55,341 bases of DNA from Dehalococcoidia bacterium. GTDB taxonomy: Bacteria; Chloroflexota; Dehalococcoidia; UBA2979. The translations under genes and the position numbers were made by a program. The notes under the pieces were generated by a model, which worked only from the letters and a program-made list of their open reading frames with translations, ran no database searches and was not told the DNA's origin. The stretch covers positions 1 through 55,341 of the forward strand of contig JBAYUZ010000002.1 of assembly GCA_041674885.1 (NCBI GenBank). The letters are read 5' to 3'. Positions 1 through 55,341 of the stretch are shown one piece after another (position 1 is the first letter of the stretch; each line of letters begins with the position of its first letter).

Positions 1-123
1 CGCACAGCAGAACAGAAGACGGCGCACCTCATGCGGCTGTTGGCGGAAGCGTCGACGCGGAGGCTCTCGTGAGCTGCGCCACCGTCGCGTTCGATGCGCT
101 GCTCGACGACATCGCCGCCGGTC
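1..123. repeat. Terminal direct repeat, copy 1 (identical to 55219-55341); circular or terminally redundant genome
   Basis: Read directly: cgcacagcagaacagaagacgg...gacatcgccgccggtc is present at both window ends. Confidence 0.95.
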
Positions 124-335
124 CCATGCCGCCCATCCCAGAGCGCATGCGCGGCCTCGTGGAACGCGCCGCTGCGGCCAAGCCGATCGCCGACGTCGAC
201 GCATGGGCCGACCGGCTCGCGAGCGATCTCACCGACGCACTGCTTGCTGACGGCGAGACGGTGCGCGCCAACCTGCGCCGCGAAGTCGCGCCACTCGCCC
301 CGGCCGATGCGGACATGCGCCGGAGGCTCACATGA
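69..335 (+). CDS. hypothetical protein (88 aa)
   Basis: ORF track; GTG start overlaps (GTGA) the stop of the 36-aa ORF that ends at 55290 in the repeat copy; non-repetitive acidic/helical sequence. Confidence 0.6.
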   Translation: MSCATVAFDALLDDIAAGPMPPIPERMRGLVERAAAAKPIADVDAWADRLASDLTDALLADGETVRANLRREVAPLAPADADMRRRLT

Positions 336-466
336 GTTGCGCCATTGTAAGCGCCCTCAGCTTCGCGGCCCTCTGCGTGGCGCTGCTCGTCGCCGACGGT
401 CGCCGCGCGGACCGGCTTGAGCGTGAGCGGCTGGCACGGCAGCGGGCGAAGGCGGATCGGGCGTGA
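332..466 (+). CDS. small membrane protein (44 aa)
   Basis: Hand translation MSCAIVSALSFAALCVALLVADGRR...; ATGA overlap upstream and GTGA overlap downstream; one hydrophobic helix. Confidence 0.45.
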   Translation: MSCAIVSALSFAALCVALLVADGRRADRLERERLARQRAKADRA

Positions 467-1134
467 ACGCGCTCGGCCTCTGCATCGGCGACGGCAACGG
501 CGCGCCCGAGTTCCGTCGACAGTCCGCCGCGTGGCAGCAGTGGATGTTCGCGCGCGGGTACGGCGCCGATCTCTTCGTCCTCGATGTCGCCACACGCCCG
601 CTCGCGTATCGCTTCGGCCGTGTCGTGCACTGCATCGCGGACAACAGCGAGCCGTTTCGTCAGGTCGCGGTGTTCTGCCATGGGTGGTCAACCGGCCTGC
701 AACTGGTGCCGCGTCAGAGCGTCGCCGAGTTCGCTGCGGCCATCCGCCGTCACGAGCTCGCGCCGGGCTGCATCGTCACGCTCTACGCGTGCTCGGCCGG
801 CAGCGACACGCTCGCGAGCACATCCGAGATGAGCGGCGCCGGACCCGGTGGTGACGGCGGCTTCGCGGACCGGCTACGCGACGCGCTGTGTGCCGCGGGT
901 GACGTTCACTGCCGCGTAGACGCCCACTCCACGCCGGGCCATTTGGCTCGCAATCCGTACGTGCGCCGCTTCGAGGGCGGCGGCTCGGCATCGGGCGGCA
1001 TCGGCGGGCAGTGGCTCGTGACGCCGAAGTCCGCGCACTGGGCAGCGTGGCGCAAGGCGCTCGCGGGTGACCTGCGCTGGGAGTTCCCGCACCTCACGGC
1101 AGCGGAGATTCACGCGCGGCTCGCCACGCTCTGA
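463..1134 (+). CDS. hypothetical protein, possible alpha/beta-hydrolase-like esterase
   Basis: ORF track 223 aa; VAVFCHGWSTG and LYACSAGSD (AxSxG nucleophile-elbow-like) motifs; last gene of the rightward block. Confidence 0.6.
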   Translation: MNALGLCIGDGNGAPEFRRQSAAWQQWMFARGYGADLFVLDVATRPLAYRFGRVVHCIADNSEPFRQVAVFCHGWSTGLQLVPRQSVAEFAAAIRRHELAPGCIVTLYACSAGSDTLASTSEMSGAGPGGDGGFADRLRDALCAAGDVHCRVDAHSTPGHLARNPYVRRFEGGGSASGGIGGQWLVTPKSAHWAAWRKALAGDLRWEFPHLTAAEIHARLATL

Positions 1135-1165
1135 CCCGCATGCGCGAGGCGATCGCGGCGGGCGG

Positions 1166-1396
1166 CTAGGCCTGGTCGCACGCGCATGGCGCGTAGCCGC
1201 ACGCCCTGCACTCGCCGCGTTCGCGCGCCGCAGCCATTGCCCGGTCGGCTGACTCACGCGCCATCGCCTGCCGCAAAGCGCGCGCGACCCATCCCGAGTA
1301 GTCCATGCCGGCAGCCTTCGCTGCCTCGCGCGCGTAGTCGCGCAGCACCGGCTCGACCCACGCCGACAACATCACCCGGCCGTCTTTGTAGCTCAT
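1166..1396 (-). CDS. ribbon-helix-helix (CopG/Arc-like) protein (76 aa)
   Basis: Internal ATG of ORF 1166..1633 preceded by AAGGAG; RVMLSAWVEPVLRDYAREAAKAAGMDYSGWVARALRQAM fits a strand-helix-helix pattern. Confidence 0.6.
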   Translation of the reverse strand: MSYKDGRVMLSAWVEPVLRDYAREAAKAAGMDYSGWVARALRQAMARESADRAMAAARERGECRACGYAPCACDQA

Positions 1397-1419
1397 CGCC
1401 TCGCTCCTTCGGGCCTCGC

Positions 1420-1614
1420 TCACCTCCCACCCCGCGTCATCCCCGCCACCGCCAGCAGCGTCTCGCGCGCCCAGGTCGTGAGGTCGCGCCCGCCCGCAGC
1501 GGCCACCAGGGCGGCGCGCTCCGTCGCAGACAGGCGCAGCGGTAGCCGGAGCGTGCGCGCCTCGCTGGGCGGCATCTTGGGGCGGCCGGGGCCGCGCTTG
1601 GCGGGGGCGGTCAC
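1420..1614 (-). CDS. small RHH-like DNA-binding protein (64 aa), paralog of 32139..32321
   Basis: ORF track; MTAPAKRGPGRPK...LRLSATERAALVAAA; start overlaps the upstream stop; first ~26 nt identical to the paralog. Confidence 0.6.
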   Translation of the reverse strand: MTAPAKRGPGRPKMPPSEARTLRLPLRLSATERAALVAAAGGRDLTTWARETLLAVAGMTRGGR

Positions 1615-2021
1615 GAGGCGGCCTTCCCGGCAATCGCCCGCAGCGCGATCACGCGGGTATGGACGCGCCGCGCACCGTCGTTGGTGTAGGCGTGAGCGTA
1701 GGTCTTCTCCGCAACCTTCACGGCCGCGGGGACTTCGGCGCTCGTGTAGAGCGGGAGGTCATCAGCGATCAGCCGCACGGCACGCGCGCGCACCTTGGCC
1801 GCGTATGCGCTACGGCCCATCCCGAGGCCGCGAAGGTAGGTGCCGAGTCGGCGGCACGTGATCGACCCGTCGCTCCAGATCGAGAGCTTGACGCCGTCGG
1901 CCGTCTCGCGCGTCATGATGACGTGCGGCTCGCTGCACCCGCACGAGCAGAGCCGCGGGTCACGCTCGGCCGCGAGCGGGGTGCCGATGGTGGTGGTCTT
2001 GATTTCGTGCGTGGTGGTCAT
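1611..2021 (-). CDS. hypothetical protein (136 aa)
   Basis: Internal ATG (MTTTHEIK...) of ORF 1611..2054 preceded by GAGGAG; protein-like composition. Confidence 0.65.
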   Translation of the reverse strand: MTTTHEIKTTTIGTPLAAERDPRLCSCGCSEPHVIMTRETADGVKLSIWSDGSITCRRLGTYLRGLGMGRSAYAAKVRARAVRLIADDLPLYTSAEVPAAVKVAEKTYAHAYTNDGARRVHTRVIALRAIAGKAAS

Positions 2022-2103
2022 CGCCTCATCTCCTCTCGCGGCCATCTGGCGCACGTCCCTACCGTCGAGCGAGTCGGCGGCAGGGCGTGGGTCAGAGGAC
2101 GGG

Positions 2104-2520
2104 TCAGCCGCCGGTGCGCAGCACGCGCTTGTCGGCGGAGGTCATGATCTTCGCGGCGGCGGCCACGAGCGCGCCGTCGATTGCGTCCAGGTCGGCCACC
2201 GCGATCGCGTTGACGAGCAGCGCGTGGCTCGTGCGTGCGTGCAGTTCGCGCGACGCGGCCCGCTCAGCCTCGCCCCACTTCGCGACGTCGAGGGCAACGC
2301 GCACCTCCAGCGCCGCCTCGCGCGAGGCCATCACGTCGACGTCGACATAGACCAGCGACGCGTCCTCGCGGGCAATGGCGCGAGCGTCGTCGACGCTGAC
2401 GCCAGTGCGCGCCTCGGCGGTCGGGTCCGTGTGCGTGGAGAGCGTCAGTCCGAGGCGCTCCGCCGCTTCGATCGCCGTCTTGCCCGTGAGTCGCTTGGTC
2501 GTGGTGGTCATGGTCGTCAT
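2104..2520 (-). CDS. hypothetical protein (138 aa)
   Basis: Internal ATG (MTTMTTTTKRL...) of ORF 2104..2592; sits downstream of a low-GC intergenic island. Confidence 0.65.
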   Translation of the reverse strand: MTTMTTTTKRLTGKTAIEAAERLGLTLSTHTDPTAEARTGVSVDDARAIAREDASLVYVDVDVMASREAALEVRVALDVAKWGEAERAASRELHARTSHALLVNAIAVADLDAIDGALVAAAAKIMTSADKRVLRTGG

Positions 2521-2645
2521 CCTCTGTTGCGTCCCGGCGTCACTCGCCGTCGACTCAGATAATGTGCACCCGCTTATCGCGAGGTGCAACAACTATTTTC
2601 GGGGCCGATGTCGATTTGTTGGGCACACGCAAAACCCCTTGCGAA
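2521..2645 (-). promoter_or_regulatory. low-GC intergenic island inside the leftward operon (possible internal promoter/operator)
   Basis: Visibly AT-richer stretch (cagataatgtgcac, aactattttcgg, cgatttgttgg) with a CTTGCGA at 2637-2643; no credible ORF. Confidence 0.35.
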
Positions 2646-2951
2646 TCATGCGGGCAGGGCGGGCGCGACTCCGCCGCACGCGATGCAGCAAACGGCGCCA
2701 GCATGCGGCCCGGCGTCGGCCGTCGCTCGGCCGTAGGTCCGGTGGTCGCAGTAGTCGGCGCTCAGCACCCCGCCGAGCGTCGTCGTCACCCGCGGAGTCA
2801 CGCACGGGGCCAGTGCGCGAGCCGTCCGCGTGATCGTCTTGCCGCCGCTCGAGAGATCGACCGTCTCCACGGAGCCCACGAAATAGCGCCGCTCGCACAG
2901 GATCGGCGTGCCGTAGTAGTCGTAGACGCGGCCCTCTTGCCACGTGCTCAT
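2646..2951 (-). CDS. hypothetical protein (101 aa)
   Basis: Internal ATG (MSTWQEGRVYDYYG...) of ORF 2646..3101; ATGA overlap with the upstream gene. Confidence 0.6.
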   Translation of the reverse strand: MSTWQEGRVYDYYGTPILCERRYFVGSVETVDLSSGGKTITRTARALAPCVTPRVTTTLGGVLSADYCDHRTYGRATADAGPHAGAVCCIACGGVAPALPA

Positions 2952-3094
2952 CGCAGCGCCGCCAGCGCAGCGTCGAGCGCCTCGCGCTCGCCCGTGGTGC
3001 CGGCGGCGGTCACCATTTCGGCGAACACTGGAGTGCACCCTTGCGTGCTGCGCAGCCACCGCGCCGCGACGGTCACCAGTTCCGCGTGCGTCAC
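2948..3094 (-). CDS. hypothetical small protein (48 aa)
   Basis: GTG start with GAGGTGG 4 nt upstream; GTGA overlap with the stop of 3091..3495; fills the gap exactly. Confidence 0.4.
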   Translation of the reverse strand: MTHAELVTVAARWLRSTQGCTPVFAEMVTAAGTTGEREALDAALAALR

Positions 3095-3495
3095 GCCCCA
3101 CCTCGCCGCTTCAATTCCGCCGGCCGGATCGCGGTGCCCGTGAGCGGCGCGCGTGACCAGAGCGCGTCGATGCGGCGATGGTCGCACTCACGCGTGTCGG
3201 CGTGCGCGACGCTTCGCGCTGGCTTGCGGCGGTATGTCCACGGCCCGCAGTCGCCCGCATCCGCCCGCAGCAAGGCGCGCAGGGCCAGTGCGAGACGGGC
3301 GCGGAGGAGGCGCGCGCTCGGCACTTTCTGCGCAGCCAACTCGCGCATCGGCCTGGCAATGCTCCACGGCAGCACATCGACCGCCTCGCCTAGCGCGCGG
3401 TTCACAGCGGCCGAGAAGATGCGCGGCTCGCCGATGTCGCGCAGGCACTCGTATCCGTGCTCCAGCGCCTTCCTGTCCCGCCGCGTGAGCGTCAT
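3091..3495 (-). CDS. hypothetical protein (134 aa)
   Basis: Internal ATG (MTLTRRDRKALEHGYE...) of ORF 3091..3540. Confidence 0.6.
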   Translation of the reverse strand: MTLTRRDRKALEHGYECLRDIGEPRIFSAAVNRALGEAVDVLPWSIARPMRELAAQKVPSARLLRARLALALRALLRADAGDCGPWTYRRKPARSVAHADTRECDHRRIDALWSRAPLTGTAIRPAELKRRGGA

Positions 3496-3773
3496 GGCGT
3501 GCCCCGCGCGGTGACGGCATGGCGCAGCACGCGCGCCCACCGCGCGATCCGGCTCGCCACCTCACCATTGGACGGAGCGTTGCGGTCGGCCTCGTTCTCG
3601 ATGGTGACCGCGACCTCGTTCACGGCGCACCGCAGCGCCTCCAGTGCACGCGTCGCGTCGCTGAACTTCGCCCTCGCCGCATCCAGCGCAGCGAACACCT
3701 CCGCGCTCTGGTTCGCATCGAGCCCGTCGAGCTTGCGCAGCTGCGCCTCGCGCTCGGGGGTCCAGGTCGTCAC
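3492..3773 (-). CDS. hypothetical protein (93 aa)
   Basis: GTG start (VTTWTPEREAQLRKL...) in GTGA overlap with the stop of 3770..4279. Confidence 0.6.
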   Translation of the reverse strand: MTTWTPEREAQLRKLDGLDANQSAEVFAALDAARAKFSDATRALEALRCAVNEVAVTIENEADRNAPSNGEVASRIARWARVLRHAVTARGTP

Positions 3774-4279
3774 AGCGCACCTCGCAGCGCGCGGATCTTC
3801 CGTTCGATGCGCCGCGCGAGATCCGCCTTCGCGCTCGACCACCCGTGTCCCACATGGTCGCTCGCGTCGAGTTGCTTACGCGCGTCGACGTCCCAGTACG
3901 CAGCTTCGTCGGCAGCGATCTTCTCCGCCGCATCCAGCGCCGCGCGGAGGGCGTCGATCTCGGCAAGCAACTGCCGCTCGTTCACGACCTCGGCGGGGTG
4001 AACAACGTGCGCGCTGTACGCCTCCAGCCACGCTGCGTGCCTGCGACGGATCCCGGCCTCGTCGTCAGCGGTCATCTCCTTCGTCAGCGGCTCACGCATC
4101 GTCGCCCTCCGCACGTCCCAGTACGCAGCTTCGTCGGCAGCGATCTTCTCCGCCGCATCCAGCGCCGCGCGGAGGGCGTCGATCTCGGCGAGTAGCCGTC
4201 GGTGCTGGTAGTAGCGGTCCGCCGCACGAAACCGCGCCTCTTCCTCGACCGTCATCGTCACCGGCGCCCTACTTCCCAT
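3770..4279 (-). CDS. hypothetical helical protein (169 aa) with internal duplicated segment
   Basis: ATG at 4279 preceded by GGAGGAGGG; LLAEIDALRAALDAAEKIAADEAAYWDV occurs twice (77-nt perfect DNA repeat). Confidence 0.65.
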   Translation of the reverse strand: MGSRAPVTMTVEEEARFRAADRYYQHRRLLAEIDALRAALDAAEKIAADEAAYWDVRRATMREPLTKEMTADDEAGIRRRHAAWLEAYSAHVVHPAEVVNERQLLAEIDALRAALDAAEKIAADEAAYWDVDARKQLDASDHVGHGWSSAKADLARRIERKIRALRGAL

Positions 4280-5513
4280 CGTCGCCCTCCTCCGCGCTCG
4301 CGCGCTCGTCGTCCTCGTCCGGCTCGTAGTCGTCGTGCTCCGACCGCTCCGCGCCTTCGGCGATGGCCGCGTCGATGCAGTCCGGCGCACATCGCTCTCC
4401 GCCGACTGCGTGGCAGCCGGGGCAGACGTACGGCGCGGACTCTTGCGCGCTCTCGTCGTCGCCCTTGCATGCGTCGCAGAGCTCCGGCGCGCCTACGCCG
4501 ATGAACAGCGTCGGATACCAGCATCGCGCACACGGGGCACGCCCAGTTGCGTACGACCACGCCGCGATCCGGTCGCCTTCCTGCGCGTCGCGGGTGGCGA
4601 GCATCTCCCGCGCCTCTTGCGTCCGCGCCGCATGCGCGGTCAGTTCCGCGCGCAGGCCGCGAATCGCCAGCAGCGCGCCGGCCGGCGACGATTCGTACGG
4701 CGCCTGCGTGAGTCGCAGCGCATCGTAGATGCACGTGAGCGCGGCGTCGCGGCTGACGGTTCCCGCCCGCAGCCGCCCATTCTCGGCGAGGGCGGCGTCG
4801 CGTTCCTTCGCGCACTCGTCGCGGTCGGTGACGATGTGCCGCACCGCAGCGAGCGGCTCGACGCCGATGCGTGCGCCCGTCAGCGCAATGATGCGCGCGG
4901 TCCACTGGTCGACGACGCGGCGGGCGTCGTCGCGCTCGGACTCGGCGATGGCCGTCCGCGCAATCCCATCGTCGCGCTCCGCAGCCACTCGCGCGAGGTC
5001 GGCGGAGCGCGCTTGCATCAGGTCCGACAGTCGCGCGGCGTCGACGAGTGCACGGTCGCGCTCCGCCTCCGCCTCGCGGCAGATCGCCAGCGCCTGATCG
5101 CGGCTGTTGAGGTAGTCGCCTGCGACGCGCTGCCAGTCGTCCCGCTCCGCCGTGAGTCGCGCGAAGCCGGCGAGCACAGCTCCGTCCGGCTGCACCCACG
5201 CGGCGGCGCACTCCGCCTTGAGCCGCTCCACCTCCACCCGCAGCCGCTCGCACTCCGCGAGGGCCTCGGTCGCCTTGCGGTGCCAGTGCGCGACGGCCGC
5301 ACTCTCCTCGACAGGCGGCGGCGCGTCGGGCAGCGAGACGAGGCGCATCGTCGTGGCATCAGGGCAGGGCCATGGCGATCCGTCCGGCGGCCTGCGCATA
5401 TTGATGTCGCCGCTCCCGTTCCGCTCTCCGACGAGCAGATCGCAGCCGAAGTCATCGCGCACCACCGCGCCCGCCGGCAGGTCCCCGATGCGCACGACGT
5501 CTCCGGCCTTCAC
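4269..5513 (-). CDS. coiled-coil protein with Cys-rich acidic C-terminus (414 aa)
   Basis: GTG start (VKAGDVVRIGDL...) in the conserved AAGTGA junction; long helical E/R/A region; C-terminal CARCW...CDAC...CPGC...CAPDC. Confidence 0.7.
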   Translation of the reverse strand: MKAGDVVRIGDLPAGAVVRDDFGCDLLVGERNGSGDINMRRPPDGSPWPCPDATTMRLVSLPDAPPPVEESAAVAHWHRKATEALAECERLRVEVERLKAECAAAWVQPDGAVLAGFARLTAERDDWQRVAGDYLNSRDQALAICREAEAERDRALVDAARLSDLMQARSADLARVAAERDDGIARTAIAESERDDARRVVDQWTARIIALTGARIGVEPLAAVRHIVTDRDECAKERDAALAENGRLRAGTVSRDAALTCIYDALRLTQAPYESSPAGALLAIRGLRAELTAHAARTQEAREMLATRDAQEGDRIAAWSYATGRAPCARCWYPTLFIGVGAPELCDACKGDDESAQESAPYVCPGCHAVGGERCAPDCIDAAIAEGAERSEHDDYEPDEDDERASAEEGDDGK

Positions 5514-6220
5514 TTCGCACCGCCGATCTGCGCGGGGCCGAAGGCGACGACCCACACCCACGGGTTGCGCTCCCACGCGCCGCGGCCGTTGATGACGTCC
5601 CAGAGTTCCGAGTACGCGTCGCGATGCGTCAGCCCTTGCGCCGTGCCTCCGCACTCACTGCACCAGTCCGGATCGACGCCGCCGACGCGCACCGGATCGA
5701 TGCCAGTCCCGCGGCAGCGTGCGCACGGGGTCACCCCCTCCGCCCGCGCGTCCGCCTCCGAGATTTCCTGCAAGCGCTCGACGCGGATCGCGGTCACCGG
5801 CAGCGTGATGCGGGACGCCCATCGCGGCATATGGATCGACGGGCGCCAGCGGCCACAGTCGACGACGTCGTCACCGTCTGCGCGGTACTGGATCGGCAGC
5901 GTCTCTTCGTCGTGGTCCTTGCCGTTGCACTCCAGGCTGTAGGCCCACGTCTCGCGCACCCACAGCGCGTCACCAGCCGCGCCGTAGGGGCACGGCTTCC
6001 CTGGCGTGGACCGCAGCATGGCCATCATCGCCGGACTCGGCTCCGCCTTAGCATCGGTGAAGCACGGCATACCGTCGGAGCCGGTCACCATCATCGCGAG
6101 CGAGTGGTCGCGTTGCCAGTCGGTGAATCCCAGCTTCACAGCGCGCCGCGTCTGGGACTTACGACCCGCGAGAATCGCCCTGATCATCGGGCTCGAGAAC
6201 AAGATCGGTCGCTCTTTCAT
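5510..6220 (-). CDS. ASCH/PUA-like domain protein with DnaJ-type zinc finger (236 aa)
   Basis: MKERPILFSSPMIRAILAGRKSQTRR N-terminus typical of phage ASCH-like proteins; CARCRGTG...CSECGGTA (CxxCxGxG x2); GGAGGG RBS. Confidence 0.65.
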   Translation of the reverse strand: MKERPILFSSPMIRAILAGRKSQTRRAVKLGFTDWQRDHSLAMMVTGSDGMPCFTDAKAEPSPAMMAMLRSTPGKPCPYGAAGDALWVRETWAYSLECNGKDHDEETLPIQYRADGDDVVDCGRWRPSIHMPRWASRITLPVTAIRVERLQEISEADARAEGVTPCARCRGTGIDPVRVGGVDPDWCSECGGTAQGLTHRDAYSELWDVINGRGAWERNPWVWVVAFGPAQIGGAK

Positions 6221-6360
6221 CGCACCCTCCACGTCATCACCAGCCCGTGCACACCGATCGAGACCAACGACCACGCGACGGCACCGCGGCCGAGCAGATT
6301 CGCCGGCAGCCAGAGAGCGCAGCCGAGCAGCAGCAGGGCGAGGGCGCGGAGGCGGATCAT
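6217..6360 (-). CDS. small membrane protein (47 aa)
   Basis: Hand translation MIRLRALALLLLGCALWLPANLLGRGAVAWSLVSIGVHGLVMTWRVR; ATGA overlaps at both ends. Confidence 0.45.
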   Translation of the reverse strand: MIRLRALALLLLGCALWLPANLLGRGAVAWSLVSIGVHGLVMTWRVR

Positions 6361-6572
6361 CGCGGGCCTCCGTTGCCCATCACATCGCCGATCGCGGTGC
6401 TCACAGCATCGACACGGCTGGCCGCGAACGCATCAATCGCCGCAAACAGCGCTGCTCGCATGTCGTTGTTGTGCCGCTCGCTGCCCCACCCCGAGGCGTG
6501 CTCAGACACGGTGCGCTCGAACATACTCACCGCCGTCACGATTCCCTCGTCGTCTTGTGCTCGTCCAGTCAT
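6357..6572 (-). CDS. hypothetical protein (71 aa)
   Basis: Internal ATG (MTGRAQDDEGIV...) of ORF 6357..6593; ATGA overlap with the upstream gene. Confidence 0.55.
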   Translation of the reverse strand: MTGRAQDDEGIVTAVSMFERTVSEHASGWGSERHNNDMRAALFAAIDAFAASRVDAVSTAIGDVMGNGGPR

Positions 6573-6811
6573 GGCCGTTCCCTTCCCCACCAATACGCGA
6601 CGGTCACCCGACAGATCGCGCAGTCGAGCCTGGGCTTGCGGCCGTCACTCTCGCCAGCGACGAACCGCGCAAGCGTCACCGCCGCCGCTTCCCGCGAGCT
6701 GCCCGCGGCGAGACGGGCGGGGACCTGCGCCTCTGCCGGCACGCGACAGTCCGCGCACGTCGACAGGCCGAGCGCGCCGATGATGAGCGCGAGGACCCAT
6801 TCGTTGCGCAT
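6569..6811 (-). CDS. putative secreted/lipoprotein (80 aa)
   Basis: MRNEWVLALIIGALGLSTCADC signal/lipobox-like N-terminus; GAGGGG 7 nt before the ATG; the GTG at 6814 is an alternative start. Confidence 0.55.
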   Translation of the reverse strand: MRNEWVLALIIGALGLSTCADCRVPAEAQVPARLAAGSSREAAAVTLARFVAGESDGRKPRLDCAICRVTVAYWWGRERP

Positions 6812-7200
6812 CACTTCGCCCCTCGCGCAACGATCTCGGCGAGATCCTCGCGGACAATGGCCGGAATCCAGTAGCCGGTTCGCGCCGCCTCGTTGCCGTA
6901 CTTGAGCGAGAACTTGCGCGGTCGCGCTGCGTCCCCGAGTCGCACGTGCAGCTTCCCGATCGCGAGGATCGGCAGGTACTCCATGCCGCCGCTTGGCGTC
7001 GAGACGCGCACGAGGTTCTCGGCCATGCGGCTACGCGTCGCGTGCTTGACGCGGGCGGCGATGGTGTCGGCCTGATACGCCTTCTCGATCGCAGCCTGGA
7101 CCTCGAAGCGATCCAGCGCGGAGGCGTGCTCGATCGCGCCGTTGGCGTTGCATCGCGCGGTGACTTCGACGGTGATCGCGAATCGGATCTCGGCGCCCAT
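6811..7200 (-). CDS. hypothetical protein (129 aa)
   Basis: Internal ATG (MGAEIRFAITVEV...) of ORF 6811..7263 preceded by GGAGGGG; ends ...RGAK in an AAGTGA junction. Confidence 0.65.
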   Translation of the reverse strand: MGAEIRFAITVEVTARCNANGAIEHASALDRFEVQAAIEKAYQADTIAARVKHATRSRMAENLVRVSTPSGGMEYLPILAIGKLHVRLGDAARPRKFSLKYGNEAARTGYWIPAIVREDLAEIVARGAK

Positions 7201-7382
7201 CACGCATCCCCTCCGGCCTGCGTCCACACGCCCCGCTTGCCCCGCGGCGCCACCACCACGCACTCATCCGTCGCGCGCGCAGCGAGCCAGAGGTAGACGA
7301 GCGCGTCGGCGGCGTGCTCGAGTGCGGCTGACGCGTGACGGCGCGCGTGGCCGAGGAAGAAGGCGCGGGCGAGGTGTCTCAC
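7200..7382 (-). CDS. hypothetical small protein (60 aa)
   Basis: GTG start in GTGA overlap with the stop of 7379..7621; TGATG overlap with the next gene; fills the gap exactly. Confidence 0.4.
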   Translation of the reverse strand: MRHLARAFFLGHARRHASAALEHAADALVYLWLAARATDECVVVAPRGKRGVWTQAGGDA

Positions 7383-7621
7383 GACGTCACCAGCCGGTCC
7401 CGCTTGGCCTTTGCCAGCGACGCTTCGTACTGGCTCACGAGCGCCTGCGTGTCCTTCGGCAGCGCGCCTTGCACAACGACCTTGCGCCACCGCCCGCGCG
7501 TGCCGGCTGGCCGGTACATCACGCATTGCGCCTTGACGTCGGCGAACGCGCCACCCTCTGCCGGGATGCTCCAGCCGCTCCACGGCTCGACGCGGATATC
7601 CCACTTTGTTGCGCGGGTCAT
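7379..7621 (-). CDS. hypothetical protein (80 aa)
   Basis: ATG (MTRATKWDIRVEPW...) in ATGA overlap with the stop of 7618..8055. Confidence 0.6.
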   Translation of the reverse strand: MTRATKWDIRVEPWSGWSIPAEGGAFADVKAQCVMYRPAGTRGRWRKVVVQGALPKDTQALVSQYEASLAKAKRDRLVTS

Positions 7622-8055
7622 TGCGCGGCCTCGCTGGCAGGCGCGTCGACAACCGGCAGCGAGCCAACGATCGCCATGCGCACCACGGCGCGGATCGCTG
7701 CGTCGTCGTCGGCGCAGACCAGGGCGGCGCGAGCGAGGAAGATGTTGTGCACGAAGGTCTCGGGCGTGCCCGACTTCGCCGCGTTGGTCGTCGACAACCG
7801 CGCGAGCGCAAGCCACTCGGCGACCGTGCGATCCCGCTCGTCGTCGTCCACGTCGCACGCGATCCATGGCAGTGACGCGGCGATGCCGCTGTCCACGGCA
7901 GTCACCGGGTCGAGCGTCGCCATCGCCTCCGGCTCTTCTTCGCGCAGGTCGTAGCTGCCCTCGCCGAGGCACCACTCCTCCGCCTCTTCCGGGCTCGTCG
8001 CCAGCACGTACGCCGTGACCTCGACGGTCACCCGATAGACGCGCCGCGCAGTCAC
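7618..8055 (-). CDS. hypothetical protein (145 aa)
   Basis: GTG start (VTARRVYRVTVEV...) in the conserved GGCGGTGCGAAGTGA junction. Confidence 0.65.
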   Translation of the reverse strand: MTARRVYRVTVEVTAYVLATSPEEAEEWCLGEGSYDLREEEPEAMATLDPVTAVDSGIAASLPWIACDVDDDERDRTVAEWLALARLSTTNAAKSGTPETFVHNIFLARAALVCADDDAAIRAVVRMAIVGSLPVVDAPASEAAQ

Positions 8056-8288
8056 TTCGCACCGCCGATCGCCACCGGGAACAGCCGCGCGAACTCGGCA
8101 GCCTTCGTTGCCTTGTAGTTCAGCGGGTGGCCGTCGTGCCATTCGCCGCAGTCCGCCTCTTCGATCGACATCACAGCGCCGGGGCTGATGTGATTCGGTA
8201 GGCGTGCGTTTTCGATCAGGCTCGCGAGTTCTTCGGCGCCGCACTCGTCGAAGTCGACGGTGCACAGCACGATGCGAAAGACCTTCAC
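8052..8288 (-). CDS. hypothetical protein (78 aa)
   Basis: GTG start (VKVFRIVLCTVDFDE...) in the conserved junction; ends ...IGGAK. Confidence 0.6.
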   Translation of the reverse strand: MKVFRIVLCTVDFDECGAEELASLIENARLPNHISPGAVMSIEEADCGEWHDGHPLNYKATKAAEFARLFPVAIGGAK

Positions 8289-8560
8289 TTCGCACCGCCG
8301 TTCACGACCGCGCGGCGCTTGCGGCCCGACTCGCCTTCGTGCAGGGCGGCGAGGGCGGAGCGTGATCGCGCCCTCGCCGCGACGGCCGACTCGATCATCG
8401 AGCAGAGCCACTGCGTGTAGGACTGGCGCGCGTCCTTGGCGAGCCGGTGCGCGCTCGCAAAGATCTCATGGTCGACGCGCGCATAGAGCACCGGCAGATC
8501 ATCGTACGCCCTGTGCACGCGCTTGGCCCGCGCCGCTGGGCGCTTCTTCGGTGTGGTCAT
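8285..8560 (-). CDS. RHH (CopG/Arc-like) DNA-binding protein, first gene of the leftward operon (91 aa); candidate regulator
   Basis: Only the last 91 codons of ORF 8285..10111 look coding: MTTPKKRPAARAKR...VLYARVDHEIFASAHRLAKDARQSYTQWLCSMIESAV (strand-helix-helix). Confidence 0.65.
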   Translation of the reverse strand: MTTPKKRPAARAKRVHRAYDDLPVLYARVDHEIFASAHRLAKDARQSYTQWLCSMIESAVAARARSRSALAALHEGESGRKRRAVVNGGAK

Positions 8561-8644
8561 GTCGCGAGCCCTACCATGGGCGCTTGCGACGCGCAAGGAT
8601 TTTTTCGCGGTTGCGTCGCGCTTGCAACGTGCTAGTGACCCGCG
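8561..8644. promoter_or_regulatory. divergent promoter/operator region between the RHH gene and the csf1-like gene
   Basis: Leftward: TTGCGC (rc 8591-8596), 17 nt, TAGGGC (rc 8568-8573), 7 nt, ATG. Rightward: TTGCGT (8611-8616), 16 nt, TAGTGA (8633-8638), 6 nt, GTG. Palindrome CTTGCG-ACG-CGCAAG at 8583-8597 followed by T6. Confidence 0.5.
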
Positions 8645-9604
8645 GTGACGCCGACACGCGACCTCTTTGCGCTCGCCGGATCGCCCGCGCAAGTCGGCTG
8701 CGACGCACCGACGCCGGGTTGCCCGGTCTGCGCACTGCCATGCGAGCGGAGCATGCCGTACGGGCGATGGCAAGGATCGACCTTCACCGACCAAGACAAG
8801 CTGCGCGGACACGGCCTCTCCGATCGTATCTGCGAGCCGTGCGCGTGGGTGCATTCGTGGGTTGTGCCGCCTGGCCACGCGCCGCCGGAGCCCGGAAAGA
8901 AAGGCGTCAACCTGCGCCTTTTCTGGCACGCGCACGACGAGCGCGGATACGTCTACGGCAACAAGGGCGACAAGGCCACGATCCGCGACTGGCTCCGCGC
9001 TCCAAAGGTCGGCGCGTGGTGGTCCGCGATCGCAGACAGTGGCCAGAAGCACGTTGTCCCATGGACGCCCGTGAATCGTGGCGCGTCGACGATCGTGCGA
9101 CTCGAGCAACGCAACATCGCGATTGGCGACTGGTCGCTCGTCGACGCGATGACGGCAGCGCTCACGGCCGGCGTGACCAAGGGCGAGATCGCGACTGGCA
9201 TCTACACGCCGCGAGCATGGCAGTTGGCCGAGTGTCACGTGCGCGAGCTGCAGACGCGGCCGGAGTTGTTCGGCGGGTGGTGGGAGCTGGCGCTGTGGCT
9301 TTCGCAGCGCGACGAGGCGGCAGTGGCGGATCGAATGGCGGCAGAGAAGGAGGCTCGCGATGCTCGACGAAGCGAAGGCGGACGCGGTGCGGGACGCCGC
9401 GGTGGCGGTGATGATGGCGACGCGAAGCGAATACCTGCGCGCCGGGGCAAGCGCGCTGAAGCACTGGGACCAGCTGCACGACCGGTTCCACCTGGCACTG
9501 CGAACGTCGAGCACGGCGCAACAGCTGGTGACGGCGCTGCGGAGAGGGCTGCGCCTGTCGGCGCCCAGCTCGGACTCTTCGGCGGCGGCAGTGGCACTGA
9601 CTGA
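8645..9604 (+). CDS. csf1: Csf1-like (Cas8-like) large subunit of a type IV effector complex
   Basis: ORF track 319 aa; N-terminal Cys pairs CPVCALPC...CEPCAW (zinc-finger-like); first gene of a csf2/csf3 operon; the last ~80 codons are R/G-rich and overlap the next gene. Confidence 0.55.
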   Translation: MTPTRDLFALAGSPAQVGCDAPTPGCPVCALPCERSMPYGRWQGSTFTDQDKLRGHGLSDRICEPCAWVHSWVVPPGHAPPEPGKKGVNLRLFWHAHDERGYVYGNKGDKATIRDWLRAPKVGAWWSAIADSGQKHVVPWTPVNRGASTIVRLEQRNIAIGDWSLVDAMTAALTAGVTKGEIATGIYTPRAWQLAECHVRELQTRPELFGGWWELALWLSQRDEAAVADRMAAEKEARDARRSEGGRGAGRRGGGDDGDAKRIPARRGKRAEALGPAARPVPPGTANVEHGATAGDGAAERAAPVGAQLGLFGGGSGTD

Positions 9605-9773
9605 CGCGATGGATGCCGACCCCACCGCGTACATGGACCTGCTGGAGTCTGAGATCGGGCTCGTGATGGCGCGCGCTCGGCTGGAGTCGGAGAGGCGGCG
9701 CGATGCGCGCGACGCGAGCGATCTGGCGCGGATGATGGATGCGGCGATCGAAACGCCGCGTGGAGGCGAGTGA
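9360..9773 (+). CDS. cas11: Cas11-like small subunit (137 aa, all-helical)
   Basis: ORF track; own AAGGAGG RBS 7 nt upstream; sits between the csf1-like and csf2 genes; helical Ala/Leu/Arg-rich sequence. Confidence 0.5.
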   Translation: MLDEAKADAVRDAAVAVMMATRSEYLRAGASALKHWDQLHDRFHLALRTSSTAQQLVTALRRGLRLSAPSSDSSAAAVALTDAMDADPTAYMDLLESEIGLVMARARLESERRRDARDASDLARMMDAAIETPRGGE

Positions 9774-10774
9774 TGCAGCAGCACCGAATTGAGATCATTC
9801 TGCGAGCGCAAGAGCCCATCGCACACGCGGAGGGCACGATCGGAAACAGCCAGGTGGCGATGCGGCGCAAGGTGCGATTGCCAAGCGGGCGGTGGACGAA
9901 GGTGCCTTACGTCACCGGCGACACGATGCGCCACGGGCTGCGTGAGGCCGGCACGTACGCGCTGCTCGAGGCGGCCGGCTTGCTGCACGAGGGGCCGGCA
10001 CTGACCGAGGCCGCGCTGCGTCTGCTGTTCAGCGGCGGCATGGTGCTGGGCGCGGCCGGCGACGTCGTGAAGATCGACGAAGCGCGTGCGTTCCGCGAGA
10101 TGCTGCCGCACATCTCGCTGCTCGGCGGCTGCGTCGGGAACCGCATCGAGCCCGGCAAGATCGAGGTGCGCGACGCGATGCTGATTTGCGACGAGTGGCT
10201 ACACCTCACGCCACGATGGATGATCGACTGGATGACGGCAGAGGGCGTCGAGAGCAGCGGCGCGCGCGAGCATCTGGAGATGGTCCAGCGCGTGCGCATG
10301 GACCCGTCGCTTGACCCGAAGAAGCGACTCCTTCTCTCGTCGGGCGAAGAGGCCAACGTGCAGACTCGATTGCTCGCCAGCGAGGCGGCGAGTGCGCGCG
10401 ACGACGACGCCGGCAAGGACCGCGCGAAGTCGACGATGATGCCGTTTTCGTACGAGACGATCGCGGCCGGGTCGATGTTCTCCTGGGGCATCGACTGCGT
10501 GACGCACACGCAGATCGAGCACGACACGCTGTGGGTGATGCTCGCGGCGTTCCTCGCTCGCGCTCGCGTCGGCGGAAAGAAGGGTACGGGGCATGGGCTG
10601 CTCGTGCCGGTGATCGCGCGCGGCATGGATCGTGAGATCGTGGCGACGACGCCAGACATGGACGCGCTCGACGTGACCGGCGACGCGCGTGCACCGGAGC
10701 TCCAACGCTACGTGGCGCACGTCCAGGCGCGGAAGGCGGAGATCCGCGCTGCGCTCGACAAGGTGATCGCGTGA
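9770..10774 (+). CDS. csf2: Csf2 (type IV Cas7 backbone RAMP protein)
   Basis: ORF track 334 aa; VPYVTGDTMRHGLREAG (RAMP motif) and C-terminal G-rich loop GGKKGTGHGLL; GTGA-type coupling to both neighbours. Confidence 0.7.
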   Translation: MMQQHRIEIILRAQEPIAHAEGTIGNSQVAMRRKVRLPSGRWTKVPYVTGDTMRHGLREAGTYALLEAAGLLHEGPALTEAALRLLFSGGMVLGAAGDVVKIDEARAFREMLPHISLLGGCVGNRIEPGKIEVRDAMLICDEWLHLTPRWMIDWMTAEGVESSGAREHLEMVQRVRMDPSLDPKKRLLLSSGEEANVQTRLLASEAASARDDDAGKDRAKSTMMPFSYETIAAGSMFSWGIDCVTHTQIEHDTLWVMLAAFLARARVGGKKGTGHGLLVPVIARGMDREIVATTPDMDALDVTGDARAPELQRYVAHVQARKAEIRAALDKVIA

Positions 10775-11430
10775 TCCCGCTGCGCGTCCTGGCGGATCTC
10801 GAGACGCGCCTCGTGCTCCCTGTCGAAGGCATCCACCTCGACGCGCTGCTGATGGCGGCGGTGGCGCGTCGTGACGGCCTTCCACCGCTGCGCACGATGG
10901 CGGAGGCGCGCGACGCGGAGGCGCCAGCTATTCCGCTCGCGCTGTCTGCGTGTGGCCGCTACTACCAATGCACGACGTCGATCGTGCACGTCGAAGGGCG
11001 CGAGCATCGGTGGGTGAACCGGCGCTTTCCGCTCGCCGAAGCAGTCGCGATGGGCGGCCCGACGGTGAAGCGCCTGCAGCTCTCGGCGGGGGCAGCGAAG
11101 GGCTATCGCATCCCTGTCGAGGCGACGCACGCGCGGTGCCTCACGTGGTACGCGGTCGGCGATCTCTGGGCCGTGCGCGAGTTGCTCTCGCTGGTGACGA
11201 GCCTCGGGAAGCGGCGCGCGGTAGGCGAGGGTCGCATCATCGCGTGGCGCATCGACGCGATTGACGAAACGTGGCCAGGCTTCCCTACGCATGCGTCGGA
11301 CGGCGCACCGATGCGCAACCTGCCTGTGGACGCCGTGACGAGCGGAGCGCATGTGCTGCGGGTGGGGCGCGTGCGCCCACCGTACTGGTCGCGCACGGAC
11401 GAGGAGATGGTGGCGGCGCCGTGCCTCTGA
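10771..11430 (+). CDS. csf3: Csf3 (type IV Cas5-like RAMP protein)
   Basis: ORF track 219 aa; IHLDALLMAAVARRDGLPP N-terminus and LGKRRAVGEGRIIAW G-rich loop; directly follows csf2. Confidence 0.6.
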   Translation: MIPLRVLADLETRLVLPVEGIHLDALLMAAVARRDGLPPLRTMAEARDAEAPAIPLALSACGRYYQCTTSIVHVEGREHRWVNRRFPLAEAVAMGGPTVKRLQLSAGAAKGYRIPVEATHARCLTWYAVGDLWAVRELLSLVTSLGKRRAVGEGRIIAWRIDAIDETWPGFPTHASDGAPMRNLPVDAVTSGAHVLRVGRVRPPYWSRTDEEMVAAPCL

Positions 11431-12143
11431 TCATCACGCCGCGGCATACAGATCGCGATCTGGCGCACTGGCGCACGTGCGAAAAGGTGGACGCTCTGAC
11501 CGCGCAGAGGCGCGCGCCACGGCTGCGCGAGATGGCCGCTCGTGCGGGCGACGTGGCCGCGGCGTTCGCTCGCGGGGGCGGATACGCCGGGGTGTCGTGG
11601 GGGAAAGACTCTGTTGTCGTCGCGTCCATTCTCGCCGAGCATCGCACCGATCTCCCGCTGGTGTGGGTTCGCGTCGATGCGTGGGAGAATCCCGACTGCG
11701 AGTTGGTACGTGACGCGTTCCTCGCGCGCTTCGATGTGCGGTATCACGAGATCAGAGTGGCAATCGGACCCAACCGGCACGGCGGGACTCTGTCGCTCGG
11801 ATTCGCGGAGGCTGCGGAGCGATTCGGAGCCCGATACATTTCGGGCGTGCGCGCAGACGAGAGTGCCATTCGCCGCGCGTCAATGGGCCACCACGGAATC
11901 ACGACAAAAAACACGTGTCGGCCGATCGGCAAGTGGAGCACGGCCGACGTGTTCGCGTACTGCGCGCTGATGGATCTGCCGCTGCATCCCGCATACGGCT
12001 ACACGATGGGCGGCATCTACGATCGGATGCGCCTGCGCACCGCATCGCTCGGAGGCGTCCGCGGCGCAGGCCACGGGCGCGCAGAGTGGGAGCGCGTCTA
12101 CTACGGCGTGCGACACGAGGGGACGCAGCGATGGCTTCCGTGA
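11421..12143 (+). CDS. CysH-like PAPS reductase / PP-loop ATP-pyrophosphatase family protein
   Basis: SWGKDSVVV (PP-loop SGGKDS-like), GVRADESAIR, CRPIGKWSTADVFAYCALMDLPLHPAY; GTG at 11421 overlaps the csf3 stop (start uncertain). Confidence 0.8.
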   Translation: MPLIITPRHTDRDLAHWRTCEKVDALTAQRRAPRLREMAARAGDVAAAFARGGGYAGVSWGKDSVVVASILAEHRTDLPLVWVRVDAWENPDCELVRDAFLARFDVRYHEIRVAIGPNRHGGTLSLGFAEAAERFGARYISGVRADESAIRRASMGHHGITTKNTCRPIGKWSTADVFAYCALMDLPLHPAYGYTMGGIYDRMRLRTASLGGVRGAGHGRAEWERVYYGVRHEGTQRWLP

Positions 12144-12874
12144 CGCTCACCGACGCCGACTGGTCCGCGCCGTGCGTGTCGTTCGATCGCGAGACGCTAT
12201 GTGTAGGCACGCCGATCGCGCTCGACGGCTACCGACATCCACTCGTCATGCGCGAGTTGGCGTGGCTACACGCCGCGCTCACCGGCGCGATCGGGCGCGG
12301 GCACGCGAAGCCATCGCACTGCACTCCGGCCGACTGGTCGCTGGTGCCATGGGATGCGCCGAGCGGCTGGGCGGTCGCGTGGTGGTCAGAGGCGGACGCG
12401 GCTGCGCTCTCTGCGACGGTGCGCCCGTCACGCATCGGCGCCGTCGAGTGCAGCCTCGCGATCGGCGCACGCGTACGCGTGCACGTCCCGCCCGCGTACG
12501 TACCCGGCGCGCACCTCGTGCGCCTATCGCTGCGTACGCCGCTCGTCGTGACCAGCACGCAGAGCGACGGCCGCAAGCGCAGCGCGCAGCACGCGACGAG
12601 CGCGACGATGCTGTCCGCCGCATGGACGCTCGCGCGCAAACTCGGCGTGCATCCGCAAGCGCTCGCGGTATCCGTGCTCGACGCGCGCACAACGAGCGGA
12701 GGTGTGGACTATCGCGGCAAACTCGGCCGCGTGGAGGGGCTTGCCGGCACCGTCGATCTCGCGTGCAACGCGCCCGCGCGGTGGCTCTTTGAGTGCGCGT
12801 CGCGCGGGCTTGGACTCGGCGCGCGCACGGCGTACGGGTGCGGCCGCGTGGAGACAACGACGCTCGCGCGTTGA
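12131..12874 (+). CDS. Cas6-like RAMP protein (247 aa)
   Basis: ATG with GAGGGG 8 nt upstream; C-terminal glycine-rich loop GLGLGARTAYGCGRV preceded by GTVDLACNAPARWLFECAS, as in Cas6 endoribonucleases. Confidence 0.5.
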   Translation: MASVTLTDADWSAPCVSFDRETLCVGTPIALDGYRHPLVMRELAWLHAALTGAIGRGHAKPSHCTPADWSLVPWDAPSGWAVAWWSEADAAALSATVRPSRIGAVECSLAIGARVRVHVPPAYVPGAHLVRLSLRTPLVVTSTQSDGRKRSAQHATSATMLSAAWTLARKLGVHPQALAVSVLDARTTSGGVDYRGKLGRVEGLAGTVDLACNAPARWLFECASRGLGLGARTAYGCGRVETTTLAR

Positions 12875-12973
12875 CAATCGACGCGGCGCGCGAAAATAAA
12901 TCTTGCGCGTCGCTTGCGTTGTGATATTGATATGGAGTCGACGCGAGGTGACGCGCCGACGGGGAGGCTGACG
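12872..12973 (+). promoter_or_regulatory. low-GC promoter-like island downstream of the cas-like operon
   Basis: TTGACA 12872-12877; TTGCGC (12903-12908), 16 nt, TATTGA (12925-12930); CTTGCGCGTCGC 12902-12913 repeats the 8586-8597 operator-like 12-mer (reverse strand). Confidence 0.45.
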
Positions 12974-13282
12974 ATGGCGACGTATCGACTGACCGACAGC
13001 GAGCGCGACGAGATTCTCGAGATCTCGAAGCCGGTAGCGATGATTGCTCTTCACTGCGGCAACCCCGCCGCGAATCAGCGCGAGATGGCGATGTCCTTCT
13101 GGCGCCGCGTCTCGGCGCGCGTCGGCTGTCTCGTCGACACGATCGGCGCTGGCGGCACTCGCGACATCCGCGACTTCACCGCGCAGCCCGATCCGTCGTG
13201 GGTCGCGCCGGTAGTTGCGCCAGCCGCTGAGCCCGCGCCCGAGTGCAAGACGTTCGACGTCGTCGACGGAGTCGCGTCGTGA
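12974..13282 (+). CDS. hypothetical protein (102 aa)
   Basis: ATG (MATYRLTDSERDEILE...) with GGGGAGG 6 nt upstream, within ORF 12914..13282. Confidence 0.6.
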   Translation: MATYRLTDSERDEILEISKPVAMIALHCGNPAANQREMAMSFWRRVSARVGCLVDTIGAGGTRDIRDFTAQPDPSWVAPVVAPAAEPAPECKTFDVVDGVAS

Positions 13283-13707
13283 CCCCCGCGCAGGCAGCGG
13301 AGCGGTTGGAGATGGCGAAGGCGGCTCTTCGCGCCCACCTCTCGCCGGTGATGAGCCGCGACAGTGCGCTGCTCGAGCGCCTCGAAGCGGAGGTGGACGC
13401 CGCCGCTACGGAACTGTGGCTGTCCGTGGTGGACGCGATCGAGCCCGTCGACGACTGCGACCGCCGCAACTTCGGCGACTACGGCTCGGCGTGTGCGCAC
13501 GAGGCGAACAGCATCCGCTGGTGGGATGCGAAGATGACGCGCTACGCAGCCGAGCACGGCTACTCGTCGGCAGTCCTTTCGCGCCACAACCGCGACACGG
13601 CAATCGTCGATGCGGTGACGATGATGCTCCGCTGGCTCGACCTCGACTTCGGCGCGCCTCTCCAGCGTCGCACGCGTCGCGGTAGCGGGATTGCGAGGAC
13701 GGCGTGA
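13279..13707 (+). CDS. hypothetical protein (142 aa)
   Basis: GTG in GTGA overlap; VTPAQAAERLEMAKAALRAHL...; rest of ORF 13243..13707. Confidence 0.6.
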   Translation: MTPAQAAERLEMAKAALRAHLSPVMSRDSALLERLEAEVDAAATELWLSVVDAIEPVDDCDRRNFGDYGSACAHEANSIRWWDAKMTRYAAEHGYSSAVLSRHNRDTAIVDAVTMMLRWLDLDFGAPLQRRTRRGSGIARTA

Positions 13708-14042
13708 GCGTCCCTGGTCAGTGGAACATGGGCGCACCGGAGCGCGATCCCATCATCGGCACGAGCGCGATCCTCTGCTTCTGCGGAGCGCCGGCCGTAT
13801 GCTTCGGTGCGTACGAGGATCCGAACGCGCTCGGCGGCGCGTGCGACGAGTGCTGCGGGCACGGCAACGAGGACGGCTGGTGCGAGTCGCTCGACGCAGA
13901 CGCGGACCTGCCGAAGATGGCGGCTGAGTGCATCGCGAGCGCTCGCGAGAACGGGCGCTACGAGGAGCGTGACGACGACGTGGGCATCGAGGTCAACGCC
14001 GTCGCCGCGTGGGCGCTGTTCCTTGCGTGGGTGCGCTCATGA
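13704..14042 (+). CDS. Cys-rich hypothetical protein (112 aa)
   Basis: ORF track; GTGA overlap; CFCGAPAVCFG...CDECCGHGNEDGWC. Confidence 0.6.
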   Translation: MSVPGQWNMGAPERDPIIGTSAILCFCGAPAVCFGAYEDPNALGGACDECCGHGNEDGWCESLDADADLPKMAAECIASARENGRYEERDDDVGIEVNAVAAWALFLAWVRS

Positions 14043-14236
14043 CCCGCACCACCCAATACCGCGCGCACCTCCCCGGCTGCGCCCCGCAGGTCGTCTCCGA
14101 GTGCGCCGGCCACGCGCCGAGCGCCGATGCGCGCCGCCGCTGTGATGCGCTGCTCGCGCGGTTCCCGGACGTGACGCGCGTCGATGTGTGGCGCAGCGGG
14201 CGGCTGGTGTTGTCGGTGGAAAGGCGGGCCGCGTGA
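14039..14236 (+). CDS. hypothetical protein (65 aa)
   Basis: ATGA overlap; MTRTTQYRAHLPGCAPQVV... Confidence 0.5.
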   Translation: MTRTTQYRAHLPGCAPQVVSECAGHAPSADARRRCDALLARFPDVTRVDVWRSGRLVLSVERRAA

Positions 14237-14448
14237 TGCACATCGACGATCCGCGTACGTACTACGACTTCGCGCAGTACCTCATCGACGACGCGAGACT
14301 GCGCGCGGCCTACGCCATCCGGTGCGACAAGGGGCTTTGTGCCGCCGTAGCCAAAGGCCACTACGAACTCGCGGAAATGAACCGCTCGTCGCGCAACCTT
14401 GCCGTTGTCGCCGCGGTCGAGTCGCTGCTGCGGTGGGTGCAGTCATGA
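14236..14448 (+). CDS. hypothetical protein (70 aa)
   Basis: ATG in a GTGATG junction; MHIDDPRTYYDFAQYLIDDARL... Confidence 0.55.
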   Translation: MHIDDPRTYYDFAQYLIDDARLRAAYAIRCDKGLCAAVAKGHYELAEMNRSSRNLAVVAAVESLLRWVQS

Positions 14449-14642
14449 CCGCCCTCCGCCTCGAGCCGCCCACCACTTCGCAAGCCGCGGAGATCGAGGC
14501 GCTCCGCCGCCGCGCGGAGCGCGACTGCCGCTGCCACCTGTGCGGCGCGTGCTTCGCGCGGATGCGTGATGAGAGCGCGGCGCGACCGTACGTGAAGACC
14601 GAGAGCGCGAGTGATCACAACCGGTGGAAGGGGAGTTACTGA
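14445..14642 (+). CDS. hypothetical protein (65 aa)
   Basis: ATGA overlap; MTALRLEPPTTSQAAEIEALRRRAERDCRCHLCGACF... Confidence 0.5.
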   Translation: MTALRLEPPTTSQAAEIEALRRRAERDCRCHLCGACFARMRDESAARPYVKTESASDHNRWKGSY

Positions 14643-15637
14643 TGACGACTGCGATTCAGCGATACACGGTGACGGTCGAGAAACTGGCCGAGTACGACGC
14701 GGCCTACAAGGATCGCGCGTTCGACTGCGCGACCGCCGAGGGCATGCGCCTTGCGGTGACGGCTCGCGCTGAACTGCGCACGGCGCGCGTATCCGTCGAG
14801 GCCGAGCGCGTCGCACTGAAGGCGCCGCTGCTGGCCGCGTCTCGCGAACTGGACGCAGAGGCGGCGCGTGTGACGGCGCGCATCGAAGCGCTGGAGATGC
14901 CGATCGACGACGCGATCAAGGCGGTCGAGAAGGCGAAGGCCGAAGCGAAGGCAGCGAAGGAGCGCGCCGAGGTCGCACGGCTCAAGGCCATCGCCGACGA
15001 AGAGGCGCGCGTCGAGCGCGAGCGAGTGGCTGCGGAACTCGCGGCCGAGAGGGCGGCTGCTGAGAAGGCGCGCGCCGAGGCCGAAGCGGAGCGTGAGGCG
15101 GCGCGACGTGAGCGCGAGGCGGCGGAGCGCAAGATCGCCGAAGAGCGCGCGGCAGAGGCGGAGGCGCGTCGCATCCGCGAAGATGCGGATCGGGCCGACC
15201 GCGAGTCGGCTGCCGAGGCTGCGCGACGCGAGCGCGCGGAGGCTGACCGCGTGGCCCGTGTCGAGCGCGAACGACTCGCGGCGGAGGCGAAGCAAGAGGC
15301 CGACCGACGGGCGCGCGTCGAAGCGGATGAGCGCGCGGCGCGCGAACGTGAGGCGGCGGAGGCGCGGCGCGTCGAGGACGGGCGCATCGCCGAAGAGCGG
15401 AAGCGGCTCGCAGCGGAGCGTGCGCGCATCGACGCAGAGAACGAAGCGGCTCGCGCGAAGGCGAAGGCGGACCGCGAGGAGATGATCGCGAAGTACGTCG
15501 CTACCGTCTCGCTCCGCGATGCGGCGCAGCGGGCTTGCGACCTGCTCGTGAGCAAGGGCTACGGCGAGGACCCGGCGACGCGAGCGCTCGCGGCTGCACT
15601 CGATCGAGACGCGGCGCAGCGCGAGGCCGCAGAGTGA
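14642..15637 (+). CDS. coiled-coil protein with long E/R/A-rich low-complexity core (331 aa)
   Basis: ATG after GGGGAG; globular N- and C-terminal parts flank ~200 aa of AEAERE/RRERAEA repeats. Confidence 0.65.
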   Translation: MTTAIQRYTVTVEKLAEYDAAYKDRAFDCATAEGMRLAVTARAELRTARVSVEAERVALKAPLLAASRELDAEAARVTARIEALEMPIDDAIKAVEKAKAEAKAAKERAEVARLKAIADEEARVERERVAAELAAERAAAEKARAEAEAEREAARREREAAERKIAEERAAEAEARRIREDADRADRESAAEAARRERAEADRVARVERERLAAEAKQEADRRARVEADERAAREREAAEARRVEDGRIAEERKRLAAERARIDAENEAARAKAKADREEMIAKYVATVSLRDAAQRACDLLVSKGYGEDPATRALAAALDRDAAQREAAE

Positions 15638-15978
15638 CCGCCCTGCGCAGAGAATGCGGCGGCCTCGGCTCACCCGACGACGACACCCTCACCGCCCGCG
15701 GCATCGCCCGCGCGCAACGGATCCTCGAGATCGCCGCCGTCATGTCGCGCATCGTCGGCAGCGTCGCCGCGATCGAGTGCGCGCGCAGCATCGCGCAGGC
15801 CAGCGCCGACGGCTTCATGGCGCCGGGTGAGGCGACGCTCGCGTGCATGGCGCACCGGCGCACGCACTCGGCGACGTACGGCGCAACGTGGGCGCAGGTC
15901 ACGGAGCGGCACATCTCGGAGTGCGCGAGCGCGGTGGCTTGCGTGGGCGTGGTGGTTGGCAACGAAAGAGAGGCGTGA
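15634..15978 (+). CDS. hypothetical protein (114 aa)
   Basis: GTGA overlap; VTALRRECGGLGSPDDDTLTARGIARAQRILE... Confidence 0.55.
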   Translation: MTALRRECGGLGSPDDDTLTARGIARAQRILEIAAVMSRIVGSVAAIECARSIAQASADGFMAPGEATLACMAHRRTHSATYGATWAQVTERHISECASAVACVGVVVGNEREA

Positions 15979-16229
15979 TGGGCACGGACAAGTGGACGAT
16001 CGACGGAGTGACGTCCGAGGCGTCGCCGACAGTTGGCGGCATGTACGACGTGAACCACTCGCGCAAGGGCCGCTTCCGTGCACGCGCGCTCGCGGTGCGC
16101 GGCGAGTGGCTCGACGTCGAGATCGTGTCGGGCATGGCGCGGGCAGCGCTGCGCGGCAATGAGCGCGAGGCGGGCGAAGAGGTCACGCTGCGCAACACGC
16201 ACGCCGCGCTGACGACGGTGACGTCATGA
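15978..16229 (+). CDS. hypothetical protein (83 aa)
   Basis: ATG after GAGAGG; MGTDKWTIDGVTSEASPTVGGMYDVNHSRKGRF... Confidence 0.55.
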   Translation: MGTDKWTIDGVTSEASPTVGGMYDVNHSRKGRFRARALAVRGEWLDVEIVSGMARAALRGNEREAGEEVTLRNTHAALTTVTS

Positions 16230-16666
16230 CCGCCCCGTTGTCAGCAGCCCAGATCCTCCGCGCGGCGGCCGAGATCGTCGAGCGGCCGGGGGCGTGGATT
16301 CAGGGCGTGGCGGCGCGCGACGTGGACGGTGTTTGCGTCGGCCTGGTACGCGACATCCGCACGCTCGGCGTTTGCTTCTGCGCGCAGGGTGCGATGTGGG
16401 CGGTCACCGGTGACGCGGAGGCGGCGGGGGATGCCGAGGAGGCACTGCGCAAGGCCATCCCGGCGTCCACACCCGGCGGATACCGCAGCATCGCTCTCTG
16501 GAACGACACCCCCGGCCGCACCGCCGACGAGGTGGCCACCGCCATGCGCCGCGCCGCCGACACGCTCGACCCGCCGCACCGCTCCGACGCGTGCGCGACT
16601 GGCGGGGATCCGTGCGTGGCGACGTGTTGCATGCCGACGGCGAAAGACGACGAGGCCGCGACATGA
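16226..16666 (+). CDS. hypothetical protein (146 aa)
   Basis: ORF track; ATGA overlap; non-repetitive sequence. Confidence 0.6.
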   Translation: MTAPLSAAQILRAAAEIVERPGAWIQGVAARDVDGVCVGLVRDIRTLGVCFCAQGAMWAVTGDAEAAGDAEEALRKAIPASTPGGYRSIALWNDTPGRTADEVATAMRRAADTLDPPHRSDACATGGDPCVATCCMPTAKDDEAAT

Positions 16667-17526
16667 CCGCGCGCATCCTCGACATCACGCCGGCCGCCTA
16701 TCATGCGGATGCTCGCGGCGGAGACGGGCCGCCGTCGCTGTCGTCGTCGCTGGCTGGCGTGCTTCTCGCTCGCTCGCCACTGCACGCGCACGCCGCTCAC
16801 CCGCGACTCGGCGGCGTGAAGCGCTCGAGCACCGAGGACATGGACGAGGGCACGATCGTTCACGCGCTCGTGCTCGGCAAGGGCGTCGAGTCGGTGGCCG
16901 TGATCGACGGCTTCGACAACTTCAAGAAAGCCGCCGCGCAGGAACTCCGCGACGCCGCGATCGCTGCCGGCAAAACGCCGGTGCTCGCTCGCAAGTTCGA
17001 AGAGATCAGGGCGAAGGCCACGCGCATCCGCGGGCAGCTCGCGGGGCTGGGCCTGCCGCTCGACGGCGTGAGCGAGCTTGCCATCGAGTGGACCGAGGAA
17101 ACGGAGAGCGGGCCGATCGTCTGCCGCGCGATGCTGGACCACGTGCGCGCGAATCGGACGCACATCCTCGACCTGAAGAAGTGCCGCGACGCATCGATCG
17201 AAGGCTTCACCAAGAGCGTCGGCAGCTACGGCTACGACGTGCAGGCGGCGGCGTACACGCGTGCGCTCGCGGCGGTCTACCCGGAGACGGCTGGCCGCGC
17301 CGAGTTCCTGTTCGCGGCCGTGGAGCTCGACGCGCCCTACGCGGTCGGCATCTACAACCCGGCGGGCGACATGCGGGAGATCGGGCTCCGCCGCTGGCGT
17401 CGAGCGTGTGAGTTGTGGGGGCGGTGCCTGCGCGACAACGAGTGGCCGGGATACGGCGCTGGGTTCGTCGGGCTGCCACGGTGGATGGCGATTCGTGAAG
17501 AGGAGGCGATGCTCAATGGCGACTGA
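16663..17526 (+). CDS. RecB-family PD-(D/E)XK exonuclease (Cas4-like fold, no Cys cluster)
   Basis: HILDLKKCRD (D-x-K) and YGYDVQAAAYTRAL (QxxxY) motifs; ATGA overlap; located next to a Sak4-like ATPase. Confidence 0.7.
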   Translation: MTARILDITPAAYHADARGGDGPPSLSSSLAGVLLARSPLHAHAAHPRLGGVKRSSTEDMDEGTIVHALVLGKGVESVAVIDGFDNFKKAAAQELRDAAIAAGKTPVLARKFEEIRAKATRIRGQLAGLGLPLDGVSELAIEWTEETESGPIVCRAMLDHVRANRTHILDLKKCRDASIEGFTKSVGSYGYDVQAAAYTRALAAVYPETAGRAEFLFAAVELDAPYAVGIYNPAGDMREIGLRRWRRACELWGRCLRDNEWPGYGAGFVGLPRWMAIREEEAMLNGD

Positions 17527-17698
17527 GGAACTACCGCAGCTGACTGTCCGGGGGCTGATCGACAGGTTGCAAGCGCTGCTGTCCGAGGGCTGCTCACCCG
17601 ACGCACTGGTCTGCACTGAGGGGTGCGACTGCTACGGCGAGGCGACCAGCGCAGATCTGGATAGCGATGGCAGCGTGATGATTGCGAGGCGCCGATGA
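17516..17698 (+). CDS. hypothetical protein (60 aa)
   Basis: ATG (MATEELPQLTVRGLIDRLQALL...) within ORF 17261..17698; ends in an ATGA overlap with the next gene. Confidence 0.5.
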   Translation: MATEELPQLTVRGLIDRLQALLSEGCSPDALVCTEGCDCYGEATSADLDSDGSVMIARRR

Positions 17699-18693
17699 GC
17701 AGGGACAATGCGGCCCGCGTGTTCGAGGACTTCGAGGCTGTGCGCACGCAAGTCCTGCTGTGGCTTGGCCTCGTCGGGCCGAGCGGATGCGGCAAGACGT
17801 ACTCTGCGCTTGAGCTGGCCACTGGCATGCAGGAGGTCAGCGGCGGCGACATCCATCTCCTCGACACGGAGAACGGCCGCGGAAGGTTCTATGCCGACCG
17901 CTTCAAGTTTCGCCACGTGCCGTTCTCTCCGCCGTTCGGCCCGGCGGACTACCGTGCGGCGTTCGCGCACTCCATCAAGAAGGGCGCGAAGATCATCATC
18001 GCCGACAGCTTCTCGCACGAGCACGACGGCCCCGGTGGCGTGCTGCAAATGCACGATGCGGAGGTCACGCGACGCGGCGGAGACAAGCACAGCTTCGCCG
18101 CGTGGGCTGCTGCCAAGGCGCCGCGCAAAGACTTGATCACGTTCATGATGCAGAGCGATGTGAACTACATCCTTTGCTTCCGAGCGAAGGAGAAGATCAA
18201 GCTCGACGCGTCGAAGAAGCCGATCTCGCTCGGTTGGCAGCCGATCGCGGGACAGGACTACATCTACGAACTCGCGCTCAACTGCCTGCTACTCCCCGGC
18301 TGCAAGGGCGTTCCGATCTGGAATCCGAACGACCTGATCCCGGCCGAGCGGCAGATGGTCAAGCTTCCCGAGCAGTTCACGGAGCTGTTCGCGGACGGCC
18401 CTCAACTCTCACGCCAAGTCGGCGCGGCACTGGCAACGTGGGCGTCGGGTGGACAGGCGAGCCGCCAGGCGCTTCCGCCAGAAGTTGCCGCGATCATCGC
18501 GCGATACGCCGAGTGCGACGATGCGAAGTCACTGGCGGACATCAAGGCGACGATGCTGCCGGCCGCGTGGAAGATCGCGAACAAGCAAGCGCGAGCGGCA
18601 ATCACCGCAGCGGGCACGGCCGCAACCGACCGTGTGAGAGCCGCAGTCGCCGACCGCGCGGCAGCGGACGAGGGGACTCCGTTCGATTCCTGA
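17695..18693 (+). CDS. Sak4-like RecA-core AAA ATPase (recombination mediator/annealase)
   Basis: Walker A GPSGCGKT, Walker B IIIADS; pairs with the upstream exonuclease. Confidence 0.7.
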   Translation: MSRDNAARVFEDFEAVRTQVLLWLGLVGPSGCGKTYSALELATGMQEVSGGDIHLLDTENGRGRFYADRFKFRHVPFSPPFGPADYRAAFAHSIKKGAKIIIADSFSHEHDGPGGVLQMHDAEVTRRGGDKHSFAAWAAAKAPRKDLITFMMQSDVNYILCFRAKEKIKLDASKKPISLGWQPIAGQDYIYELALNCLLLPGCKGVPIWNPNDLIPAERQMVKLPEQFTELFADGPQLSRQVGAALATWASGGQASRQALPPEVAAIIARYAECDDAKSLADIKATMLPAAWKIANKQARAAITAAGTAATDRVRAAVADRAAADEGTPFDS

Positions 18694-18828
18694 TCACGGC
18701 GCCGCGGTCCATCGCCCATCCCCCCTTGGATGGCCCGCAGCGCCTCGACGGCGGCCCGGCGTCGTAGCCCCACGCGTCACCCCTGCGCGTGAGGTCCGGG
18801 ACTTCTTCTGGCGAGAGGAGTGGCGACA

Positions 18829-19146
18829 ATGTCCGAACCGAACGATGCACATCGGCACGCGCGCAAGATGGAGTTCGCCGCGATGTCGCACGGTGACCTG
18901 GCGATACTGGCCGCTGCGCTCGACGAAGAGGTCGCGGCGCTGCGCGAGGAACTCGCGGGCGTCATTGCAGCCGCGAGCTTCGTGTCGAGCGAAGCCGAGT
19001 CCGCGATCGATCGCTTCTACGCGCAGCTCTACGTGCACGCGACGGACGATTACGTCGAGGACGACGCCGAGATCGAAAACGCGCTGCGACACGCGCACGA
19101 GACCGAGCATGAGCCGGTCGGCGACGAGGAGGAGTTCACGCCATGA
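18829..19146 (+). CDS. acidic hypothetical protein (105 aa)
   Basis: ATG 8 nt after GAGAGGAG; MSEPNDAHRHARKMEFAAMSHGDL... Confidence 0.6.
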   Translation: MSEPNDAHRHARKMEFAAMSHGDLAILAAALDEEVAALREELAGVIAAASFVSSEAESAIDRFYAQLYVHATDDYVEDDAEIENALRHAHETEHEPVGDEEEFTP

Positions 19147-19274
19147 CGAAGCTAGACGATCTCGTGTCGCTGGAGATGGCGGCGACACCAGCCCCATGGG
19201 AGCACCGCAAGGTGGACGACCTGATCGTGAGCCAATGCGGAAAGTGCGGGCATACGAGGACCACGCCATGGTGA
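19143..19274 (+). CDS. small CxxC protein (43 aa)
   Basis: Hand translation MTKLDDLVSLEMAATPAPWEHRKVDDLIVSQCGKCGHTRTTPW; ATGA overlap upstream. Confidence 0.35.
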   Translation: MTKLDDLVSLEMAATPAPWEHRKVDDLIVSQCGKCGHTRTTPW

Positions 19275-19783
19275 CGCACCCTCGCGATTTTGTTGAGGCG
19301 CTTGGCGAAGTCGACCGGCTCCGCGCGATCGTCAAGAAGATGCGCCTCCAGCTCAAAAACGAACGGGTCGAGGTCGAGGCGGCACAGCGCGTGATCATCC
19401 GGCTGGAGCGCGAGTGCGCTGGGCACAAGCCCGAGGTGGCGCCGCTTCTCTGGACGATGCGCCACCGCGCCGAAGCGCACGGCGTCTCGCTCGTCGCGAT
19501 GGTGCGCGCGTACTCGTCGCCTCTGCGCGGATTCGGCGGCGACCGCGGCGCATGGGTGCGAGCTCTACCGATGCTGCCGACGCGCGGCTATCGCGTGCCG
19601 TGGTGGACGTCGCTCGACGGCGTGCGGTCGTTCCTTGCGGGAACGCTGCCGGATCCGTGTCGTCGGCCTGCTCTCCATTTTGGAAGCGTCGCCGACATGC
19701 GCGCGCGGTTTCCCAACGCGGTGCCGATTGATTGCGGCGTGCCGCCCGGCGGGAACGTTTTCATCACGGAGAGCGGGACATGA
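19268..19783 (+). CDS. hypothetical protein (171 aa)
   Basis: ATG (MVTHPRDFVEALGEVDRLRAIVKKMRLQL...) within ORF 18845..19783; the alternative ATG at 19235 is not excluded. Confidence 0.6.
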   Translation: MVTHPRDFVEALGEVDRLRAIVKKMRLQLKNERVEVEAAQRVIIRLERECAGHKPEVAPLLWTMRHRAEAHGVSLVAMVRAYSSPLRGFGGDRGAWVRALPMLPTRGYRVPWWTSLDGVRSFLAGTLPDPCRRPALHFGSVADMRARFPNAVPIDCGVPPGGNVFITESGT

Positions 19784-19947
19784 GCGCGCCCACCTGCATC
19801 CTCTGCGGCGCCGACGAATCGCAAGGGCCGCTCGACCCGCGGCGCTGCGACGTCGAGGGCGCCGTGCGCTGCGCCGAGGCTCGCAAGCGGACGCGCGATC
19901 ACGGCCGCGACGTCGGCCCCCTGGCGCGGGTGGAGGCGGGGCGATGA
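19780..19947 (+). CDS. hypothetical protein (55 aa)
   Basis: ATGA overlaps at both ends; MSAPTCILCGADESQGPLDPRRCD... Confidence 0.45.
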   Translation: MSAPTCILCGADESQGPLDPRRCDVEGAVRCAEARKRTRDHGRDVGPLARVEAGR

Positions 19948-20600
19948 CTTCACTTCCTCTCTTCGGCATCGACGCTCTATTCCCGATCGCGGCACCCGGC
20001 GACACGGATCGCGCAAAGCGTCTCTCGCAATACTTCACGCCGCCGCGCCTTGCTGCGCGCATCGCTGAGTGGGCCGGCGTGCGCGGGCTGCGCGTGCTCG
20101 AGCCGTCAGCGGGCGGCGGTGCTCTTCGGCGCGCGTGCATCGACGCAGGCGCGGAGGACGTCGACTGCGTGGAGATCGATCCGCGCTACATCGACTCGCT
20201 CCGCGACGAGCGCCTCGGACTCGTGCTCTCCGGTTCGTTCCTCGATCTGCGGCCAAGCGACTGGCCCGATTACGTCACGGGCTGGGACGTCGGCGTACTC
20301 AACCCGCCGTATGAGAAGGGGCTCGACGGCGCCTTTCTCGCGCACGTGCTGCTGTTCGCGCCGCGTGCCGTTGCGCTCGTGAGGCTCGCTGCGCTGGCCG
20401 GCAAGGACCGCGGTGCCGACCTCTGGGAGCACGTCGAGATCACGCGGCTGGTCATCCTCTCGACGCGGCCTGAGTTCGAGGGCGAGCTTGCGGCCGGCGG
20501 TGCGAAGTCTGATTTCGTCGTCGTCGAGTATCAGCGTCGCGACCCAAGCAGGCCGCGTCCGCTCGTCGCCGTCGAGCATTGGGCGGGGGCGTGGTCGTGA
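19944..20600 (+). CDS. N6-adenine DNA methyltransferase (orphan)
   Basis: QYFTPP, LEPSAGGG (AdoMet-binding) and NPPY catalytic motif; no adjacent endonuclease seen. Confidence 0.85.
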   Translation: MTSLPLFGIDALFPIAAPGDTDRAKRLSQYFTPPRLAARIAEWAGVRGLRVLEPSAGGGALRRACIDAGAEDVDCVEIDPRYIDSLRDERLGLVLSGSFLDLRPSDWPDYVTGWDVGVLNPPYEKGLDGAFLAHVLLFAPRAVALVRLAALAGKDRGADLWEHVEITRLVILSTRPEFEGELAAGGAKSDFVVVEYQRRDPSRPRPLVAVEHWAGAWS

Positions 20601-20682
20601 CCCGCGCGCAACTGGCAATCGACTGGTCAGCGGCGGCGGCGCGGGATGAGACGCGGACGGTGCTCTCGCTCCGCTGAAACCG

Positions 20683-20710
20683 TTGACGTCCCGCGAGGCG
20701 CTGATATCAT
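20683..20710 (+). promoter_or_regulatory. sigma70-like promoter (TTGACG, 16 nt, TATCAT)
   Basis: Read directly in the 255-nt non-coding gap upstream of the ParB-like gene. Confidence 0.5.
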
Positions 20711-20855
20711 CCGGCGTCGGGACGAGTCAGCAGCCGTTGCTGCGGTGCATGCTGCGAAGCGAGCCGGTTTCCCCTATCCCGGCGCGCAATGATCACGGCG
20801 TGTGGCTGGCGCGTCCCGACGATTTTACCGCCCCGGCAAGGGCAGATAGGACAGC

Positions 20856-21839
20856 ATGGCAGTCGAGACTCAGCAGGTAGAAATCCGTCGCGTCCGCATC
20901 GACGGCGGCACGCAGATCAGGGCCGACCTCTACGATCCAGCGGTGCTCGCGGAGTACGCGGAGGCGCTCAAGTCGGGGGCAAAGTTTCCGCCGATCCACG
21001 TCGTCGAGGAAGGAGACGACCTCTGGCTCGTCGATGGCTTCCATCGGCACGCCGCCCACCTCCGCGAGAAGCGCGGCGTCATTGACGCGCAGGTCAAGCA
21101 GGGCACTCGGCGCGATGCGATCCTTGCTGCCGTAGGCGCCAACCGGACCCACGGACTGCGACGGACGAACGCCGACAAGCGAGCCGCTGTCGCTCTGCTC
21201 TTGGCGGACGCTGAATGGTCGGGGAAGTCGAACCGGTGGATCGCGGAGCGGTGCGGCGTCAGCGACCACTTCGTCGCAGCGCAGCGCCCTGAGCCCGAGG
21301 CAACTGCGCGAAAACGCAGTACAGACATTCCAGATTCCGAGCCCGTCAGGCGCGAGGGCAGGGACGGGAAGCCGCGCCCGGCGACGGCGAGCAAGTCGCC
21401 CGTAGCGGCGGCCCGCGCCGTCGCGGTGCCGGCCGCGCGAGCGCCAGCCCCCGCGGCGCTACTCGACGCCATGGGGCGCGAGGTACCGGCCGCGCTCGCG
21501 CCGTTGTGGCGCGCGCTCGTCGAGTCGTACGACGTCACCAGCGCCGCCGTCGATGCGCTGCGCGCAGCCAGCACCGCACAGCGCGCTGCCGTGACGCGAC
21601 TGGCGAAGGGCCGCGAGGGCACCGTGATGCTGCACGCCACGGTACAGGCGTGGGGCGTTGGGCAGGCATGCTCTGCAGCTCGCCACGCCGCAGACGAGAC
21701 GCGGCCGCACATCGTGTGCCCAGAGTGCGACGGGACGGGCGGCCGGGCTGGTGCGTGGTGTACGCACTGCGGCGCATGCGGATGGCTCACGGCGTCAGCG
21801 CTCGAGCGGCGCGCGCGAGGGGCGAAGGTGCGCCGATGA
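20856..21839 (+). CDS. ParB/Srx-like N-terminal domain protein with C-terminal DnaJ-type zinc finger
   Basis: ORF track 327 aa; LVDGFHRHAA ParB-box motif; C-terminal CPECDGTGG...CTHCGACG. Confidence 0.75.
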   Translation: MAVETQQVEIRRVRIDGGTQIRADLYDPAVLAEYAEALKSGAKFPPIHVVEEGDDLWLVDGFHRHAAHLREKRGVIDAQVKQGTRRDAILAAVGANRTHGLRRTNADKRAAVALLLADAEWSGKSNRWIAERCGVSDHFVAAQRPEPEATARKRSTDIPDSEPVRREGRDGKPRPATASKSPVAAARAVAVPAARAPAPAALLDAMGREVPAALAPLWRALVESYDVTSAAVDALRAASTAQRAAVTRLAKGREGTVMLHATVQAWGVGQACSAARHAADETRPHIVCPECDGTGGRAGAWCTHCGACGWLTASALERRARGAKVRR

Positions 21840-23461
21840 CCGTCACGCTGCGACCGTACCAAGACGAATGCATCGCTTCGATCGAGCGCGAGCACGGGGA
21901 GAAGGGCCTGCGATCGACGCTGATCGTACTCGCGACGGGACTCGGGAAGACGACGATCTTTGCGGAGTGGGCGCGGCGTCGACTCGAACGTCACGGCGGG
22001 CGCGTGCTGGTCCTCGCGCACCGCGAGGAACTCGTTCAGCAAGCGGCCGACCGCATGCGCATGCAGGTCCCCGGTGTGCAGGTTGGGATCGAGATGGCTG
22101 GCCGCGTGACGTCGACGCTGATGCCGGAGTCGATTGTGGTCGCCAGCGTGCAGACGCTCGGCAAGCTCGCGCGCCTGAAAAAGTTCGATCCGTGGCAGTT
22201 CACGTCGCTCATCATCGACGAAGCGCATCACTCGTGCGCTGACGGATACCGCACGATCATCGACTATTTTTCGGCTGCGCAAGTGCTCGGCGTGACCGCT
22301 ACGCCCGACCGTCTCGACGGGGTAGGACTTGGCGGGATCTTCGATTCGTGCGCGTACCGCATGGAGATGCAAGAGGGCATCGCGGGCGGCTACCTCGTGC
22401 CGATCATCGCACGCCGAATCGTCTGCGAGTCGCTGGATCTATCGCGGCTGCGCACTGTGCGTGGTGACCTGTCGGAGAAGGATCTCCAGCAGGCGATGTC
22501 AGTCGACAAGGTGCTGCACGAGATGGCCGGTCCGCTCGTGCGCGAGGCGGGCGATCGTTCAACGATCGTGTTCACGCCGGGCGTCCAAGTTGCACACGCG
22601 CTCGTCGATGTCCTCGCGGCGTACACCAGCGCGCGCGCCTGCGCGATCGATGGCACCACCGATTCGACGGTGCGGCGCGAGGTGCTTGCCGCCTACGCTG
22701 CCGGTGACATCCAGTTCTTGATCAACTGCGCCGTGTTGACCGAGGGCTTTGACTCTCCGCGCACGTCATGCGTCGCTCTCGGCCGGCCGACGAAATCGCG
22801 CGCGCTGATGACGCAGTGTATCGGCCGCGGAACTCGGCCGGCGGAGGGGAAGAGCGATCTACTCGTCGTCGACTTCGCCGGCATCGTCGGGCGCCATGTA
22901 CTCGTCGCGCCGCTCGACGTGCTCGGCGGTGAGGATATGCCACCGCTCGTGCGCGAGCGCGCCCTAGAGCTCGTGGACCAGGGCGAGTCCCTGGACCGGG
23001 CGAGGGCGCAGGCGGAGAGAGAGGCGACCGAAGCGGAGCGTGCACGGAAGGCGCGCGAGCGTCTTGCAGAGGAAGAGGCCGCCCGTCGCAAGGCCGCCAA
23101 GGTCTCGAGCGAGGCACGGTACGCGGCGCGCAACGTGGACCCGTTCGGGACTAAGATACTGGCGATCCCCGAGGATCGGGGAGGCGAGCGCGCGAGCGAT
23201 CGGCAGCGGGAGATCCTTGCGCAGTTCGGCGTCGAGATCCCGAACCTCTCAGCGGAGCAAGCGCAGGCGGCTATCGGCTCCCAGATCGCGCGTCGCAAGC
23301 ACGGACTCGCATCGTTCAAGCAGGCGCGTCTCCTTCAAAAATATGGGTATTCGCCCGACTTGAGCAAGGCCGATGCGTCGATCGTGATCTCCGCAATCGT
23401 CGCAAACGGATGGTCGCGGCCCGCGAAAGATCCGCTTGACGGTCGCGCGCCCGTCGGCTAG
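21836..23461 (+). CDS. SF2 DEAD/DEAH-box helicase (541 aa)
   Basis: ATGLGKT (motif I), DEAH (II), TATP (III), QCIGRGTR (VI); ATGA overlap with the ParB-like gene. Confidence 0.85.
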   Translation: MTVTLRPYQDECIASIEREHGEKGLRSTLIVLATGLGKTTIFAEWARRRLERHGGRVLVLAHREELVQQAADRMRMQVPGVQVGIEMAGRVTSTLMPESIVVASVQTLGKLARLKKFDPWQFTSLIIDEAHHSCADGYRTIIDYFSAAQVLGVTATPDRLDGVGLGGIFDSCAYRMEMQEGIAGGYLVPIIARRIVCESLDLSRLRTVRGDLSEKDLQQAMSVDKVLHEMAGPLVREAGDRSTIVFTPGVQVAHALVDVLAAYTSARACAIDGTTDSTVRREVLAAYAAGDIQFLINCAVLTEGFDSPRTSCVALGRPTKSRALMTQCIGRGTRPAEGKSDLLVVDFAGIVGRHVLVAPLDVLGGEDMPPLVRERALELVDQGESLDRARAQAEREATEAERARKARERLAEEEAARRKAAKVSSEARYAARNVDPFGTKILAIPEDRGGERASDRQREILAQFGVEIPNLSAEQAQAAIGSQIARRKHGLASFKQARLLQKYGYSPDLSKADASIVISAIVANGWSRPAKDPLDGRAPVG

Positions 23462-23744
23462 CACTGCGGTGGGCGGTCGATTCGTTCGGCCGGTCGAGAG
23501 TAGGGACCTCGACGCTTCGACGCGACCGAGCAAGCCGGCAGCGGCGCGCGGGAACGGAGAAGATCACCGCCTCCCACCGGACAACGGAATGCCATACGCA
23601 AACCGCCCGGACTCGGCCGATCACGGTCATGGGGGGTAGGGGGGTCTTACTCCGCTCTCTCGCGCCGGTGGGATGAGGACGTGTCTTGGTTCGGTTGTCT
23701 TGGTCTTGGATTGGATACGGGCAGCAACCCGGAGAGGATGAGAG

Positions 23745-24041
23745 ATGGCAACACAGGATGAACGCGAGGCCGCTCGCCTCTTCGATGCCCCGGGGCAGAC
23801 GCTTTCCGATGCGTGGGGCGACGTGGTCAGCGCGCCCGATGGCGCCGAGGCGGCCGCGCTGTCGACCGCCGTTCGCATTGTCTCGTTGCTCGTCATGTGC
23901 GGCGAGATCAACGTGTCTCGAGCGCTTGACGAAGTGGAGTTCGCGCGAGCTGCGGTACGATGCGGGCTGACGGCAAGAGACATTCGTGCGCGACTGGCGA
24001 CGGGGATGTGCACGCTGCGCGTGTCGGAGTGGCGACGATGA
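23745..24041 (+). CDS. hypothetical protein (98 aa)
   Basis: ORF track; GGAGAGGATGAGAG immediately upstream of the ATG. Confidence 0.6.
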   Translation: MATQDEREAARLFDAPGQTLSDAWGDVVSAPDGAEAAALSTAVRIVSLLVMCGEINVSRALDEVEFARAAVRCGLTARDIRARLATGMCTLRVSEWRR

Positions 24042-24114
24042 CATCGGGCGGCTCGCTCATCGAGTGCGACGTCCCCGCGGAGTCGAGCGGTGGGTACAAG
24101 GGTGGGAGGATGCG

Positions 24115-24315
24115 ATGAGCGCCCGCGGCATCCCCCACTGCCCCGTGAAACTACACGCCGGCTTCCCGCTGCCCTGCGTGCGCTGCGCGAATCCCGTGTT
24201 CGACGCGCCCCGCCCAGACAGCGTGCGCCGAATGCTCCCGGCGACGACGACAGCAGCGGCGCGCACGAGGCGGCTCGCGGCTGATGCGGCGGCGGCGAAG
24301 CGGGGCGGGCGATGA
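24115..24315 (+). CDS. hypothetical protein (66 aa)
   Basis: ATG after GGGAGGA; MSARGIPHCPVKLHAGFPLPCVRCANPVF... Confidence 0.5.
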   Translation: MSARGIPHCPVKLHAGFPLPCVRCANPVFDAPRPDSVRRMLPATTTAAARTRRLAADAAAAKRGGR

Positions 24316-24521
24316 CATCCACCGGCGCCAACCTCACCACGAACCCGCCCGGAGCATGGGCGCACCTCGCGGCGCATCACGTGCGCGAGGCGGTCTACGC
24401 CGGCAGTGCGCTCGACCGGCAGGGGAGCGAGCATCGCGCGTCGCTGCGGGGCGCTGCCGAAGTCGAGCGCCGCGAGTGGGTCGACGCGGTGGCCTGCGTG
24501 CTGCGATGGGTGCGAGCGTGA
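24312..24521 (+). CDS. hypothetical protein (69 aa)
   Basis: ORF track; ATGA overlap. Confidence 0.5.
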   Translation: MTSTGANLTTNPPGAWAHLAAHHVREAVYAGSALDRQGSEHRASLRGAAEVERREWVDAVACVLRWVRA

Positions 24522-24892
24522 CCGCCCCCGCGATCCGCGTCGCCACCGGCGGCCAAGCGAAGCTCTTCGAGTGGAACGGCGAGCGCCGGTCGATCTCCGG
24601 CTGGGCGCGACACCTCAAGACCACGCGCGACAAGATCCGCACGCGGCTGAAGCTCGGGCTGCGGCTCGACGCTGACGACATCGGCGGCACGTATCGGCCG
24701 CTGCAGTCGCGACCGAAGCGCAAGGCGTCGCAGCCGCCGGCACCGATGCCGAGCGCGCCAGTCGTGGACCACGTCGCAGTGGTCGCGCTGCTGCGTGCCG
24801 TGGGGTACCGCTGCGAGCCGGCGGTGATCGGTGGCGTCGAGGTGCTGATTGTGAGCGACGCAGCCACGGGGCGGCGGGAGGCGGCGGAATGA
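24518..24892 (+). CDS. putative HTH DNA-binding protein (124 aa)
   Basis: GTGA overlap; FEWNGERRSISGWARHLKTTRDKIRTRLKLGL resembles small phage HTH proteins. Confidence 0.55.
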   Translation: MTAPAIRVATGGQAKLFEWNGERRSISGWARHLKTTRDKIRTRLKLGLRLDADDIGGTYRPLQSRPKRKASQPPAPMPSAPVVDHVAVVALLRAVGYRCEPAVIGGVEVLIVSDAATGRREAAE

Positions 24893-25455
24893 GGTGCGTG
24901 ATTCTCGCGATTGATCCGGGGAAGCGCGCGGGCTGGTGCATTCAAGCACCGCCCTGCGCGAACTCGCCGGACCGCTTCGTGACCTCTGGCGCTGTCGAGA
25001 CGCACGCCGATCGCTGCGCCGTGATTGGCATGGCGCGCTCGATCGCGGAGGTTCGCGCTCTGCCGCTCGTCGTCGTCGCCGAGTCGCACACGCGCTTCGG
25101 GAAGTGGGGCCGCGCAGCAGCCGCCGGCACCGCGTCGACGTGGGGCCACTGGCAAGTCGCAATCGAAGAAGCGCACCTCGACGCACTGCCGCGACTCGGC
25201 CGAGCGAAGGGATTCTCGGGTGTCGTTCGCGTCCCCGCCGAGAAGTGGTATCGCGCCGTCGTCGGTAACTCGCGCGGATGGAAGCAAGACGGGCGCGAGA
25301 CGAAGCTGCAGCGCGTGATGCTGCGCGCCGGAATCAATGACCCCGACGCGGCCTGCGCGAAGCTGATCGCGGAGTGGGCGTCGAAGGCGGAGGCGGTGCG
25401 CAAGGTGTTGCCGGTAGCGTTCATGGTGGCGACGAGCGAAGGAGCGAAGCGATGA
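24889..25455 (+). CDS. RuvC-like Holliday-junction resolvase (RNase H fold)
   Basis: ORF track 188 aa; MRCVILAIDPGKRAGW N-terminal catalytic-Asp strand, VVVAESH second acidic motif. Confidence 0.55.
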   Translation: MRCVILAIDPGKRAGWCIQAPPCANSPDRFVTSGAVETHADRCAVIGMARSIAEVRALPLVVVAESHTRFGKWGRAAAAGTASTWGHWQVAIEEAHLDALPRLGRAKGFSGVVRVPAEKWYRAVVGNSRGWKQDGRETKLQRVMLRAGINDPDAACAKLIAEWASKAEAVRKVLPVAFMVATSEGAKR

Positions 25456-26345
25456 CGAATCAAGCGAGCGAACCCGAGCGCGTGACGGTCAAGGATCTGC
25501 GGGTGGGGGATCGGTTCCGGTGGCGCGGGGGCATCCGTGAGATGACGCTGACTGCGATCGGTCGCGCGCGAAACCCCGACGGCGACGAGTGGCCCGTGTC
25601 GGATACCAGTCCCGTCGAAGTCATCTCCCGCGCCGACCAGTTCGCCAGCGGGGTGAAGGCGGCGGGGGTGGCGTTCGGGCGCGCGCTGTCTGCGTCGGTG
25701 CCGCAGCCTGACGGGTCGTCGCGCGTGCTCGTGCAGGTCGGCGTGCCGCTCGGCTTTCACGAGACGCAGCAGGCCGCCGCACGTGAGATCGGAAAGATGC
25801 TCGCGGTTCAGGAGGGCGGCGGCTGGTGCCTCGCGTGCGGGGATCTCGCGCCGATCGGCCAGTCGCTGTGCCGTCGCTGCCCGGCGCCGATGGTTCCGCT
25901 GGCGATCAAGCTGCTGCCGCCACCGCCAGCAAGCGACGCGTATGCCGCGATGCTCGATGCGCTCCGGGAACTCTCGACCAACGCGCACGCGAAGTTCACG
26001 GCCGACCCCGAGACCGCCCCGCGCTGCCCATCCATGCACTGCGACCGGCCAGTCAAGCGGCTGGAGAGCGGCACGTGGTGGTGCGCGTCGTGTAGCTGGC
26101 ACGGCGCATCGCTGACGGCGCCTCCGGCTGCGGCGAAGTTCAGCGCTGGCCAGTGGGTGCGCGACATCGCAAAGGGCACCGTTGCTCAGGTGATGCGCGT
26201 TCGCGTCGGGTCGCCGCTTCCGTACACGATCGTCAACCGCGACGAGAGTGCGAGTGTGGAGCGTGCAGAGTCGCAACTTGAAGCAACGGAGCGCCCCCGA
26301 GATGACGAGTGGCGGACGCTGCCGATCAAGGCGTCGGTGTACTGA
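25452..26345 (+). CDS. hypothetical protein with CxxC zinc-ribbon motifs (297 aa)
   Basis: ATGA overlap; CLACG...CRRC and CPSMHC...CASCSW. Confidence 0.65.
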   Translation: MTNQASEPERVTVKDLRVGDRFRWRGGIREMTLTAIGRARNPDGDEWPVSDTSPVEVISRADQFASGVKAAGVAFGRALSASVPQPDGSSRVLVQVGVPLGFHETQQAAAREIGKMLAVQEGGGWCLACGDLAPIGQSLCRRCPAPMVPLAIKLLPPPPASDAYAAMLDALRELSTNAHAKFTADPETAPRCPSMHCDRPVKRLESGTWWCASCSWHGASLTAPPAAAKFSAGQWVRDIAKGTVAQVMRVRVGSPLPYTIVNRDESASVERAESQLEATERPRDDEWRTLPIKASVY

Positions 26346-26641
26346 TGAAACCCCACCGCGTGCAGATCATGCAAGTCGTGCTGCTCGAGATCGGCGTCCT
26401 AGCCGAGAACGAAAGCGACGCACTCGACCGCGCCGCCAAGCACGGCACGCAGCGCCACCGCCTCGTGCTCGACGCCACCGAGTCGATCGGCTTCCCGCCG
26501 CTGGAGTGGGCCGAGTTCGTCGAGCAGCAGCGCGCCGAGATGGCACGGCGCGATGCGATCGTCGCGGAGTACGACGCGGCGGCGGAACGACTGGCGAGCG
26601 TGGGGCTGGCGCGCGAGGCTGCCGGAAGGAAACGCACATGA
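26345..26641 (+). CDS. hypothetical protein (98 aa)
   Basis: TGATG junction; MKPHRVQIMQVVLLEIGVLAENESDALD... Confidence 0.55.
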   Translation: MKPHRVQIMQVVLLEIGVLAENESDALDRAAKHGTQRHRLVLDATESIGFPPLEWAEFVEQQRAEMARRDAIVAEYDAAAERLASVGLAREAAGRKRT

Positions 26642-26955
26642 CCAGCAGCGCGAATGACCCGGCGATCGTCGCAGCCATCGAAGCGCTGGAGCTCGACGAG
26701 ACGCTCGGCAGCGATCACGCGCGGGCGGATCTGTTCGCTGCGATCGACGCCTACGCAAAGAGGATCGCGACCGGCGTGATGCTCATCAAGGCGACGATGA
26801 CGCCCGAGGAGCGGGACGCTGCGGTCGGCAAGCTGCGAGCACTCGCGGCCAGCGCGTCGAACATCGTCGCCGCGGACGAACACGGCACCGGTGACGGCAG
26901 CGCGAATCCGTGCCAGGCTCAAGGCGGGACGGGAGGGCGTAGGCATGATCCCTGA
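26638..26955 (+). CDS. hypothetical protein (105 aa)
   Basis: ATGA overlap; MTSSANDPAIVAAIEALELDETLG... Confidence 0.55.
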   Translation: MTSSANDPAIVAAIEALELDETLGSDHARADLFAAIDAYAKRIATGVMLIKATMTPEERDAAVGKLRALAASASNIVAADEHGTGDGSANPCQAQGGTGGRRHDP

Positions 26956-27009
26956 TCAGGTGATCTACACGCGCGCCGGGGGTATTTCGTTGCGTGCTAG
27001 GGTACGTGG

Positions 27010-27489
27010 ATGACTGCGATCGTCGTCAGGACAGGGCGGCCAACGTCGTGCACGCCTGAGCGGCTCGAGGCGGTCGTCAAGCGCATCGACAAGGCCGCGC
27101 CCATCAAGCTGGCGTGCGAGGCGGAGGGCGTGCCCCGGCAGACGCTCGAGCTCTGGACGTCACGGGCAGAGGCGGGAGAGGAGCCGTACGCCACCTTCCT
27201 GGCAGAGGTCACACGCGCGCGCGCCCGTTACCTCGCGGGGCGCTGTGAGAAGATCTCCGATGCCGGCGACGAACTCGGCTCGGACGGCGACTGGAAGGCG
27301 AACCAGTTCCTCGTCGAGCGCGGCTTGCCCGAGGAGTTCGCGCCGTCGCTGGTACTGCTCGAGAAGGCACAGGACACCGTGATCGACGCCCTCGTCGCCG
27401 CTCTCCGCGATCGCCTCTCGCCGGCAGCGTGGGCCGAGGTCGCGCCGATCCTCGGGCAGCCGGTCCCGGCCGAAGAGCTGAGCGAGTAG
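27010..27489 (+). CDS. terS: terminase small subunit (putative)
   Basis: ORF track 159 aa; HTH-like N-terminus (GRPTSCTPERLEAVVKRI...EGVPRQTLELW); immediately upstream of terL. Confidence 0.55.
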   Translation: MTAIVVRTGRPTSCTPERLEAVVKRIDKAAPIKLACEAEGVPRQTLELWTSRAEAGEEPYATFLAEVTRARARYLAGRCEKISDAGDELGSDGDWKANQFLVERGLPEEFAPSLVLLEKAQDTVIDALVAALRDRLSPAAWAEVAPILGQPVPAEELSE

Positions 27490-27496
27490 GCGCGCT

Positions 27497-29086
27497 GTGG
27501 CGTGGGGCGGACACGTCAGCGACAAGATCCGCGGCAAGCGCCGGGCATCGATCCTCGAGCGCGTCGCGGTGAGGGTGCAGGCGATCGAGGTGGCGCACCC
27601 AAGCGACGACGCCCCCACCGCGATCTCCCTCGCCCCCTACCAACGCCGCTTCGTCGCCGACCCCTCGCGCTTCCGCAGCATCGTGAAGGCACGTCGCTGT
27701 GGCGGCTCCTTCGCTGCGGCCGACTCCGCGGCGCTCCGCATCCTCGGCCTGCGCATGACGCTCGACGGCACCATCGAGCGCGACCCCGAGAGCGGCGGCG
27801 TTCCGCAGCGCTTCATCTCGCACTCGGAGGAGGGAGCGCAGGAGTTGCTGGCGGAGACGCACGGGCTCGCCGAGCGACTCGCCGCCGAGCACCGCCCCGA
27901 CGTGAAGGTCGGTGAGCTCGCCGCGACGCACTTCGAGACCAGCAACGGGCACGACGCATCGGCGCACGCCGGTGACGGTCGCACAGCTCGAGGTCGCGCT
28001 GGCGACGTGACGCTCGACGAGTTCGCCTACGCGCGCGATCCGGTGAAGCTGTGGACCGCGGTCAAGAGCATCTCGGACAAGACGCTGGGGCGACCGGCCG
28101 GCTACCGCGTCACGGTGGTCACGACGCCGTTTATTGCCGACTCGCTGCCGCAGTCGGTGTGCGTGGCGCCCGTGCGCAGCAAGCGCAGGTTGCCCGACGG
28201 CACCGAGCGCGAGGATACCGAGGACACGTACGACGATCGCTTCGCGCACTTCTCGCGCTACTCATGGCCACTGTCCTACGTCGTGACGCAAGGCTTCCCG
28301 CAGTCGATGACGCCGGCCGAGCAACGCGCCTACGTCGAGCAGATGCGCCTGGAACTCGGCGACGACGATGCCTTCGAGACTGAGTACGAGGGCGTGTGGT
28401 TGTCCGCGGCGGAGATGTTCCTCGAGCGCGAGTTACTGAACCGCGCCCGCTACGACGCGACGGACATGCCCGACGTCATCCTGCGCGAAGTCGGCGGCGT
28501 CGACATTGCGCGGAAGGGAAAGCACCTCACCGCGATCGCCCGCATCCGAGTCGCACGCGACTACCGGGGCCGGCTCATCATGTACGCGTTGCCCGTCGAC
28601 ACGCTGCGCGGCGTGGACTTCGCGACGCAAGAGGAAGCGTTCGCGGGCATCATCGATCGCGGCTGCGTCCACCTCGCCATCGACGAGACCGGGATCGGCA
28701 TGGCGCCAGCGGAGGCGCTCGCTCGTCGCTTCCCCGGCAAGATCACGCGCGTCACGTTCACGCAGGCGAGCAAGGAAGATCTCGCGTCGAACCTCCGCCT
28801 CGCGCTCGAGGAGGGCCGGCTGCTGCTGCCGCACTCACCCGAGCTGCTGCGCGACCTTGCATCGCTGCGCCGCATCGCGCAGCCCGGTGGCGGCTTCCGC
28901 TACGACGCCAGCGACAAGGGCGGCTCGCACGCAGACCGCGCATGGGCACTCGCGCTCGCGGTGTCCGTGGCGATGCGCGACGACTCGGGGCCACTCGTCC
29001 ACAGCGGCACCCCGCGTCAGGCGCCGCGCGTCACGACCGGGTGGGGTGAGGGGCTGGGGCGGGGAAAGAGCATTTGGGGGAAGTGA
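27497..29086 (+). CDS. terL: terminase large subunit
   Basis: ORF track 529 aa; Walker-A-like KARRCGGSF after PYQRRF; C-terminal RNase-H-like part (VHLAIDETGIG...SHADRAWALALA); upstream of the portal gene. Confidence 0.8.
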   Translation: MAWGGHVSDKIRGKRRASILERVAVRVQAIEVAHPSDDAPTAISLAPYQRRFVADPSRFRSIVKARRCGGSFAAADSAALRILGLRMTLDGTIERDPESGGVPQRFISHSEEGAQELLAETHGLAERLAAEHRPDVKVGELAATHFETSNGHDASAHAGDGRTARGRAGDVTLDEFAYARDPVKLWTAVKSISDKTLGRPAGYRVTVVTTPFIADSLPQSVCVAPVRSKRRLPDGTEREDTEDTYDDRFAHFSRYSWPLSYVVTQGFPQSMTPAEQRAYVEQMRLELGDDDAFETEYEGVWLSAAEMFLERELLNRARYDATDMPDVILREVGGVDIARKGKHLTAIARIRVARDYRGRLIMYALPVDTLRGVDFATQEEAFAGIIDRGCVHLAIDETGIGMAPAEALARRFPGKITRVTFTQASKEDLASNLRLALEEGRLLLPHSPELLRDLASLRRIAQPGGGFRYDASDKGGSHADRAWALALAVSVAMRDDSGPLVHSGTPRQAPRVTTGWGEGLGRGKSIWGK

Positions 29087-29119
29087 CACCACCCCCGCCA
29101 TCGGCTACGCTCCGCCTCG

Positions 29120-29362
29120 ATGGCCCCCGACGCGCCTCCGCCCTCCGCTGACTACGCACCCAAGCCACCGAAGCGCGAGGGCTTCGCTGCGCTGCCACGT
29201 CACGAGCGGCGGCGGCTCGAAGCGCTGCAGCGGAAGCATCGGAACGCGGAGGCGAAGCGACGGCGGGAGGCGCCGGTCCAGCGACCCGCGGCGCCCGTGC
29301 TCATGCTCGCCGACCAACGCGACGCCGAGCCGTGGTCTGACGAAGAGAGCGCGCAGCCGTGA
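29120..29362 (+). CDS. hypothetical basic protein (80 aa)
   Basis: ORF track; lies between terL and the portal gene; GTGA overlap with the portal start. Confidence 0.45.
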   Translation: MAPDAPPPSADYAPKPPKREGFAALPRHERRRLEALQRKHRNAEAKRRREAPVQRPAAPVLMLADQRDAEPWSDEESAQP

Positions 29363-30861
29363 GCAAGCGCCGCCAACGCGCCCACGCTCGCGCCGTCGCC
29401 CGCAGCACCACGCTCGTCGCGGCGCCACCGTCCACGGCACTCGCGGCGATGGCGCCGGAGCCCGCGCGAGAGGCGCCGCACCCGATGCACATCAGCGTCC
29501 GCCCGCGCACGCCAGAGACCGGACGACTCGCGAAGCCGCGCGACCTCTACTCGATCCCCGGTCGCATGGGCGTCACGCCGGAGCGCCTCTCGACGTGCCT
29601 GCGCGAGCTCGACCAGGGTCGATACGAAGCCTTCGCCGACACGATGACGCAGATGCAGGTCTCCGACCCCGTCGTGCGTCGCGCCGTCGACATCCGCAGC
29701 GGCGCCGTTGCCGGTCGGCCCTTCGAGTGCGCGGCACCGCCGAAGGTGGACCCGATCATGCGAGGCGCCGCCGACGATCTCGCGGGCATGGTGCAGCAGT
29801 GGCTCAACGGGCTCGACGCGCCGCACGCGTTCTTCATGCGCGTGCTCAGCGCCATCTACTACGGCATCAGCGCGCACGAGCTGCTGTGGAGCAAGCGCGG
29901 CGGGCTGTGGCTGCCTGAGCCGGCACCGATCATGACGCGCGAGTTGCGCCACGATCGCGACTGGTCCGTGAGCGTGCGCAACCGCGACTACGAGTGGATC
30001 AACACGCGCGCGCATCCGGGTCGCTTCCTCCTGCACTCGCCATACACGATCCCCGCGCGGCCGGTCGATCAAGGCGCCTTCCTCGCGACCATGTTCTATT
30101 GGCTCTTCAAGCGCGGCGGTATTCAGTTCTGGATGAGCGGCGCCGAGCGCTTCGGCAATCCGCTCGCGCTCGCGAAGATGGCGATCGGCGCCGACATCGC
30201 GCAGAAGCTCGAGACACTCGCCGACCTACAGCAACTCACCGCTGATTCGGTGGGCGTCGTGTCGGGCACCAGCGACATTCAGATCGTCGAGCCAAAGGCG
30301 GCCGGTTCCACGAGCGTGTGGGAGACGCTCGTGTCGATGCTGGACACGCAGATCTTCCTGTCAATCGGCGTGTCGCCCGATCTCATCCTCACCGGCCCGA
30401 ACGGCTCGCGCGCATCGACCGATTCGCGCAAGGGCATCATGGTCGAAGGGACCAAGCTCGACGCGTCGATGATGTGGGGGTCGATCGTCCGCGACGTCGT
30501 GACGTGGATCGCCTACTACAACATGCGGCGCTCTGACGTGCCGTTCCCGATCATCAAGAGCCTCTTCGACGACGCGCCGGCCGTGACGCGCGACGCGATC
30601 GAAGTCGGCGCCGTCACGAAGAACGATGTACGTCGCGGCATCGGGCTCGAGGTGTGGACGGCGGACCAAGGCGGCGAAGACATCGCCGCGCTCCCCGTCG
30701 CGCCCGCCGGCCCCGGTGGCTTCTCCGCAGCCGTACCCGCCATCCCACTCGCCGCCGAACCATCGCCCGGAGGTGCGCCCGCGGCGGCCCCTTTCCCGAT
30801 CTCGTCGGAGACGGTGCCGAGCGCGACACGGGGGATCTTCTCGCGGTCGCCGACCCGGTAA
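29359..30861 (+). CDS. portal protein (Mu gp29-like)
   Basis: ORF track 500 aa; position between terL and the Mu-F-like gene; size and composition typical of portals. Confidence 0.75.
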   Translation: MSKRRQRAHARAVARSTTLVAAPPSTALAAMAPEPAREAPHPMHISVRPRTPETGRLAKPRDLYSIPGRMGVTPERLSTCLRELDQGRYEAFADTMTQMQVSDPVVRRAVDIRSGAVAGRPFECAAPPKVDPIMRGAADDLAGMVQQWLNGLDAPHAFFMRVLSAIYYGISAHELLWSKRGGLWLPEPAPIMTRELRHDRDWSVSVRNRDYEWINTRAHPGRFLLHSPYTIPARPVDQGAFLATMFYWLFKRGGIQFWMSGAERFGNPLALAKMAIGADIAQKLETLADLQQLTADSVGVVSGTSDIQIVEPKAAGSTSVWETLVSMLDTQIFLSIGVSPDLILTGPNGSRASTDSRKGIMVEGTKLDASMMWGSIVRDVVTWIAYYNMRRSDVPFPIIKSLFDDAPAVTRDAIEVGAVTKNDVRRGIGLEVWTADQGGEDIAALPVAPAGPGGFSAAVPAIPLAAEPSPGGAPAAAPFPISSETVPSATRGIFSRSPTR

Positions 30862-31757
30862 CGCGCGAGCGCATCAAGCGCGCGATCGGGCAGCCGTACG
30901 AGCTCGCGACGCGGGCGACGCTGGCCGGTGTCACTGCGTGGGCGCCGGTGCGTGAGGCGATCATCGCTGCGGCGACAAGAGGCCCCGATGCCGTGCGCGC
31001 CGCAATCGACGCGATGCGAACCGAAGCCGCCGACGTCGAGCGGCTCGCCTTCGAGTCCGCCGTGATGGGCGACTTGGCGGGCCAGATGTTCGTGCGTCTC
31101 GTCGAGGGCGGCGCACCACCGGAACCGATCGCGCTTGCCGTCGATCCCGACGCGTCGTTCCTCTCGCTGCCGTTCGACGAAGCGATCGACTGGTGGATCC
31201 GCAAGGGCGGCTCGCGCTCGACGCTCGACGAGGTGCTGCGCGCGTGGCGGAAGCGGAGCGCGCTCGCGGCGTCCATGCAGTTCGACACCGTGAGCCAGTC
31301 GGCGATCGCGGCCATCGAAAAGACGCTGGCGGAAGGCGGCACGCTGCGCGACTTCCAGCGCGCGATGGAGACCGAGGCGATCACGCTCGGCATCTCACCG
31401 GCCGGCGCGGGCTACCTCGAGAACGTCTACCGCACCAACGTGGCGACGGCGTACGGCGCGGGTCGCTTCGCGCAGCTGAACGATCCGGCGCTGCTGAGTG
31501 CGCGGCCGTACAGGCAGTGGCGGACGGCCGGCGATTCGCGCGTCAGAGCGGAGCACGCGGTCATGCGCGGCGTGACCTGGCGCGTCGGCAACCCGGCGTT
31601 CGAGGGCGTGGCGACTCCCGGATCTTGGCGGTGTCGTTGCGTGACGGTCAGCTACAGCCAGGCTGACGTCGACGAGGAGGGCATCGCGATCGCCGACGCG
31701 CCGCCGTCGGGGTTCTTCATCGAGCCCGGCTTCGGCGCCGCGGCATTCGCGAGGTGA
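30654..31757 (+). CDS. Mu-F-like (SPP1 gp7 family) head morphogenesis protein; start uncertain
   Basis: YRQWRTAGDSRVRAEHAVMRGV motif; the first ~65 codons overlap the portal and look non-coding; next in-frame canonical start is the GTG at 30948. Confidence 0.7.
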   Translation: MDGGPRRRRHRRAPRRARRPRWLLRSRTRHPTRRRTIARRCARGGPFPDLVGDGAERDTGDLLAVADPVTRERIKRAIGQPYELATRATLAGVTAWAPVREAIIAAATRGPDAVRAAIDAMRTEAADVERLAFESAVMGDLAGQMFVRLVEGGAPPEPIALAVDPDASFLSLPFDEAIDWWIRKGGSRSTLDEVLRAWRKRSALAASMQFDTVSQSAIAAIEKTLAEGGTLRDFQRAMETEAITLGISPAGAGYLENVYRTNVATAYGAGRFAQLNDPALLSARPYRQWRTAGDSRVRAEHAVMRGVTWRVGNPAFEGVATPGSWRCRCVTVSYSQADVDEEGIAIADAPPSGFFIEPGFGAAAFAR

Positions 31758-31760
31758 CCC

Positions 31761-32009
31761 ATGTCCGATGAACCGCTCAAACTCTCTCTCGTCCCGACGC
31801 TCCACGATGGCCAGCGCAAGGACATTGCCGACCAACTGCGATGGCTCGCCGACATGATCGAGTCGAAGTCGTCGCCACCGACCGGGCTCGCCGTCGCGCT
31901 CACCTTCGCCGATGGCGCGAACGGCACGTACCACCGCGGCCCCGTCGTCCCGCTGCTGGGCGCGATGTGCGTGCTGCGCGTGCGCCTCGAGCAGACCATC
32001 GAAGACTGA
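31761..32009 (+). CDS. hypothetical protein (82 aa)
   Basis: ORF track; non-repetitive sequence. Confidence 0.6.
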   Translation: MSDEPLKLSLVPTLHDGQRKDIADQLRWLADMIESKSSPPTGLAVALTFADGANGTYHRGPVVPLLGAMCVLRVRLEQTIED

Positions 32010-32019
32010 GCGCGATGAC

Positions 32020-32131
32020 GGCTGCGGCTCGGTAGGTCGCGAGGCGCGACAAGGGCAAGGACGCTGCGGACGCCTCCCCGCACGCGCACCTACCCTATAG
32101 GCGGGTTCGACTCCCGCACCGGGCCGCAGCC
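32020..32131 (+). other. structured tRNA-like element in a convergent intergenic gap
   Basis: 9-bp closing helix GGCTGCGGC/GCCGCAGCC; inner helix GGTAGGT/ACCTACC; hairpin GTCGCG-AGG-CGCGAC; canonical T-arm GCGGG-TTCGACT-CCCGC (32101-32117). Confidence 0.35.
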
Positions 32132-32138
32132 TTGATCG

Positions 32139-32321
32139 CTACCGTCCAGTCGTGACGCGCGCCAGCGCCGCATTGCGGATGTACACCGCGACCGGCTCGA
32201 GCGCGTCAGCCGCAGCCGCCTCGATGCGCTCGCGTTCAGCCGGCGTGAGCGACACCGCCAGCGGACGGCGCAGCATCTCGGGCGGCAGGAACTTGCGGCC
32301 GCGCTTGGCGGGGGCGGTCAC
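32139..32321 (-). CDS. small RHH-like protein (60 aa), paralog of 1420..1614
   Basis: GTG in GTGA overlap; VTAPAKRGRKFLPPEMLRRPLAVSLTPAERERIEAAA; 5' 26 nt identical to the paralog. Confidence 0.55.
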   Translation of the reverse strand: MTAPAKRGRKFLPPEMLRRPLAVSLTPAERERIEAAAADALEPVAVYIRNAALARVTTGR

Positions 32322-32641
32322 GGCACACCGCACGACGCAAGCCACGCCAGGCGCGCAATCTCGGTATCGTCGACCGCGCAGAAATACCAGTCGAGCGCGT
32401 CGCTGCCAGCGTCGGTCAGCTCCAGGCTGAGGCTGTCCTGCTCGTCGAGCGGGTCGTAGCCCAGCGCCTCGCACGCACGCCTGGCTGCGCCGTAGTCTGC
32501 CGCCGCTGCATCGTAGGCGGCTCGTGCCGCAGCCTGGCCGGACGTCAGTCCAGCGGCCTTGATCTGACGCGCCACGCGACCGAGGCGCTTGCTGAGCGAC
32601 TCTCGCCCGGGCCGTGCTGCGTGCTCTGTTCGCGTCGCCAT
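32318..32641 (-). CDS. hypothetical protein (107 aa)
   Basis: Internal ATG (MATRTEHAARPGRESLSKRL...) of ORF 32318..32713; faces a low-GC divergent region. Confidence 0.55.
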   Translation of the reverse strand: MATRTEHAARPGRESLSKRLGRVARQIKAAGLTSGQAAARAAYDAAAADYGAARRACEALGYDPLDEQDSLSLELTDAGSDALDWYFCAVDDTEIARLAWLASCGVP

Positions 32642-32824
32642 GTTCCCATGTATTGCAAACGCGGTGCCATTCAAGAAACCCTTGCAAATACGCACTTCGC
32701 GCCACGTCGTCACACCGAAAACCGCGACATGCGAAACACTCGAAACACAAAGCGCGACACGTTGTCACGCGTGCGCGATTCCGTGCGCTTGCGTGCGGCT
32801 TCGTTCTAGGGCACCCTCGCCGGA
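32642..32824. promoter_or_regulatory. low-GC divergent promoter/operator region
   Basis: TTGCAA x2, tandem CGAAACAC-T-CGAAACAC, GCGACA x2, CTTGCGT 32788-32794, TAGGGC 32807-32812; no credible ORF. Confidence 0.45.
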
Positions 32825-34306
32825 ATGCATCCGCGCCACGATGTCACGGCCGACCGCGACGACACGTCACACGTGCAGGTCGTCGAGCGTGACGGCGTGG
32901 CGCAGTTGTTTGCGTTCGCGAAGCTGCCGCACGTGTCGGAGTCGGCTCCGCAGCGGTGGGTGCACGTCGCGCGCGAGGGCGTGTGGCGCGGGCATCAGAG
33001 CGGTGTCGAGATCGCGCTGACGCACGAGGTGCTGGCTGGCTTCGTCGCTCGGTTCGCGGCGACGAAGAACGCAACGGTCGGCACGTACGGCCATCCGCCT
33101 GGCGACGACTTCCCGGCGTCGCTGTGGATCCTCGACATGGAGCTGCGCGGCAGCGACCTGTGGGCGCTGTGCGAATTCACGCCGGACGCGGTGCAGGCGA
33201 TCAAGGGCGCGAAGTATCGCTACTGCTCGATCAAGTTCGCGCTCGAGAGCATCGACCGTGAGAGCGGCAAGCCGGCCGGCCCGGTCATCCAGCAACTCGG
33301 CCTGACGAACATTCCGTTCATCGACGGGCTGACACCGATCGCGCTTTCGACCCTCTCACTCGTCGGCGCGTCGGCGCCCCAGACACGGAGCCTCTCAGCC
33401 ATGGACCCAAAGAAGATCTATTCGATGCTCGCTTCCGCGCTCGGCATGGCGAAGGACGCGCCGCCCGATCAGCTCAAGACCGCCGTGGATGCGTTCCTCG
33501 CGCTCTACGCGGCCACCATCGGAAAGCCGCTCGCCGAGGTCGCGGCGCCGGCCGACGACACGGCGCTGTCGGCGCTCTGCGCGGCGGCGTCAGCCACCAA
33601 GTCGTTCTCGGCAAAGACGCGCACGATCCGCTTCGCCGAGGGCGACGCGATGCCTGGCATGGAAGAGGCACTTCCGGCCGACGCCAAGGCCGCAGCGAAG
33701 GCGATGATCGCGGACAAGTTGATGGAGGCGACCTCGCTCGACGAGACCGCGCTCCTCGCCGCCGTGGAGCAGAACCTCGATGCCATCGTCGCCGTGCTGA
33801 CCGCGGGGCCGAGCGGCACGGGGCTCTCGGCGAAGGACGCGACGATCGCGCTCTCGCTCGTGCAGAAGAGCAACGCGGCTCTCGGCGCGCGCGTCGTGGC
33901 GCTCTCCGCGAAGGTGACCGAGCTCGAGGCCGGCGACGTCGCTCGCGCGGCGAAGGTCAAGGCCGACGCCATCGAGGCGGAGTTCGTGCGCCTGCGCGAT
34001 GTGACGGGGCACCTCGTCGAAGCCGAGCGCGCCGAGTTCACGACGCTCGCGATGAGCGCTGGTCTCGACACGGCAACGAAGCTGTTCAGCCGCGGCCCCG
34101 CACCAGGCGGCGCCCCGCTCGCGGTCGGCCCCGCAGCACCGAAGGCCAAGGCGCCCGGCATCCCCTCCGATGCGCCGCTCGACGAAGCCGATCCGCAGGT
34201 GCGCATCTTCCGGCTCAGCGCCACCGGGCTCGGCCACAAGGGCGCCGACTCCGACGCATTCGTGCGCCGCGCACTCGCCATGAAGGCGACGACCCTGACC
34301 GCCTGA
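32825..34306 (+). CDS. head protease/scaffold protein (Mu gpI-like)
   Basis: ORF track 493 aa; globular N-terminal half plus Ala-rich coiled-coil C-terminal half; upstream of the capsid genes. Confidence 0.6.
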   Translation: MHPRHDVTADRDDTSHVQVVERDGVAQLFAFAKLPHVSESAPQRWVHVAREGVWRGHQSGVEIALTHEVLAGFVARFAATKNATVGTYGHPPGDDFPASLWILDMELRGSDLWALCEFTPDAVQAIKGAKYRYCSIKFALESIDRESGKPAGPVIQQLGLTNIPFIDGLTPIALSTLSLVGASAPQTRSLSAMDPKKIYSMLASALGMAKDAPPDQLKTAVDAFLALYAATIGKPLAEVAAPADDTALSALCAAASATKSFSAKTRTIRFAEGDAMPGMEEALPADAKAAAKAMIADKLMEATSLDETALLAAVEQNLDAIVAVLTAGPSGTGLSAKDATIALSLVQKSNAALGARVVALSAKVTELEAGDVARAAKVKADAIEAEFVRLRDVTGHLVEAERAEFTTLAMSAGLDTATKLFSRGPAPGGAPLAVGPAAPKAKAPGIPSDAPLDEADPQVRIFRLSATGLGHKGADSDAFVRRALAMKATTLTA

Positions 34307-34337
34307 GCACGACCTCTCACCGAAGGACACAGACGCC

Positions 34338-34781
34338 ATGACCGCAACGACCACCGTAGTCGCCCGCTACAAGCGCAACGGCCCCCGTGGAGGGGGTCGC
34401 GGGTTCACCGCCAGCTATCTCCTCACCGACTCAACGACCATCGTCGCGGGCGCCCTCGTCTCGCTCACGCAGGCGACGAGCAAGGCGCTGAACGCCACCG
34501 ACGCCGCGAGCGAAAAGTTCGCGGGCGTCTGCACCAAGACCGTCACCAGCGGCTCGAGCAATACGACCGTGTATTGCGAAGTCGAGTACGGCCACGAGGA
34601 GCTGTTCACGACCGACACCTCGCTCGCGGCCCTCGTCGGCACGATGGCGACGGTGAAGGACAACAACACCGTGACCAGCGCCGCGTCGACGAACGACATG
34701 CAGGTCGGCGAGATCATCGAAGTGCTCTCGACCACGCAGGCATGGATCAAGGTCCGCAGCCCCGAAGTCCCCCTGACCTGA
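34338..34781 (+). CDS. head decoration-like protein (DUF2190-like)
   Basis: ORF track 147 aa; Thr/Ser/Val-rich beta-type sequence directly upstream of the major capsid gene. Confidence 0.5.
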   Translation: MTATTTVVARYKRNGPRGGGRGFTASYLLTDSTTIVAGALVSLTQATSKALNATDAASEKFAGVCTKTVTSGSSNTTVYCEVEYGHEELFTTDTSLAALVGTMATVKDNNTVTSAASTNDMQVGEIIEVLSTTQAWIKVRSPEVPLT

Positions 34782-34824
34782 TCCCTCTGGGATCTTCACC
34801 GCACCCAGAGAGAACACCAACACC

Positions 34825-35799
34825 ATGGCCACTCGCAACGCAGTCAACGGCGACGCGCTCGATGCGTTCGTCGTCACGTTCAAGTCTGAGGCAGAGCGCC
34901 TCTTCACGAGCGTGGAGAACACCGCGCTTGTCAACGCGTTCTGCTCCGAGGTCTCTTCGGAGGGCGGGCAGAACGTGACGCAGATCTTCGGCGACCACCT
35001 CGGGACCTGGAAGGAACTCATCGGCGGCCGCGAGGAAGCGCCCTCGCGCATCTTCTCGCAGAACGTCACGCTCGCGACGTACTACGTCCCGGATCTGGTC
35101 ATCCCCCGCAAGGATTTCCAGTACGACAACATCGGGGTCAACGCAGCGCGCGTGCGGACCTACATGAGCAACGCGCTCTCGGCGCATGACGTCCTGCTGC
35201 ACCAGGCGCTCGCGCTCGCGTCCGGCAAGGGACCCGTCGGATACGACGGCGTCAACGTGTTCGACGACGACCACCCCTACGCGCCGGCTGCCGGCACGCA
35301 GAGCAACTACGGCACGGCGGCGATGTCGTGGGTCAGCGTGCGTGCTGCGCTCGCGTCGATGACGTCGCTGCTCCGTGAGAACTCGGAGCCGTTCAACATC
35401 GTCCCGCGCTTCCTGATCGGCGGTCCCAAGAACGCCGAGATCATGGAAGAGATCACGAACGGGAATCTGCGCCTCGCTGGCGCGGCGACCGACGGCATCG
35501 AGGGCGGCACGCGCGCCTACGGTGGCGCCATCGACAACGTCCAGAAGGGGCGTCTCACCGGCATCATCGACTATCGCCTCGTCGGGGCGAAAGACGATTG
35601 GTGGGGCATCACCGGCACCGACACCACGGGGCAGCTCAAGCCGCTCATGGTGATGAAGGGCATGGCGCCGCTTCCGCAGATCAACGTCGACGACCAGAGC
35701 CAGTTCGTTCACGACAACGACGCGTATTCGTTCGGTCTCATCACCGACATGAAGATCGCGGCGGGCGCGTGGCAGGCCGGCTTCTGGAACGTGCTCTGA
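34825..35799 (+). CDS. major capsid protein (Mu gpT-like)
   Basis: ORF track 324 aa; position after protease/scaffold and decoration genes; followed by a stable hairpin. Confidence 0.7.
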   Translation: MATRNAVNGDALDAFVVTFKSEAERLFTSVENTALVNAFCSEVSSEGGQNVTQIFGDHLGTWKELIGGREEAPSRIFSQNVTLATYYVPDLVIPRKDFQYDNIGVNAARVRTYMSNALSAHDVLLHQALALASGKGPVGYDGVNVFDDDHPYAPAAGTQSNYGTAAMSWVSVRAALASMTSLLRENSEPFNIVPRFLIGGPKNAEIMEEITNGNLRLAGAATDGIEGGTRAYGGAIDNVQKGRLTGIIDYRLVGAKDDWWGITGTDTTGQLKPLMVMKGMAPLPQINVDDQSQFVHDNDAYSFGLITDMKIAAGAWQAGFWNVL

Positions 35800-35807
35800 T
35801 CGACCGC

Positions 35808-35835
35808 GCGGCGCTCCTCTCGCAGTGAGCGCCGC
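35808..35835 (+). terminator. hairpin after the capsid gene (possible terminator/attenuator, no U-tract)
   Basis: GCGGCGCT (35808-35815) pairs perfectly with AGCGCCGC (35828-35835), 12-nt loop. Confidence 0.35.
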
Positions 35836-35842
35836 AGCATCC

Positions 35843-35913
35843 GTCACGCTGGGGCAACGGTAGCCCGGCGGCCTCATAAGCCGCAGCTCGTGGTTCGATT
35901 CCACGGCGTGACC
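35843..35913 (+). tRNA. tRNA with CAT anticodon (Met, or Ile2 if lysidine-modified)
   Basis: Hand-folded cloverleaf: acceptor GTCACGC/GCGTGAC, D arm GGGC-AACGGTA-GCCC, anticodon arm GCGGC-CTCATAA-GCCGC, T arm CGTGG-TTCGATT-CCACG. Confidence 0.8.
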
Positions 35914-35975
35914 CCCAGGGCCATCAACACGTGCGCGGCGCTTTCCAAAGCCGTGACCAGAGGAGACGCGACGAC

Positions 35976-36635
35976 ATGCTCGACACGAACACGATCCCAC
36001 ACGGCGGCAAGGCAACCTCCAACACCCCGTCACCGGGCGCGCGTCTCTCGGTGCGCGTCGTCATCCGGCCGGAGTTGCTCAACAAGATGCTGCCGGACGG
36101 CCGCGTCTACGGCCCCGGCGAGCACACGATCCAGATCTACAAGGGCGACCTCCCGAACCTCGAGTGCCTCGTCGAGACGCGGCCCGAGCTGCTCGATCAG
36201 GCGCGCTCGCGACACGCCGCGAAGGTGCAGGGCTGGGTCAACCTCACGCGCAAGAAGGACGCGAACGGCTACCCGACCGGGCCTGAGGGCGCCAACGTCG
36301 AGGGCAACTACACCGGCGGCTCCGTTCAGACGGAGTTCCGCGAGCTGACGATCGGCGAGCCCGATGGCCGCGGTGGCGTGCGCAGCGAGGGTCGCGGCAT
36401 CCGTCCACTGCTCTCCGTGGACGTCATCGACCAGCTCGGCAGCGTCAAGGACGAAGAGCACCGCAACGACGTGCGCATGCGTGCCGAAGAGGCGCGGGCG
36501 CAGATCGTTGGTCAGCCGGTGGGCATGTCGATGGCGGACATCGAGGCGCTCGTCGAGGCGCGTGTGAAGGCGGCCGTTGCCGCACTCACGGATCCGACGC
36601 CGGCCCCCGATGCCGGACGCAAGGCGGGCAAGTGA
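35976..36635 (+). CDS. hypothetical structural-module protein (219 aa)
   Basis: ATG (MLDTNTIPHGG...) 10 nt after GAGGAG, within ORF 35931..36635. Confidence 0.65.
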   Translation: MLDTNTIPHGGKATSNTPSPGARLSVRVVIRPELLNKMLPDGRVYGPGEHTIQIYKGDLPNLECLVETRPELLDQARSRHAAKVQGWVNLTRKKDANGYPTGPEGANVEGNYTGGSVQTEFRELTIGEPDGRGGVRSEGRGIRPLLSVDVIDQLGSVKDEEHRNDVRMRAEEARAQIVGQPVGMSMADIEALVEARVKAAVAALTDPTPAPDAGRKAGK

Positions 36636-36928
36636 CCGCGCCGAAGAAGAAGCCGCACGCCGCGGAGCCGACTGCGGCGGAGACCACGGGGCACGCCGAC
36701 AACGACGGCGACGAGCCATCACGCGCCGAGACGCTGCCGGCGCCCGCCGTCACCATCGGCGACCGCGCCCACTACACCGCCGAGAACGGCGACGGCCCGT
36801 GGCACGCCGTCGTCATCGGCAACGTCGCCGGCATCTACACGCTCGACGTCGTGAAGCCGAACGGCTCGCGCCGCATCGTCGTCGCTGCGCTCGGCGACGG
36901 TCACGGTGAGTTCACGCTCGTCGCGTAA
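36632..36928 (+). CDS. hypothetical protein (98 aa)
   Basis: ORF track; GTGA overlap. Confidence 0.55.
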   Translation: MTAPKKKPHAAEPTAAETTGHADNDGDEPSRAETLPAPAVTIGDRAHYTAENGDGPWHAVVIGNVAGIYTLDVVKPNGSRRIVVAALGDGHGEFTLVA

Positions 36929-36940
36929 CGGAGGCTCGTC

Positions 36941-37414
36941 GTGGCGATTCTCTCCGAGGCGTACATCGTCAGCATGCTCGGCGGCGCGGTGGCCGGCGCA
37001 GAGAAGTACGCATCGGCCACCGGCAGCGATGCCGATACGGCCGCTGCGTGGATCTCGGCCGCCGATCTCGCCGTCGTCAGCGCCGCCAAGAAAGGCGGCT
37101 ACTCGACGGTGAGCAGCACGGGGCCGGTGCCGGCGAGCGGCGAAGCCTTCGAGATGCTCCGCGCGATGGCCTTCGTCGTGTGGCTCCGCGTCGCGTACGG
37201 CTACGGCAAAGAGATCACCGTCCCCGGCGACATCGACTCCGAGTTGCCGCGACCGTCGTCGCTCTACGCATCCGCCGACGAGGGCCGCATCGACCTCCCC
37301 GGCCTGGACCGCACGCAGATCGGTGGCGATGCCGGCGTCGACCTCCAGAACGGCGGCATCCTCACCACCGAATCAACGCAGCTGTTCGCGCGCGCCCGCC
37401 TCAATCTGATGTGA
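36941..37414 (+). CDS. head-tail connector-like protein (157 aa)
   Basis: ORF track; position between the capsid and tail-completion genes. Confidence 0.5.
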   Translation: MAILSEAYIVSMLGGAVAGAEKYASATGSDADTAAAWISAADLAVVSAAKKGGYSTVSSTGPVPASGEAFEMLRAMAFVVWLRVAYGYGKEITVPGDIDSELPRPSSLYASADEGRIDLPGLDRTQIGGDAGVDLQNGGILTTESTQLFARARLNLM

Positions 37415-37418
37415 CCCC

Positions 37419-37961
37419 GTGACCATCGTATTCGCACCCACGCAGTCGCCGTCCGAAGTCGCCGCGAAGTTCCGCGCGATGCAGGCGCGTGCGCATGCGC
37501 TGGGGCCAGTCCTCGCGCCGGCGCGCGAGATGGTCGCGAAGATGATCGACGACTCCTTCGAACGCAGCCAGTCGCCGGACGGCACCGCGTGGGCGAAGAA
37601 CGCGCCGAGCACGATCGCGCGCAAGCGCGGCAGCGCAAAACCCGGCATCGACAAGGGCATCTTGCGCGCGTCGCAGTACGTCACGGTCATCCCCAACGGC
37701 CTCGACTTCGGCACGCGCGTGCCCTACGCGGCGCCGGTCCAGTTCGGCAGCGTGCGCGGTGGGCGGCTCAAGCACGCGTCGTACACGGGCGGCGTGAAGC
37801 GCGAGAAGGGCACCGCGTGGAGCTCGACGACACCGGGCCGCGCGTTCCTCCCGTTCACGCGTGAAGGGCTCCTGATGCGCACCGGGCGCGCGCAGACGGT
37901 CATCGACGCGGTGACCAAGATGGTCATGGCCTACATCGTCACGGGCAAGGTGACGCCGTGA
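37419..37961 (+). CDS. virion morphogenesis / tail completion protein (Mu gpG-like)
   Basis: ORF track 180 aa; SFERSQSPDGTAWAKNAPSTIARKRG...VPYAAPVQFG matches the pattern of the gpG/tail-S family. Confidence 0.65.
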   Translation: MTIVFAPTQSPSEVAAKFRAMQARAHALGPVLAPAREMVAKMIDDSFERSQSPDGTAWAKNAPSTIARKRGSAKPGIDKGILRASQYVTVIPNGLDFGTRVPYAAPVQFGSVRGGRLKHASYTGGVKREKGTAWSSTTPGRAFLPFTREGLLMRTGRAQTVIDAVTKMVMAYIVTGKVTP

Positions 37962-38788
37962 GCGACGCCGCGATCCGTCAGTGCATCCGCGAGGTGCTGA
38001 CCGGCGTGCTCGAAGGCGTGCGCGGCATCCCCGTCGACACGCTGCGCGAACAGAACAGCGGCGAGAGCGACTACGCGCAGGCTGTGGCGTCGATGGTGAT
38101 GCCAGAGTTCGAGCTGACGATCGGCTACGTGCCGACGCCGACCGAGCAAGTCATTCAGCCAAGCTCGCTGTGGATCGAGGGCATCACGCTTCGAGTGCGC
38201 ACCGTCTACAAGCTCGACAGTGCAGTGCTCACGCCGGCACGCATCGGCGAAGTGCGGAGCCGCAGCGCCGACATCGGCAAGCAGATCCGGACGCTCTTCA
38301 AGTGGCCGGGGACGCTCGAGTTCACCGCGACCAACGAGCCGACCGGGATCGCTGGCGGCGTCATGGAGTGGGGCGGGATGACGACGGCGCAGGATGCGAA
38401 CCCCGCGAACAGCGATCAGCGGCTCTACACCACCGACCACAACTTCACCGGCTGGATCGTTTCGACCGAGGAGATCATCGTGCCCGTACTCTCACGCACC
38501 GCATCGGCGGGGTTCGCCTTCGCGGCATCCGACGTCGGCAACTGGATCCACGCGAGCGGCGCCGGTGCCCAGGCCGCCACGCTGCCGGACCTCTCCGCGT
38601 CGCTCACGTCCGGGCGCGAGATGGTGTTGTCGCTGCAGCAAGAGGGCGCCGCGACCGCCGTCACGATCACACCGTCGGCGACCTCGCAGATCAACGGCGC
38701 CGGTGTCGGCGTCGCCTACGTCTGCGCCACCGGGCGCACTCGCACCGTTCTCTGCTCGCGCGATGGCCTCGCGTGGTTCACCGGCTGA
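37958..38788 (+). CDS. head-tail joining / tail terminator-like protein (276 aa)
   Basis: ORF track; GTGA overlap; position upstream of the tube-like gene. Confidence 0.5.
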   Translation: MSDAAIRQCIREVLTGVLEGVRGIPVDTLREQNSGESDYAQAVASMVMPEFELTIGYVPTPTEQVIQPSSLWIEGITLRVRTVYKLDSAVLTPARIGEVRSRSADIGKQIRTLFKWPGTLEFTATNEPTGIAGGVMEWGGMTTAQDANPANSDQRLYTTDHNFTGWIVSTEEIIVPVLSRTASAGFAFAASDVGNWIHASGAGAQAATLPDLSASLTSGREMVLSLQQEGAATAVTITPSATSQINGAGVGVAYVCATGRTRTVLCSRDGLAWFTG

Positions 38789-38803
38789 TCGAAAGGAACG
38801 ACC

Positions 38804-40321
38804 ATGACCGCCGAAGTATCAGCCCTGCAACGCGTCCGCTTCATCGGCGAGAGCACGTTCAACACGTCGCGAATCGCCGATATCGCGCAGTTCGTCGACG
38901 TGCCCGCGATCGAGAAGACGCCGATCTTCACTGGCCTCGAAGCGCATCAAGAGCCGGAGGTCGTGCAGACGCACGTGCACGGCTACCGCGACTCAAAGAT
39001 GGTCAAGGGCCTGCGCTCGTGCACGCTCGACTTCTCCATGCACCTCGCCGGCACCGGCAACATGCACAACGGCGCGACGCTGCCGCCGCTGCCGACGCTC
39101 ACCGACTGGCAGATGTCGCTGCTCGAGTTCCTGATGGGCGGCAGCGAGACGGTGACGCTCGGCACGCCTGGCACCGCGTGCACGGTCGAGAGCACGGGCA
39201 CGACGACGCGCGCGATCGTGATGAAGACCAACACGCTCAGCGTGGCGCCGCCGGGCTGCGCCTTCGCCTGCGTGATGCCGTCCGGGCTCATCGAGGCGCG
39301 CGAGATCCGCAGCTACTCGGCCGGCGTCATCGTGCCGAAAATCGCCTTCTCCGACGTGCCGGCGGAAGACTCGCCGATCTACTTCGGCACGACCTTTCAT
39401 CTCATCAACGGGCTCGGTGCTGACCTCGCGTCGATCCAGGCGATCTGCGAAGGCGTCGCGCTCGAGGATTCGTTCCTCGGGATGGGCATGTGTGGCACCT
39501 ACGGAATCGACGTGGCGCCCGGCGCGCTCGCGAAACTGACCGTGAAACTGATGGGCGCGGCGTGGAGCAAGAAGCCCGAGGGGACCGCGCTCACCGCGCC
39601 CGACGCGTTCACGAACTTCGCACCACTCACCAACATGAGCAGCGAACTCCTCGTCGGAAAGGTGCAGACGCGCGCGACGTGGACGCGCTCGACGACGACG
39701 TGCACCGTCACGAGCTACGCGCACGGCATGGCCAGCGGCGAGACAGTCACGCTCGTCAAGAGCAACGACATCACCGCGACGCCGCTCGGCAACGAGGTCA
39801 TCACGGTCACGGGCGTCGACACGTTCACCTTCGCGTGCGCCAACGCCGGCATCACGACGGGCGGCACGCTAACGTACATCGCGTGTCAGCTGCGCAATCA
39901 GATCCGGCACTCTGCGAGCACGTGGCAACCCGGCCTGGTCAACGTGCCGATCACGTCTCCCGAGGGACTCGGCAACAGCAACATCACCGGATGGAAGCGC
40001 GGCCGTTCACGCGCCGTGACGGGCTCCTTCACGGCCTACGACGAGCCCAGCATCCCCTCGCTCATCGCCGACGAGAATGTCGAGAGCTGGCAGGACGCCG
40101 ACACCAACGAGACCGACCTCGCGATCTACCAGCAGATCGGAATGACGACACGCGGCATCGTACTCATCACGGCACCGACGGTTCAGATCAACGTCGTGCC
40201 GACGCGCGCGGACGCCAACGGTCTTTACGCGCAGGTCGTCAGCTGGAGCGGCCGCAACGACCTCAGCTCCGCGGAGACCAGCGACGTCTCCTCAAGCGCG
40301 CAACGGATCACGGTGTTCTGA
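38804..40321 (+). CDS. major tail (tube-like) protein (505 aa)
   Basis: ORF track; immediately upstream of the chaperone pair and the tape measure gene. Confidence 0.5.
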   Translation: MTAEVSALQRVRFIGESTFNTSRIADIAQFVDVPAIEKTPIFTGLEAHQEPEVVQTHVHGYRDSKMVKGLRSCTLDFSMHLAGTGNMHNGATLPPLPTLTDWQMSLLEFLMGGSETVTLGTPGTACTVESTGTTTRAIVMKTNTLSVAPPGCAFACVMPSGLIEAREIRSYSAGVIVPKIAFSDVPAEDSPIYFGTTFHLINGLGADLASIQAICEGVALEDSFLGMGMCGTYGIDVAPGALAKLTVKLMGAAWSKKPEGTALTAPDAFTNFAPLTNMSSELLVGKVQTRATWTRSTTTCTVTSYAHGMASGETVTLVKSNDITATPLGNEVITVTGVDTFTFACANAGITTGGTLTYIACQLRNQIRHSASTWQPGLVNVPITSPEGLGNSNITGWKRGRSRAVTGSFTAYDEPSIPSLIADENVESWQDADTNETDLAIYQQIGMTTRGIVLITAPTVQINVVPTRADANGLYAQVVSWSGRNDLSSAETSDVSSSAQRITVF

Positions 40322-40995
40322 TGGAAGACGCGACCAAGCAACTCGAGTGTTACGCGTCGTTCGATCCCGCGATCGATCGTGACGCGATGGGCGCAGCGTT
40401 CGATGCGCACTTCGGCCGATTCGGTGCCGCCGAGATCGCGCGCGCCGGCACCCGCGATCCGTCGCTCATCAAGTTCCACCCCGGCAAGCGCGCCTGCAAG
40501 TTCGTGCTGCGGCCGCTGACGCTCGCCGAGCGCTTCGACTGCGATGCCGTCGTCAGCACCGAGCATCGGCTCGCGCGCGCGCTTGGCTACGCGCTGGTGC
40601 GTGCCGAGCTCCACGCGCCGATGAGCGCGACGGCGACGATCCTCTTCGCGCGCGACACGCAGCCGGGCTTCACGCTCGAGATGCTCACCGAGCTAATGGG
40701 CCTCGTCGGCGTAGAGACCATCTACGAGATCGGCGCGGTGGCGTACACGCGGAGTCGCCTTGGCCCTTTCGACGTGCCCTTTGCGCCGCTGCTGCTTACC
40801 TCGGCGCAAAGGCAAGTGACGCAGCTCCTACACCATGCGGATTCCCTCGCGCGGCAGAAGTCCGACACCCAGACCACAAAGCAGGAGTCGCCATCGCAAT
40901 CGGCTGCGAACGAGACGTCCGCGCCGCCTGGCGATGCGACTGCGCCGGAGAGCGACACGGCGCCGCCCGATCCTGCTCCACCACCAACAAGCTGA
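40321..40995 (+). CDS. tail assembly chaperone-like protein (224 aa)
   Basis: TGATG junction; MEDATKQLECYASFDPAIDRD...; disordered P/T/S-rich tail; upstream of the tape measure gene. Confidence 0.55.
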   Translation: MEDATKQLECYASFDPAIDRDAMGAAFDAHFGRFGAAEIARAGTRDPSLIKFHPGKRACKFVLRPLTLAERFDCDAVVSTEHRLARALGYALVRAELHAPMSATATILFARDTQPGFTLEMLTELMGLVGVETIYEIGAVAYTRSRLGPFDVPFAPLLLTSAQRQVTQLLHHADSLARQKSDTQTTKQESPSQSAANETSAPPGDATAPESDTAPPDPAPPPTS

Positions 40996-41003
40996 GCCAG
41001 GTC

Positions 41004-41276
41004 GTGGCGAACCTCCACACGTCGATCGCGGAGGTCACCGGTTCGGAGCCCGTGACGTGCCCGTGGCGCGTCTACGAGGATCCCGTCGTGCAGGCCGGTC
41101 GCGTGCTCGCGTCGCGCATCGAGTCCGGCGTCGTCGACATCGACCGGCAACTGTCCGTGGTCGTCGAGGCCGCGGATGTCATCCGCAACGTCAGCTCGCA
41201 TCTGATGATGCTGGACCTGCGCGCGAAGCGTGAGCAGCGCACGAGCGAAGAGAACATGCGCCGAGGTGCGTCGTGA
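41004..41276 (+). CDS. hypothetical protein (90 aa), possible second chaperone / frameshift extension
   Basis: ORF track; its frame is -1 relative to 40321..40995 and I traced it open to about 40790, with no ATG/GTG/TTG before 41004. Confidence 0.45.
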   Translation: MANLHTSIAEVTGSEPVTCPWRVYEDPVVQAGRVLASRIESGVVDIDRQLSVVVEAADVIRNVSSHLMMLDLRAKREQRTSEENMRRGAS

Positions 41277-42826
41277 GTGAGTTCGACGTCACGGGGCGCA
41301 TTCGGTACACGGATGAGGGCGCGAGCGCAACGCTGACCAAGGTGACGGGCGCCGTCGATGCGCAGACTGTCGCGCTCGCGAAGGAGAACGCCGAGTACGT
41401 GCGGCTCCGCGCGGCCGCTGAGCAGACGATCAAAGCGCAGCAGATGTTCGGCGCGCAGACGCAGACCATCACGACGACGACGGCAACCGCGACCACCAAC
41501 GTCGGGCAGTTCGGATCGGCCGTCGGACTCGCGGGGCAGGCGATTGGGCGCGTGAATCCCGCGATGGGCGGCCTCGTCACGATGGCCGGTTCCGCGCTCG
41601 GCGCGATCCAAGCACTCACGACGGCGGGCATGGGGCCGTTCGGCATCGCGCTCGCCGCCACGTCTCTGGCGCTCAGCGCCGCCACCGCGCTCTACGCGGC
41701 CTTCGGTGACGAGCAGCGAGACGCCGCGGATGCAGCGGATGAACTGACCGCGTCTCTCTACGAGCAGAACCGCGCCAACGATCTCGCCGGAGAGGGCCGC
41801 ATGCGGGTCCTTGAGGCGGAGGAACTTCGGCTCCAGCGCACCGTCGACACGCTGCGCGCCAGCCACGGCGACGCGGTGCTGCTCTACCAACAGGAGCAAC
41901 TACTCAACGAGGCGCGGCAGCGTCTCATGCGCGAGCGGCAGACCGACACAACGACCGCAGCGCCGCGCGCGCGGTCCGAGGGCGAGGTGCTCGCCGAGAT
42001 GGCTCGGCTGAGCGAGGGCCTCACCAGCGAGGGCCGCACGATTCAGGCGCCGACCGGTGGCACGGCAGGCGAGGCGGCGCGCAAGGCTCGCGCTGACGCG
42101 GCTCGGCAGCAAGCGGAAGAGGACGCGCAGGGCCGCGAGGCCGACTCCGCAGCGCGTCTCGCGATGCTCATCGAGGACATGGACGCGGAGGCCGAGGTCC
42201 GCGCCATGATGCGCGAGCGCGAGATCAACGAATCCAACGCAGCCAAGGACCAGTCGATCGAGATCGAGCGGGCGCGCGTCGCTGGCGTGAAAGCCGCGCT
42301 CGATGCCGAGACGGCGCTACGGGCGAAGGCCGCGAAGACGCAGCAGCAGATCCTCGACACCACAGGCCAGGCGCACACGCTCCTCGCCAGCGTCATCGAG
42401 GCCAGCGCCGGCAGCAGCGAGAAGTCGCAGAAGGCGAAGACGCAAGCGCTCGCCGCGGCGTCCATGGTCCAGTCCGGGATCGAGATGGCCGTCGAGATCG
42501 CCCGCATCGCGCAGAGCTACCCGGACCCCGTCGGCATGGCGACGCACGCGATCGGCGCCGCAAACTTCGCGGTGGCGATTGGTGTCGCTGCCGCAGCGGC
42601 CGGTGGCGGTGGCTCAGCGCCCCCGTCGGGCGGCGCCAGCGTTCCGGCTGCGTCGTCGCCCGGCGGCGGGCCGAGCGGGCCTCCTGCGGGCGCACAGGAG
42701 CCAGGCGGCAACGTCTACAACATCACTCTCGGCGGTGGCGGCGTCGTGTACGCTGCCGACCGCAACGAACTCATGCGCACGATCGCGGATGGCGTGCGGG
42801 CCGCTGACACGCGGAGGGGTCGCTGA
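41273..42826 (+). CDS. tape measure protein (517 aa)
   Basis: ORF track; Gly/Ala-rich hydrophobic segments (GLAGQAIGRVNPAMGGLVTMAGSALGAIQAL...) plus long helical regions; canonical position. Confidence 0.75.
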   Translation: MSEFDVTGRIRYTDEGASATLTKVTGAVDAQTVALAKENAEYVRLRAAAEQTIKAQQMFGAQTQTITTTTATATTNVGQFGSAVGLAGQAIGRVNPAMGGLVTMAGSALGAIQALTTAGMGPFGIALAATSLALSAATALYAAFGDEQRDAADAADELTASLYEQNRANDLAGEGRMRVLEAEELRLQRTVDTLRASHGDAVLLYQQEQLLNEARQRLMRERQTDTTTAAPRARSEGEVLAEMARLSEGLTSEGRTIQAPTGGTAGEAARKARADAARQQAEEDAQGREADSAARLAMLIEDMDAEAEVRAMMREREINESNAAKDQSIEIERARVAGVKAALDAETALRAKAAKTQQQILDTTGQAHTLLASVIEASAGSSEKSQKAKTQALAAASMVQSGIEMAVEIARIAQSYPDPVGMATHAIGAANFAVAIGVAAAAAGGGGSAPPSGGASVPAASSPGGGPSGPPAGAQEPGGNVYNITLGGGGVVYAADRNELMRTIADGVRAADTRRGR

Positions 42827-43689
42827 TGGCTCGCGATCTCTACAGCGCCGCGTGGGACTTCGGCCGCCTCAATCTCGGAGCGGTGAGCGGCGCCAACGCG
42901 GCCGTGTTCGCGAGCGGCACCGGTGGGCCAGCGGGGAACGCCGGATTCGCGTCCGGCATGTACATGCACGGCAACGTCGGCATGACGGGCGGCACAGAGA
43001 TCGATGGCGTGCCGCTGCTGCAGTTTGCCGACGACCTTGACGCGCTCCTCTCTGGGAGTTCACTCGCGGTGCAGTTCTCGCGCTCGCAACTGCGCTACAC
43101 GATCTCGAGCGCGAACGCGTTTGCCGTGACGTGGACCGGTGCGCAGGGCGTGGCGCTCCGCGATATCCTCGGCTTCGAGGCGAACCTCTCGAGCGCAGCA
43201 ACGCACACGTCGACGAAGCGGCCGAAGTATCTGATCTGCACACGGCACGCGGGGCAGTCCGCGGTGAAGGCATCGCACGAGCCCGGCGGCCGCATCCAGC
43301 ACGCGGAAAGCGAAAGCGGCTTCCAGTACGACATCGGCCCCGACGAGCTCGCCACGTACGCCAACTGGACGCAGCCGTACGAAACGAACATCGGACCCAC
43401 CGACGCCGATTGGGCTGGCGACTTCGCGGTCGGCGGCGCACCGATGCGGCGCACCGATGTCGGCGCCGCGACCAAGGTCTACTGGACGTGGGAGGATTTC
43501 TGGAAGCACGTCCGCGCAACGCTGCCGTTCGCGCTCGTCGACCAGGCTGCCGGCAGCAACGAGGGCGACGTGTACAAGCTGCACGGCGACGCTGCGCACT
43601 TCGATCCGACGCGGAAGACAGTCGACTTCGACGGCCACTGGATGCCCGCGATCAAAGCGCTCTACAAGGGCGCGAGCATGGAGTTTTAG
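42826..43689 (+). CDS. distal tail-like protein (287 aa)
   Basis: ORF track; first gene after the tape measure gene. Confidence 0.45.
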   Translation: MARDLYSAAWDFGRLNLGAVSGANAAVFASGTGGPAGNAGFASGMYMHGNVGMTGGTEIDGVPLLQFADDLDALLSGSSLAVQFSRSQLRYTISSANAFAVTWTGAQGVALRDILGFEANLSSAATHTSTKRPKYLICTRHAGQSAVKASHEPGGRIQHAESESGFQYDIGPDELATYANWTQPYETNIGPTDADWAGDFAVGGAPMRRTDVGAATKVYWTWEDFWKHVRATLPFALVDQAAGSNEGDVYKLHGDAAHFDPTRKTVDFDGHWMPAIKALYKGASMEF

Positions 43690-46323
43690 GTGACCTGGCC
43701 GACGGTAAAGGCCACCGGCAGCGGCTCGCTCGCGTGGCGCCTCATGATTCCGGGGCACCCCTACGAGGCGGTGTCGAGCTCGGCTCTCGTCGGTGCCGGC
43801 AGCGAGGGCCGCGTGCGTCTCGGCGGGCTCGAGGCAGAGCCGATCCTGTGGGGCGAACTCCTCGATCCTGCCATGGTCGAGATGAGCGCGCACGGGTTCA
43901 CGGCGGCCATCGTCGAGGACGGTTCCCTGCGATGGAATGACAGCTTCACGCTGCAGCCTGAACTCGTCTGGTATCTGCTCACGACGATGACCGTCGGCGC
44001 GACCACGATGAATCTCACGGCCGCCGGTCCGGCTGATGGCGAGGTGCTCTATCTCGGGCAGGAGTGCGTGCTCATCACTGGCGGCGGTGGCACTGCGACG
44101 CTGACCGTCACGCGCGCCTACCGCGACACCATCGCGACGGCGCACTACGTCGACACCACGATCGGCCTCACGCTGCCCGAGGTCACTACGTCGCGGCCGA
44201 GCGTCAAAGGCATGCTCGCGTTTCTCTACGCGTACGGCGACGGCGAGACCGGCGACGGCACCCTCGTGTGGCGCGGCATCATCGGCGCGGAGCCGCGACT
44301 ACGCGGGCTCACGACGTGGGAGATTCAGATCGACAGCGTCGCCGGCATCCTCGATCAGTCGTTGTCGGCGGACCTGCAGGAGCCGAGCACGCTGCGGGGG
44401 ATTTCGTACCTATCGAACACGTGCCCGGTGTTCGATCTGTCGATGAAGACCGGCGCGTCTTTCCTCGACACGCAGGCCGATTACGCGCGCGTGCAACTCT
44501 CGACGAGTTCGGAGTTCTACGAGGAGCAGGCCGACTTCTGCGACGCGCTGAACGCGGCGATTCAGACGGCGACGTCTGGGTGGACGGCAGGCACTGAGTT
44601 GAATCGATCCGGCGGACAGCTGCCCAGGCTGATCGCGACGCCGTCGCCTGGAGGCGCCTGGACGCTGGTCTACTCGACCACGGCAGCCTCGGCGAAGTGG
44701 CTCACCGTCACGAGCGATCTCACGCCGACCGTCGTCATCGATCCGATCTTCCGGTCGGACCTGCAGTTGGTTGACCTCGCCGACGGGGTGCCCAAGCCCA
44801 CCGTGTCGACCAACTCGCAATATCTGGTGCCGTATGCAGGCGGCGTTGTCGTACCTGGCGTCGGCACTGTCCCGCGCGGCGTCGTCGGCCAACTCCCCGA
44901 TCGTGCCGGCGACGCGACGAGCGTTTATGTCGGCGGCACGGCGGTTGTCTCGGCCGGCGATGGCCTGCTGATTCAGTGGCCCGAGGCGCCAGGGCAACCC
45001 GAGCGTGCGATCAGCTACCCCGTGATCGCCTGGAACTCGACGACGCGAATGGCGACCGTCGTCGTCAGCGCGCGGCCGGCGCGAGTCTACACCGCCGACA
45101 GCGCGCCCATGCTGCAGGTCACCCGCTACTACGTCGACGAGGCAACGGGCGGCACCTTCGCAGACTTCCTCGAAGCGCTCACCGACGGGGCGCCGACTGA
45201 GGCCGGGCTCGGCAAGCAGCCGAACGTCACAGAGGAGCATGTCGACATCGCGACGACGCAGACCAACGTGGCGCGCGTTGCCACGGGCCGCGCGTGGCTC
45301 ACGCAGCGCGGCTACGTCGGCGTCACCGACATGCCGCTGGCCGAGATGCTCACGAACGAGGCGCGGCTCTACGGCATGGCGCCGGGGATCACCGCCGACG
45401 GTCGCATCGCGTGGATCGAGTTTCGCATCGGCGCCGCTACCGAGGCGAGCTCCTACGAGATCACGGCGGACAACAACCTGAGCAGCCGGCAACTCCCTGG
45501 CTACGAGCCTTCCGCGTTCGGAACGGTGAACACGATCAAGCTGCTGACTGGCTTCGATCCCGTGAGCGGCGACCACAACGGCGATCAGTTCGTGTTGAAG
45601 GACGCACGCGCGCTGTCACGGCAGCCGGTGCCATTCGTGATGGATGTCGAGCCGCGATCCGTGTTCATCGACGGCGACCGCGCGATCCCCGTGGGCGACA
45701 TCGCTGCGATGGCGATGTCGTGGTTCGGCACGCTCGGCGCCGCCTACGCCATCGCCACGATCACGTGCCCGCTGTCAGCGATGGACGCCGTGATCGGCAC
45801 GCAGTGCAGCATCACCGTTTCGCAGTTGCCGAATGCGACGACGGGCGGCCGCGGCATCGTCGTTCAGCCGGGCATCGTGATCGGCCGCGACTGCAAGCCG
45901 ATGCAGGGCGCCGTCGAACTGACGATCCTCACGACGCAGGTGCGCATCGCTGGCTACACGCCGTCGTCACTCGTCGACAGCAACGCGCTCGTCGCGGGCA
46001 CCACGTACGACCTCACGCTCGAAGCGGTGCAGCCGGTCGGCTTCGCGAGCGCGACAGAGTGGGCGGTGACCGACGCGATCGTCGTGCGTCAGCATGACGC
46101 CAGCGGCGCGACCGAGGTCGCCGGCACCGTCAGCGCGATCAACGTCGGCACTGGCGTGATCCGCGTCGTGCTCGCGGGCGCCATCCCCGGCGGTGTCGTC
46201 ACGCTAGAGTACGGGGCCGCGGCGAGCGCGACCGTCGATCAGCAGGTCTATTGCTACATCGCGCAGGACGATCAGTTCATCGGCTTCGCGTCGGTCGCGA
46301 GCGCGCGGCAGTTCGCAAGCTAG
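43690..46323 (+). CDS. large tail tip / host-specificity protein (877 aa)
   Basis: ORF track; largest ORF; position after the tape measure and distal tail genes. Confidence 0.55.
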   Translation: MTWPTVKATGSGSLAWRLMIPGHPYEAVSSSALVGAGSEGRVRLGGLEAEPILWGELLDPAMVEMSAHGFTAAIVEDGSLRWNDSFTLQPELVWYLLTTMTVGATTMNLTAAGPADGEVLYLGQECVLITGGGGTATLTVTRAYRDTIATAHYVDTTIGLTLPEVTTSRPSVKGMLAFLYAYGDGETGDGTLVWRGIIGAEPRLRGLTTWEIQIDSVAGILDQSLSADLQEPSTLRGISYLSNTCPVFDLSMKTGASFLDTQADYARVQLSTSSEFYEEQADFCDALNAAIQTATSGWTAGTELNRSGGQLPRLIATPSPGGAWTLVYSTTAASAKWLTVTSDLTPTVVIDPIFRSDLQLVDLADGVPKPTVSTNSQYLVPYAGGVVVPGVGTVPRGVVGQLPDRAGDATSVYVGGTAVVSAGDGLLIQWPEAPGQPERAISYPVIAWNSTTRMATVVVSARPARVYTADSAPMLQVTRYYVDEATGGTFADFLEALTDGAPTEAGLGKQPNVTEEHVDIATTQTNVARVATGRAWLTQRGYVGVTDMPLAEMLTNEARLYGMAPGITADGRIAWIEFRIGAATEASSYEITADNNLSSRQLPGYEPSAFGTVNTIKLLTGFDPVSGDHNGDQFVLKDARALSRQPVPFVMDVEPRSVFIDGDRAIPVGDIAAMAMSWFGTLGAAYAIATITCPLSAMDAVIGTQCSITVSQLPNATTGGRGIVVQPGIVIGRDCKPMQGAVELTILTTQVRIAGYTPSSLVDSNALVAGTTYDLTLEAVQPVGFASATEWAVTDAIVVRQHDASGATEVAGTVSAINVGTGVIRVVLAGAIPGGVVTLEYGAAASATVDQQVYCYIAQDDQFIGFASVASARQFAS

Positions 46324-46676
46324 CGGAGTTCGCGCACTCGGGGGCAGACGTCAAAACACGTCGGAATGCCGCCCTCGGCCTCGCCGAACGGCTCGCCGTA
46401 GCACTCAGGCATCGCGTCGCTGTCGCTGCCGCACGTTGCCGGGAAGTTGCCCGGCGCCCCCACGCGACAGAACGGGACGAAGTATTCGCCGTCGTCGGTG
46501 CAACGGGCGAGAATCTGGTCCGGCGTCAGGAACTCGCCGCACGTCGCCACGTCGCGGCCCGGCCACATCGGGCCGAGCGTGGCGACGTCTCGCACATCAC
46601 ACGTCGCATCGGGCGTCTCTGCGCCGCACGCGCTCACCATCAGCACCGCCGCCAGCATCGCGATTCGCTTGGTCAT
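46320..46676 (-). CDS. Cys-rich secreted lipoprotein (118 aa), moron-like
   Basis: Internal ATG of ORF 46320..46793; MTKRIAMLAAVLMVSAC lipobox; 10 further Cys; opposite strand inside the tail module. Confidence 0.6.
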   Translation of the reverse strand: MTKRIAMLAAVLMVSACGAETPDATCDVRDVATLGPMWPGRDVATCGEFLTPDQILARCTDDGEYFVPFCRVGAPGNFPATCGSDSDAMPECYGEPFGEAEGGIPTCFDVCPRVRELR

Positions 46677-46746
46677 ACCGGTAGCGTGATGGGCGCGTGG
46701 GCGTGCGCAACGCAAGTTTAGTTGCGTCACCGATCGGCGTCGGCGC

Positions 46747-46775
46747 TTGACAGCCAGGCGCCTCCGTGGGATGAC
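46747..46775 (+). promoter_or_regulatory. promoter-like element (TTGACA, 17 nt, GATGAC)
   Basis: Read directly upstream of 46782; flanked by AACGCAAG / GTTGCGT (46709-46727). Confidence 0.35.
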
Positions 46776-46781
46776 GGGAGT

Positions 46782-47150
46782 ATGCAACCACACATCGCCG
46801 AGCTACGAAAACAAGTCGAGATGGCCGCCAACAAGCACGCCACAGCCGAGGTGAGGTTTCGGCGACTGGCGGACGCAGTCCCGCTCGACAAAGAGACCGC
46901 CATAGAGGCGGCCCGCGCCGAGCAAGCGGCGCATGAGGGCCTCATGGAAACGGTCGACGCATACGCCATGGCCATCGCGAACAACGAACTCGCCGACCAG
47001 CCCCTCAAAGGCATCAGCCTCGCGTTGCGCACGATCGCGCTCAGCCCCAGCGAGCACGCGGCTGATCGTGTGGCCGCCGCCCGCCTCATGCTCGATGCTC
47101 GTGCGACGCTCATCGAGTCGGACCCGCTGCCACGCGAGGCCGCGCGATGA
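46782..47150 (+). CDS. hypothetical helical protein (122 aa)
   Basis: ATG (MQPHIAELRKQVEM...) after GGGAG, within ORF 46722..47150. Confidence 0.55.
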   Translation: MQPHIAELRKQVEMAANKHATAEVRFRRLADAVPLDKETAIEAARAEQAAHEGLMETVDAYAMAIANNELADQPLKGISLALRTIALSPSEHAADRVAAARLMLDARATLIESDPLPREAAR

Positions 47151-47296
47151 CCATCGCCGATCGCATCACCGTGCGCCTCAGCGCCTCGCTACTCGCGCGC
47201 CTCGACGCGTACTGCGCTCGTGAGAAAAAGCGCACCGGCTACCCCGTCACCAGGGCGGACGCGGTGCGGGCGCTGATTGAGGGGGCGGCGAAGTGA
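47147..47296 (+). CDS. RHH (CopG-like) protein (49 aa)
   Basis: Hand translation MTIADRITVRLSASLLARLDAYCAREKKRTGYPVTRADAVRALIEGAAK; ATGA and GTGA overlaps. Confidence 0.55.
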   Translation: MTIADRITVRLSASLLARLDAYCAREKKRTGYPVTRADAVRALIEGAAK

Positions 47297-48606
47297 AGCT
47301 GCGCGACTACCAAGAGCGAGGCGTGCGGGAGATCGTGGACGCGCTCGCAACGCATGGCCGCGTGCTCGCGGTGTCGCCAACCGGCAGCGGCAAGACCGTG
47401 ATGGGCGCGGCCGTCATCACCGGCGCCTGCTCGACCGCGCGCGTGCTGTGGATCGCGCATCGCCGCGAGCTGCTCGCGCAAGCACGCAAGGCGCTGAAGT
47501 CGGCCGGGCTCGCTCGTGTCGGCATCCTCTCGGGGACGGCGAAGGAGGACACCGACGCCCCGGTGCTCGTCGCGTCCATCGACACGCTGCGACGCACGGA
47601 CCTCGCGCGCTTCGATCTCGTCGTCGTCGATGAAGCGCACCGCGTCGCGGCGAAGTCGTATCAGGACGTGCTCGCGGCGCTGCCGGGTGTGCCGGTGCTG
47701 GGGCTGACGGCGACGCCGCAGAGGCTCGACGGTAAGCCGCTGTCGGACACGTTTGCGCACCGCGTCGTGGTCGCGCTGAATGCGGAGCTGTTCGCGTCGA
47801 AGTACCTCGTGAAGCCAGTCACGTACGGAGTGCCCAAGCACATCGCGCGCGCGATGCGGCGCGGCGTGACCAGCGGCGACGGCGTAAGCGACGCGCTCAA
47901 CACCATGTTGATGCGGCCGAAGCTGATGGGCGACGTCGTCGAGGAGTGCGCAAAGCACGCGCCGGGCGCACGCACGATCGTATTCGCCGCGAGTCGCACG
48001 CACGCGAAAGCACTGGCCAAGCGCTTCACCAAGGCAGGGCGACCGACCGCGTATCTCGACGGCGACACACCGGACGGCGAACGCTTCGACATCCTCGAAC
48101 GGTTCGCGGCCGGCGCGATCGAAGTCGTCGTCAACGTCGACATCTTGACCGAGGGCTACGACTTGCCCGCGGTGAAGTGCATCGTGCTCGCGCGGCCCAC
48201 GAAGTCGCGGGCGCGCTACCTGCAGTATTGTGGCCGCGCGTCTCGTCCGCACAATGGGCGCGGCGCCGTCGTCCTCGACCACGCCGGGAACTGGCTCACT
48301 CACGGGTTGTGCTGGGAAGACCGTGAGTGGCGGGACGGGCGTGAGAAGGGCAGCGGCGACGCGCCGTGCTGGCGGTGCGAGTGCGGGCACATCAACCCGG
48401 TCGGCACGACCGAATGCGCGGAGTGTGGAGCGGCGCGGCCGAGGTCGGAGCGAGAGGAGGCGGACGAGCGTGCGCAGCTTGAGCGCATCGAGGCGGGCGC
48501 GAGCGCGAAGGCGGCGCTGGAGAAGCGGCTGCGTGAGTTTGCGGCATCGAAGGGGATGGCGCGCGCGGAGGCGGATGAGTGGGTGCGGAAGGCGGTTGCG
48601 GCGTGA
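47293..48606 (+). CDS. second SF2 DEAD/DEAH helicase with C-terminal zinc finger (437 aa), paralog of 21836..23461
   Basis: PTGSGKT, DEAH, TATP, QYCGRASR; CWRCECGHINPVGTTECAECG zinc finger. Confidence 0.85.
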   Translation: MKLRDYQERGVREIVDALATHGRVLAVSPTGSGKTVMGAAVITGACSTARVLWIAHRRELLAQARKALKSAGLARVGILSGTAKEDTDAPVLVASIDTLRRTDLARFDLVVVDEAHRVAAKSYQDVLAALPGVPVLGLTATPQRLDGKPLSDTFAHRVVVALNAELFASKYLVKPVTYGVPKHIARAMRRGVTSGDGVSDALNTMLMRPKLMGDVVEECAKHAPGARTIVFAASRTHAKALAKRFTKAGRPTAYLDGDTPDGERFDILERFAAGAIEVVVNVDILTEGYDLPAVKCIVLARPTKSRARYLQYCGRASRPHNGRGAVVLDHAGNWLTHGLCWEDREWRDGREKGSGDAPCWRCECGHINPVGTTECAECGAARPRSEREEADERAQLERIEAGASAKAALEKRLREFAASKGMARAEADEWVRKAVAA

Positions 48607-49157
48607 CGAGCACAAAGGTGGGACGCACTTGCCTGCGGTGCGGCAAGGTCACTCTCTGGTACCCATCGGAACTGAAGAAGAGCGCTCGTGAGTTTTGCGG
48701 AAGAGCGTGCCGCTCCATCTTTCGTCGCGAAAACCCGGTCATGCACGAGACGGCCTGCAAGAACTGCGGGCAGCTATTCCAATGGAGCGGGCGCCGGCCA
48801 AGCGCCGCCAATGCACCAAAAACCTGCAGCCCAAAGTGCGGACGCGAATCGCTTCGAATCGAGGGCGCAGTCGTATCCGTCGCATGCGCCGTGTGCGGGA
48901 AGAGCGCCAGCCGCCCCCGCAGCCACCTGTGGCACGTGAAATCGTCGCGATTCTGCAGCACGTTTTGCGCTAATCACAGGTGGTTTCTTCACGGCGTTCA
49001 GGTGGGAACCGCGGACCTTGCCGCGATCATCGGGTGCCACCGCCATTCGATCGGCAAGGCGCTCAGGGGCATCGTTGGCCAGTTGCCGCCTGGCTTTGTC
49101 GTCGAGACGCACGCGCGATGCGAGACGAACCGGCCGGGGCACAAGGCCGTGCGATGA
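48603..49157 (+). CDS. triple zinc-ribbon protein with C-terminal HTH-like segment (184 aa)
   Basis: GTGA overlap; three CxxCG...C(x3-4)C units (CLRCGK..FCGRAC; CKNCGQ..CSPKCG; CAVCGK..FCSTFC). Confidence 0.6.
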   Translation: MTSTKVGRTCLRCGKVTLWYPSELKKSAREFCGRACRSIFRRENPVMHETACKNCGQLFQWSGRRPSAANAPKTCSPKCGRESLRIEGAVVSVACAVCGKSASRPRSHLWHVKSSRFCSTFCANHRWFLHGVQVGTADLAAIIGCHRHSIGKALRGIVGQLPPGFVVETHARCETNRPGHKAVR

Positions 49158-49233
49158 TGCAGCGAAAGGACACGACGATGCGAACGACCTGGGCGCGCGA
49201 GACGCTGCCGCCGCGGCGCGCTACACTCCGGCC

Positions 49234-49884
49234 GTGAGCACCTCGACGCGCGCCGGCTTGACGCTCGGACTTCCGGCAAGCGCCGCCGCGGTCGGCGACC
49301 AGCCGGTGCGCACGAGCACATGGCGCGGCATCGTCGACTCGATCAATCACGTTGCCGACGAGCGCAGTCGCGTTTTGGTCAGCTATCCGCAGCGCTCGAC
49401 GACGACGGGCGGCCGCCTCGCCGGCAACAAGGCGTCACTCGTCAACACGTGGGTACGCATCTACAGCTTTGGGCCGTTCGCGCTGTTGGTCGGGCCGCGC
49501 GGCGTGCCGTACCCGATCCGCGCTCGCGTCGGCGGCCGTGCAGCGACCGTCACCGACTCGTGCATCCTGCGCATCGGCGTGTGCCCGTGGCCGGGGCGCG
49601 GCGACGGCATCATGGACGCGGTTGGCGCTGGCGCCAACATCATCGAGACCGCGGCATTCACCGACGTCACCAACTCATGGCGCGCGCCGACCGTCGCCGA
49701 CCAACTTCTCGTGCCGGGCGCCGAGTTCACGGCGTCGAGCCTGACGATCGTCGATGCGCTATCGAGCGGGTCGCCGGGCTCGATCTCGCTCGTGCAGGGT
49801 ACGGTGGAAATCTGGAGCAAGTGCAACACCTCGAACGGTGTGTGGTGTAGCCAGGCGTACGCTGCAGAGCAGGTTGCGCTATGA
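49234..49884 (+). CDS. tail-associated hypothetical protein (216 aa)
   Basis: GTG within ORF 49018..49884 (start uncertain); the upstream part of the ORF is R/A-rich and non-coding-like. Confidence 0.5.
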   Translation: MSTSTRAGLTLGLPASAAAVGDQPVRTSTWRGIVDSINHVADERSRVLVSYPQRSTTTGGRLAGNKASLVNTWVRIYSFGPFALLVGPRGVPYPIRARVGGRAATVTDSCILRIGVCPWPGRGDGIMDAVGAGANIIETAAFTDVTNSWRAPTVADQLLVPGAEFTASSLTIVDALSSGSPGSISLVQGTVEIWSKCNTSNGVWCSQAYAAEQVAL

Positions 49885-50891
49885 GCGCCGCCGTCCCCAC
49901 GCGCCGCAGCATTGCGCAGATCGACGACGTCGTCACCGGTCGCGCCGTCCGCGGTCGCACGCACCGGACGGCGGCCGAGCTGCTGAACTGGACATCGGGA
50001 AACGGCGAGACGCTGATCCCCGCCTACGATCCCGATCAGACGATCGCAGCCGGCGCGACGAAGACGTTTCGCTACCGCGTGCAGCCGAACGGCCGCGCGG
50101 TGCGCCGCGTGTGGAGCCTCGCCCTCTTCGGCACTGGCAACGTGACGATCACAGCGGGTGCATCGGCGCCAGTGCTGCGCGAGGTCTCGCTCACGGGCCT
50201 CTACGTCCAGCACAACGAGGACTTGACTGCGAAGAGCGCGTCCGACCAGGAAATTTCGCTCACCATCGCCAGCGGCGCGAGCTCGGCATCGTCGATCAGC
50301 GTCGTGCAGATCGCGTGCATGGAATCGCCGCGTGCCGTGCTCGACAAGGATGCCGCGGACTACGGCATCGAGCTGACGAGCGAGGCGGCACGCGAGCCCA
50401 TCGACGCCCGCGACTACAACTCGCTCGGCGGCATCGCCGCCGCTCTCGCGCTCGCTCCGCAACGCCGTCACTACCTCGCCTACGCGCGACCGGCCAACAC
50501 CACCGATTGCTGGTCCGACCTCACGGGCGCCTTTGTGCCGCTGCTGACGCTCGGCCCGCTGCTCGGGCGCAAACTGCACCCCGCGGACACGACAGCGAAC
50601 ACGCGCTGGTACTTCCTGTGTCGCGGCTCGCTCATCACGGCGAATGGCGAGATCAGAATCACGAACAGCTACGCGGCATCGACGACGACTCTCGCGGTCA
50701 CCGTCGGCGCCGGCTTCGGGTCCTTCGCGTGGTTCTCGATCGACGAGCCGGACTTCCCCTGCGAGGATCTCGCGGAGGCCGATGGGCTGCGGCCAGCCGG
50801 CACGTGGAACGGTTACACGCTCGAGCTGCGGTCGACCGGCGTCGGCACGTTCTACGTCGCGAGCGCGTGCTGCTTCGAGGTGCCGCCGTAG
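49881..50891 (+). CDS. tail-associated hypothetical protein (336 aa)
   Basis: ORF track; ATGA overlap; Thr/Ser/Ala-rich beta-type sequence. Confidence 0.6.
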   Translation: MSAAVPTRRSIAQIDDVVTGRAVRGRTHRTAAELLNWTSGNGETLIPAYDPDQTIAAGATKTFRYRVQPNGRAVRRVWSLALFGTGNVTITAGASAPVLREVSLTGLYVQHNEDLTAKSASDQEISLTIASGASSASSISVVQIACMESPRAVLDKDAADYGIELTSEAAREPIDARDYNSLGGIAAALALAPQRRHYLAYARPANTTDCWSDLTGAFVPLLTLGPLLGRKLHPADTTANTRWYFLCRGSLITANGEIRITNSYAASTTTLAVTVGAGFGSFAWFSIDEPDFPCEDLAEADGLRPAGTWNGYTLELRSTGVGTFYVASACCFEVPP

Positions 50892-50975
50892 CCTTGCCGC
50901 CGCCACCCGCCTCGCGCTAGACTGCGGCAGCACACAACCGCACGCAGTCGCACGACTCCGTGCTCGAGGGCACCG

Positions 50976-51428
50976 ATGGCCAAAGACTTCCTCAGCCGCA
51001 TGGACGCCGATATCCGGCCGCCGGTCGAAAACGCGGCATCGTCGGCCGTGTCGCCGTTCGGCCGCGACGGCATCCTGCGCATCGCACTCACCGCGGCAAG
51101 TGTGCGCGTCACGATTCCCGAGCACTGGCGCGGGCGCGACGTTGACTTCACGTGCGACGGCGGGACGGGAATGTACGTGCTCTTCGGCGGCCCGACGGTG
51201 ACGCTGGTGACGCCAGCGACCACGGTCAGCACGATCGCGGGGGGCGCCGGTGTCGAGGTCGCGACGTTCGTCACTGGCACCGGGAAGAAGATCGAGGCTG
51301 GCGCGACGAAGACCTACACGGTGCCGAACGACGCCGCGATCACGCACTTCTGCTGGTACGGCGCGAGCGCTGCCGGCTACATCGAAGCGGTCAACAGCAC
51401 CGGCAACGGCGTGCCCCCCGCGCCATGA
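50976..51428 (+). CDS. hypothetical protein (150 aa)
   Basis: ORF track; beta-rich sequence. Confidence 0.6.
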   Translation: MAKDFLSRMDADIRPPVENAASSAVSPFGRDGILRIALTAASVRVTIPEHWRGRDVDFTCDGGTGMYVLFGGPTVTLVTPATTVSTIAGGAGVEVATFVTGTGKKIEAGATKTYTVPNDAAITHFCWYGASAAGYIEAVNSTGNGVPPAP

Positions 51429-52180
51429 GTCGGCGGAACGCTCGAGACAGCCGTCGCGGCGGCAACGGCGGGGGTGGGGCGGCGGCGTTCGATCCCGCGC
51501 TCTACGGCACCGTCGATTTCTGGACGCGCGGCGACGACGTCACCCTCAACGGCAGCGACATCGCGTCGTGGAACGACAAGAGCGGCAATGCACGACACTG
51601 GGCGCAGGGCACCGCCGCCGTGCAGCCCGCGCAGGCCGTCGCTGCGCTCAATGGACGCGACGGGATCCGGTTTACCGGCGCCGCTGGCGAGTTCTTGACC
51701 GGCCCCGACCTACTCACCCTCGGCCGGACCAGCGCCGAGATCTTCATCGTCGCCAAGAAGGTCGCCGACCCCGCCGCATCTGACCCGCTGTCGGGATTCT
51801 GGGAGACGTCCAACTCCGTCGCTGGCGCCGTGCCGTTCACGGACGGCGCGATCTACGACGGCTTCGGGTCCAGCGCACGCAAGACGCTGCCGAACCCGAC
51901 CAGCAACCTCGCCAACGGATTCGTATGGAACATCATCACAGCGTCCGGCGAGTGGACGTCGTCGATCAATGGCGCCCTCTCCGGTAACGACTACTACACC
52001 ACAGCAGTCAACACTGTCGACTGGCTCGCTGCGCCACGCGTCGGCCGCGACAAGAACGCGTCCGCACGCTGCCTCGACGGGTGGCTCTTCGAGATGCTCT
52101 GTTACTCCGCGAAGCTGGCGACTCCTGCCAGCCGCGCGGCAGTGAACACGGCGCTCAAGGCCTACTACGGGATCACCTGA
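51425..52180 (+). CDS. LamG/concanavalin-like lectin domain protein (putative receptor-binding/tail fiber)
   Basis: ATGA overlap; FWTRGDDVTLNGSDIASWNDKSGNARHWAQ...LNGRDGIRFTGAAGEFL resembles LamG-type fiber domains. Confidence 0.55.
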   Translation: MSRRNARDSRRGGNGGGGAAAFDPALYGTVDFWTRGDDVTLNGSDIASWNDKSGNARHWAQGTAAVQPAQAVAALNGRDGIRFTGAAGEFLTGPDLLTLGRTSAEIFIVAKKVADPAASDPLSGFWETSNSVAGAVPFTDGAIYDGFGSSARKTLPNPTSNLANGFVWNIITASGEWTSSINGALSGNDYYTTAVNTVDWLAAPRVGRDKNASARCLDGWLFEMLCYSAKLATPASRAAVNTALKAYYGIT

Positions 52181-52530
52181 TGGCCGATCGCGCAAAGACC
52201 TGGACCGGCCCCGAGGCTGATGCGATAGCTGCGTGCGCCCTCGTCAACAAACTCGCCGGCTACCCACGCAAGGGCGTCGGCGGCTCGCTCGTGCAAGTCG
52301 ACGAGTGGGACGGCGCCGGCGACTGCCCCGCTGGCTGGACCATGGCAGTCGCGCCCGTCGTCGACCCCGACACGCGACAGGCCAGCATCGCGGTCAAGGC
52401 ACGCGACGCGGACCGGCTCACGCTGCCCGACGAGCGCGCGAAACTGACGCCGGAAGAGCAGGCCGCGGCGGATAAGATCGCGTGGTCGGCGAAGGCTGCT
52501 GCGGTCGAAGCGGAAGCGGTGAGGAAGTGA
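52180..52530 (+). CDS. hypothetical protein (116 aa)
   Basis: TGATG junction; MADRAKTWTGPEADAIAACALVNKLAGYPRKG... Confidence 0.55.
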   Translation: MADRAKTWTGPEADAIAACALVNKLAGYPRKGVGGSLVQVDEWDGAGDCPAGWTMAVAPVVDPDTRQASIAVKARDADRLTLPDERAKLTPEEQAAADKIAWSAKAAAVEAEAVRK

Positions 52531-53075
52531 CGCGCGCCGCTGTCGTCGTGATCGCGCTGCTGCTCACGGGGTGCGTCATGCCTCTCCCGCGTGGCGCCGA
52601 GCGTCCTCCGCGTGAGTCTGACCTCGCAGTCGTCGACAGTGTGATCGCCCGATGGCGCGCAGCTGGCGAGCCGTTCGAGAGTCGATGCCGCGAAGAGCGC
52701 GCATCGCGCACGGTGGTCATCCGCGCGGACCAAGAGACGATGACGTCGACGGGCTACTGCGCCTCACGCGGCCCGTGCTGCGGCACCGCAGAGAAGCGCG
52801 CGGCTTGCGGCTGCACGATCGGTTGCGCTGCCGGTGCGACTACGTGGGAGTCAGACATCGTCGACCCGCTCGCGGCGATCACTGGCACGTATCGCGTGAT
52901 GATCTGGGTGAGCGCGTACGAAGATGAGCAGACCCAGAGGCGCGTCATCGCTCACGAGGCGACGCACTGGCTCGGACGGGCCTGCATGCCGAACGGCCGG
53001 CGCGACGTCGACGCAACGCACGCGCGCTATCCCGAGCGGTGGGGCAGCACCGGCTACGAGTCGGCGGGCTGGTGA
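52527..53075 (+). CDS. lipoprotein with HExxH metallopeptidase motif (182 aa)
   Basis: GTGA overlap; VVVIALLLTGC lipobox; HEATHW motif; Cys-rich middle. Confidence 0.55.
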   Translation: MTRAAVVVIALLLTGCVMPLPRGAERPPRESDLAVVDSVIARWRAAGEPFESRCREERASRTVVIRADQETMTSTGYCASRGPCCGTAEKRAACGCTIGCAAGATTWESDIVDPLAAITGTYRVMIWVSAYEDEQTQRRVIAHEATHWLGRACMPNGRRDVDATHARYPERWGSTGYESAGW

Positions 53076-53109
53076 GGTACACTCCCATAATGCACACGGA
53101 GGCCCTCGA

Positions 53110-53505
53110 GTGAACTGGTGGGCGGCACTGTCGGCAGTCATCTCGCCGCCCGCCGTCCTCTACGTCTTGCGCATCATCCGGGAACGTACGGGCGCTTACG
53201 CTCGCGCCTCCGCTTCCGAGATCGACTATCTGCGCGCGGAGAGCAAGCGCGAGCGGGAAGAGTGCGCCGTCGAGAAGGCGCGCGACGCGGGCACTATCGC
53301 AGGTCAGGCCGCGCGCATCCACGAACTCGAGCGCATCGCCGCCGAGAACGCGCTCGAGTTGCAGCGCGCGGAGAGCACAGCGTCGGCGCTTCTGCTCGCG
53401 CGCGACCTGGCACGCGACAACGCCGATGCGTTGCAGGCGCAGATCGATGCCGGCGCGGAAGACGTGCGACTCGCTCGCGCGGCGCTCCGTGGTATGAAGA
53501 CGTGA
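53110..53505 (+). CDS. N-terminal TM plus coiled-coil protein (i-spanin/Rz-like, 131 aa)
   Basis: GTG 7 nt after GGAGG; VNWWAALSAVISPPAVLYVLRII followed by a helical E/R/A region. Confidence 0.5.
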   Translation: MNWWAALSAVISPPAVLYVLRIIRERTGAYARASASEIDYLRAESKREREECAVEKARDAGTIAGQAARIHELERIAAENALELQRAESTASALLLARDLARDNADALQAQIDAGAEDVRLARAALRGMKT

Positions 53506-53537
53506 CGTGCGGACTGGCGCCGCGCAGAGGAGAGACG

Positions 53538-53825
53538 ATGAATCCGAAGCTGTTCAAGTCGCCGAAGTGGTGGGCCGGGGTGATCGCATCGCTCGTGCTC
53601 GTGTTCGGCGATCACACGTGGCAGACGATGATCGGGATCCCGCCCGAGGCGCAGATGGTCATCAAGGGCATCGGCGCGATGCTGCTGCTCTTGCTTTCGT
53701 CGCCGGCCGTCAAGCAGATGACCGAAGCCGACCGCGAGACGCTGCCGCCGGCGGTGACCGTCACTGGCAAGGGCGCCGTGGTGCCAGTCGAGGATCGCTC
53801 GTCGCTGCCGCCGGGTGCGCCATGA
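53538..53825 (+). CDS. holin-like two-TM protein (95 aa)
   Basis: ATG after GAGGAG; WWAGVIASLVLVFG and IKGIGAMLLLLLSSPAV hydrophobic segments. Confidence 0.5.
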   Translation: MNPKLFKSPKWWAGVIASLVLVFGDHTWQTMIGIPPEAQMVIKGIGAMLLLLLSSPAVKQMTEADRETLPPAVTVTGKGAVVPVEDRSSLPPGAP

Positions 53826-54040
53826 GCGAGACGCTGCCGCCCGAGCACATCGTGCAGTTCTTCGGCTACACGCATCTGCCGCCGCACCTGCAAGCTGTGA
53901 GCAAGCCGTTCGCCGAACTCGCCGCGCACATCATCGGCACGTTGCCGCGCAATCCCGAGCGCACCGTCGCGCTGCGGAAGTTGCTCGAGAGCAAGGACGC
54001 GGCCGTGCGCGCGCTCGTCGCGAAGGACGGTGCGCCGTGA
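53822..54040 (+). CDS. hypothetical protein (72 aa)
   Basis: ATGA overlap; MSETLPPEHIVQFFGYTHLPPHLQ... Confidence 0.5.
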   Translation: MSETLPPEHIVQFFGYTHLPPHLQAVSKPFAELAAHIIGTLPRNPERTVALRKLLESKDAAVRALVAKDGAP

Positions 54041-54561
54041 GCATCTTCTCCGCCGAGCTGCGCCGCCGCGCCGTGATCGGATTCTGCGCCGCGTGGCTGA
54101 CGCTGTTCGGCGCCGTGCTTGCGGGCGCGTGCCTGTCGGGCTGCGGCGCCTCTGCACTGCAGGTCCACGCCACCGTCGCCGACACCGTCGGCCAGGTCAT
54201 CACCGCCAGCGGCGACGAGCTGCTCGACGCACGGCAGCGCGACCTCGACACCGCGCACCAGGGCGCCGCCTACCGCGAGGACGCCGCCGCCGCGGTCGCT
54301 GCCGTCCGGCTGCGCTACGAGCCAGCCGTCGCCAGCTACGACGCGCTCCGGCTTACGCATGACGCGTGGGTCGAGACGCTACTGCTCGCAGCTGCCGGTG
54401 ACCTCGACGACGCGCCGCGCTGGGCCGCGCTCGCAGCGAGGTGTCTGCGTGCATATGACGGGTGGGCGCTGGCCGCGCGGTCGCTGGGCCTCGACGTGCC
54501 GCGCGTGCCGCCGATGTTGATGACGGTCGCCGCGATGGCCCTGCCGGCGGTGACGCCATGA
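54037..54561 (+). CDS. lipoprotein (174 aa)
   Basis: GTGA overlap; AVLAGACLSGCGAS lipobox-like signal. Confidence 0.5.
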   Translation: MSIFSAELRRRAVIGFCAAWLTLFGAVLAGACLSGCGASALQVHATVADTVGQVITASGDELLDARQRDLDTAHQGAAYREDAAAAVAAVRLRYEPAVASYDALRLTHDAWVETLLLAAAGDLDDAPRWAALAARCLRAYDGWALAARSLGLDVPRVPPMLMTVAAMALPAVTP

Positions 54562-54860
54562 GCCCGCTCGCCACCACGCTCAAGTCGCTGGCTGACGCTG
54601 GCTCCGTCGCCACGCTCGCGATGCCGCCCGGCATCGGCCGCGACATCGCCACGATCCTCACGGCCGCGCTTGGCGTCTCGTCGTCGCTGGCGAAGGGCGG
54701 CGCCTCCCGCGACGAGATCGTGCGCGCCATCCGCCGCGTACCCGACCTGCACCCGCGGATCGCCGCGCAGGATGCGGCGGTCGATGCTGCCGTGGACGCG
54801 AAGCCCTCGCGCGACGACGAGCCGACCGCAGAGCACGGCGTGACGGGGAGCGGGCGGTGA
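54558..54860 (+). CDS. hypothetical protein (100 aa)
   Basis: ATGA overlap; MSPLATTLKSLADAGSVATLAMPPG... Confidence 0.5.
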   Translation: MSPLATTLKSLADAGSVATLAMPPGIGRDIATILTAALGVSSSLAKGGASRDEIVRAIRRVPDLHPRIAAQDAAVDAAVDAKPSRDDEPTAEHGVTGSGR

Positions 54861-55183
54861 GCCCACTCAACCCCGGTATCGCGCGCACCGTTGCGTGGCT
54901 GAACGCACTCGGCTTCGAGACGACGGACAGCGGCGACGGGAAGACGCACGACTTCGAGTGCGATCGCCCGCACCCGTACGTCGTGATCGTGAGCGCGCGC
55001 GAGACGCTGCTTGACGACACGGAGCGGCTGCGCGTGGCGCTCCTAGGGCGTGACATCGCGGTGGGCGATCTGCGCGAGGACGGCACCGGGCCGTACCTGC
55101 AGGCGTGCTACGTGCCGGGCAGCATCGAGCCAGCCACCATCGATCTCCAGAACGTCGACGACGCGCTGATGAGGCTGTCGTGA
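54857..55183 (+). CDS. hypothetical protein (108 aa)
   Basis: ORF track; non-repetitive sequence. Confidence 0.6.
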   Translation: MSPLNPGIARTVAWLNALGFETTDSGDGKTHDFECDRPHPYVVIVSARETLLDDTERLRVALLGRDIAVGDLREDGTGPYLQACYVPGSIEPATIDLQNVDDALMRLS

Positions 55184-55290
55184 GCGACGAACTGCAGCGC
55201 GATCTGCGGCGTGAGCGACGCACAGCAGAACAGAAGACGGCGCACCTCATGCGGCTGTTGGCGGAAGCGTCGACGCGGAGGCTCTCGTGA
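55180..55290 (+). CDS. small basic protein (36 aa)
   Basis: Hand translation VSDELQRDLRRERRTAEQKTAHLMRLLAEASTRRLS; GTGA overlaps at both ends; extends into the terminal repeat. Confidence 0.35.
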   Translation: MSDELQRDLRRERRTAEQKTAHLMRLLAEASTRRLS

Positions 55291-55341
55291 GCTGCGCCAC
55301 CGTCGCGTTCGATGCGCTGCTCGACGACATCGCCGCCGGTC
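55219..55341. repeat. Terminal direct repeat, copy 2 (identical to 1-123)
   Basis: Same 123-nt string as the window start. Confidence 0.95.

Follow-up and report, generated by a model that had tools for sequence, protein, structure and literature searches.

A phage-borne, array-less type IV-B-like Csf cassette whose overprinted Csf1 tail ends in a candidate clamp-binding motif

The large subunit Csf1 of a type IV-B-like cassette on a phage carries a C-terminal tail, encoded by overprinting on cas11, which ends in a QLxLF motif of the clamp-binding type. Judged from the sequence, this tail appears to be the most informative feature of the locus, and it was overlooked in the preliminary description. 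We propose that the cassette encodes a non-adaptive, array-less IV-B-like Csf ribonucleoprotein that may be tethered to the replication clamp, and we see the chances of this being correct as about even; clamp binding of the tail is a step that we infer from a short linear motif. The window, i.e., the whole stretch of DNA that was analyzed, comprises 55,341 nt.

A candidate clamp-binding motif in the tail of Csf1

The csf1 gene (8645..9604, + strand) encodes a protein of 319 aa that is recognized by the PADLOC typeIV_Cas8 model Csf1_0_IV (E 1.8e-16) and by TIGR03114 (6e-4, which falls below the curated cut-off). In the AlphaFold model residues 1-245 form the folded domain (pLDDT > 90) and residues 246-319 a predicted disordered tail in coil conformation (pLDDT 50-64). 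The sole significant PDB fold match of the model is 7xg1_A, a type IV-A Csf complex (E 6.2e-5), and the Cys4 cluster C26, C29, C63 and C66 is invariant in the family alignment. The model thus shows a tail of about 75 residues that is predicted to be flexible; the corresponding ~75 codons lie beyond those of the folded domain and share their DNA with the 5' part of cas11.

Seven residues from the C-terminus the tail bears QLGLF (residues 308-312 of 319; 9566..9580, + strand), a candidate beta-sliding-clamp-binding motif. Clamp partners carry the consensus Q-L-x-L-F at their C-termini (PMC4549789), and QLGLF conforms to the description of a bacterial beta-clamp-binding sequence, a penta- or hexapeptide of the Q-L-x-L-F type that is usually C-terminal and lies in a flexible region. 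The family consensus Q-L-[SGAD]-L-F-(G) equals the published one (PMC4549789). Among 110 homologues, Qxx[LIVM]F occurs in the last 45 aa in 88 and in the remaining ~280 aa in three, and this enrichment was replicated with 81 further 50%-cluster representatives (58 in the tail, one elsewhere). The motif stands at the C-terminus or within a few residues of it, and in nearly all cases 0-25 codons separate it from the end of the ORF. As a point against a clamp-binding role, about 20% of the tailed homologues show degenerate variants only (QLGLW, QLGFSF, QxRLPGF) or no recognisable motif. None of five canonical IV-B Csf1 proteins inspected, of which four are plasmid-encoded and one comes from Skermania phage SPI1, contains QLxLF, and no report of a clamp-motif tail of Csf1 was found in the literature searched.

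Overprinting of csf1 and cas11

The gene for the small subunit, cas11 (9360..9773, + strand, 137 aa), matches PADLOC typeIV_Cas11 (E 1.5e-5, profile positions 5-118 of 120). The start codon of cas11, an ATG at 9360 behind the Shine-Dalgarno-like sequence GAAGGAGG, does not follow csf1, as had been described, but falls within the csf1 ORF, so that the two genes overlap by 245 nt in different frames. In this overlap (9360..9604, + strand) the Csf1 tail is read in a frame offset by 2 nt from that of cas11. GC3 is 0.85 and follows the cas11 frame; read in the csf1 frame, the GC contents by codon position are 0.86/0.73/0.55. Of 50 distinct loci, 45 keep an overlap of 150 nt or more.

The QLxLF tail might be no clamp ligand, but a by-product of the cas11 overlap or a site at which another partner docks, and the cassette would then resemble plasmid IV-B and perhaps act independently of replication. 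The motif is short, the tail lies wholly within the overlap, and the conserved cas11 codons for KHWD lie under a further conserved tail element, AEALGP (L274 invariant). However, in an alignment of Cas11 from 12 loci, SPI1 and RHA1, the cas11-frame residues beneath the motif vary non-conservatively (PSSDSS, GSSASS, PSSRYS, NSSRCF, PKDACR), whereas the csf1 frame keeps Q-L-x-L-F. In locus L010 another segment of cas11 lies under the motif, and the Cas11 proteins of SPI1 and RHA1, loci without this overlap, lack the Ser-rich segment found at the motif position. The regular position of the stop codon and the enrichment in the tail also argue against a by-product. On this comparison, selection acts on the csf1 frame at the motif, and we consider it rather unlikely that the tail has no clamp-binding role.

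Organization of the cassette and of its carrier phage

The cassette (8645-12874) consists of six co-oriented, overlapping genes on the + strand in the order csf1, cas11, csf2/Cas7, csf3/Cas5, a cysH-like PP-loop gene and a Cas6-family gene, with ORFs at or very near the coordinates of the preliminary description. For each of the six proteins a profile or structure match backs the assignment (PADLOC, NCBIfam, Pfam, PHROGs; AlphaFold/Foldseek). Behind the 245 nt shared by csf1 and cas11, the successive overlaps are 4, 4, 10 and 13 nt, which is consistent with translational coupling of the string. The cassette contains no nuclease, adaptation genes or helicase; DinG/RecD was not found in it, and none of its proteins matched Cas1/Cas2 (PADLOC). 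The earlier identification of a type IV-B-like csf1-cas11-csf2-csf3 module with a cysH-like gene on a phage is supported, as is the lack of an array, helicase or adaptation genes.

The backbone subunit Csf2 (Cas7; 9770..10774, + strand, 334 aa), whose gene overlaps cas11 by 4 nt, matches Csf2_0_IV (5.7e-45), TIGR03115 (1.9e-11) and phrog_22746 (2.6e-35). Its best PADLOC models are the generic type IV model Csf2_0_IV, followed by models labelled IV-A. Csf3 (Cas5; 10771..11430, + strand, 219 aa), with an overlap of 4 nt to csf2, matches Csf3_0_IV (5.1e-40) and TIGR03116 (9.6e-18), and its homologues bear PF27782 Csf3 in precomputed annotation. The TIGR03115 and TIGR03116 matches score below the NCBIfam equivalog cut-offs, which points to Csf2 and Csf3 as divergent members.

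The cysH-like gene (11421..12143, + strand, 240 aa, GTG start) overlaps csf3 by 10 nt, and its product matches PF01507 PAPS_reduct (4.9e-7; 30.4 bits, above the gathering score of 22.5) and phrog_2302 (1.4e-19). The profile matches therefore bear out the Cas7, Cas5 and PAPS reductase-like assignments of these three ORFs. In the alignment of 50 CysH-like sequences SxGKDS and GxRxxE...R are invariant, with an intact PP-loop, whereas no cysteine reaches more than 52% conservation. The alignment shows a PP-loop protein that lacks the reductase cysteine, in agreement with the published description of CasCysH (PMC8175902).

The 55-kb window is a complete phage genome, supported by a 123-bp exact repeat at both ends (terminal overlap) and by the terminase, portal, protease and capsid (major head protein) genes identified by profile. 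The earlier view of a complete tailed phage holds for completeness; no tail gene was identified by profile in the window. The gene divergent from the cassette (8285-8560, minus strand) had been assigned to the RHH family, for which no Pfam support was obtained at E <= 0.01. At 8583-8607 the intergenic region between this leftward early gene and the cassette (8561..8644) has the palindrome CTTGCGACGCGCAAG and, behind it, a T run. A terminator-like scan gave one hit where 1.1 are expected, which is not significant, and the intergenic region is not conserved in relatives, in which homology begins at 8646. The two helicases in the window are ResIII/DEAD/Helicase_C SF2 proteins, located 9-35 kb from the cassette.

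The Cas6-family protein and the search for an array

The sixth gene (12131..12874, + strand, 247 aa), which overlaps the cysH-like gene by 13 nt, had been described as an extra RAMP protein. It is a RAMP protein and can more precisely be placed in the Cas6 family. PF10040 is matched by 10 of 23 members of the protein family (best 2.2e-6). With the AlphaFold model (pLDDT 90.2), 40 of the 41 Foldseek matches in the PDB at E <= 0.001 belong to the Cas6 family (Cas6, Cas6e/Cse3, Csf5 and Cascade Cas6 subunits), and the lone exception, a Cmr2-Cmr3 entry, has rank 34. The best match is 3qjj_A (E 3.7e-9), TM values of the best matches are 0.5-0.6, and the Foldseek probability reaches 1.00 for many Cas6 structures, as expected of the double ferredoxin/RRM fold. 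His47 and His58 are invariant and the C-terminal G-rich loop GLGLGARTAYGCG is conserved across distant loci; of 42 complete related loci, 26 contain a homologue. Canonical IV-B loci, by the definition applied earlier, have no Cas6, and because the sixth gene is of the Cas6 family the locus is a variant in this respect. Cas6 in IV-B has been recorded as a rare exception, in 12 instances (PMC7038947).

No CRISPR array was detected in the window by Tandem Repeats Finder, a direct-repeat search, Rfam or a k-mer scan, as the preliminary description had stated, and Rfam gave no ncRNA in the window. Neither the repeat scans of the window nor the loci of relatives yielded an RNA substrate for the candidate Cas6 cleavage.

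The cassette could nevertheless perform guided interference with crRNAs supplied in trans, where Cas6 would process arrays of the host or of co-resident elements and Csf would either act in IV-A-like CRISPRi silencing or sequester host crRNAs as an anti-CRISPR. The Cas6 fold, the His pair and the G-rich loop fit this explanation, arrays occur within about 6.5 kb of the module in two related contigs, L017 (14 repeats) and L038 (6 repeats), and crRNA sequestration has been proposed for IV-B before (PMC7038947). However, 49 of 51 distinct related loci contain, like the window, neither an array nor a mini-array. The L038 array directly adjoins a Cas12f-like gene (PADLOC 1.5e-41) and is therefore most likely part of that system, and the L017 locus has its array yet no Cas6-like gene. 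Spacers of both arrays match no fetched locus beyond 16-17 nt. In addition, the published IV-B complex was assembled on heterogeneous non-CRISPR RNA (PMC7937560). We regard crRNA guidance in trans as doubtful and quite unlikely.

Distribution, mobility and neighbors

The Csf1 family of the cassette is found on at least 36 IMG/VR viral contigs and comprises 980 representatives at 50% identity, 238 of them at E <= 1e-30. The cassette moves as an exact 4.2-kb unit without noncoding flanks: homology with L002 and L060/L061 extends from the csf1 start codon to the cas6 stop codon, the flanks are unrelated, and the borders are kept across three genomic contexts. A decaying, non-functional CRISPR-Cas remnant carried passively by the phage, which the lack of array, nuclease, adaptation genes and helicase might suggest, is extremely improbable given six intact and mutually overlapping ORFs, exact borders retained through these moves, no frequent frameshifts seen in relatives, and conservation of Cys4, PP-loop, His pair and G-rich loop in a family of this size.

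The location on a phage, put forward earlier as what makes the cassette unusual, is not the distinguishing feature. Type IV loci have been described from prophages and also from some phages (PMC7038947, PMC11656645, PMC10848311), Skermania phage SPI1 (KR011061, Orf40-44) carries an unannotated IV-B-like module, and the viral contigs mentioned above add to these. Phage-borne IV-B is already known; the apparently new element is the clamp-motif tail of Csf1.

The window encodes no dnaN, and no polymerase was found among the window proteins scanned. Two divergent related lineages have a dnaN of their own no more than 6 kb from the cassette, and RecT/YqaJ, DNA methylases, Mom and a PDDEXK nuclease are neighbors in relatives. 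We count these observations as a link to replication; that dnaN accompanies the cassette in only 2 of about 50 lineages counts against the proposal.

A clamp-tethered Csf complex as proposed mechanism

In the proposed mechanism the Csf1 tail would tether the complex to the beta sliding clamp, which would be host DnaN for the phage in the window and possibly a phage-encoded clamp in some related phages. The ribonucleoprotein and the PP-loop enzyme would thereby be concentrated on clamp-loaded, actively replicating DNA without guidance by a spacer. The Cas6-family subunit may cap or nucleate the filament on RNA encoded away from the cassette. The conserved His pair of the Cas6-family protein suggests that it has a defined RNA substrate of some kind; none was found, which counts against the proposal. 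The complex might act on replicating DNA of the phage, the host or competing mobile elements, either by binding or by nucleic-acid modification via the PP-loop enzyme; a biological role in such replication-linked conflict seems the likeliest but is speculative. The roles put forward earlier, host takeover, competition between mobile elements or counter-defence, are likewise conjectural. More tentatively, and with somewhat less confidence, we suggest that this whole phage-associated clade of IV-B-like systems is not spacer-guided but uses a clamp-guided Csf machine, in which Cas7/Cas11 filament, Cas6 cap and CysH-like enzyme act on replicating DNA.

If true, type IV-B function would gain its first mechanistic handle, and a CRISPR effector would have been redirected by a motif of replication factors in place of a guide. 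The clamp-type motif offers a testable lead on the function of these enigmatic systems.

Comparison with known systems

With Csf1, Csf2 and Csf3, a cas11-like and a cysH-like gene and no array, helicase or adaptation genes, the cassette shows the features of subtype IV-B. It has five gene families in common with the plasmid IV-B loci of Rhodococcus jostii RHA1 (pRHL3) and Mycobacterium sp. JS623; both lack array, adaptation module, nuclease and helicase, both reside on a mobile element (PMC7038947, PMC8175902), and in both the CysH-like protein has a PP-loop without the catalytic Cys (PMC8175902). In contrast to the plasmid loci, the cassette has an additional Cas6-family gene, its cysH is co-oriented within the operon instead of divergent, and its Csf2 is only 23-25% identical to the plasmid homologues. 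Its Csf1 is about 100 aa longer than the tailless plasmid proteins (186-219 aa) and has the predicted disordered, overprinted tail ending in QLxLF. The carriers are phages, whereas the actinobacterial IV-B loci are on plasmids.

With type IV-A (Csf1-Csf2-Csf3-Csf5/Cas6 plus DinG and array) the cassette shares a Cas6-family subunit, the model of which also matches the type IV Cas6 structures 6njy_A and 7xfz_H, and the Csf1 fold match to 7xg1_A. It differs in lacking DinG and array and in having cas11 and cysH-like genes. IV-B-like effector genes with a CysH-like gene also occur on viruses in the 'Fuxiviridae' of Bathyarchaeia (PMC10848311) and in SPI1. The Fuxivirus IV-B system has a mini-array, and the available part of its description mentions neither Cas6 nor a Csf1 tail (PMC10848311). 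In SPI1, csf1 and cas11 share only 14 nt, Csf1 (245 aa) has no QLxLF, and the fetched locus gave no Cas6-like match.

TnsE of Tn7 is a mobile-element protein that is tethered to the clamp. IS transposases likewise carry a C-terminal QLxLF after a variable linker and use the beta clamp to reach replicating DNA (PMC4549789), and the cassette resembles them as a mobile element encoding a protein with C-terminal Q-L-x-L-F. However, these clamp-tethered proteins are transposases or target selectors, whereas in the cassette the motif, as a candidate only, belongs to the large subunit of a ribonucleoprotein with a Cas7 filament.

A type IV-B-like cassette in a complete phage genome

The preliminary description had proposed a complete phage genome, and the ends and gene content of the window bear this out. 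Positions 1-123 and 55219-55341 form an exact 123-bp direct repeat, arising from a circularly closed assembly or from terminal redundancy, and the genome of approximately 55.2 kb is therefore complete; it encodes the large terminase, portal, head protease and major head protein. The large terminase (TerL) is only 26% identical to the terminases of B3/Mu-like phages of Proteobacteria. The early region contains a PDDEXK/YqaJ-type exonuclease, an AAA_24 ATPase and two SF2 helicases. These helicases (21506-23461 and 47293-48606) are paralogous, lie 25 kb apart, carry ResIII, DEAD and Helicase_C domains and both match phrog_16 (~1e-89), being neither DinG- nor RecD-type. Nine other early ORFs gave no Pfam match and ten further ORFs gave AAA_24 only. 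A 337-aa early protein (14624-15637), Ala/Glu/Arg-rich, highly repetitive and coiled-coil-like, has no family match. Within the structural module, the gene for the major head protein is closely followed by a tRNA-Met (CAT) gene (35843-35915). The region expected to hold the tail genes (38804-46323) has large ORFs of 505, 517, 287 and 877 aa, and no PHROGs or Pfam match was obtained for those of 505, 517 and 877 aa, so that the virion module past the head is essentially unannotated.

The cassette consists of six plus-strand ORFs with overlapping ends (8645-12874). Profile searches with PADLOC, NCBIfam, Pfam and PHROGs confirmed the identities proposed earlier for the first five: csf1 (8645-9604; Csf1_0_IV, 1.8e-16), cas11 (9360-9773; type IV Cas11 profile, 1.5e-5), csf2 (9770-10774; Csf2_0_IV, 5.7e-45; TIGR03115, 1.9e-11), csf3 (10771-11430; Csf3_0_IV, 5.1e-40; TIGR03116, 9.6e-18) and a cysH-like gene (11421-12143; PAPS_reduct, 4.9e-7, above the gathering score; phrog_2302, 1.4e-19). 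The proteins are divergent members of these families, since their NCBIfam scores fall far short of the equivalog cut-offs. For the AlphaFold model of Csf1 (66 homologues) the single significant PDB match was chain A of 7xg1, a type IV-A Csf complex (E 6.2e-5). In the family alignment the PP-loop of the CysH-like protein is intact (SxGKDS, GxRxxE...R) and no cysteine is conserved, which fits the literature, where CasCysH is not regarded as a reductase (PMC8175902); a PDB sequence search with this protein gave no matches. The divergently oriented gene opposite the cassette (8285-8560, minus strand) had been taken for an RHH protein, an assignment that was not confirmed, the gene having no Pfam match.

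An overprinted Csf1 tail ending in a clamp-type motif

The cas11 gene does not start after the end of csf1. Its ATG at 9360, preceded by GAAGGAGG, lies inside csf1, and the Cas11 profile is matched from profile position 5. The reading frame of csf1 continues to 9604, and the two genes overlap by 245 nt. Since the codon-position GC pattern in the overlap is that of cas11 (GC3 0.85), the Csf1 tail (residues 246-319) is an overprinted extension, and the Csf1 model shows a confident fold to residue 245 followed by coil with pLDDT of 50-64. Among 51 distinct loci compared, 45 of 50 have an overlap of 150 nt or more, and 37 of these 45 keep the clamp-type motif described below. An overlap of ~240 nt, encoding a disordered linker and a short motif, is retained across sequences of only 30-35% identity. 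The tail element AEALGP coincides with the conserved KHWD codons of cas11 and probably owes its conservation to the overlap. A Csf1-Cas11 frameshift fusion was also considered and nothing was found in its support. A sub-clade of five viral contigs (L050, L051, L054, L055 and L056) has an overlap of only 47 nt and is without tail, tail motif or Cas6-like gene; here a second PAPS-reductase-like gene is located 2-3 kb downstream.

The window Csf1 ends in ...AAPVGAQLGLFGGGSGTD, with the motif QLGLF at residues 308-312. For 110 full-length Csf1 homologues (36-84% identical) motif occurrences in the last 45 residues were compared with those in the other ~280. In that terminal segment Qxx[LIVM]F is found in 88 homologues, and elsewhere in 3; for the strict form QLxLF the counts are 61 and 0, respectively. 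The consensus is Q-L-[S/G/A/D]-L-F-(G), frequently at the extreme C-terminus, with Q-L-x-[LI]-P-G-[FI] as a minority form. With clustering at 50% identity, an exhaustive profile search gave 980 representatives, of which 238 had E <= 1e-30; in 81 new long representatives the motif was terminal in 58 and elsewhere in 1.

A C-terminal Q-L-x-L-F is an established binding motif for the beta sliding clamp DnaN (PMC4549789). We consider that the reading of the Csf1 tail as a clamp tether, judged from these sequences, has an even chance of being correct. The motif could instead serve another partner or none, which we regard as unlikely though still of some weight. When the two reading frames are compared, the motif does not simply mirror cas11, for three reasons: the cas11 residues under it change non-conservatively (PSSDSS, GSSASS, PSSRYS, NSSRCF, PKDACR), in the related locus L010 it overlies another part of cas11, and the Cas11 proteins of loci without overlap have no corresponding segment.

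The sixth gene belongs to the Cas6 family

The sixth gene (12131-12874) had been described as an extra RAMP protein. The RAMP type stands; the protein is not a generic member but belongs to the Cas6 family. Pfam CRISPR_Cas6 is matched by 10 of 23 homologues (best 2.2e-6), and with the model (pLDDT 90.2) 40 of 41 PDB matches at E <= 0.001 are Cas6-family proteins, including P. furiosus Cas6, T. thermophilus Cas6 and the type IV Cas6 6njy, the sole other entry being Cmr2-Cmr3. The G-rich loop GLGLGARTAYGCG as well as H47 and H58 are invariant, also in relatives of just 25-30% identity. A PDB sequence search with the profile of this protein gave no matches. Of 42 complete related loci, 26 have the Cas6-like gene, at varying positions (upstream of csf1, between csf3 and cysH or downstream of cysH). 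Pinilla-Redondo et al. noted just 12 IV-B loci with Cas6 (PMC7038947), and in this clade Cas6 is a regular rather than an exceptional subunit.

CRISPR arrays and RNA genes

The reported absence of a CRISPR array was confirmed for the entire 55-kb window by TRF, direct-repeat, Rfam and k-mer searches. When arrays, mini-arrays and solitary repeats were searched in the window and 60 related loci (TRF, direct-repeat and k-mer chains), only L017 and L038 had arrays; a repeat in locus L042 was rejected because it is coding. The spacers of both arrays showed no match longer than 16-17 nt among the related loci compared. Beside or inside the cassette Rfam detected no RNA gene, the only match being the tRNA-Met, and the flanks are unconserved. 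The most highly conserved 96 nt, located in csf2, do not fold better than shuffled versions (z = -0.61), a hairpin with T run at 8583-8607 is at chance level, and an operator motif common to both cassette-flanking promoter regions was not above chance. With a Cas6-family protein encoded in the cassette, crRNAs might be supplied in trans and processed by this phage Cas6; we rate this as rather improbable, somewhat below a different or missing partner for the motif.

In L038 (IMGVR_UViG_3300036045_000023, 9898-12310) a 665-aa Cas12f/Cas12u1-like gene (PADLOC 1.5e-41) directly follows the IV-B-like module and is abutted by a 6-repeat array with the repeat GGAAAGAGCTACGTGATCGCTCGGAGATCACGGC; the arrangement resembles a miniature type V system carried by a phage next to a type IV-B module. 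L017, a Myxococcales MAG contig (CALFEQ010000168.1; 494-4001, 11395-12870), has a 14-repeat array (36-nt repeat, 35-39-nt spacers) ~6.5 kb from csf1. It abuts an element-borne dnaN, whose product has all three beta-clamp Pfam domains, followed by a C5 DNA methylase. The Csf module 6.5 kb downstream contains neither Cas6 nor CysH and has a radical SAM protein after it instead. A phage dnaN, 38% identical to the L017 protein, is located ~1 kb from the cassette in three further loci (L046, L047 and L057). The window itself encodes no dnaN.

Distribution and mobility of the cassette

In IMG/VR at least 36 viral contigs, many of them 40-105 kb long, carry the Csf1 family of the window; it further occurs on 14 contigs from MAGs or genomes and on several from Logan/ENA. 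A single-protein scan of IMG/VR had found none, and an alignment-based scan was needed; the cassette DNA had no similarity to 50,697 phage records. The MAG labels cover many phyla, a spread that may reflect binning. Neighbours in the related loci are typical phage early genes (RecT, YqaJ, PDDEXK nuclease, DNA methylases, Mom). On the 85-kb contig L022 (4480-7834, 13189-15757) Mom, DNA_methylase and DUF1643 genes flank the module, and the opposite strand carries two PAPS_reduct genes, one with DUF3440, and an N6_N4 methylase; the surroundings look like a DNA-modification neighbourhood.

In three close relatives the homology with the window extends from the csf1 start codon (8646) to the cas6 stop codon (12875), and the sequences on either side are unrelated or rearranged. 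From these exact borders it follows that no RNA gene travels with the cassette. In locus L060 (8397-10837) the cassette, with 89% nucleotide identity, begins within the gene for a 484-aa phage integrase, 4 nt from the end of that gene, which is absent from the window, and in locus L002 it lies inside the early operon from which it diverges in the window. These different contexts indicate that it relocates with exact gene borders. The system moves between phages as an exact cassette without an RNA gene.

Proposed role and relation to known type IV-B systems

The Csf complex would assemble on RNA as in the Mycobacterium structure, the sole one for type IV-B, which shows a filament on heterogeneous RNA (PMC7937560), with Cas6 as a possible cap or nucleator. 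The Csf1 tail would tether the complex to the beta clamp and thereby place it, together with the PP-loop enzyme, on replicating DNA of the phage, the host or a competitor, where the outcome may be protection, modification or inhibition. That the cassette is a decayed remnant is highly improbable.

The regular presence of Cas6, the retained overlap and the transfer of the cassette without an RNA gene make a guide-independent localisation worth considering for type IV-B, the only CRISPR-Cas subtype without assigned function, the role of which "remains to be characterized" in reviews to 2024 (PMC11656645). For a clade of 980 representatives and at least 36 viral contigs, the putative Csf1 tail-DnaN contact is a concrete interaction that is cheap to test, and the open question of IV-B function becomes a direct binding experiment. 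A full-text literature search combining type IV-B, Csf1 and clamp found no clamp motif described on Csf1 among the texts covered.

The phage location, earlier singled out as the unusual point, is not new by itself, since type IV systems on phages and prophages are published, including IV-B in archaeal viruses (PMC7038947, PMC11656645, PMC10848311). We also found an unannotated IV-B-like module in the published cultured actinophage Skermania phage SPI1 (L001 3846-7479; KR011061, Orf40-Orf44), the genes of which are all labelled hypothetical. Its Csf2, Csf3 and CysH-like proteins match those of the window (BLASTP ~29% identity; Csf2 tblastn 28.7%), while Csf1 (Orf40) and Cas11 (Orf41) were assigned by position and size only. 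In contrast to the window, this module is without Csf1 tail and its locus gave no Cas6-like match. Five canonical IV-B Csf1 proteins (R. jostii RHA1, R. opacus B4, Gordonia, M. aubagnense and SPI1) comprise 186-245 aa without tail or motif. The window cassette matches type IV-B in gene content but departs from its definition in having a Cas6, and with the Q-L-x-L-F motif it resembles the transposases of mobile elements, which likewise use this clamp motif (PMC4549789).

Follow-up and report, generated by a model that had tools for sequence, protein, structure and literature searches.

The last gene of a type IV-B operon carried by a tailed phage encodes a divergent but genuine member of the Cas6 family, here called Cas6L, for which endoribonuclease activity is predicted. 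Its fold, its family membership, the conservation of its residues, its strict linkage to type IV-B genes and the absence of a CRISPR array are directly supported by the analyses described below. On balance, we favour a model in which an active Cas6L cuts a stem-loop RNA supplied in trans and caps the RNA of the Csf complex, with a CysH-like protein as effector partner. Cas6L is ordinary as a fold, and the interest lies in its type IV-B context. No CRISPR-Cas subtype is less well understood than type IV-B, and a conserved Cas6 tied to it, apparently catalytically competent as judged from its residues, would provide an experimental handle on the RNA of type IV-B.

The operon and its phage context

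The window, i.e. the whole stretch of 55,341 nucleotides of DNA that was analysed, is the genome of a tailed phage and encodes a terminase, a portal, a prohead protease and a helicase. The terminase has only a distant relationship to Mu/B3-like phages (about 26% identity). The operon is located in the early or middle gene region of the phage, with small phage ORFs as neighbours, and comprises the following genes:

8645..9604, plus strand: csf1, Cas8-like large subunit with CxxC zinc-finger motifs (PADLOC typeIV_Cas8 Csf1_0_IV, E = 1.8e-16 over residues 17-225; TIGR03114, E = 6e-4)
9360..9773, plus strand: cas11, small subunit (PADLOC typeIV_Cas11, E = 1.5e-5)
9770..10774, plus strand: csf2, Cas7 backbone subunit (PADLOC Csf2_0_IV, E = 5.7e-45; TIGR03115, E = 1.9e-11)
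10771..11430, plus strand: csf3, Cas5 (PADLOC Csf3_0_IV, E = 5.1e-40; TIGR03116, E = 9.6e-18)
about 11421..12143, plus strand: cysH-like gene, PAPS-reductase / PP-loop fold (PF01507, E = 9e-7)
12131..12874, plus strand: cas6-like gene (Cas6L), a 247-aa two-RRM RAMP (AlphaFold2, Foldseek, PADLOC)

The succession csf1-cas11-csf2-csf3-cysH-like is the canonical type IV-B gene set, in which the cysH-like gene is the signature accessory gene. The tail of the csf1 ORF overlaps cas11 by 245 nt, and cas11 is kept in all close relatives. The cysH-like gene probably starts at the GTG at 11421, as suggested by a 240-aa homologue in locus L025, and its translation has the SWGKDS P-loop and lacks the C-terminal catalytic cysteine. 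No DinG or RecD helicase and no adaptation genes are present in the type IV-B locus of the window, the only helicase being found 9 kb away, at 21506-23461, among phage replication-type genes. The effector genes, the cysH-like gene and the absence of array, adaptation genes and helicase are all as expected for type IV-B, except that a Cas6 is present, and the locus is for this reason placed as a variant of type IV-B and not as canonical type IV-B. In addition, a 48-nt inverted repeat flanks the operon on both sides (z about 9), which was seen in this window only.

The Cas6L ORF is intact, with 247 codons and a stop, and runs from the ATG at 12131 to the TGA at 12872-12874. Translation of 12131-12874 ends with ...GTVDLACNAPARWLFECASRGLGLGARTAYGCGRVETTTLAR, which matches the C-terminal sequence quoted for the last gene of the operon in the original prediction. 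The ATG overlaps the end of the cysH-like gene (stop codon at 12141-12143) by 13 nt, and is preceded by a Shine-Dalgarno-like run, GAGGGGA; together, the overlap and this run indicate that translation of the two genes is coupled. The start methionine is common to the 247-aa homologues.

Fold and family assignment

An AlphaFold2 model of Cas6L, built on the family alignment, has a pLDDT of 90.6 and a pTM of 0.88. It consists of two tandem ferredoxin/RRM units, each with a beta-alpha-beta-beta-alpha-beta arrangement (E, strand; H, helix):

Unit 1: E22-32, H40-54, E69-84, H87-93, E96-118
Unit 2: E128-151, H157-171, E180-212, H214-227, E240-244

This is the double ferredoxin/RRM architecture of a RAMP, and the original prediction of a Cas6-like protein is borne out by the model, by Foldseek and by the profile matches of the family. 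In a Foldseek search against the PDB, ranks 1-35 are all Cas6, Cas6b or Cas6e (3qjj, 5yi6, 4c9d, 3ufc, 6fjw, 4c8y, 6njy, 4ilm, 3pkm, 7xfz_H and others), with E-values down to 7e-8 and TM scores of 0.55-0.62 for full-size Cas6 proteins. The first Cas5-like match, Cmr3 (4h4k), comes no higher than rank 36, with a TM score of 0.32, so the protein does not match the Cas5 or Cas7 family better, as had been envisaged at the outset as an alternative. A structure search of BFVD returned nothing.

At the sequence level the window protein is divergent. It has no match in Pfam or NCBIfam and none to the PADLOC typeIV_Cas6 profiles, and its best match to a PADLOC Cas6 profile, over residues 177-238, is below significance (E = 0.026). 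Sequence-profile searches against the PDB gave only sub-threshold Cas6 matches, located at the glycine-rich loop, where the segment aligns weakly with the corresponding loop of PfCas6 (3pkm). Among its relatives, 12 of the 24 aligned close homologues match PF10040 (CRISPR_Cas6; best E = 2.2e-6). The generic PADLOC Cas6 profile PDLC01650 is matched by 87 of 98 diverse family members, and other Cas6 profiles reach E-values down to 8.5e-12 in the same set; the typeIV_Cas6 models are matched by only three of the 98, and weakly (2.8e-4 to 2.1e-3). By the structural definition Cas6L is a Cas6, and it is not a Csf5.

Twenty-three homologues were found in a protein database clustered at 90% identity, all of them metagenomic and two with a precomputed PF10040 match. 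A profile search of 1.84 billion representatives gave 281 clusters at E < 1e-3, of which 252 have E < 1e-10 and only 29 lie between 1e-10 and 1e-3, a split which indicates that the family is well separated from canonical Cas6. We take its size as about 250-280 clusters at 50% identity. A tblastn search of PLSDB plasmids and INPHARED phages gave no match to Cas6L, and a scan of genome contigs with peptide patterns from close relatives found no Cas6L, while a degenerate DNA pattern for the glycine-rich loop recovered five MAG loci. The Cas6L ORFs are intact in all loci.

Conserved residues and candidate active site

Conservation was assessed in an alignment of 167 domain sequences, mostly cluster representatives at no more than 50% identity. 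The features that stand out are:

12269..12271, plus strand: codon of His47, candidate catalytic histidine in helix alpha1 (40-54), invariant in 167/167
12302-12304, plus strand: codon of His58, in the low-confidence alpha1-beta2 loop, kept in 150/167
12806..12844, plus strand: glycine-rich loop G226-L-G-L-G-A-R-T-A-Y-G-C-G238, between helix 214-227 and strand 240-244

The glycine-rich loop contains the G-h-G-x(5)-G-h-G motif on which the assignment to Cas6 was first based, as G228-L-G230-ARTAY-G236-C-G238. Its core glycines, G230, G236 and G238, are invariant in all 167 sequences, which shows that the motif is not a chance run in GC-rich DNA, and position 232 is an arginine or lysine in 92% of them. 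A second alignment (A3) gave the same result.

TtCas6A and TtCas6B build their active site from three elements: helix alpha1, the loop that precedes the last strand, and the alpha1-beta2 loop, in which the catalytic His37 or His42 resides and which is not ordered unless RNA is bound (PMC3902920). In the Cas6L model the alpha1-beta2 loop is the sole part of low confidence. By analogy with these enzymes, the pattern of histidines and glycines in Cas6L fits a working Cas6 active site, in which His47 and His58 would lie close to the glycine-rich loop. The invariance of His47 and of the loop glycines at identities of 50% or below argues for purifying selection on catalytic-type residues.

The same conservation weighs on the possibility that Cas6L is a non-catalytic RAMP, a relic of a type III-like ancestor that would do no more than bind RNA and cap the Csf complex, or would be decaying. 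Non-catalytic homologues of Cas6 do exist (PMC3902920), about 40% of the related type IV-B loci have lost Cas6L, and the window member itself has drifted below the profile thresholds. We nevertheless consider this reading unlikely, since the conservation of His47 (167/167) and His58 (90%) at overall identities of 25-50% would be hard to account for without catalysis or a precise phosphate contact, and a decaying gene is at odds with ORFs that are intact in all loci.

Linkage of Cas6L to type IV-B genes

Cas6L adjoins type IV-B genes in every examined locus with enough flanking DNA. These loci include 12 from protein look-ups and IMG/VR, five MAG contigs (from Deltaproteobacteria, Acidobacteria, Sorangium and a Bacteroidetes bin), 16 viral loci reached via Csf2, and 33 metagenome contigs, and no member of the family was found outside a type IV-B context among them. 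The original description of the gene as appended to the end of the operon holds for the window subclade (Csf2 at least 66% identical), the only one in which Cas6L follows cysH, but not for most relatives, where the gene is either interior, between csf3 and cysH, which is the commonest position, or directly 5' of csf1. A linkage that has outlasted rearrangement into three gene orders argues for a functional tie between Cas6L and the type IV-B proteins.

Sixteen of the 30 viral type IV-B loci retrieved with the Csf2 alignment have Cas6L. Two others, L039 and L049, have instead a gene of the Cas6e family in the equivalent part of the operon (PF08798, 34 and 79 bits, above the Pfam threshold), the Cas6e family being specialised for type I-E repeats. 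A Cas6 of either kind is thus present in 18 of the 30 loci, and about 40% are without a detectable Cas6, with a patchy distribution on the Csf2 similarity tree. In the more distant type IV-B loci of Skermania phage SPI1 and two Rhodococcus plasmids, no Cas6L was detected by HMM. The lack of a detectable Cas6 in these distant loci and in about 40% of the related ones indicates that the subunit is not essential to type IV-B in general, and the independent recruitment of Cas6e in sister loci suggests that Cas6 activity in itself has been selected for. Type IV-B loci with a Cas6 are no handful of oddities, as they make up about half of the related phage type IV-B loci, and the recruitment of two Cas6 families bears on the hypotheses of crRNA scavenging and crRNA sponging by type IV-B.

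Cas6L could also act in counter-defence as a stand-alone protein, binding or cutting the repeats of host pre-crRNA apart from the Csf complex. Host guides would then be sequestered or mis-processed by a protein anti-CRISPR that merely travels with the type IV-B genes. This would suit a Cas6 that is carried by a phage without an array to go with it, and whose place is taken in sister loci by a gene of a family devoted to type I-E repeats; type IV-B has also been proposed to sponge crRNAs (PMC7038947; PMC8175902). The strict linkage and translational coupling with csf and cysH genes, in three gene orders, point rather to a common complex or pathway, and a protein that merely travels with these genes is difficult to reconcile with a family of which no member lies outside a type IV-B context among the loci examined. 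In addition, type IV-B and other host CRISPR-Cas systems are negatively correlated (Pinilla-Redondo et al., PMC7038947), and we judge a stand-alone role to be improbable.

Search for an RNA substrate

The module had been predicted to be array-less, and no CRISPR array or mini-array was detected across the 55-kb window by Tandem Repeats Finder, direct-repeat search, Rfam or k-mer periodicity. Repeat and periodicity scans of about 85 fetched loci likewise gave no array or mini-array. Thus, the substrate of Cas6L is not an adjacent, cis-encoded CRISPR array.

Several candidates were examined and rejected. The 63-nt periodic "arrays" of loci L005, L006, L008 and L009 belong to a tail-fibre-like gene, as indicated by spacings that are multiples of 3 and by a minus-strand ORF with 21-aa xITLGALTSSSAG repeats, and the repeats of L062 and L070 are coding low complexity, Gly/Tyr-rich and Lys/Arg-rich. 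In the Rfam scan of the window the sole significant match is a tRNA-Met; an intragenic CRISPR-DR23 match at 39837-39867 (26.9 bits against a gathering threshold of 45, E = 0.65) was taken as chance.

No recurrent hairpin was found in the window either, where the seven perfect hairpins of at least 8 bp in 55 kb have no sequence in common. The intergenic regions originally put forward as possible substrates are not conserved in relatives, nor is any of them repeated in the genome. Three of them (8561-8644, 12875-12973 and 23462-23744) have no clear structure signal on the plus strand (z > -1.3), with z = -2.8 for the minus strand of 12875-12975, and the structure of 20711-20855 is marginal (z = -2.1). 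The region 32020-32131 is a strongly structured (z = -5), single-copy, tRNA-like element; a search of 28 loci did not recover its T-arm motif. The intergenic DNA 5' of csf1 and 3' of cas6L is not conserved in relatives, and that 3' of cas6L is already different in a relative with a 95% identical Cas6L. Elsewhere in the genome, a conserved, single-copy early promoter/leader is present on the minus strand at 2500-2556.

These results also bear on whether Cas6L might process phage transcripts or host non-coding RNA, in a regulatory role (for example mRNA maturation or host shut-off) that is unrelated to guide loading. The location of the operon in the early or middle gene region is compatible with such a role, and structured elements do exist, namely 32020-32131 and the conserved early leader at 2500-2556. 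However, the genome contains no recurring hairpin motif, each candidate element is present in a single copy and is unlinked to cas6L in relatives, and the exclusive association with Csf genes would be left unexplained, which makes this role quite remote. Finally, an additional Cas5- or Cas7-type RAMP, or a spurious ORF in GC-rich DNA, is scarcely credible: the window protein lacks a Pfam or NCBIfam match and many alternative ORFs overlap its region in the ORF list, but the reading frame is kept in 23 close homologues and some 280 clusters, the best 35 structural matches are all Cas6, with Cmr3 at a TM score of only 0.32, and the operon already has Csf2 and Csf3.

Proposed mechanism

In the favoured model of an active, Csf-associated Cas6L, the two RRM domains and the glycine-rich loop would bind a stem-loop RNA, and the base of the stem would be cut by metal-independent acid-base catalysis involving His47 and probably His58, giving products with a 2',3'-cyclic phosphate and a 5'-OH. 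Cas6L would then stay bound as a 3' hairpin cap, as Cas6/Csf5 does in type IV-A, and Csf3, the Csf2 filament, Cas11 and Csf1 would assemble on this defined RNA, and not on random cellular RNA, with the CysH-like enzyme as the presumed effector partner. The parts of this model that we infer are catalysis by Cas6L, its persistence in the Csf complex and the nature of the RNA. Several results weigh against it: the searches yielded no array, mini-array or recurrent hairpin as a substrate, the DNA around the operon is not conserved, many type IV-B loci do without a detectable Cas6, the Mycobacterium complex assembles without one, and the window protein alone falls short of significance against Cas6 sequence profiles. 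The substrate would be supplied in trans, most plausibly by host CRISPR transcripts or by other RNAs with hairpins. The original prediction raised two such alternatives, hijacked host CRISPR transcripts and a non-CRISPR hairpin RNA, and both are reasonable. The recruitment of Cas6e, of the type I-E family, in sister loci makes us lean towards host CRISPR transcripts, and this should be taken as a lean only.

A further reading, which we put forward tentatively and regard as possible although doubtful, is that type IV-B with Cas6L is an RNA-guided machine that makes its guides without a CRISPR array, from RNA hairpins supplied in trans. The source could be host pre-crRNA, which would amount to guide theft, or ordinary host or phage transcripts, and the fragments would be loaded into the Csf filament and send the CysH-like enzyme to complementary nucleic acid. 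If true, type IV-B with Cas6L would be the first class 1 effector in nature known to make guides independently of an array, and the function of type IV-B would be explained.

Comparison with known systems

The original prediction held that described type IV-B loci lack Cas6, which is essentially right but not absolute, as Pinilla-Redondo et al. mention "rare exceptions: only 12 instances" (PMC7038947). Type IV-B is otherwise treated as having no processing enzyme (PMC8175902, PMC11656645, PMC12669027), and in reviews and the classification update up to 2024-2025 it is a subtype without array or processing enzyme, whose function and RNA partner are unknown. The literature that we searched holds no description of the size or distinctness of the Cas6L family, its invariant histidine, its exclusive linkage to type IV-B, the prevalence of about 50% in related phage type IV-B loci or the parallel recruitment of Cas6e; the 12 earlier instances may include Cas6L genes.

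Cas6L was compared with the canonical Cas6 proteins (PF10040 / PF01881) of P. furiosus and P. horikoshii (3pkm, 3qjj), T. thermophilus (Cas6A and Cas6B; 4c8y, 4c9d) and S. thermophilus (6fjw). Common to all are the tandem ferredoxin/RRM fold, a C-terminal G-h-G-x5-G-h-G loop that precedes the final strand, histidines conserved both in alpha1 and in the alpha1-beta2 loop, and a length of about 240-260 aa. In contrast, it has only 10-16% identity to them in structural alignments and forms a separate cluster, and it is found beside type IV-B genes and never beside a CRISPR array in the loci examined.

Like Cas6L, the Cas6/Csf5 of type IV-A (M. australiensis, 6njy; type IV-A Csf complex, 7xfz_H) has the Cas6 fold and is the product of a gene in a type IV operon. 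In type IV-A this subunit carries out crRNA maturation and then remains part of the Csf complex, the role that we propose for Cas6L. Unlike the window locus, type IV-A includes a CRISPR array and a DinG helicase and is without cysH, and the structural match of Cas6L to type IV Cas6 is no better than to the Cas6 of types I or III. The Cas6e (Cse3/CasE, PF08798) of L039 and L049 looks like a functional analogue of Cas6L by its position in the operon, although it is a different Cas6 subfamily and the window protein has no PF08798 match.

The type IV-B loci of Mycobacterium sp. JS623, of Rhodococcus plasmids and of Skermania phage SPI1 have csf1-cas11-csf2-csf3 and a cysH-like gene, as the window does, and all are borne by mobile elements and have no array, adaptation genes or helicase. 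The Mycobacterium complex is reported to assemble on heterogeneous RNA without Cas6 (PMC7937560). The Cas6L clade differs from these other type IV-B systems in the addition of a conserved Cas6.

Position and flanks of the IV-B cassette

In the closest relatives (the fetched IV-B loci L025, at 3702-13713, L026 and L027), the IV-B cassette is located between homologues of window 4280-6359 and 332-2560 and has the same orientation as these flanking genes (region compared: window 332-6359). In the window, the cassette is found at a different site and on the opposite strand relative to the 332-6359 genes. Between related phages, then, the cassette has been moved or inverted. In addition, we identified a promoter and 45-nt leader conserved among related phages:

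Window 2500-2556, minus strand: promoter and 45-nt leader
L025 11007-11063: same element
L026 4470-4531: same element
L005 372-433: same element

The promoter-leader sequence, GTCGACGGCGAGTGACGCCGGGACGCAACAGAGGA..ATGACC, which is present in one copy in the window, is 82-98% identical across phages, and the coding sequences downstream of it diverge.

The whole operon in the window is enclosed by an inverted repeat:

Window ~8576-8630 and 12866-12914: imperfect inverted repeat of ~48 nt around csf1 to cas6L

Its alignment score is 39-40, against 14.9 ± 2.6 for shuffles, and the left copy includes a terminator-like hairpin (8583-8597) with a T-run after it. Of seven close relatives searched for the repeat, six (L025, L026 and L005-L008) gave no match, and the seventh, L009, gave z = 2.0. 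A candidate gapped match (z = 5.3) was obtained in the more distant L001.

Gene ends and architecture of the Cas6L family

In two related loci, the 3′-terminal 21 nt of cas6L (GAGGTCACGACGCTCGCGCGT) recur in tandem, re-duplicated roughly threefold immediately 3′ of the stop codon (TRF period 21):

L008 7253-7316: duplicated cas6L 3′ end
L006 ~4790-4850: duplicated cas6L 3′ end

Many of the longer Cas6L members (P0037, P0045 and others in alignment A7) have an N-terminal CxxC...CxxxC zinc ribbon, which the window protein lacks, and a few members of 600-780 aa carry big unannotated N- and C-terminal extensions (P0043, P0052 and P0063, noted beside the zinc-ribbon members). In P0023 (254 aa, from a 1146-nt JGI contig), the N-terminal half corresponds to the Csf1 zinc-finger region and the C-terminal 115 aa to the second RRM of Cas6L; this fusion of csf1 to cas6L reflects either a deletion or a chimeric assembly. 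At the other end of the operon, the window csf1 ORF (8645-9604) overlaps cas11 (9360-9773) by 245 nt in a different frame, and the Csf1 profile match stops near residue 225 of 319, followed by a low-complexity tail. This overlap may be genuine, may be an artefact of read-through or may mark a frameshift site.

Structured elements and array-like repeats

Two tRNA-related elements were found in the window:

Window 32020-32131, plus strand: strongly structured, possibly tRNA-like element, 112 nt, MFE -68.3, z = -5.0
Window 35843-35915, plus strand: phage-encoded tRNA-Met (CAT anticodon) amid structural genes

The first, between a small ORF and a protease gene, has a closing stem of ~14 bp, the inner part of which can be aligned to the acceptor stem of a tRNA, and also contains a canonical T-arm, GGCGGGUUCGACUCCCGC. 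Its match to tRNA-Sec in Rfam is weak (22.5 bits, where the gathering score is 47), and ARAGORN reports no tRNA here; the element may be tRNA-like or may represent a degenerate tRNA.

The 63-nt periodicity seen in k-mer scans of L005, L006, L008 and L009 was rejected as a CRISPR array, because it arises from the 21-aa xITLGALTSSSAGTVAIDGDA coding repeats of which a tail-fibre-like protein is built:

L008 9159-10244, minus strand: tail-fibre-like protein gene, likewise in L005, L006 and L009

A possible accessory gene and Cas6e in related loci

A small conserved ORF is located in the csf3-cysH gap, or overlaps the cysH start, in several IV-B loci:

L052 9326-9802
L053 9624-10292
L034 9576-10586
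L039 10187-11260

It carries the motif W-x-I-T-x-H-A-x-x-R-[YW]...LWRG..P.R.RFVV...LVTVL, matches no Pfam family and could represent a further IV-B accessory gene; three of these loci are without any Cas6. In L001, from a related Mu-like phage, genes for an Acb5-like protein, a CMP-sugar transferase (CTP_transf_3) and NeuB (3687-6467) lie directly upstream of the IV-B module.

Two sister phage IV-B loci lack Cas6L and have a Cas6e/CasE-family gene (PF08798) in its stead, with no CRISPR array in either locus:

L039 9508-10401: Cas6e/CasE-family gene, 34 bits
L049 8666-9523: Cas6e/CasE-family gene, 79 bits

An unaligned, by-eye comparison to the N-terminal motif of E. coli CasE suggests that the catalytic histidine is kept.
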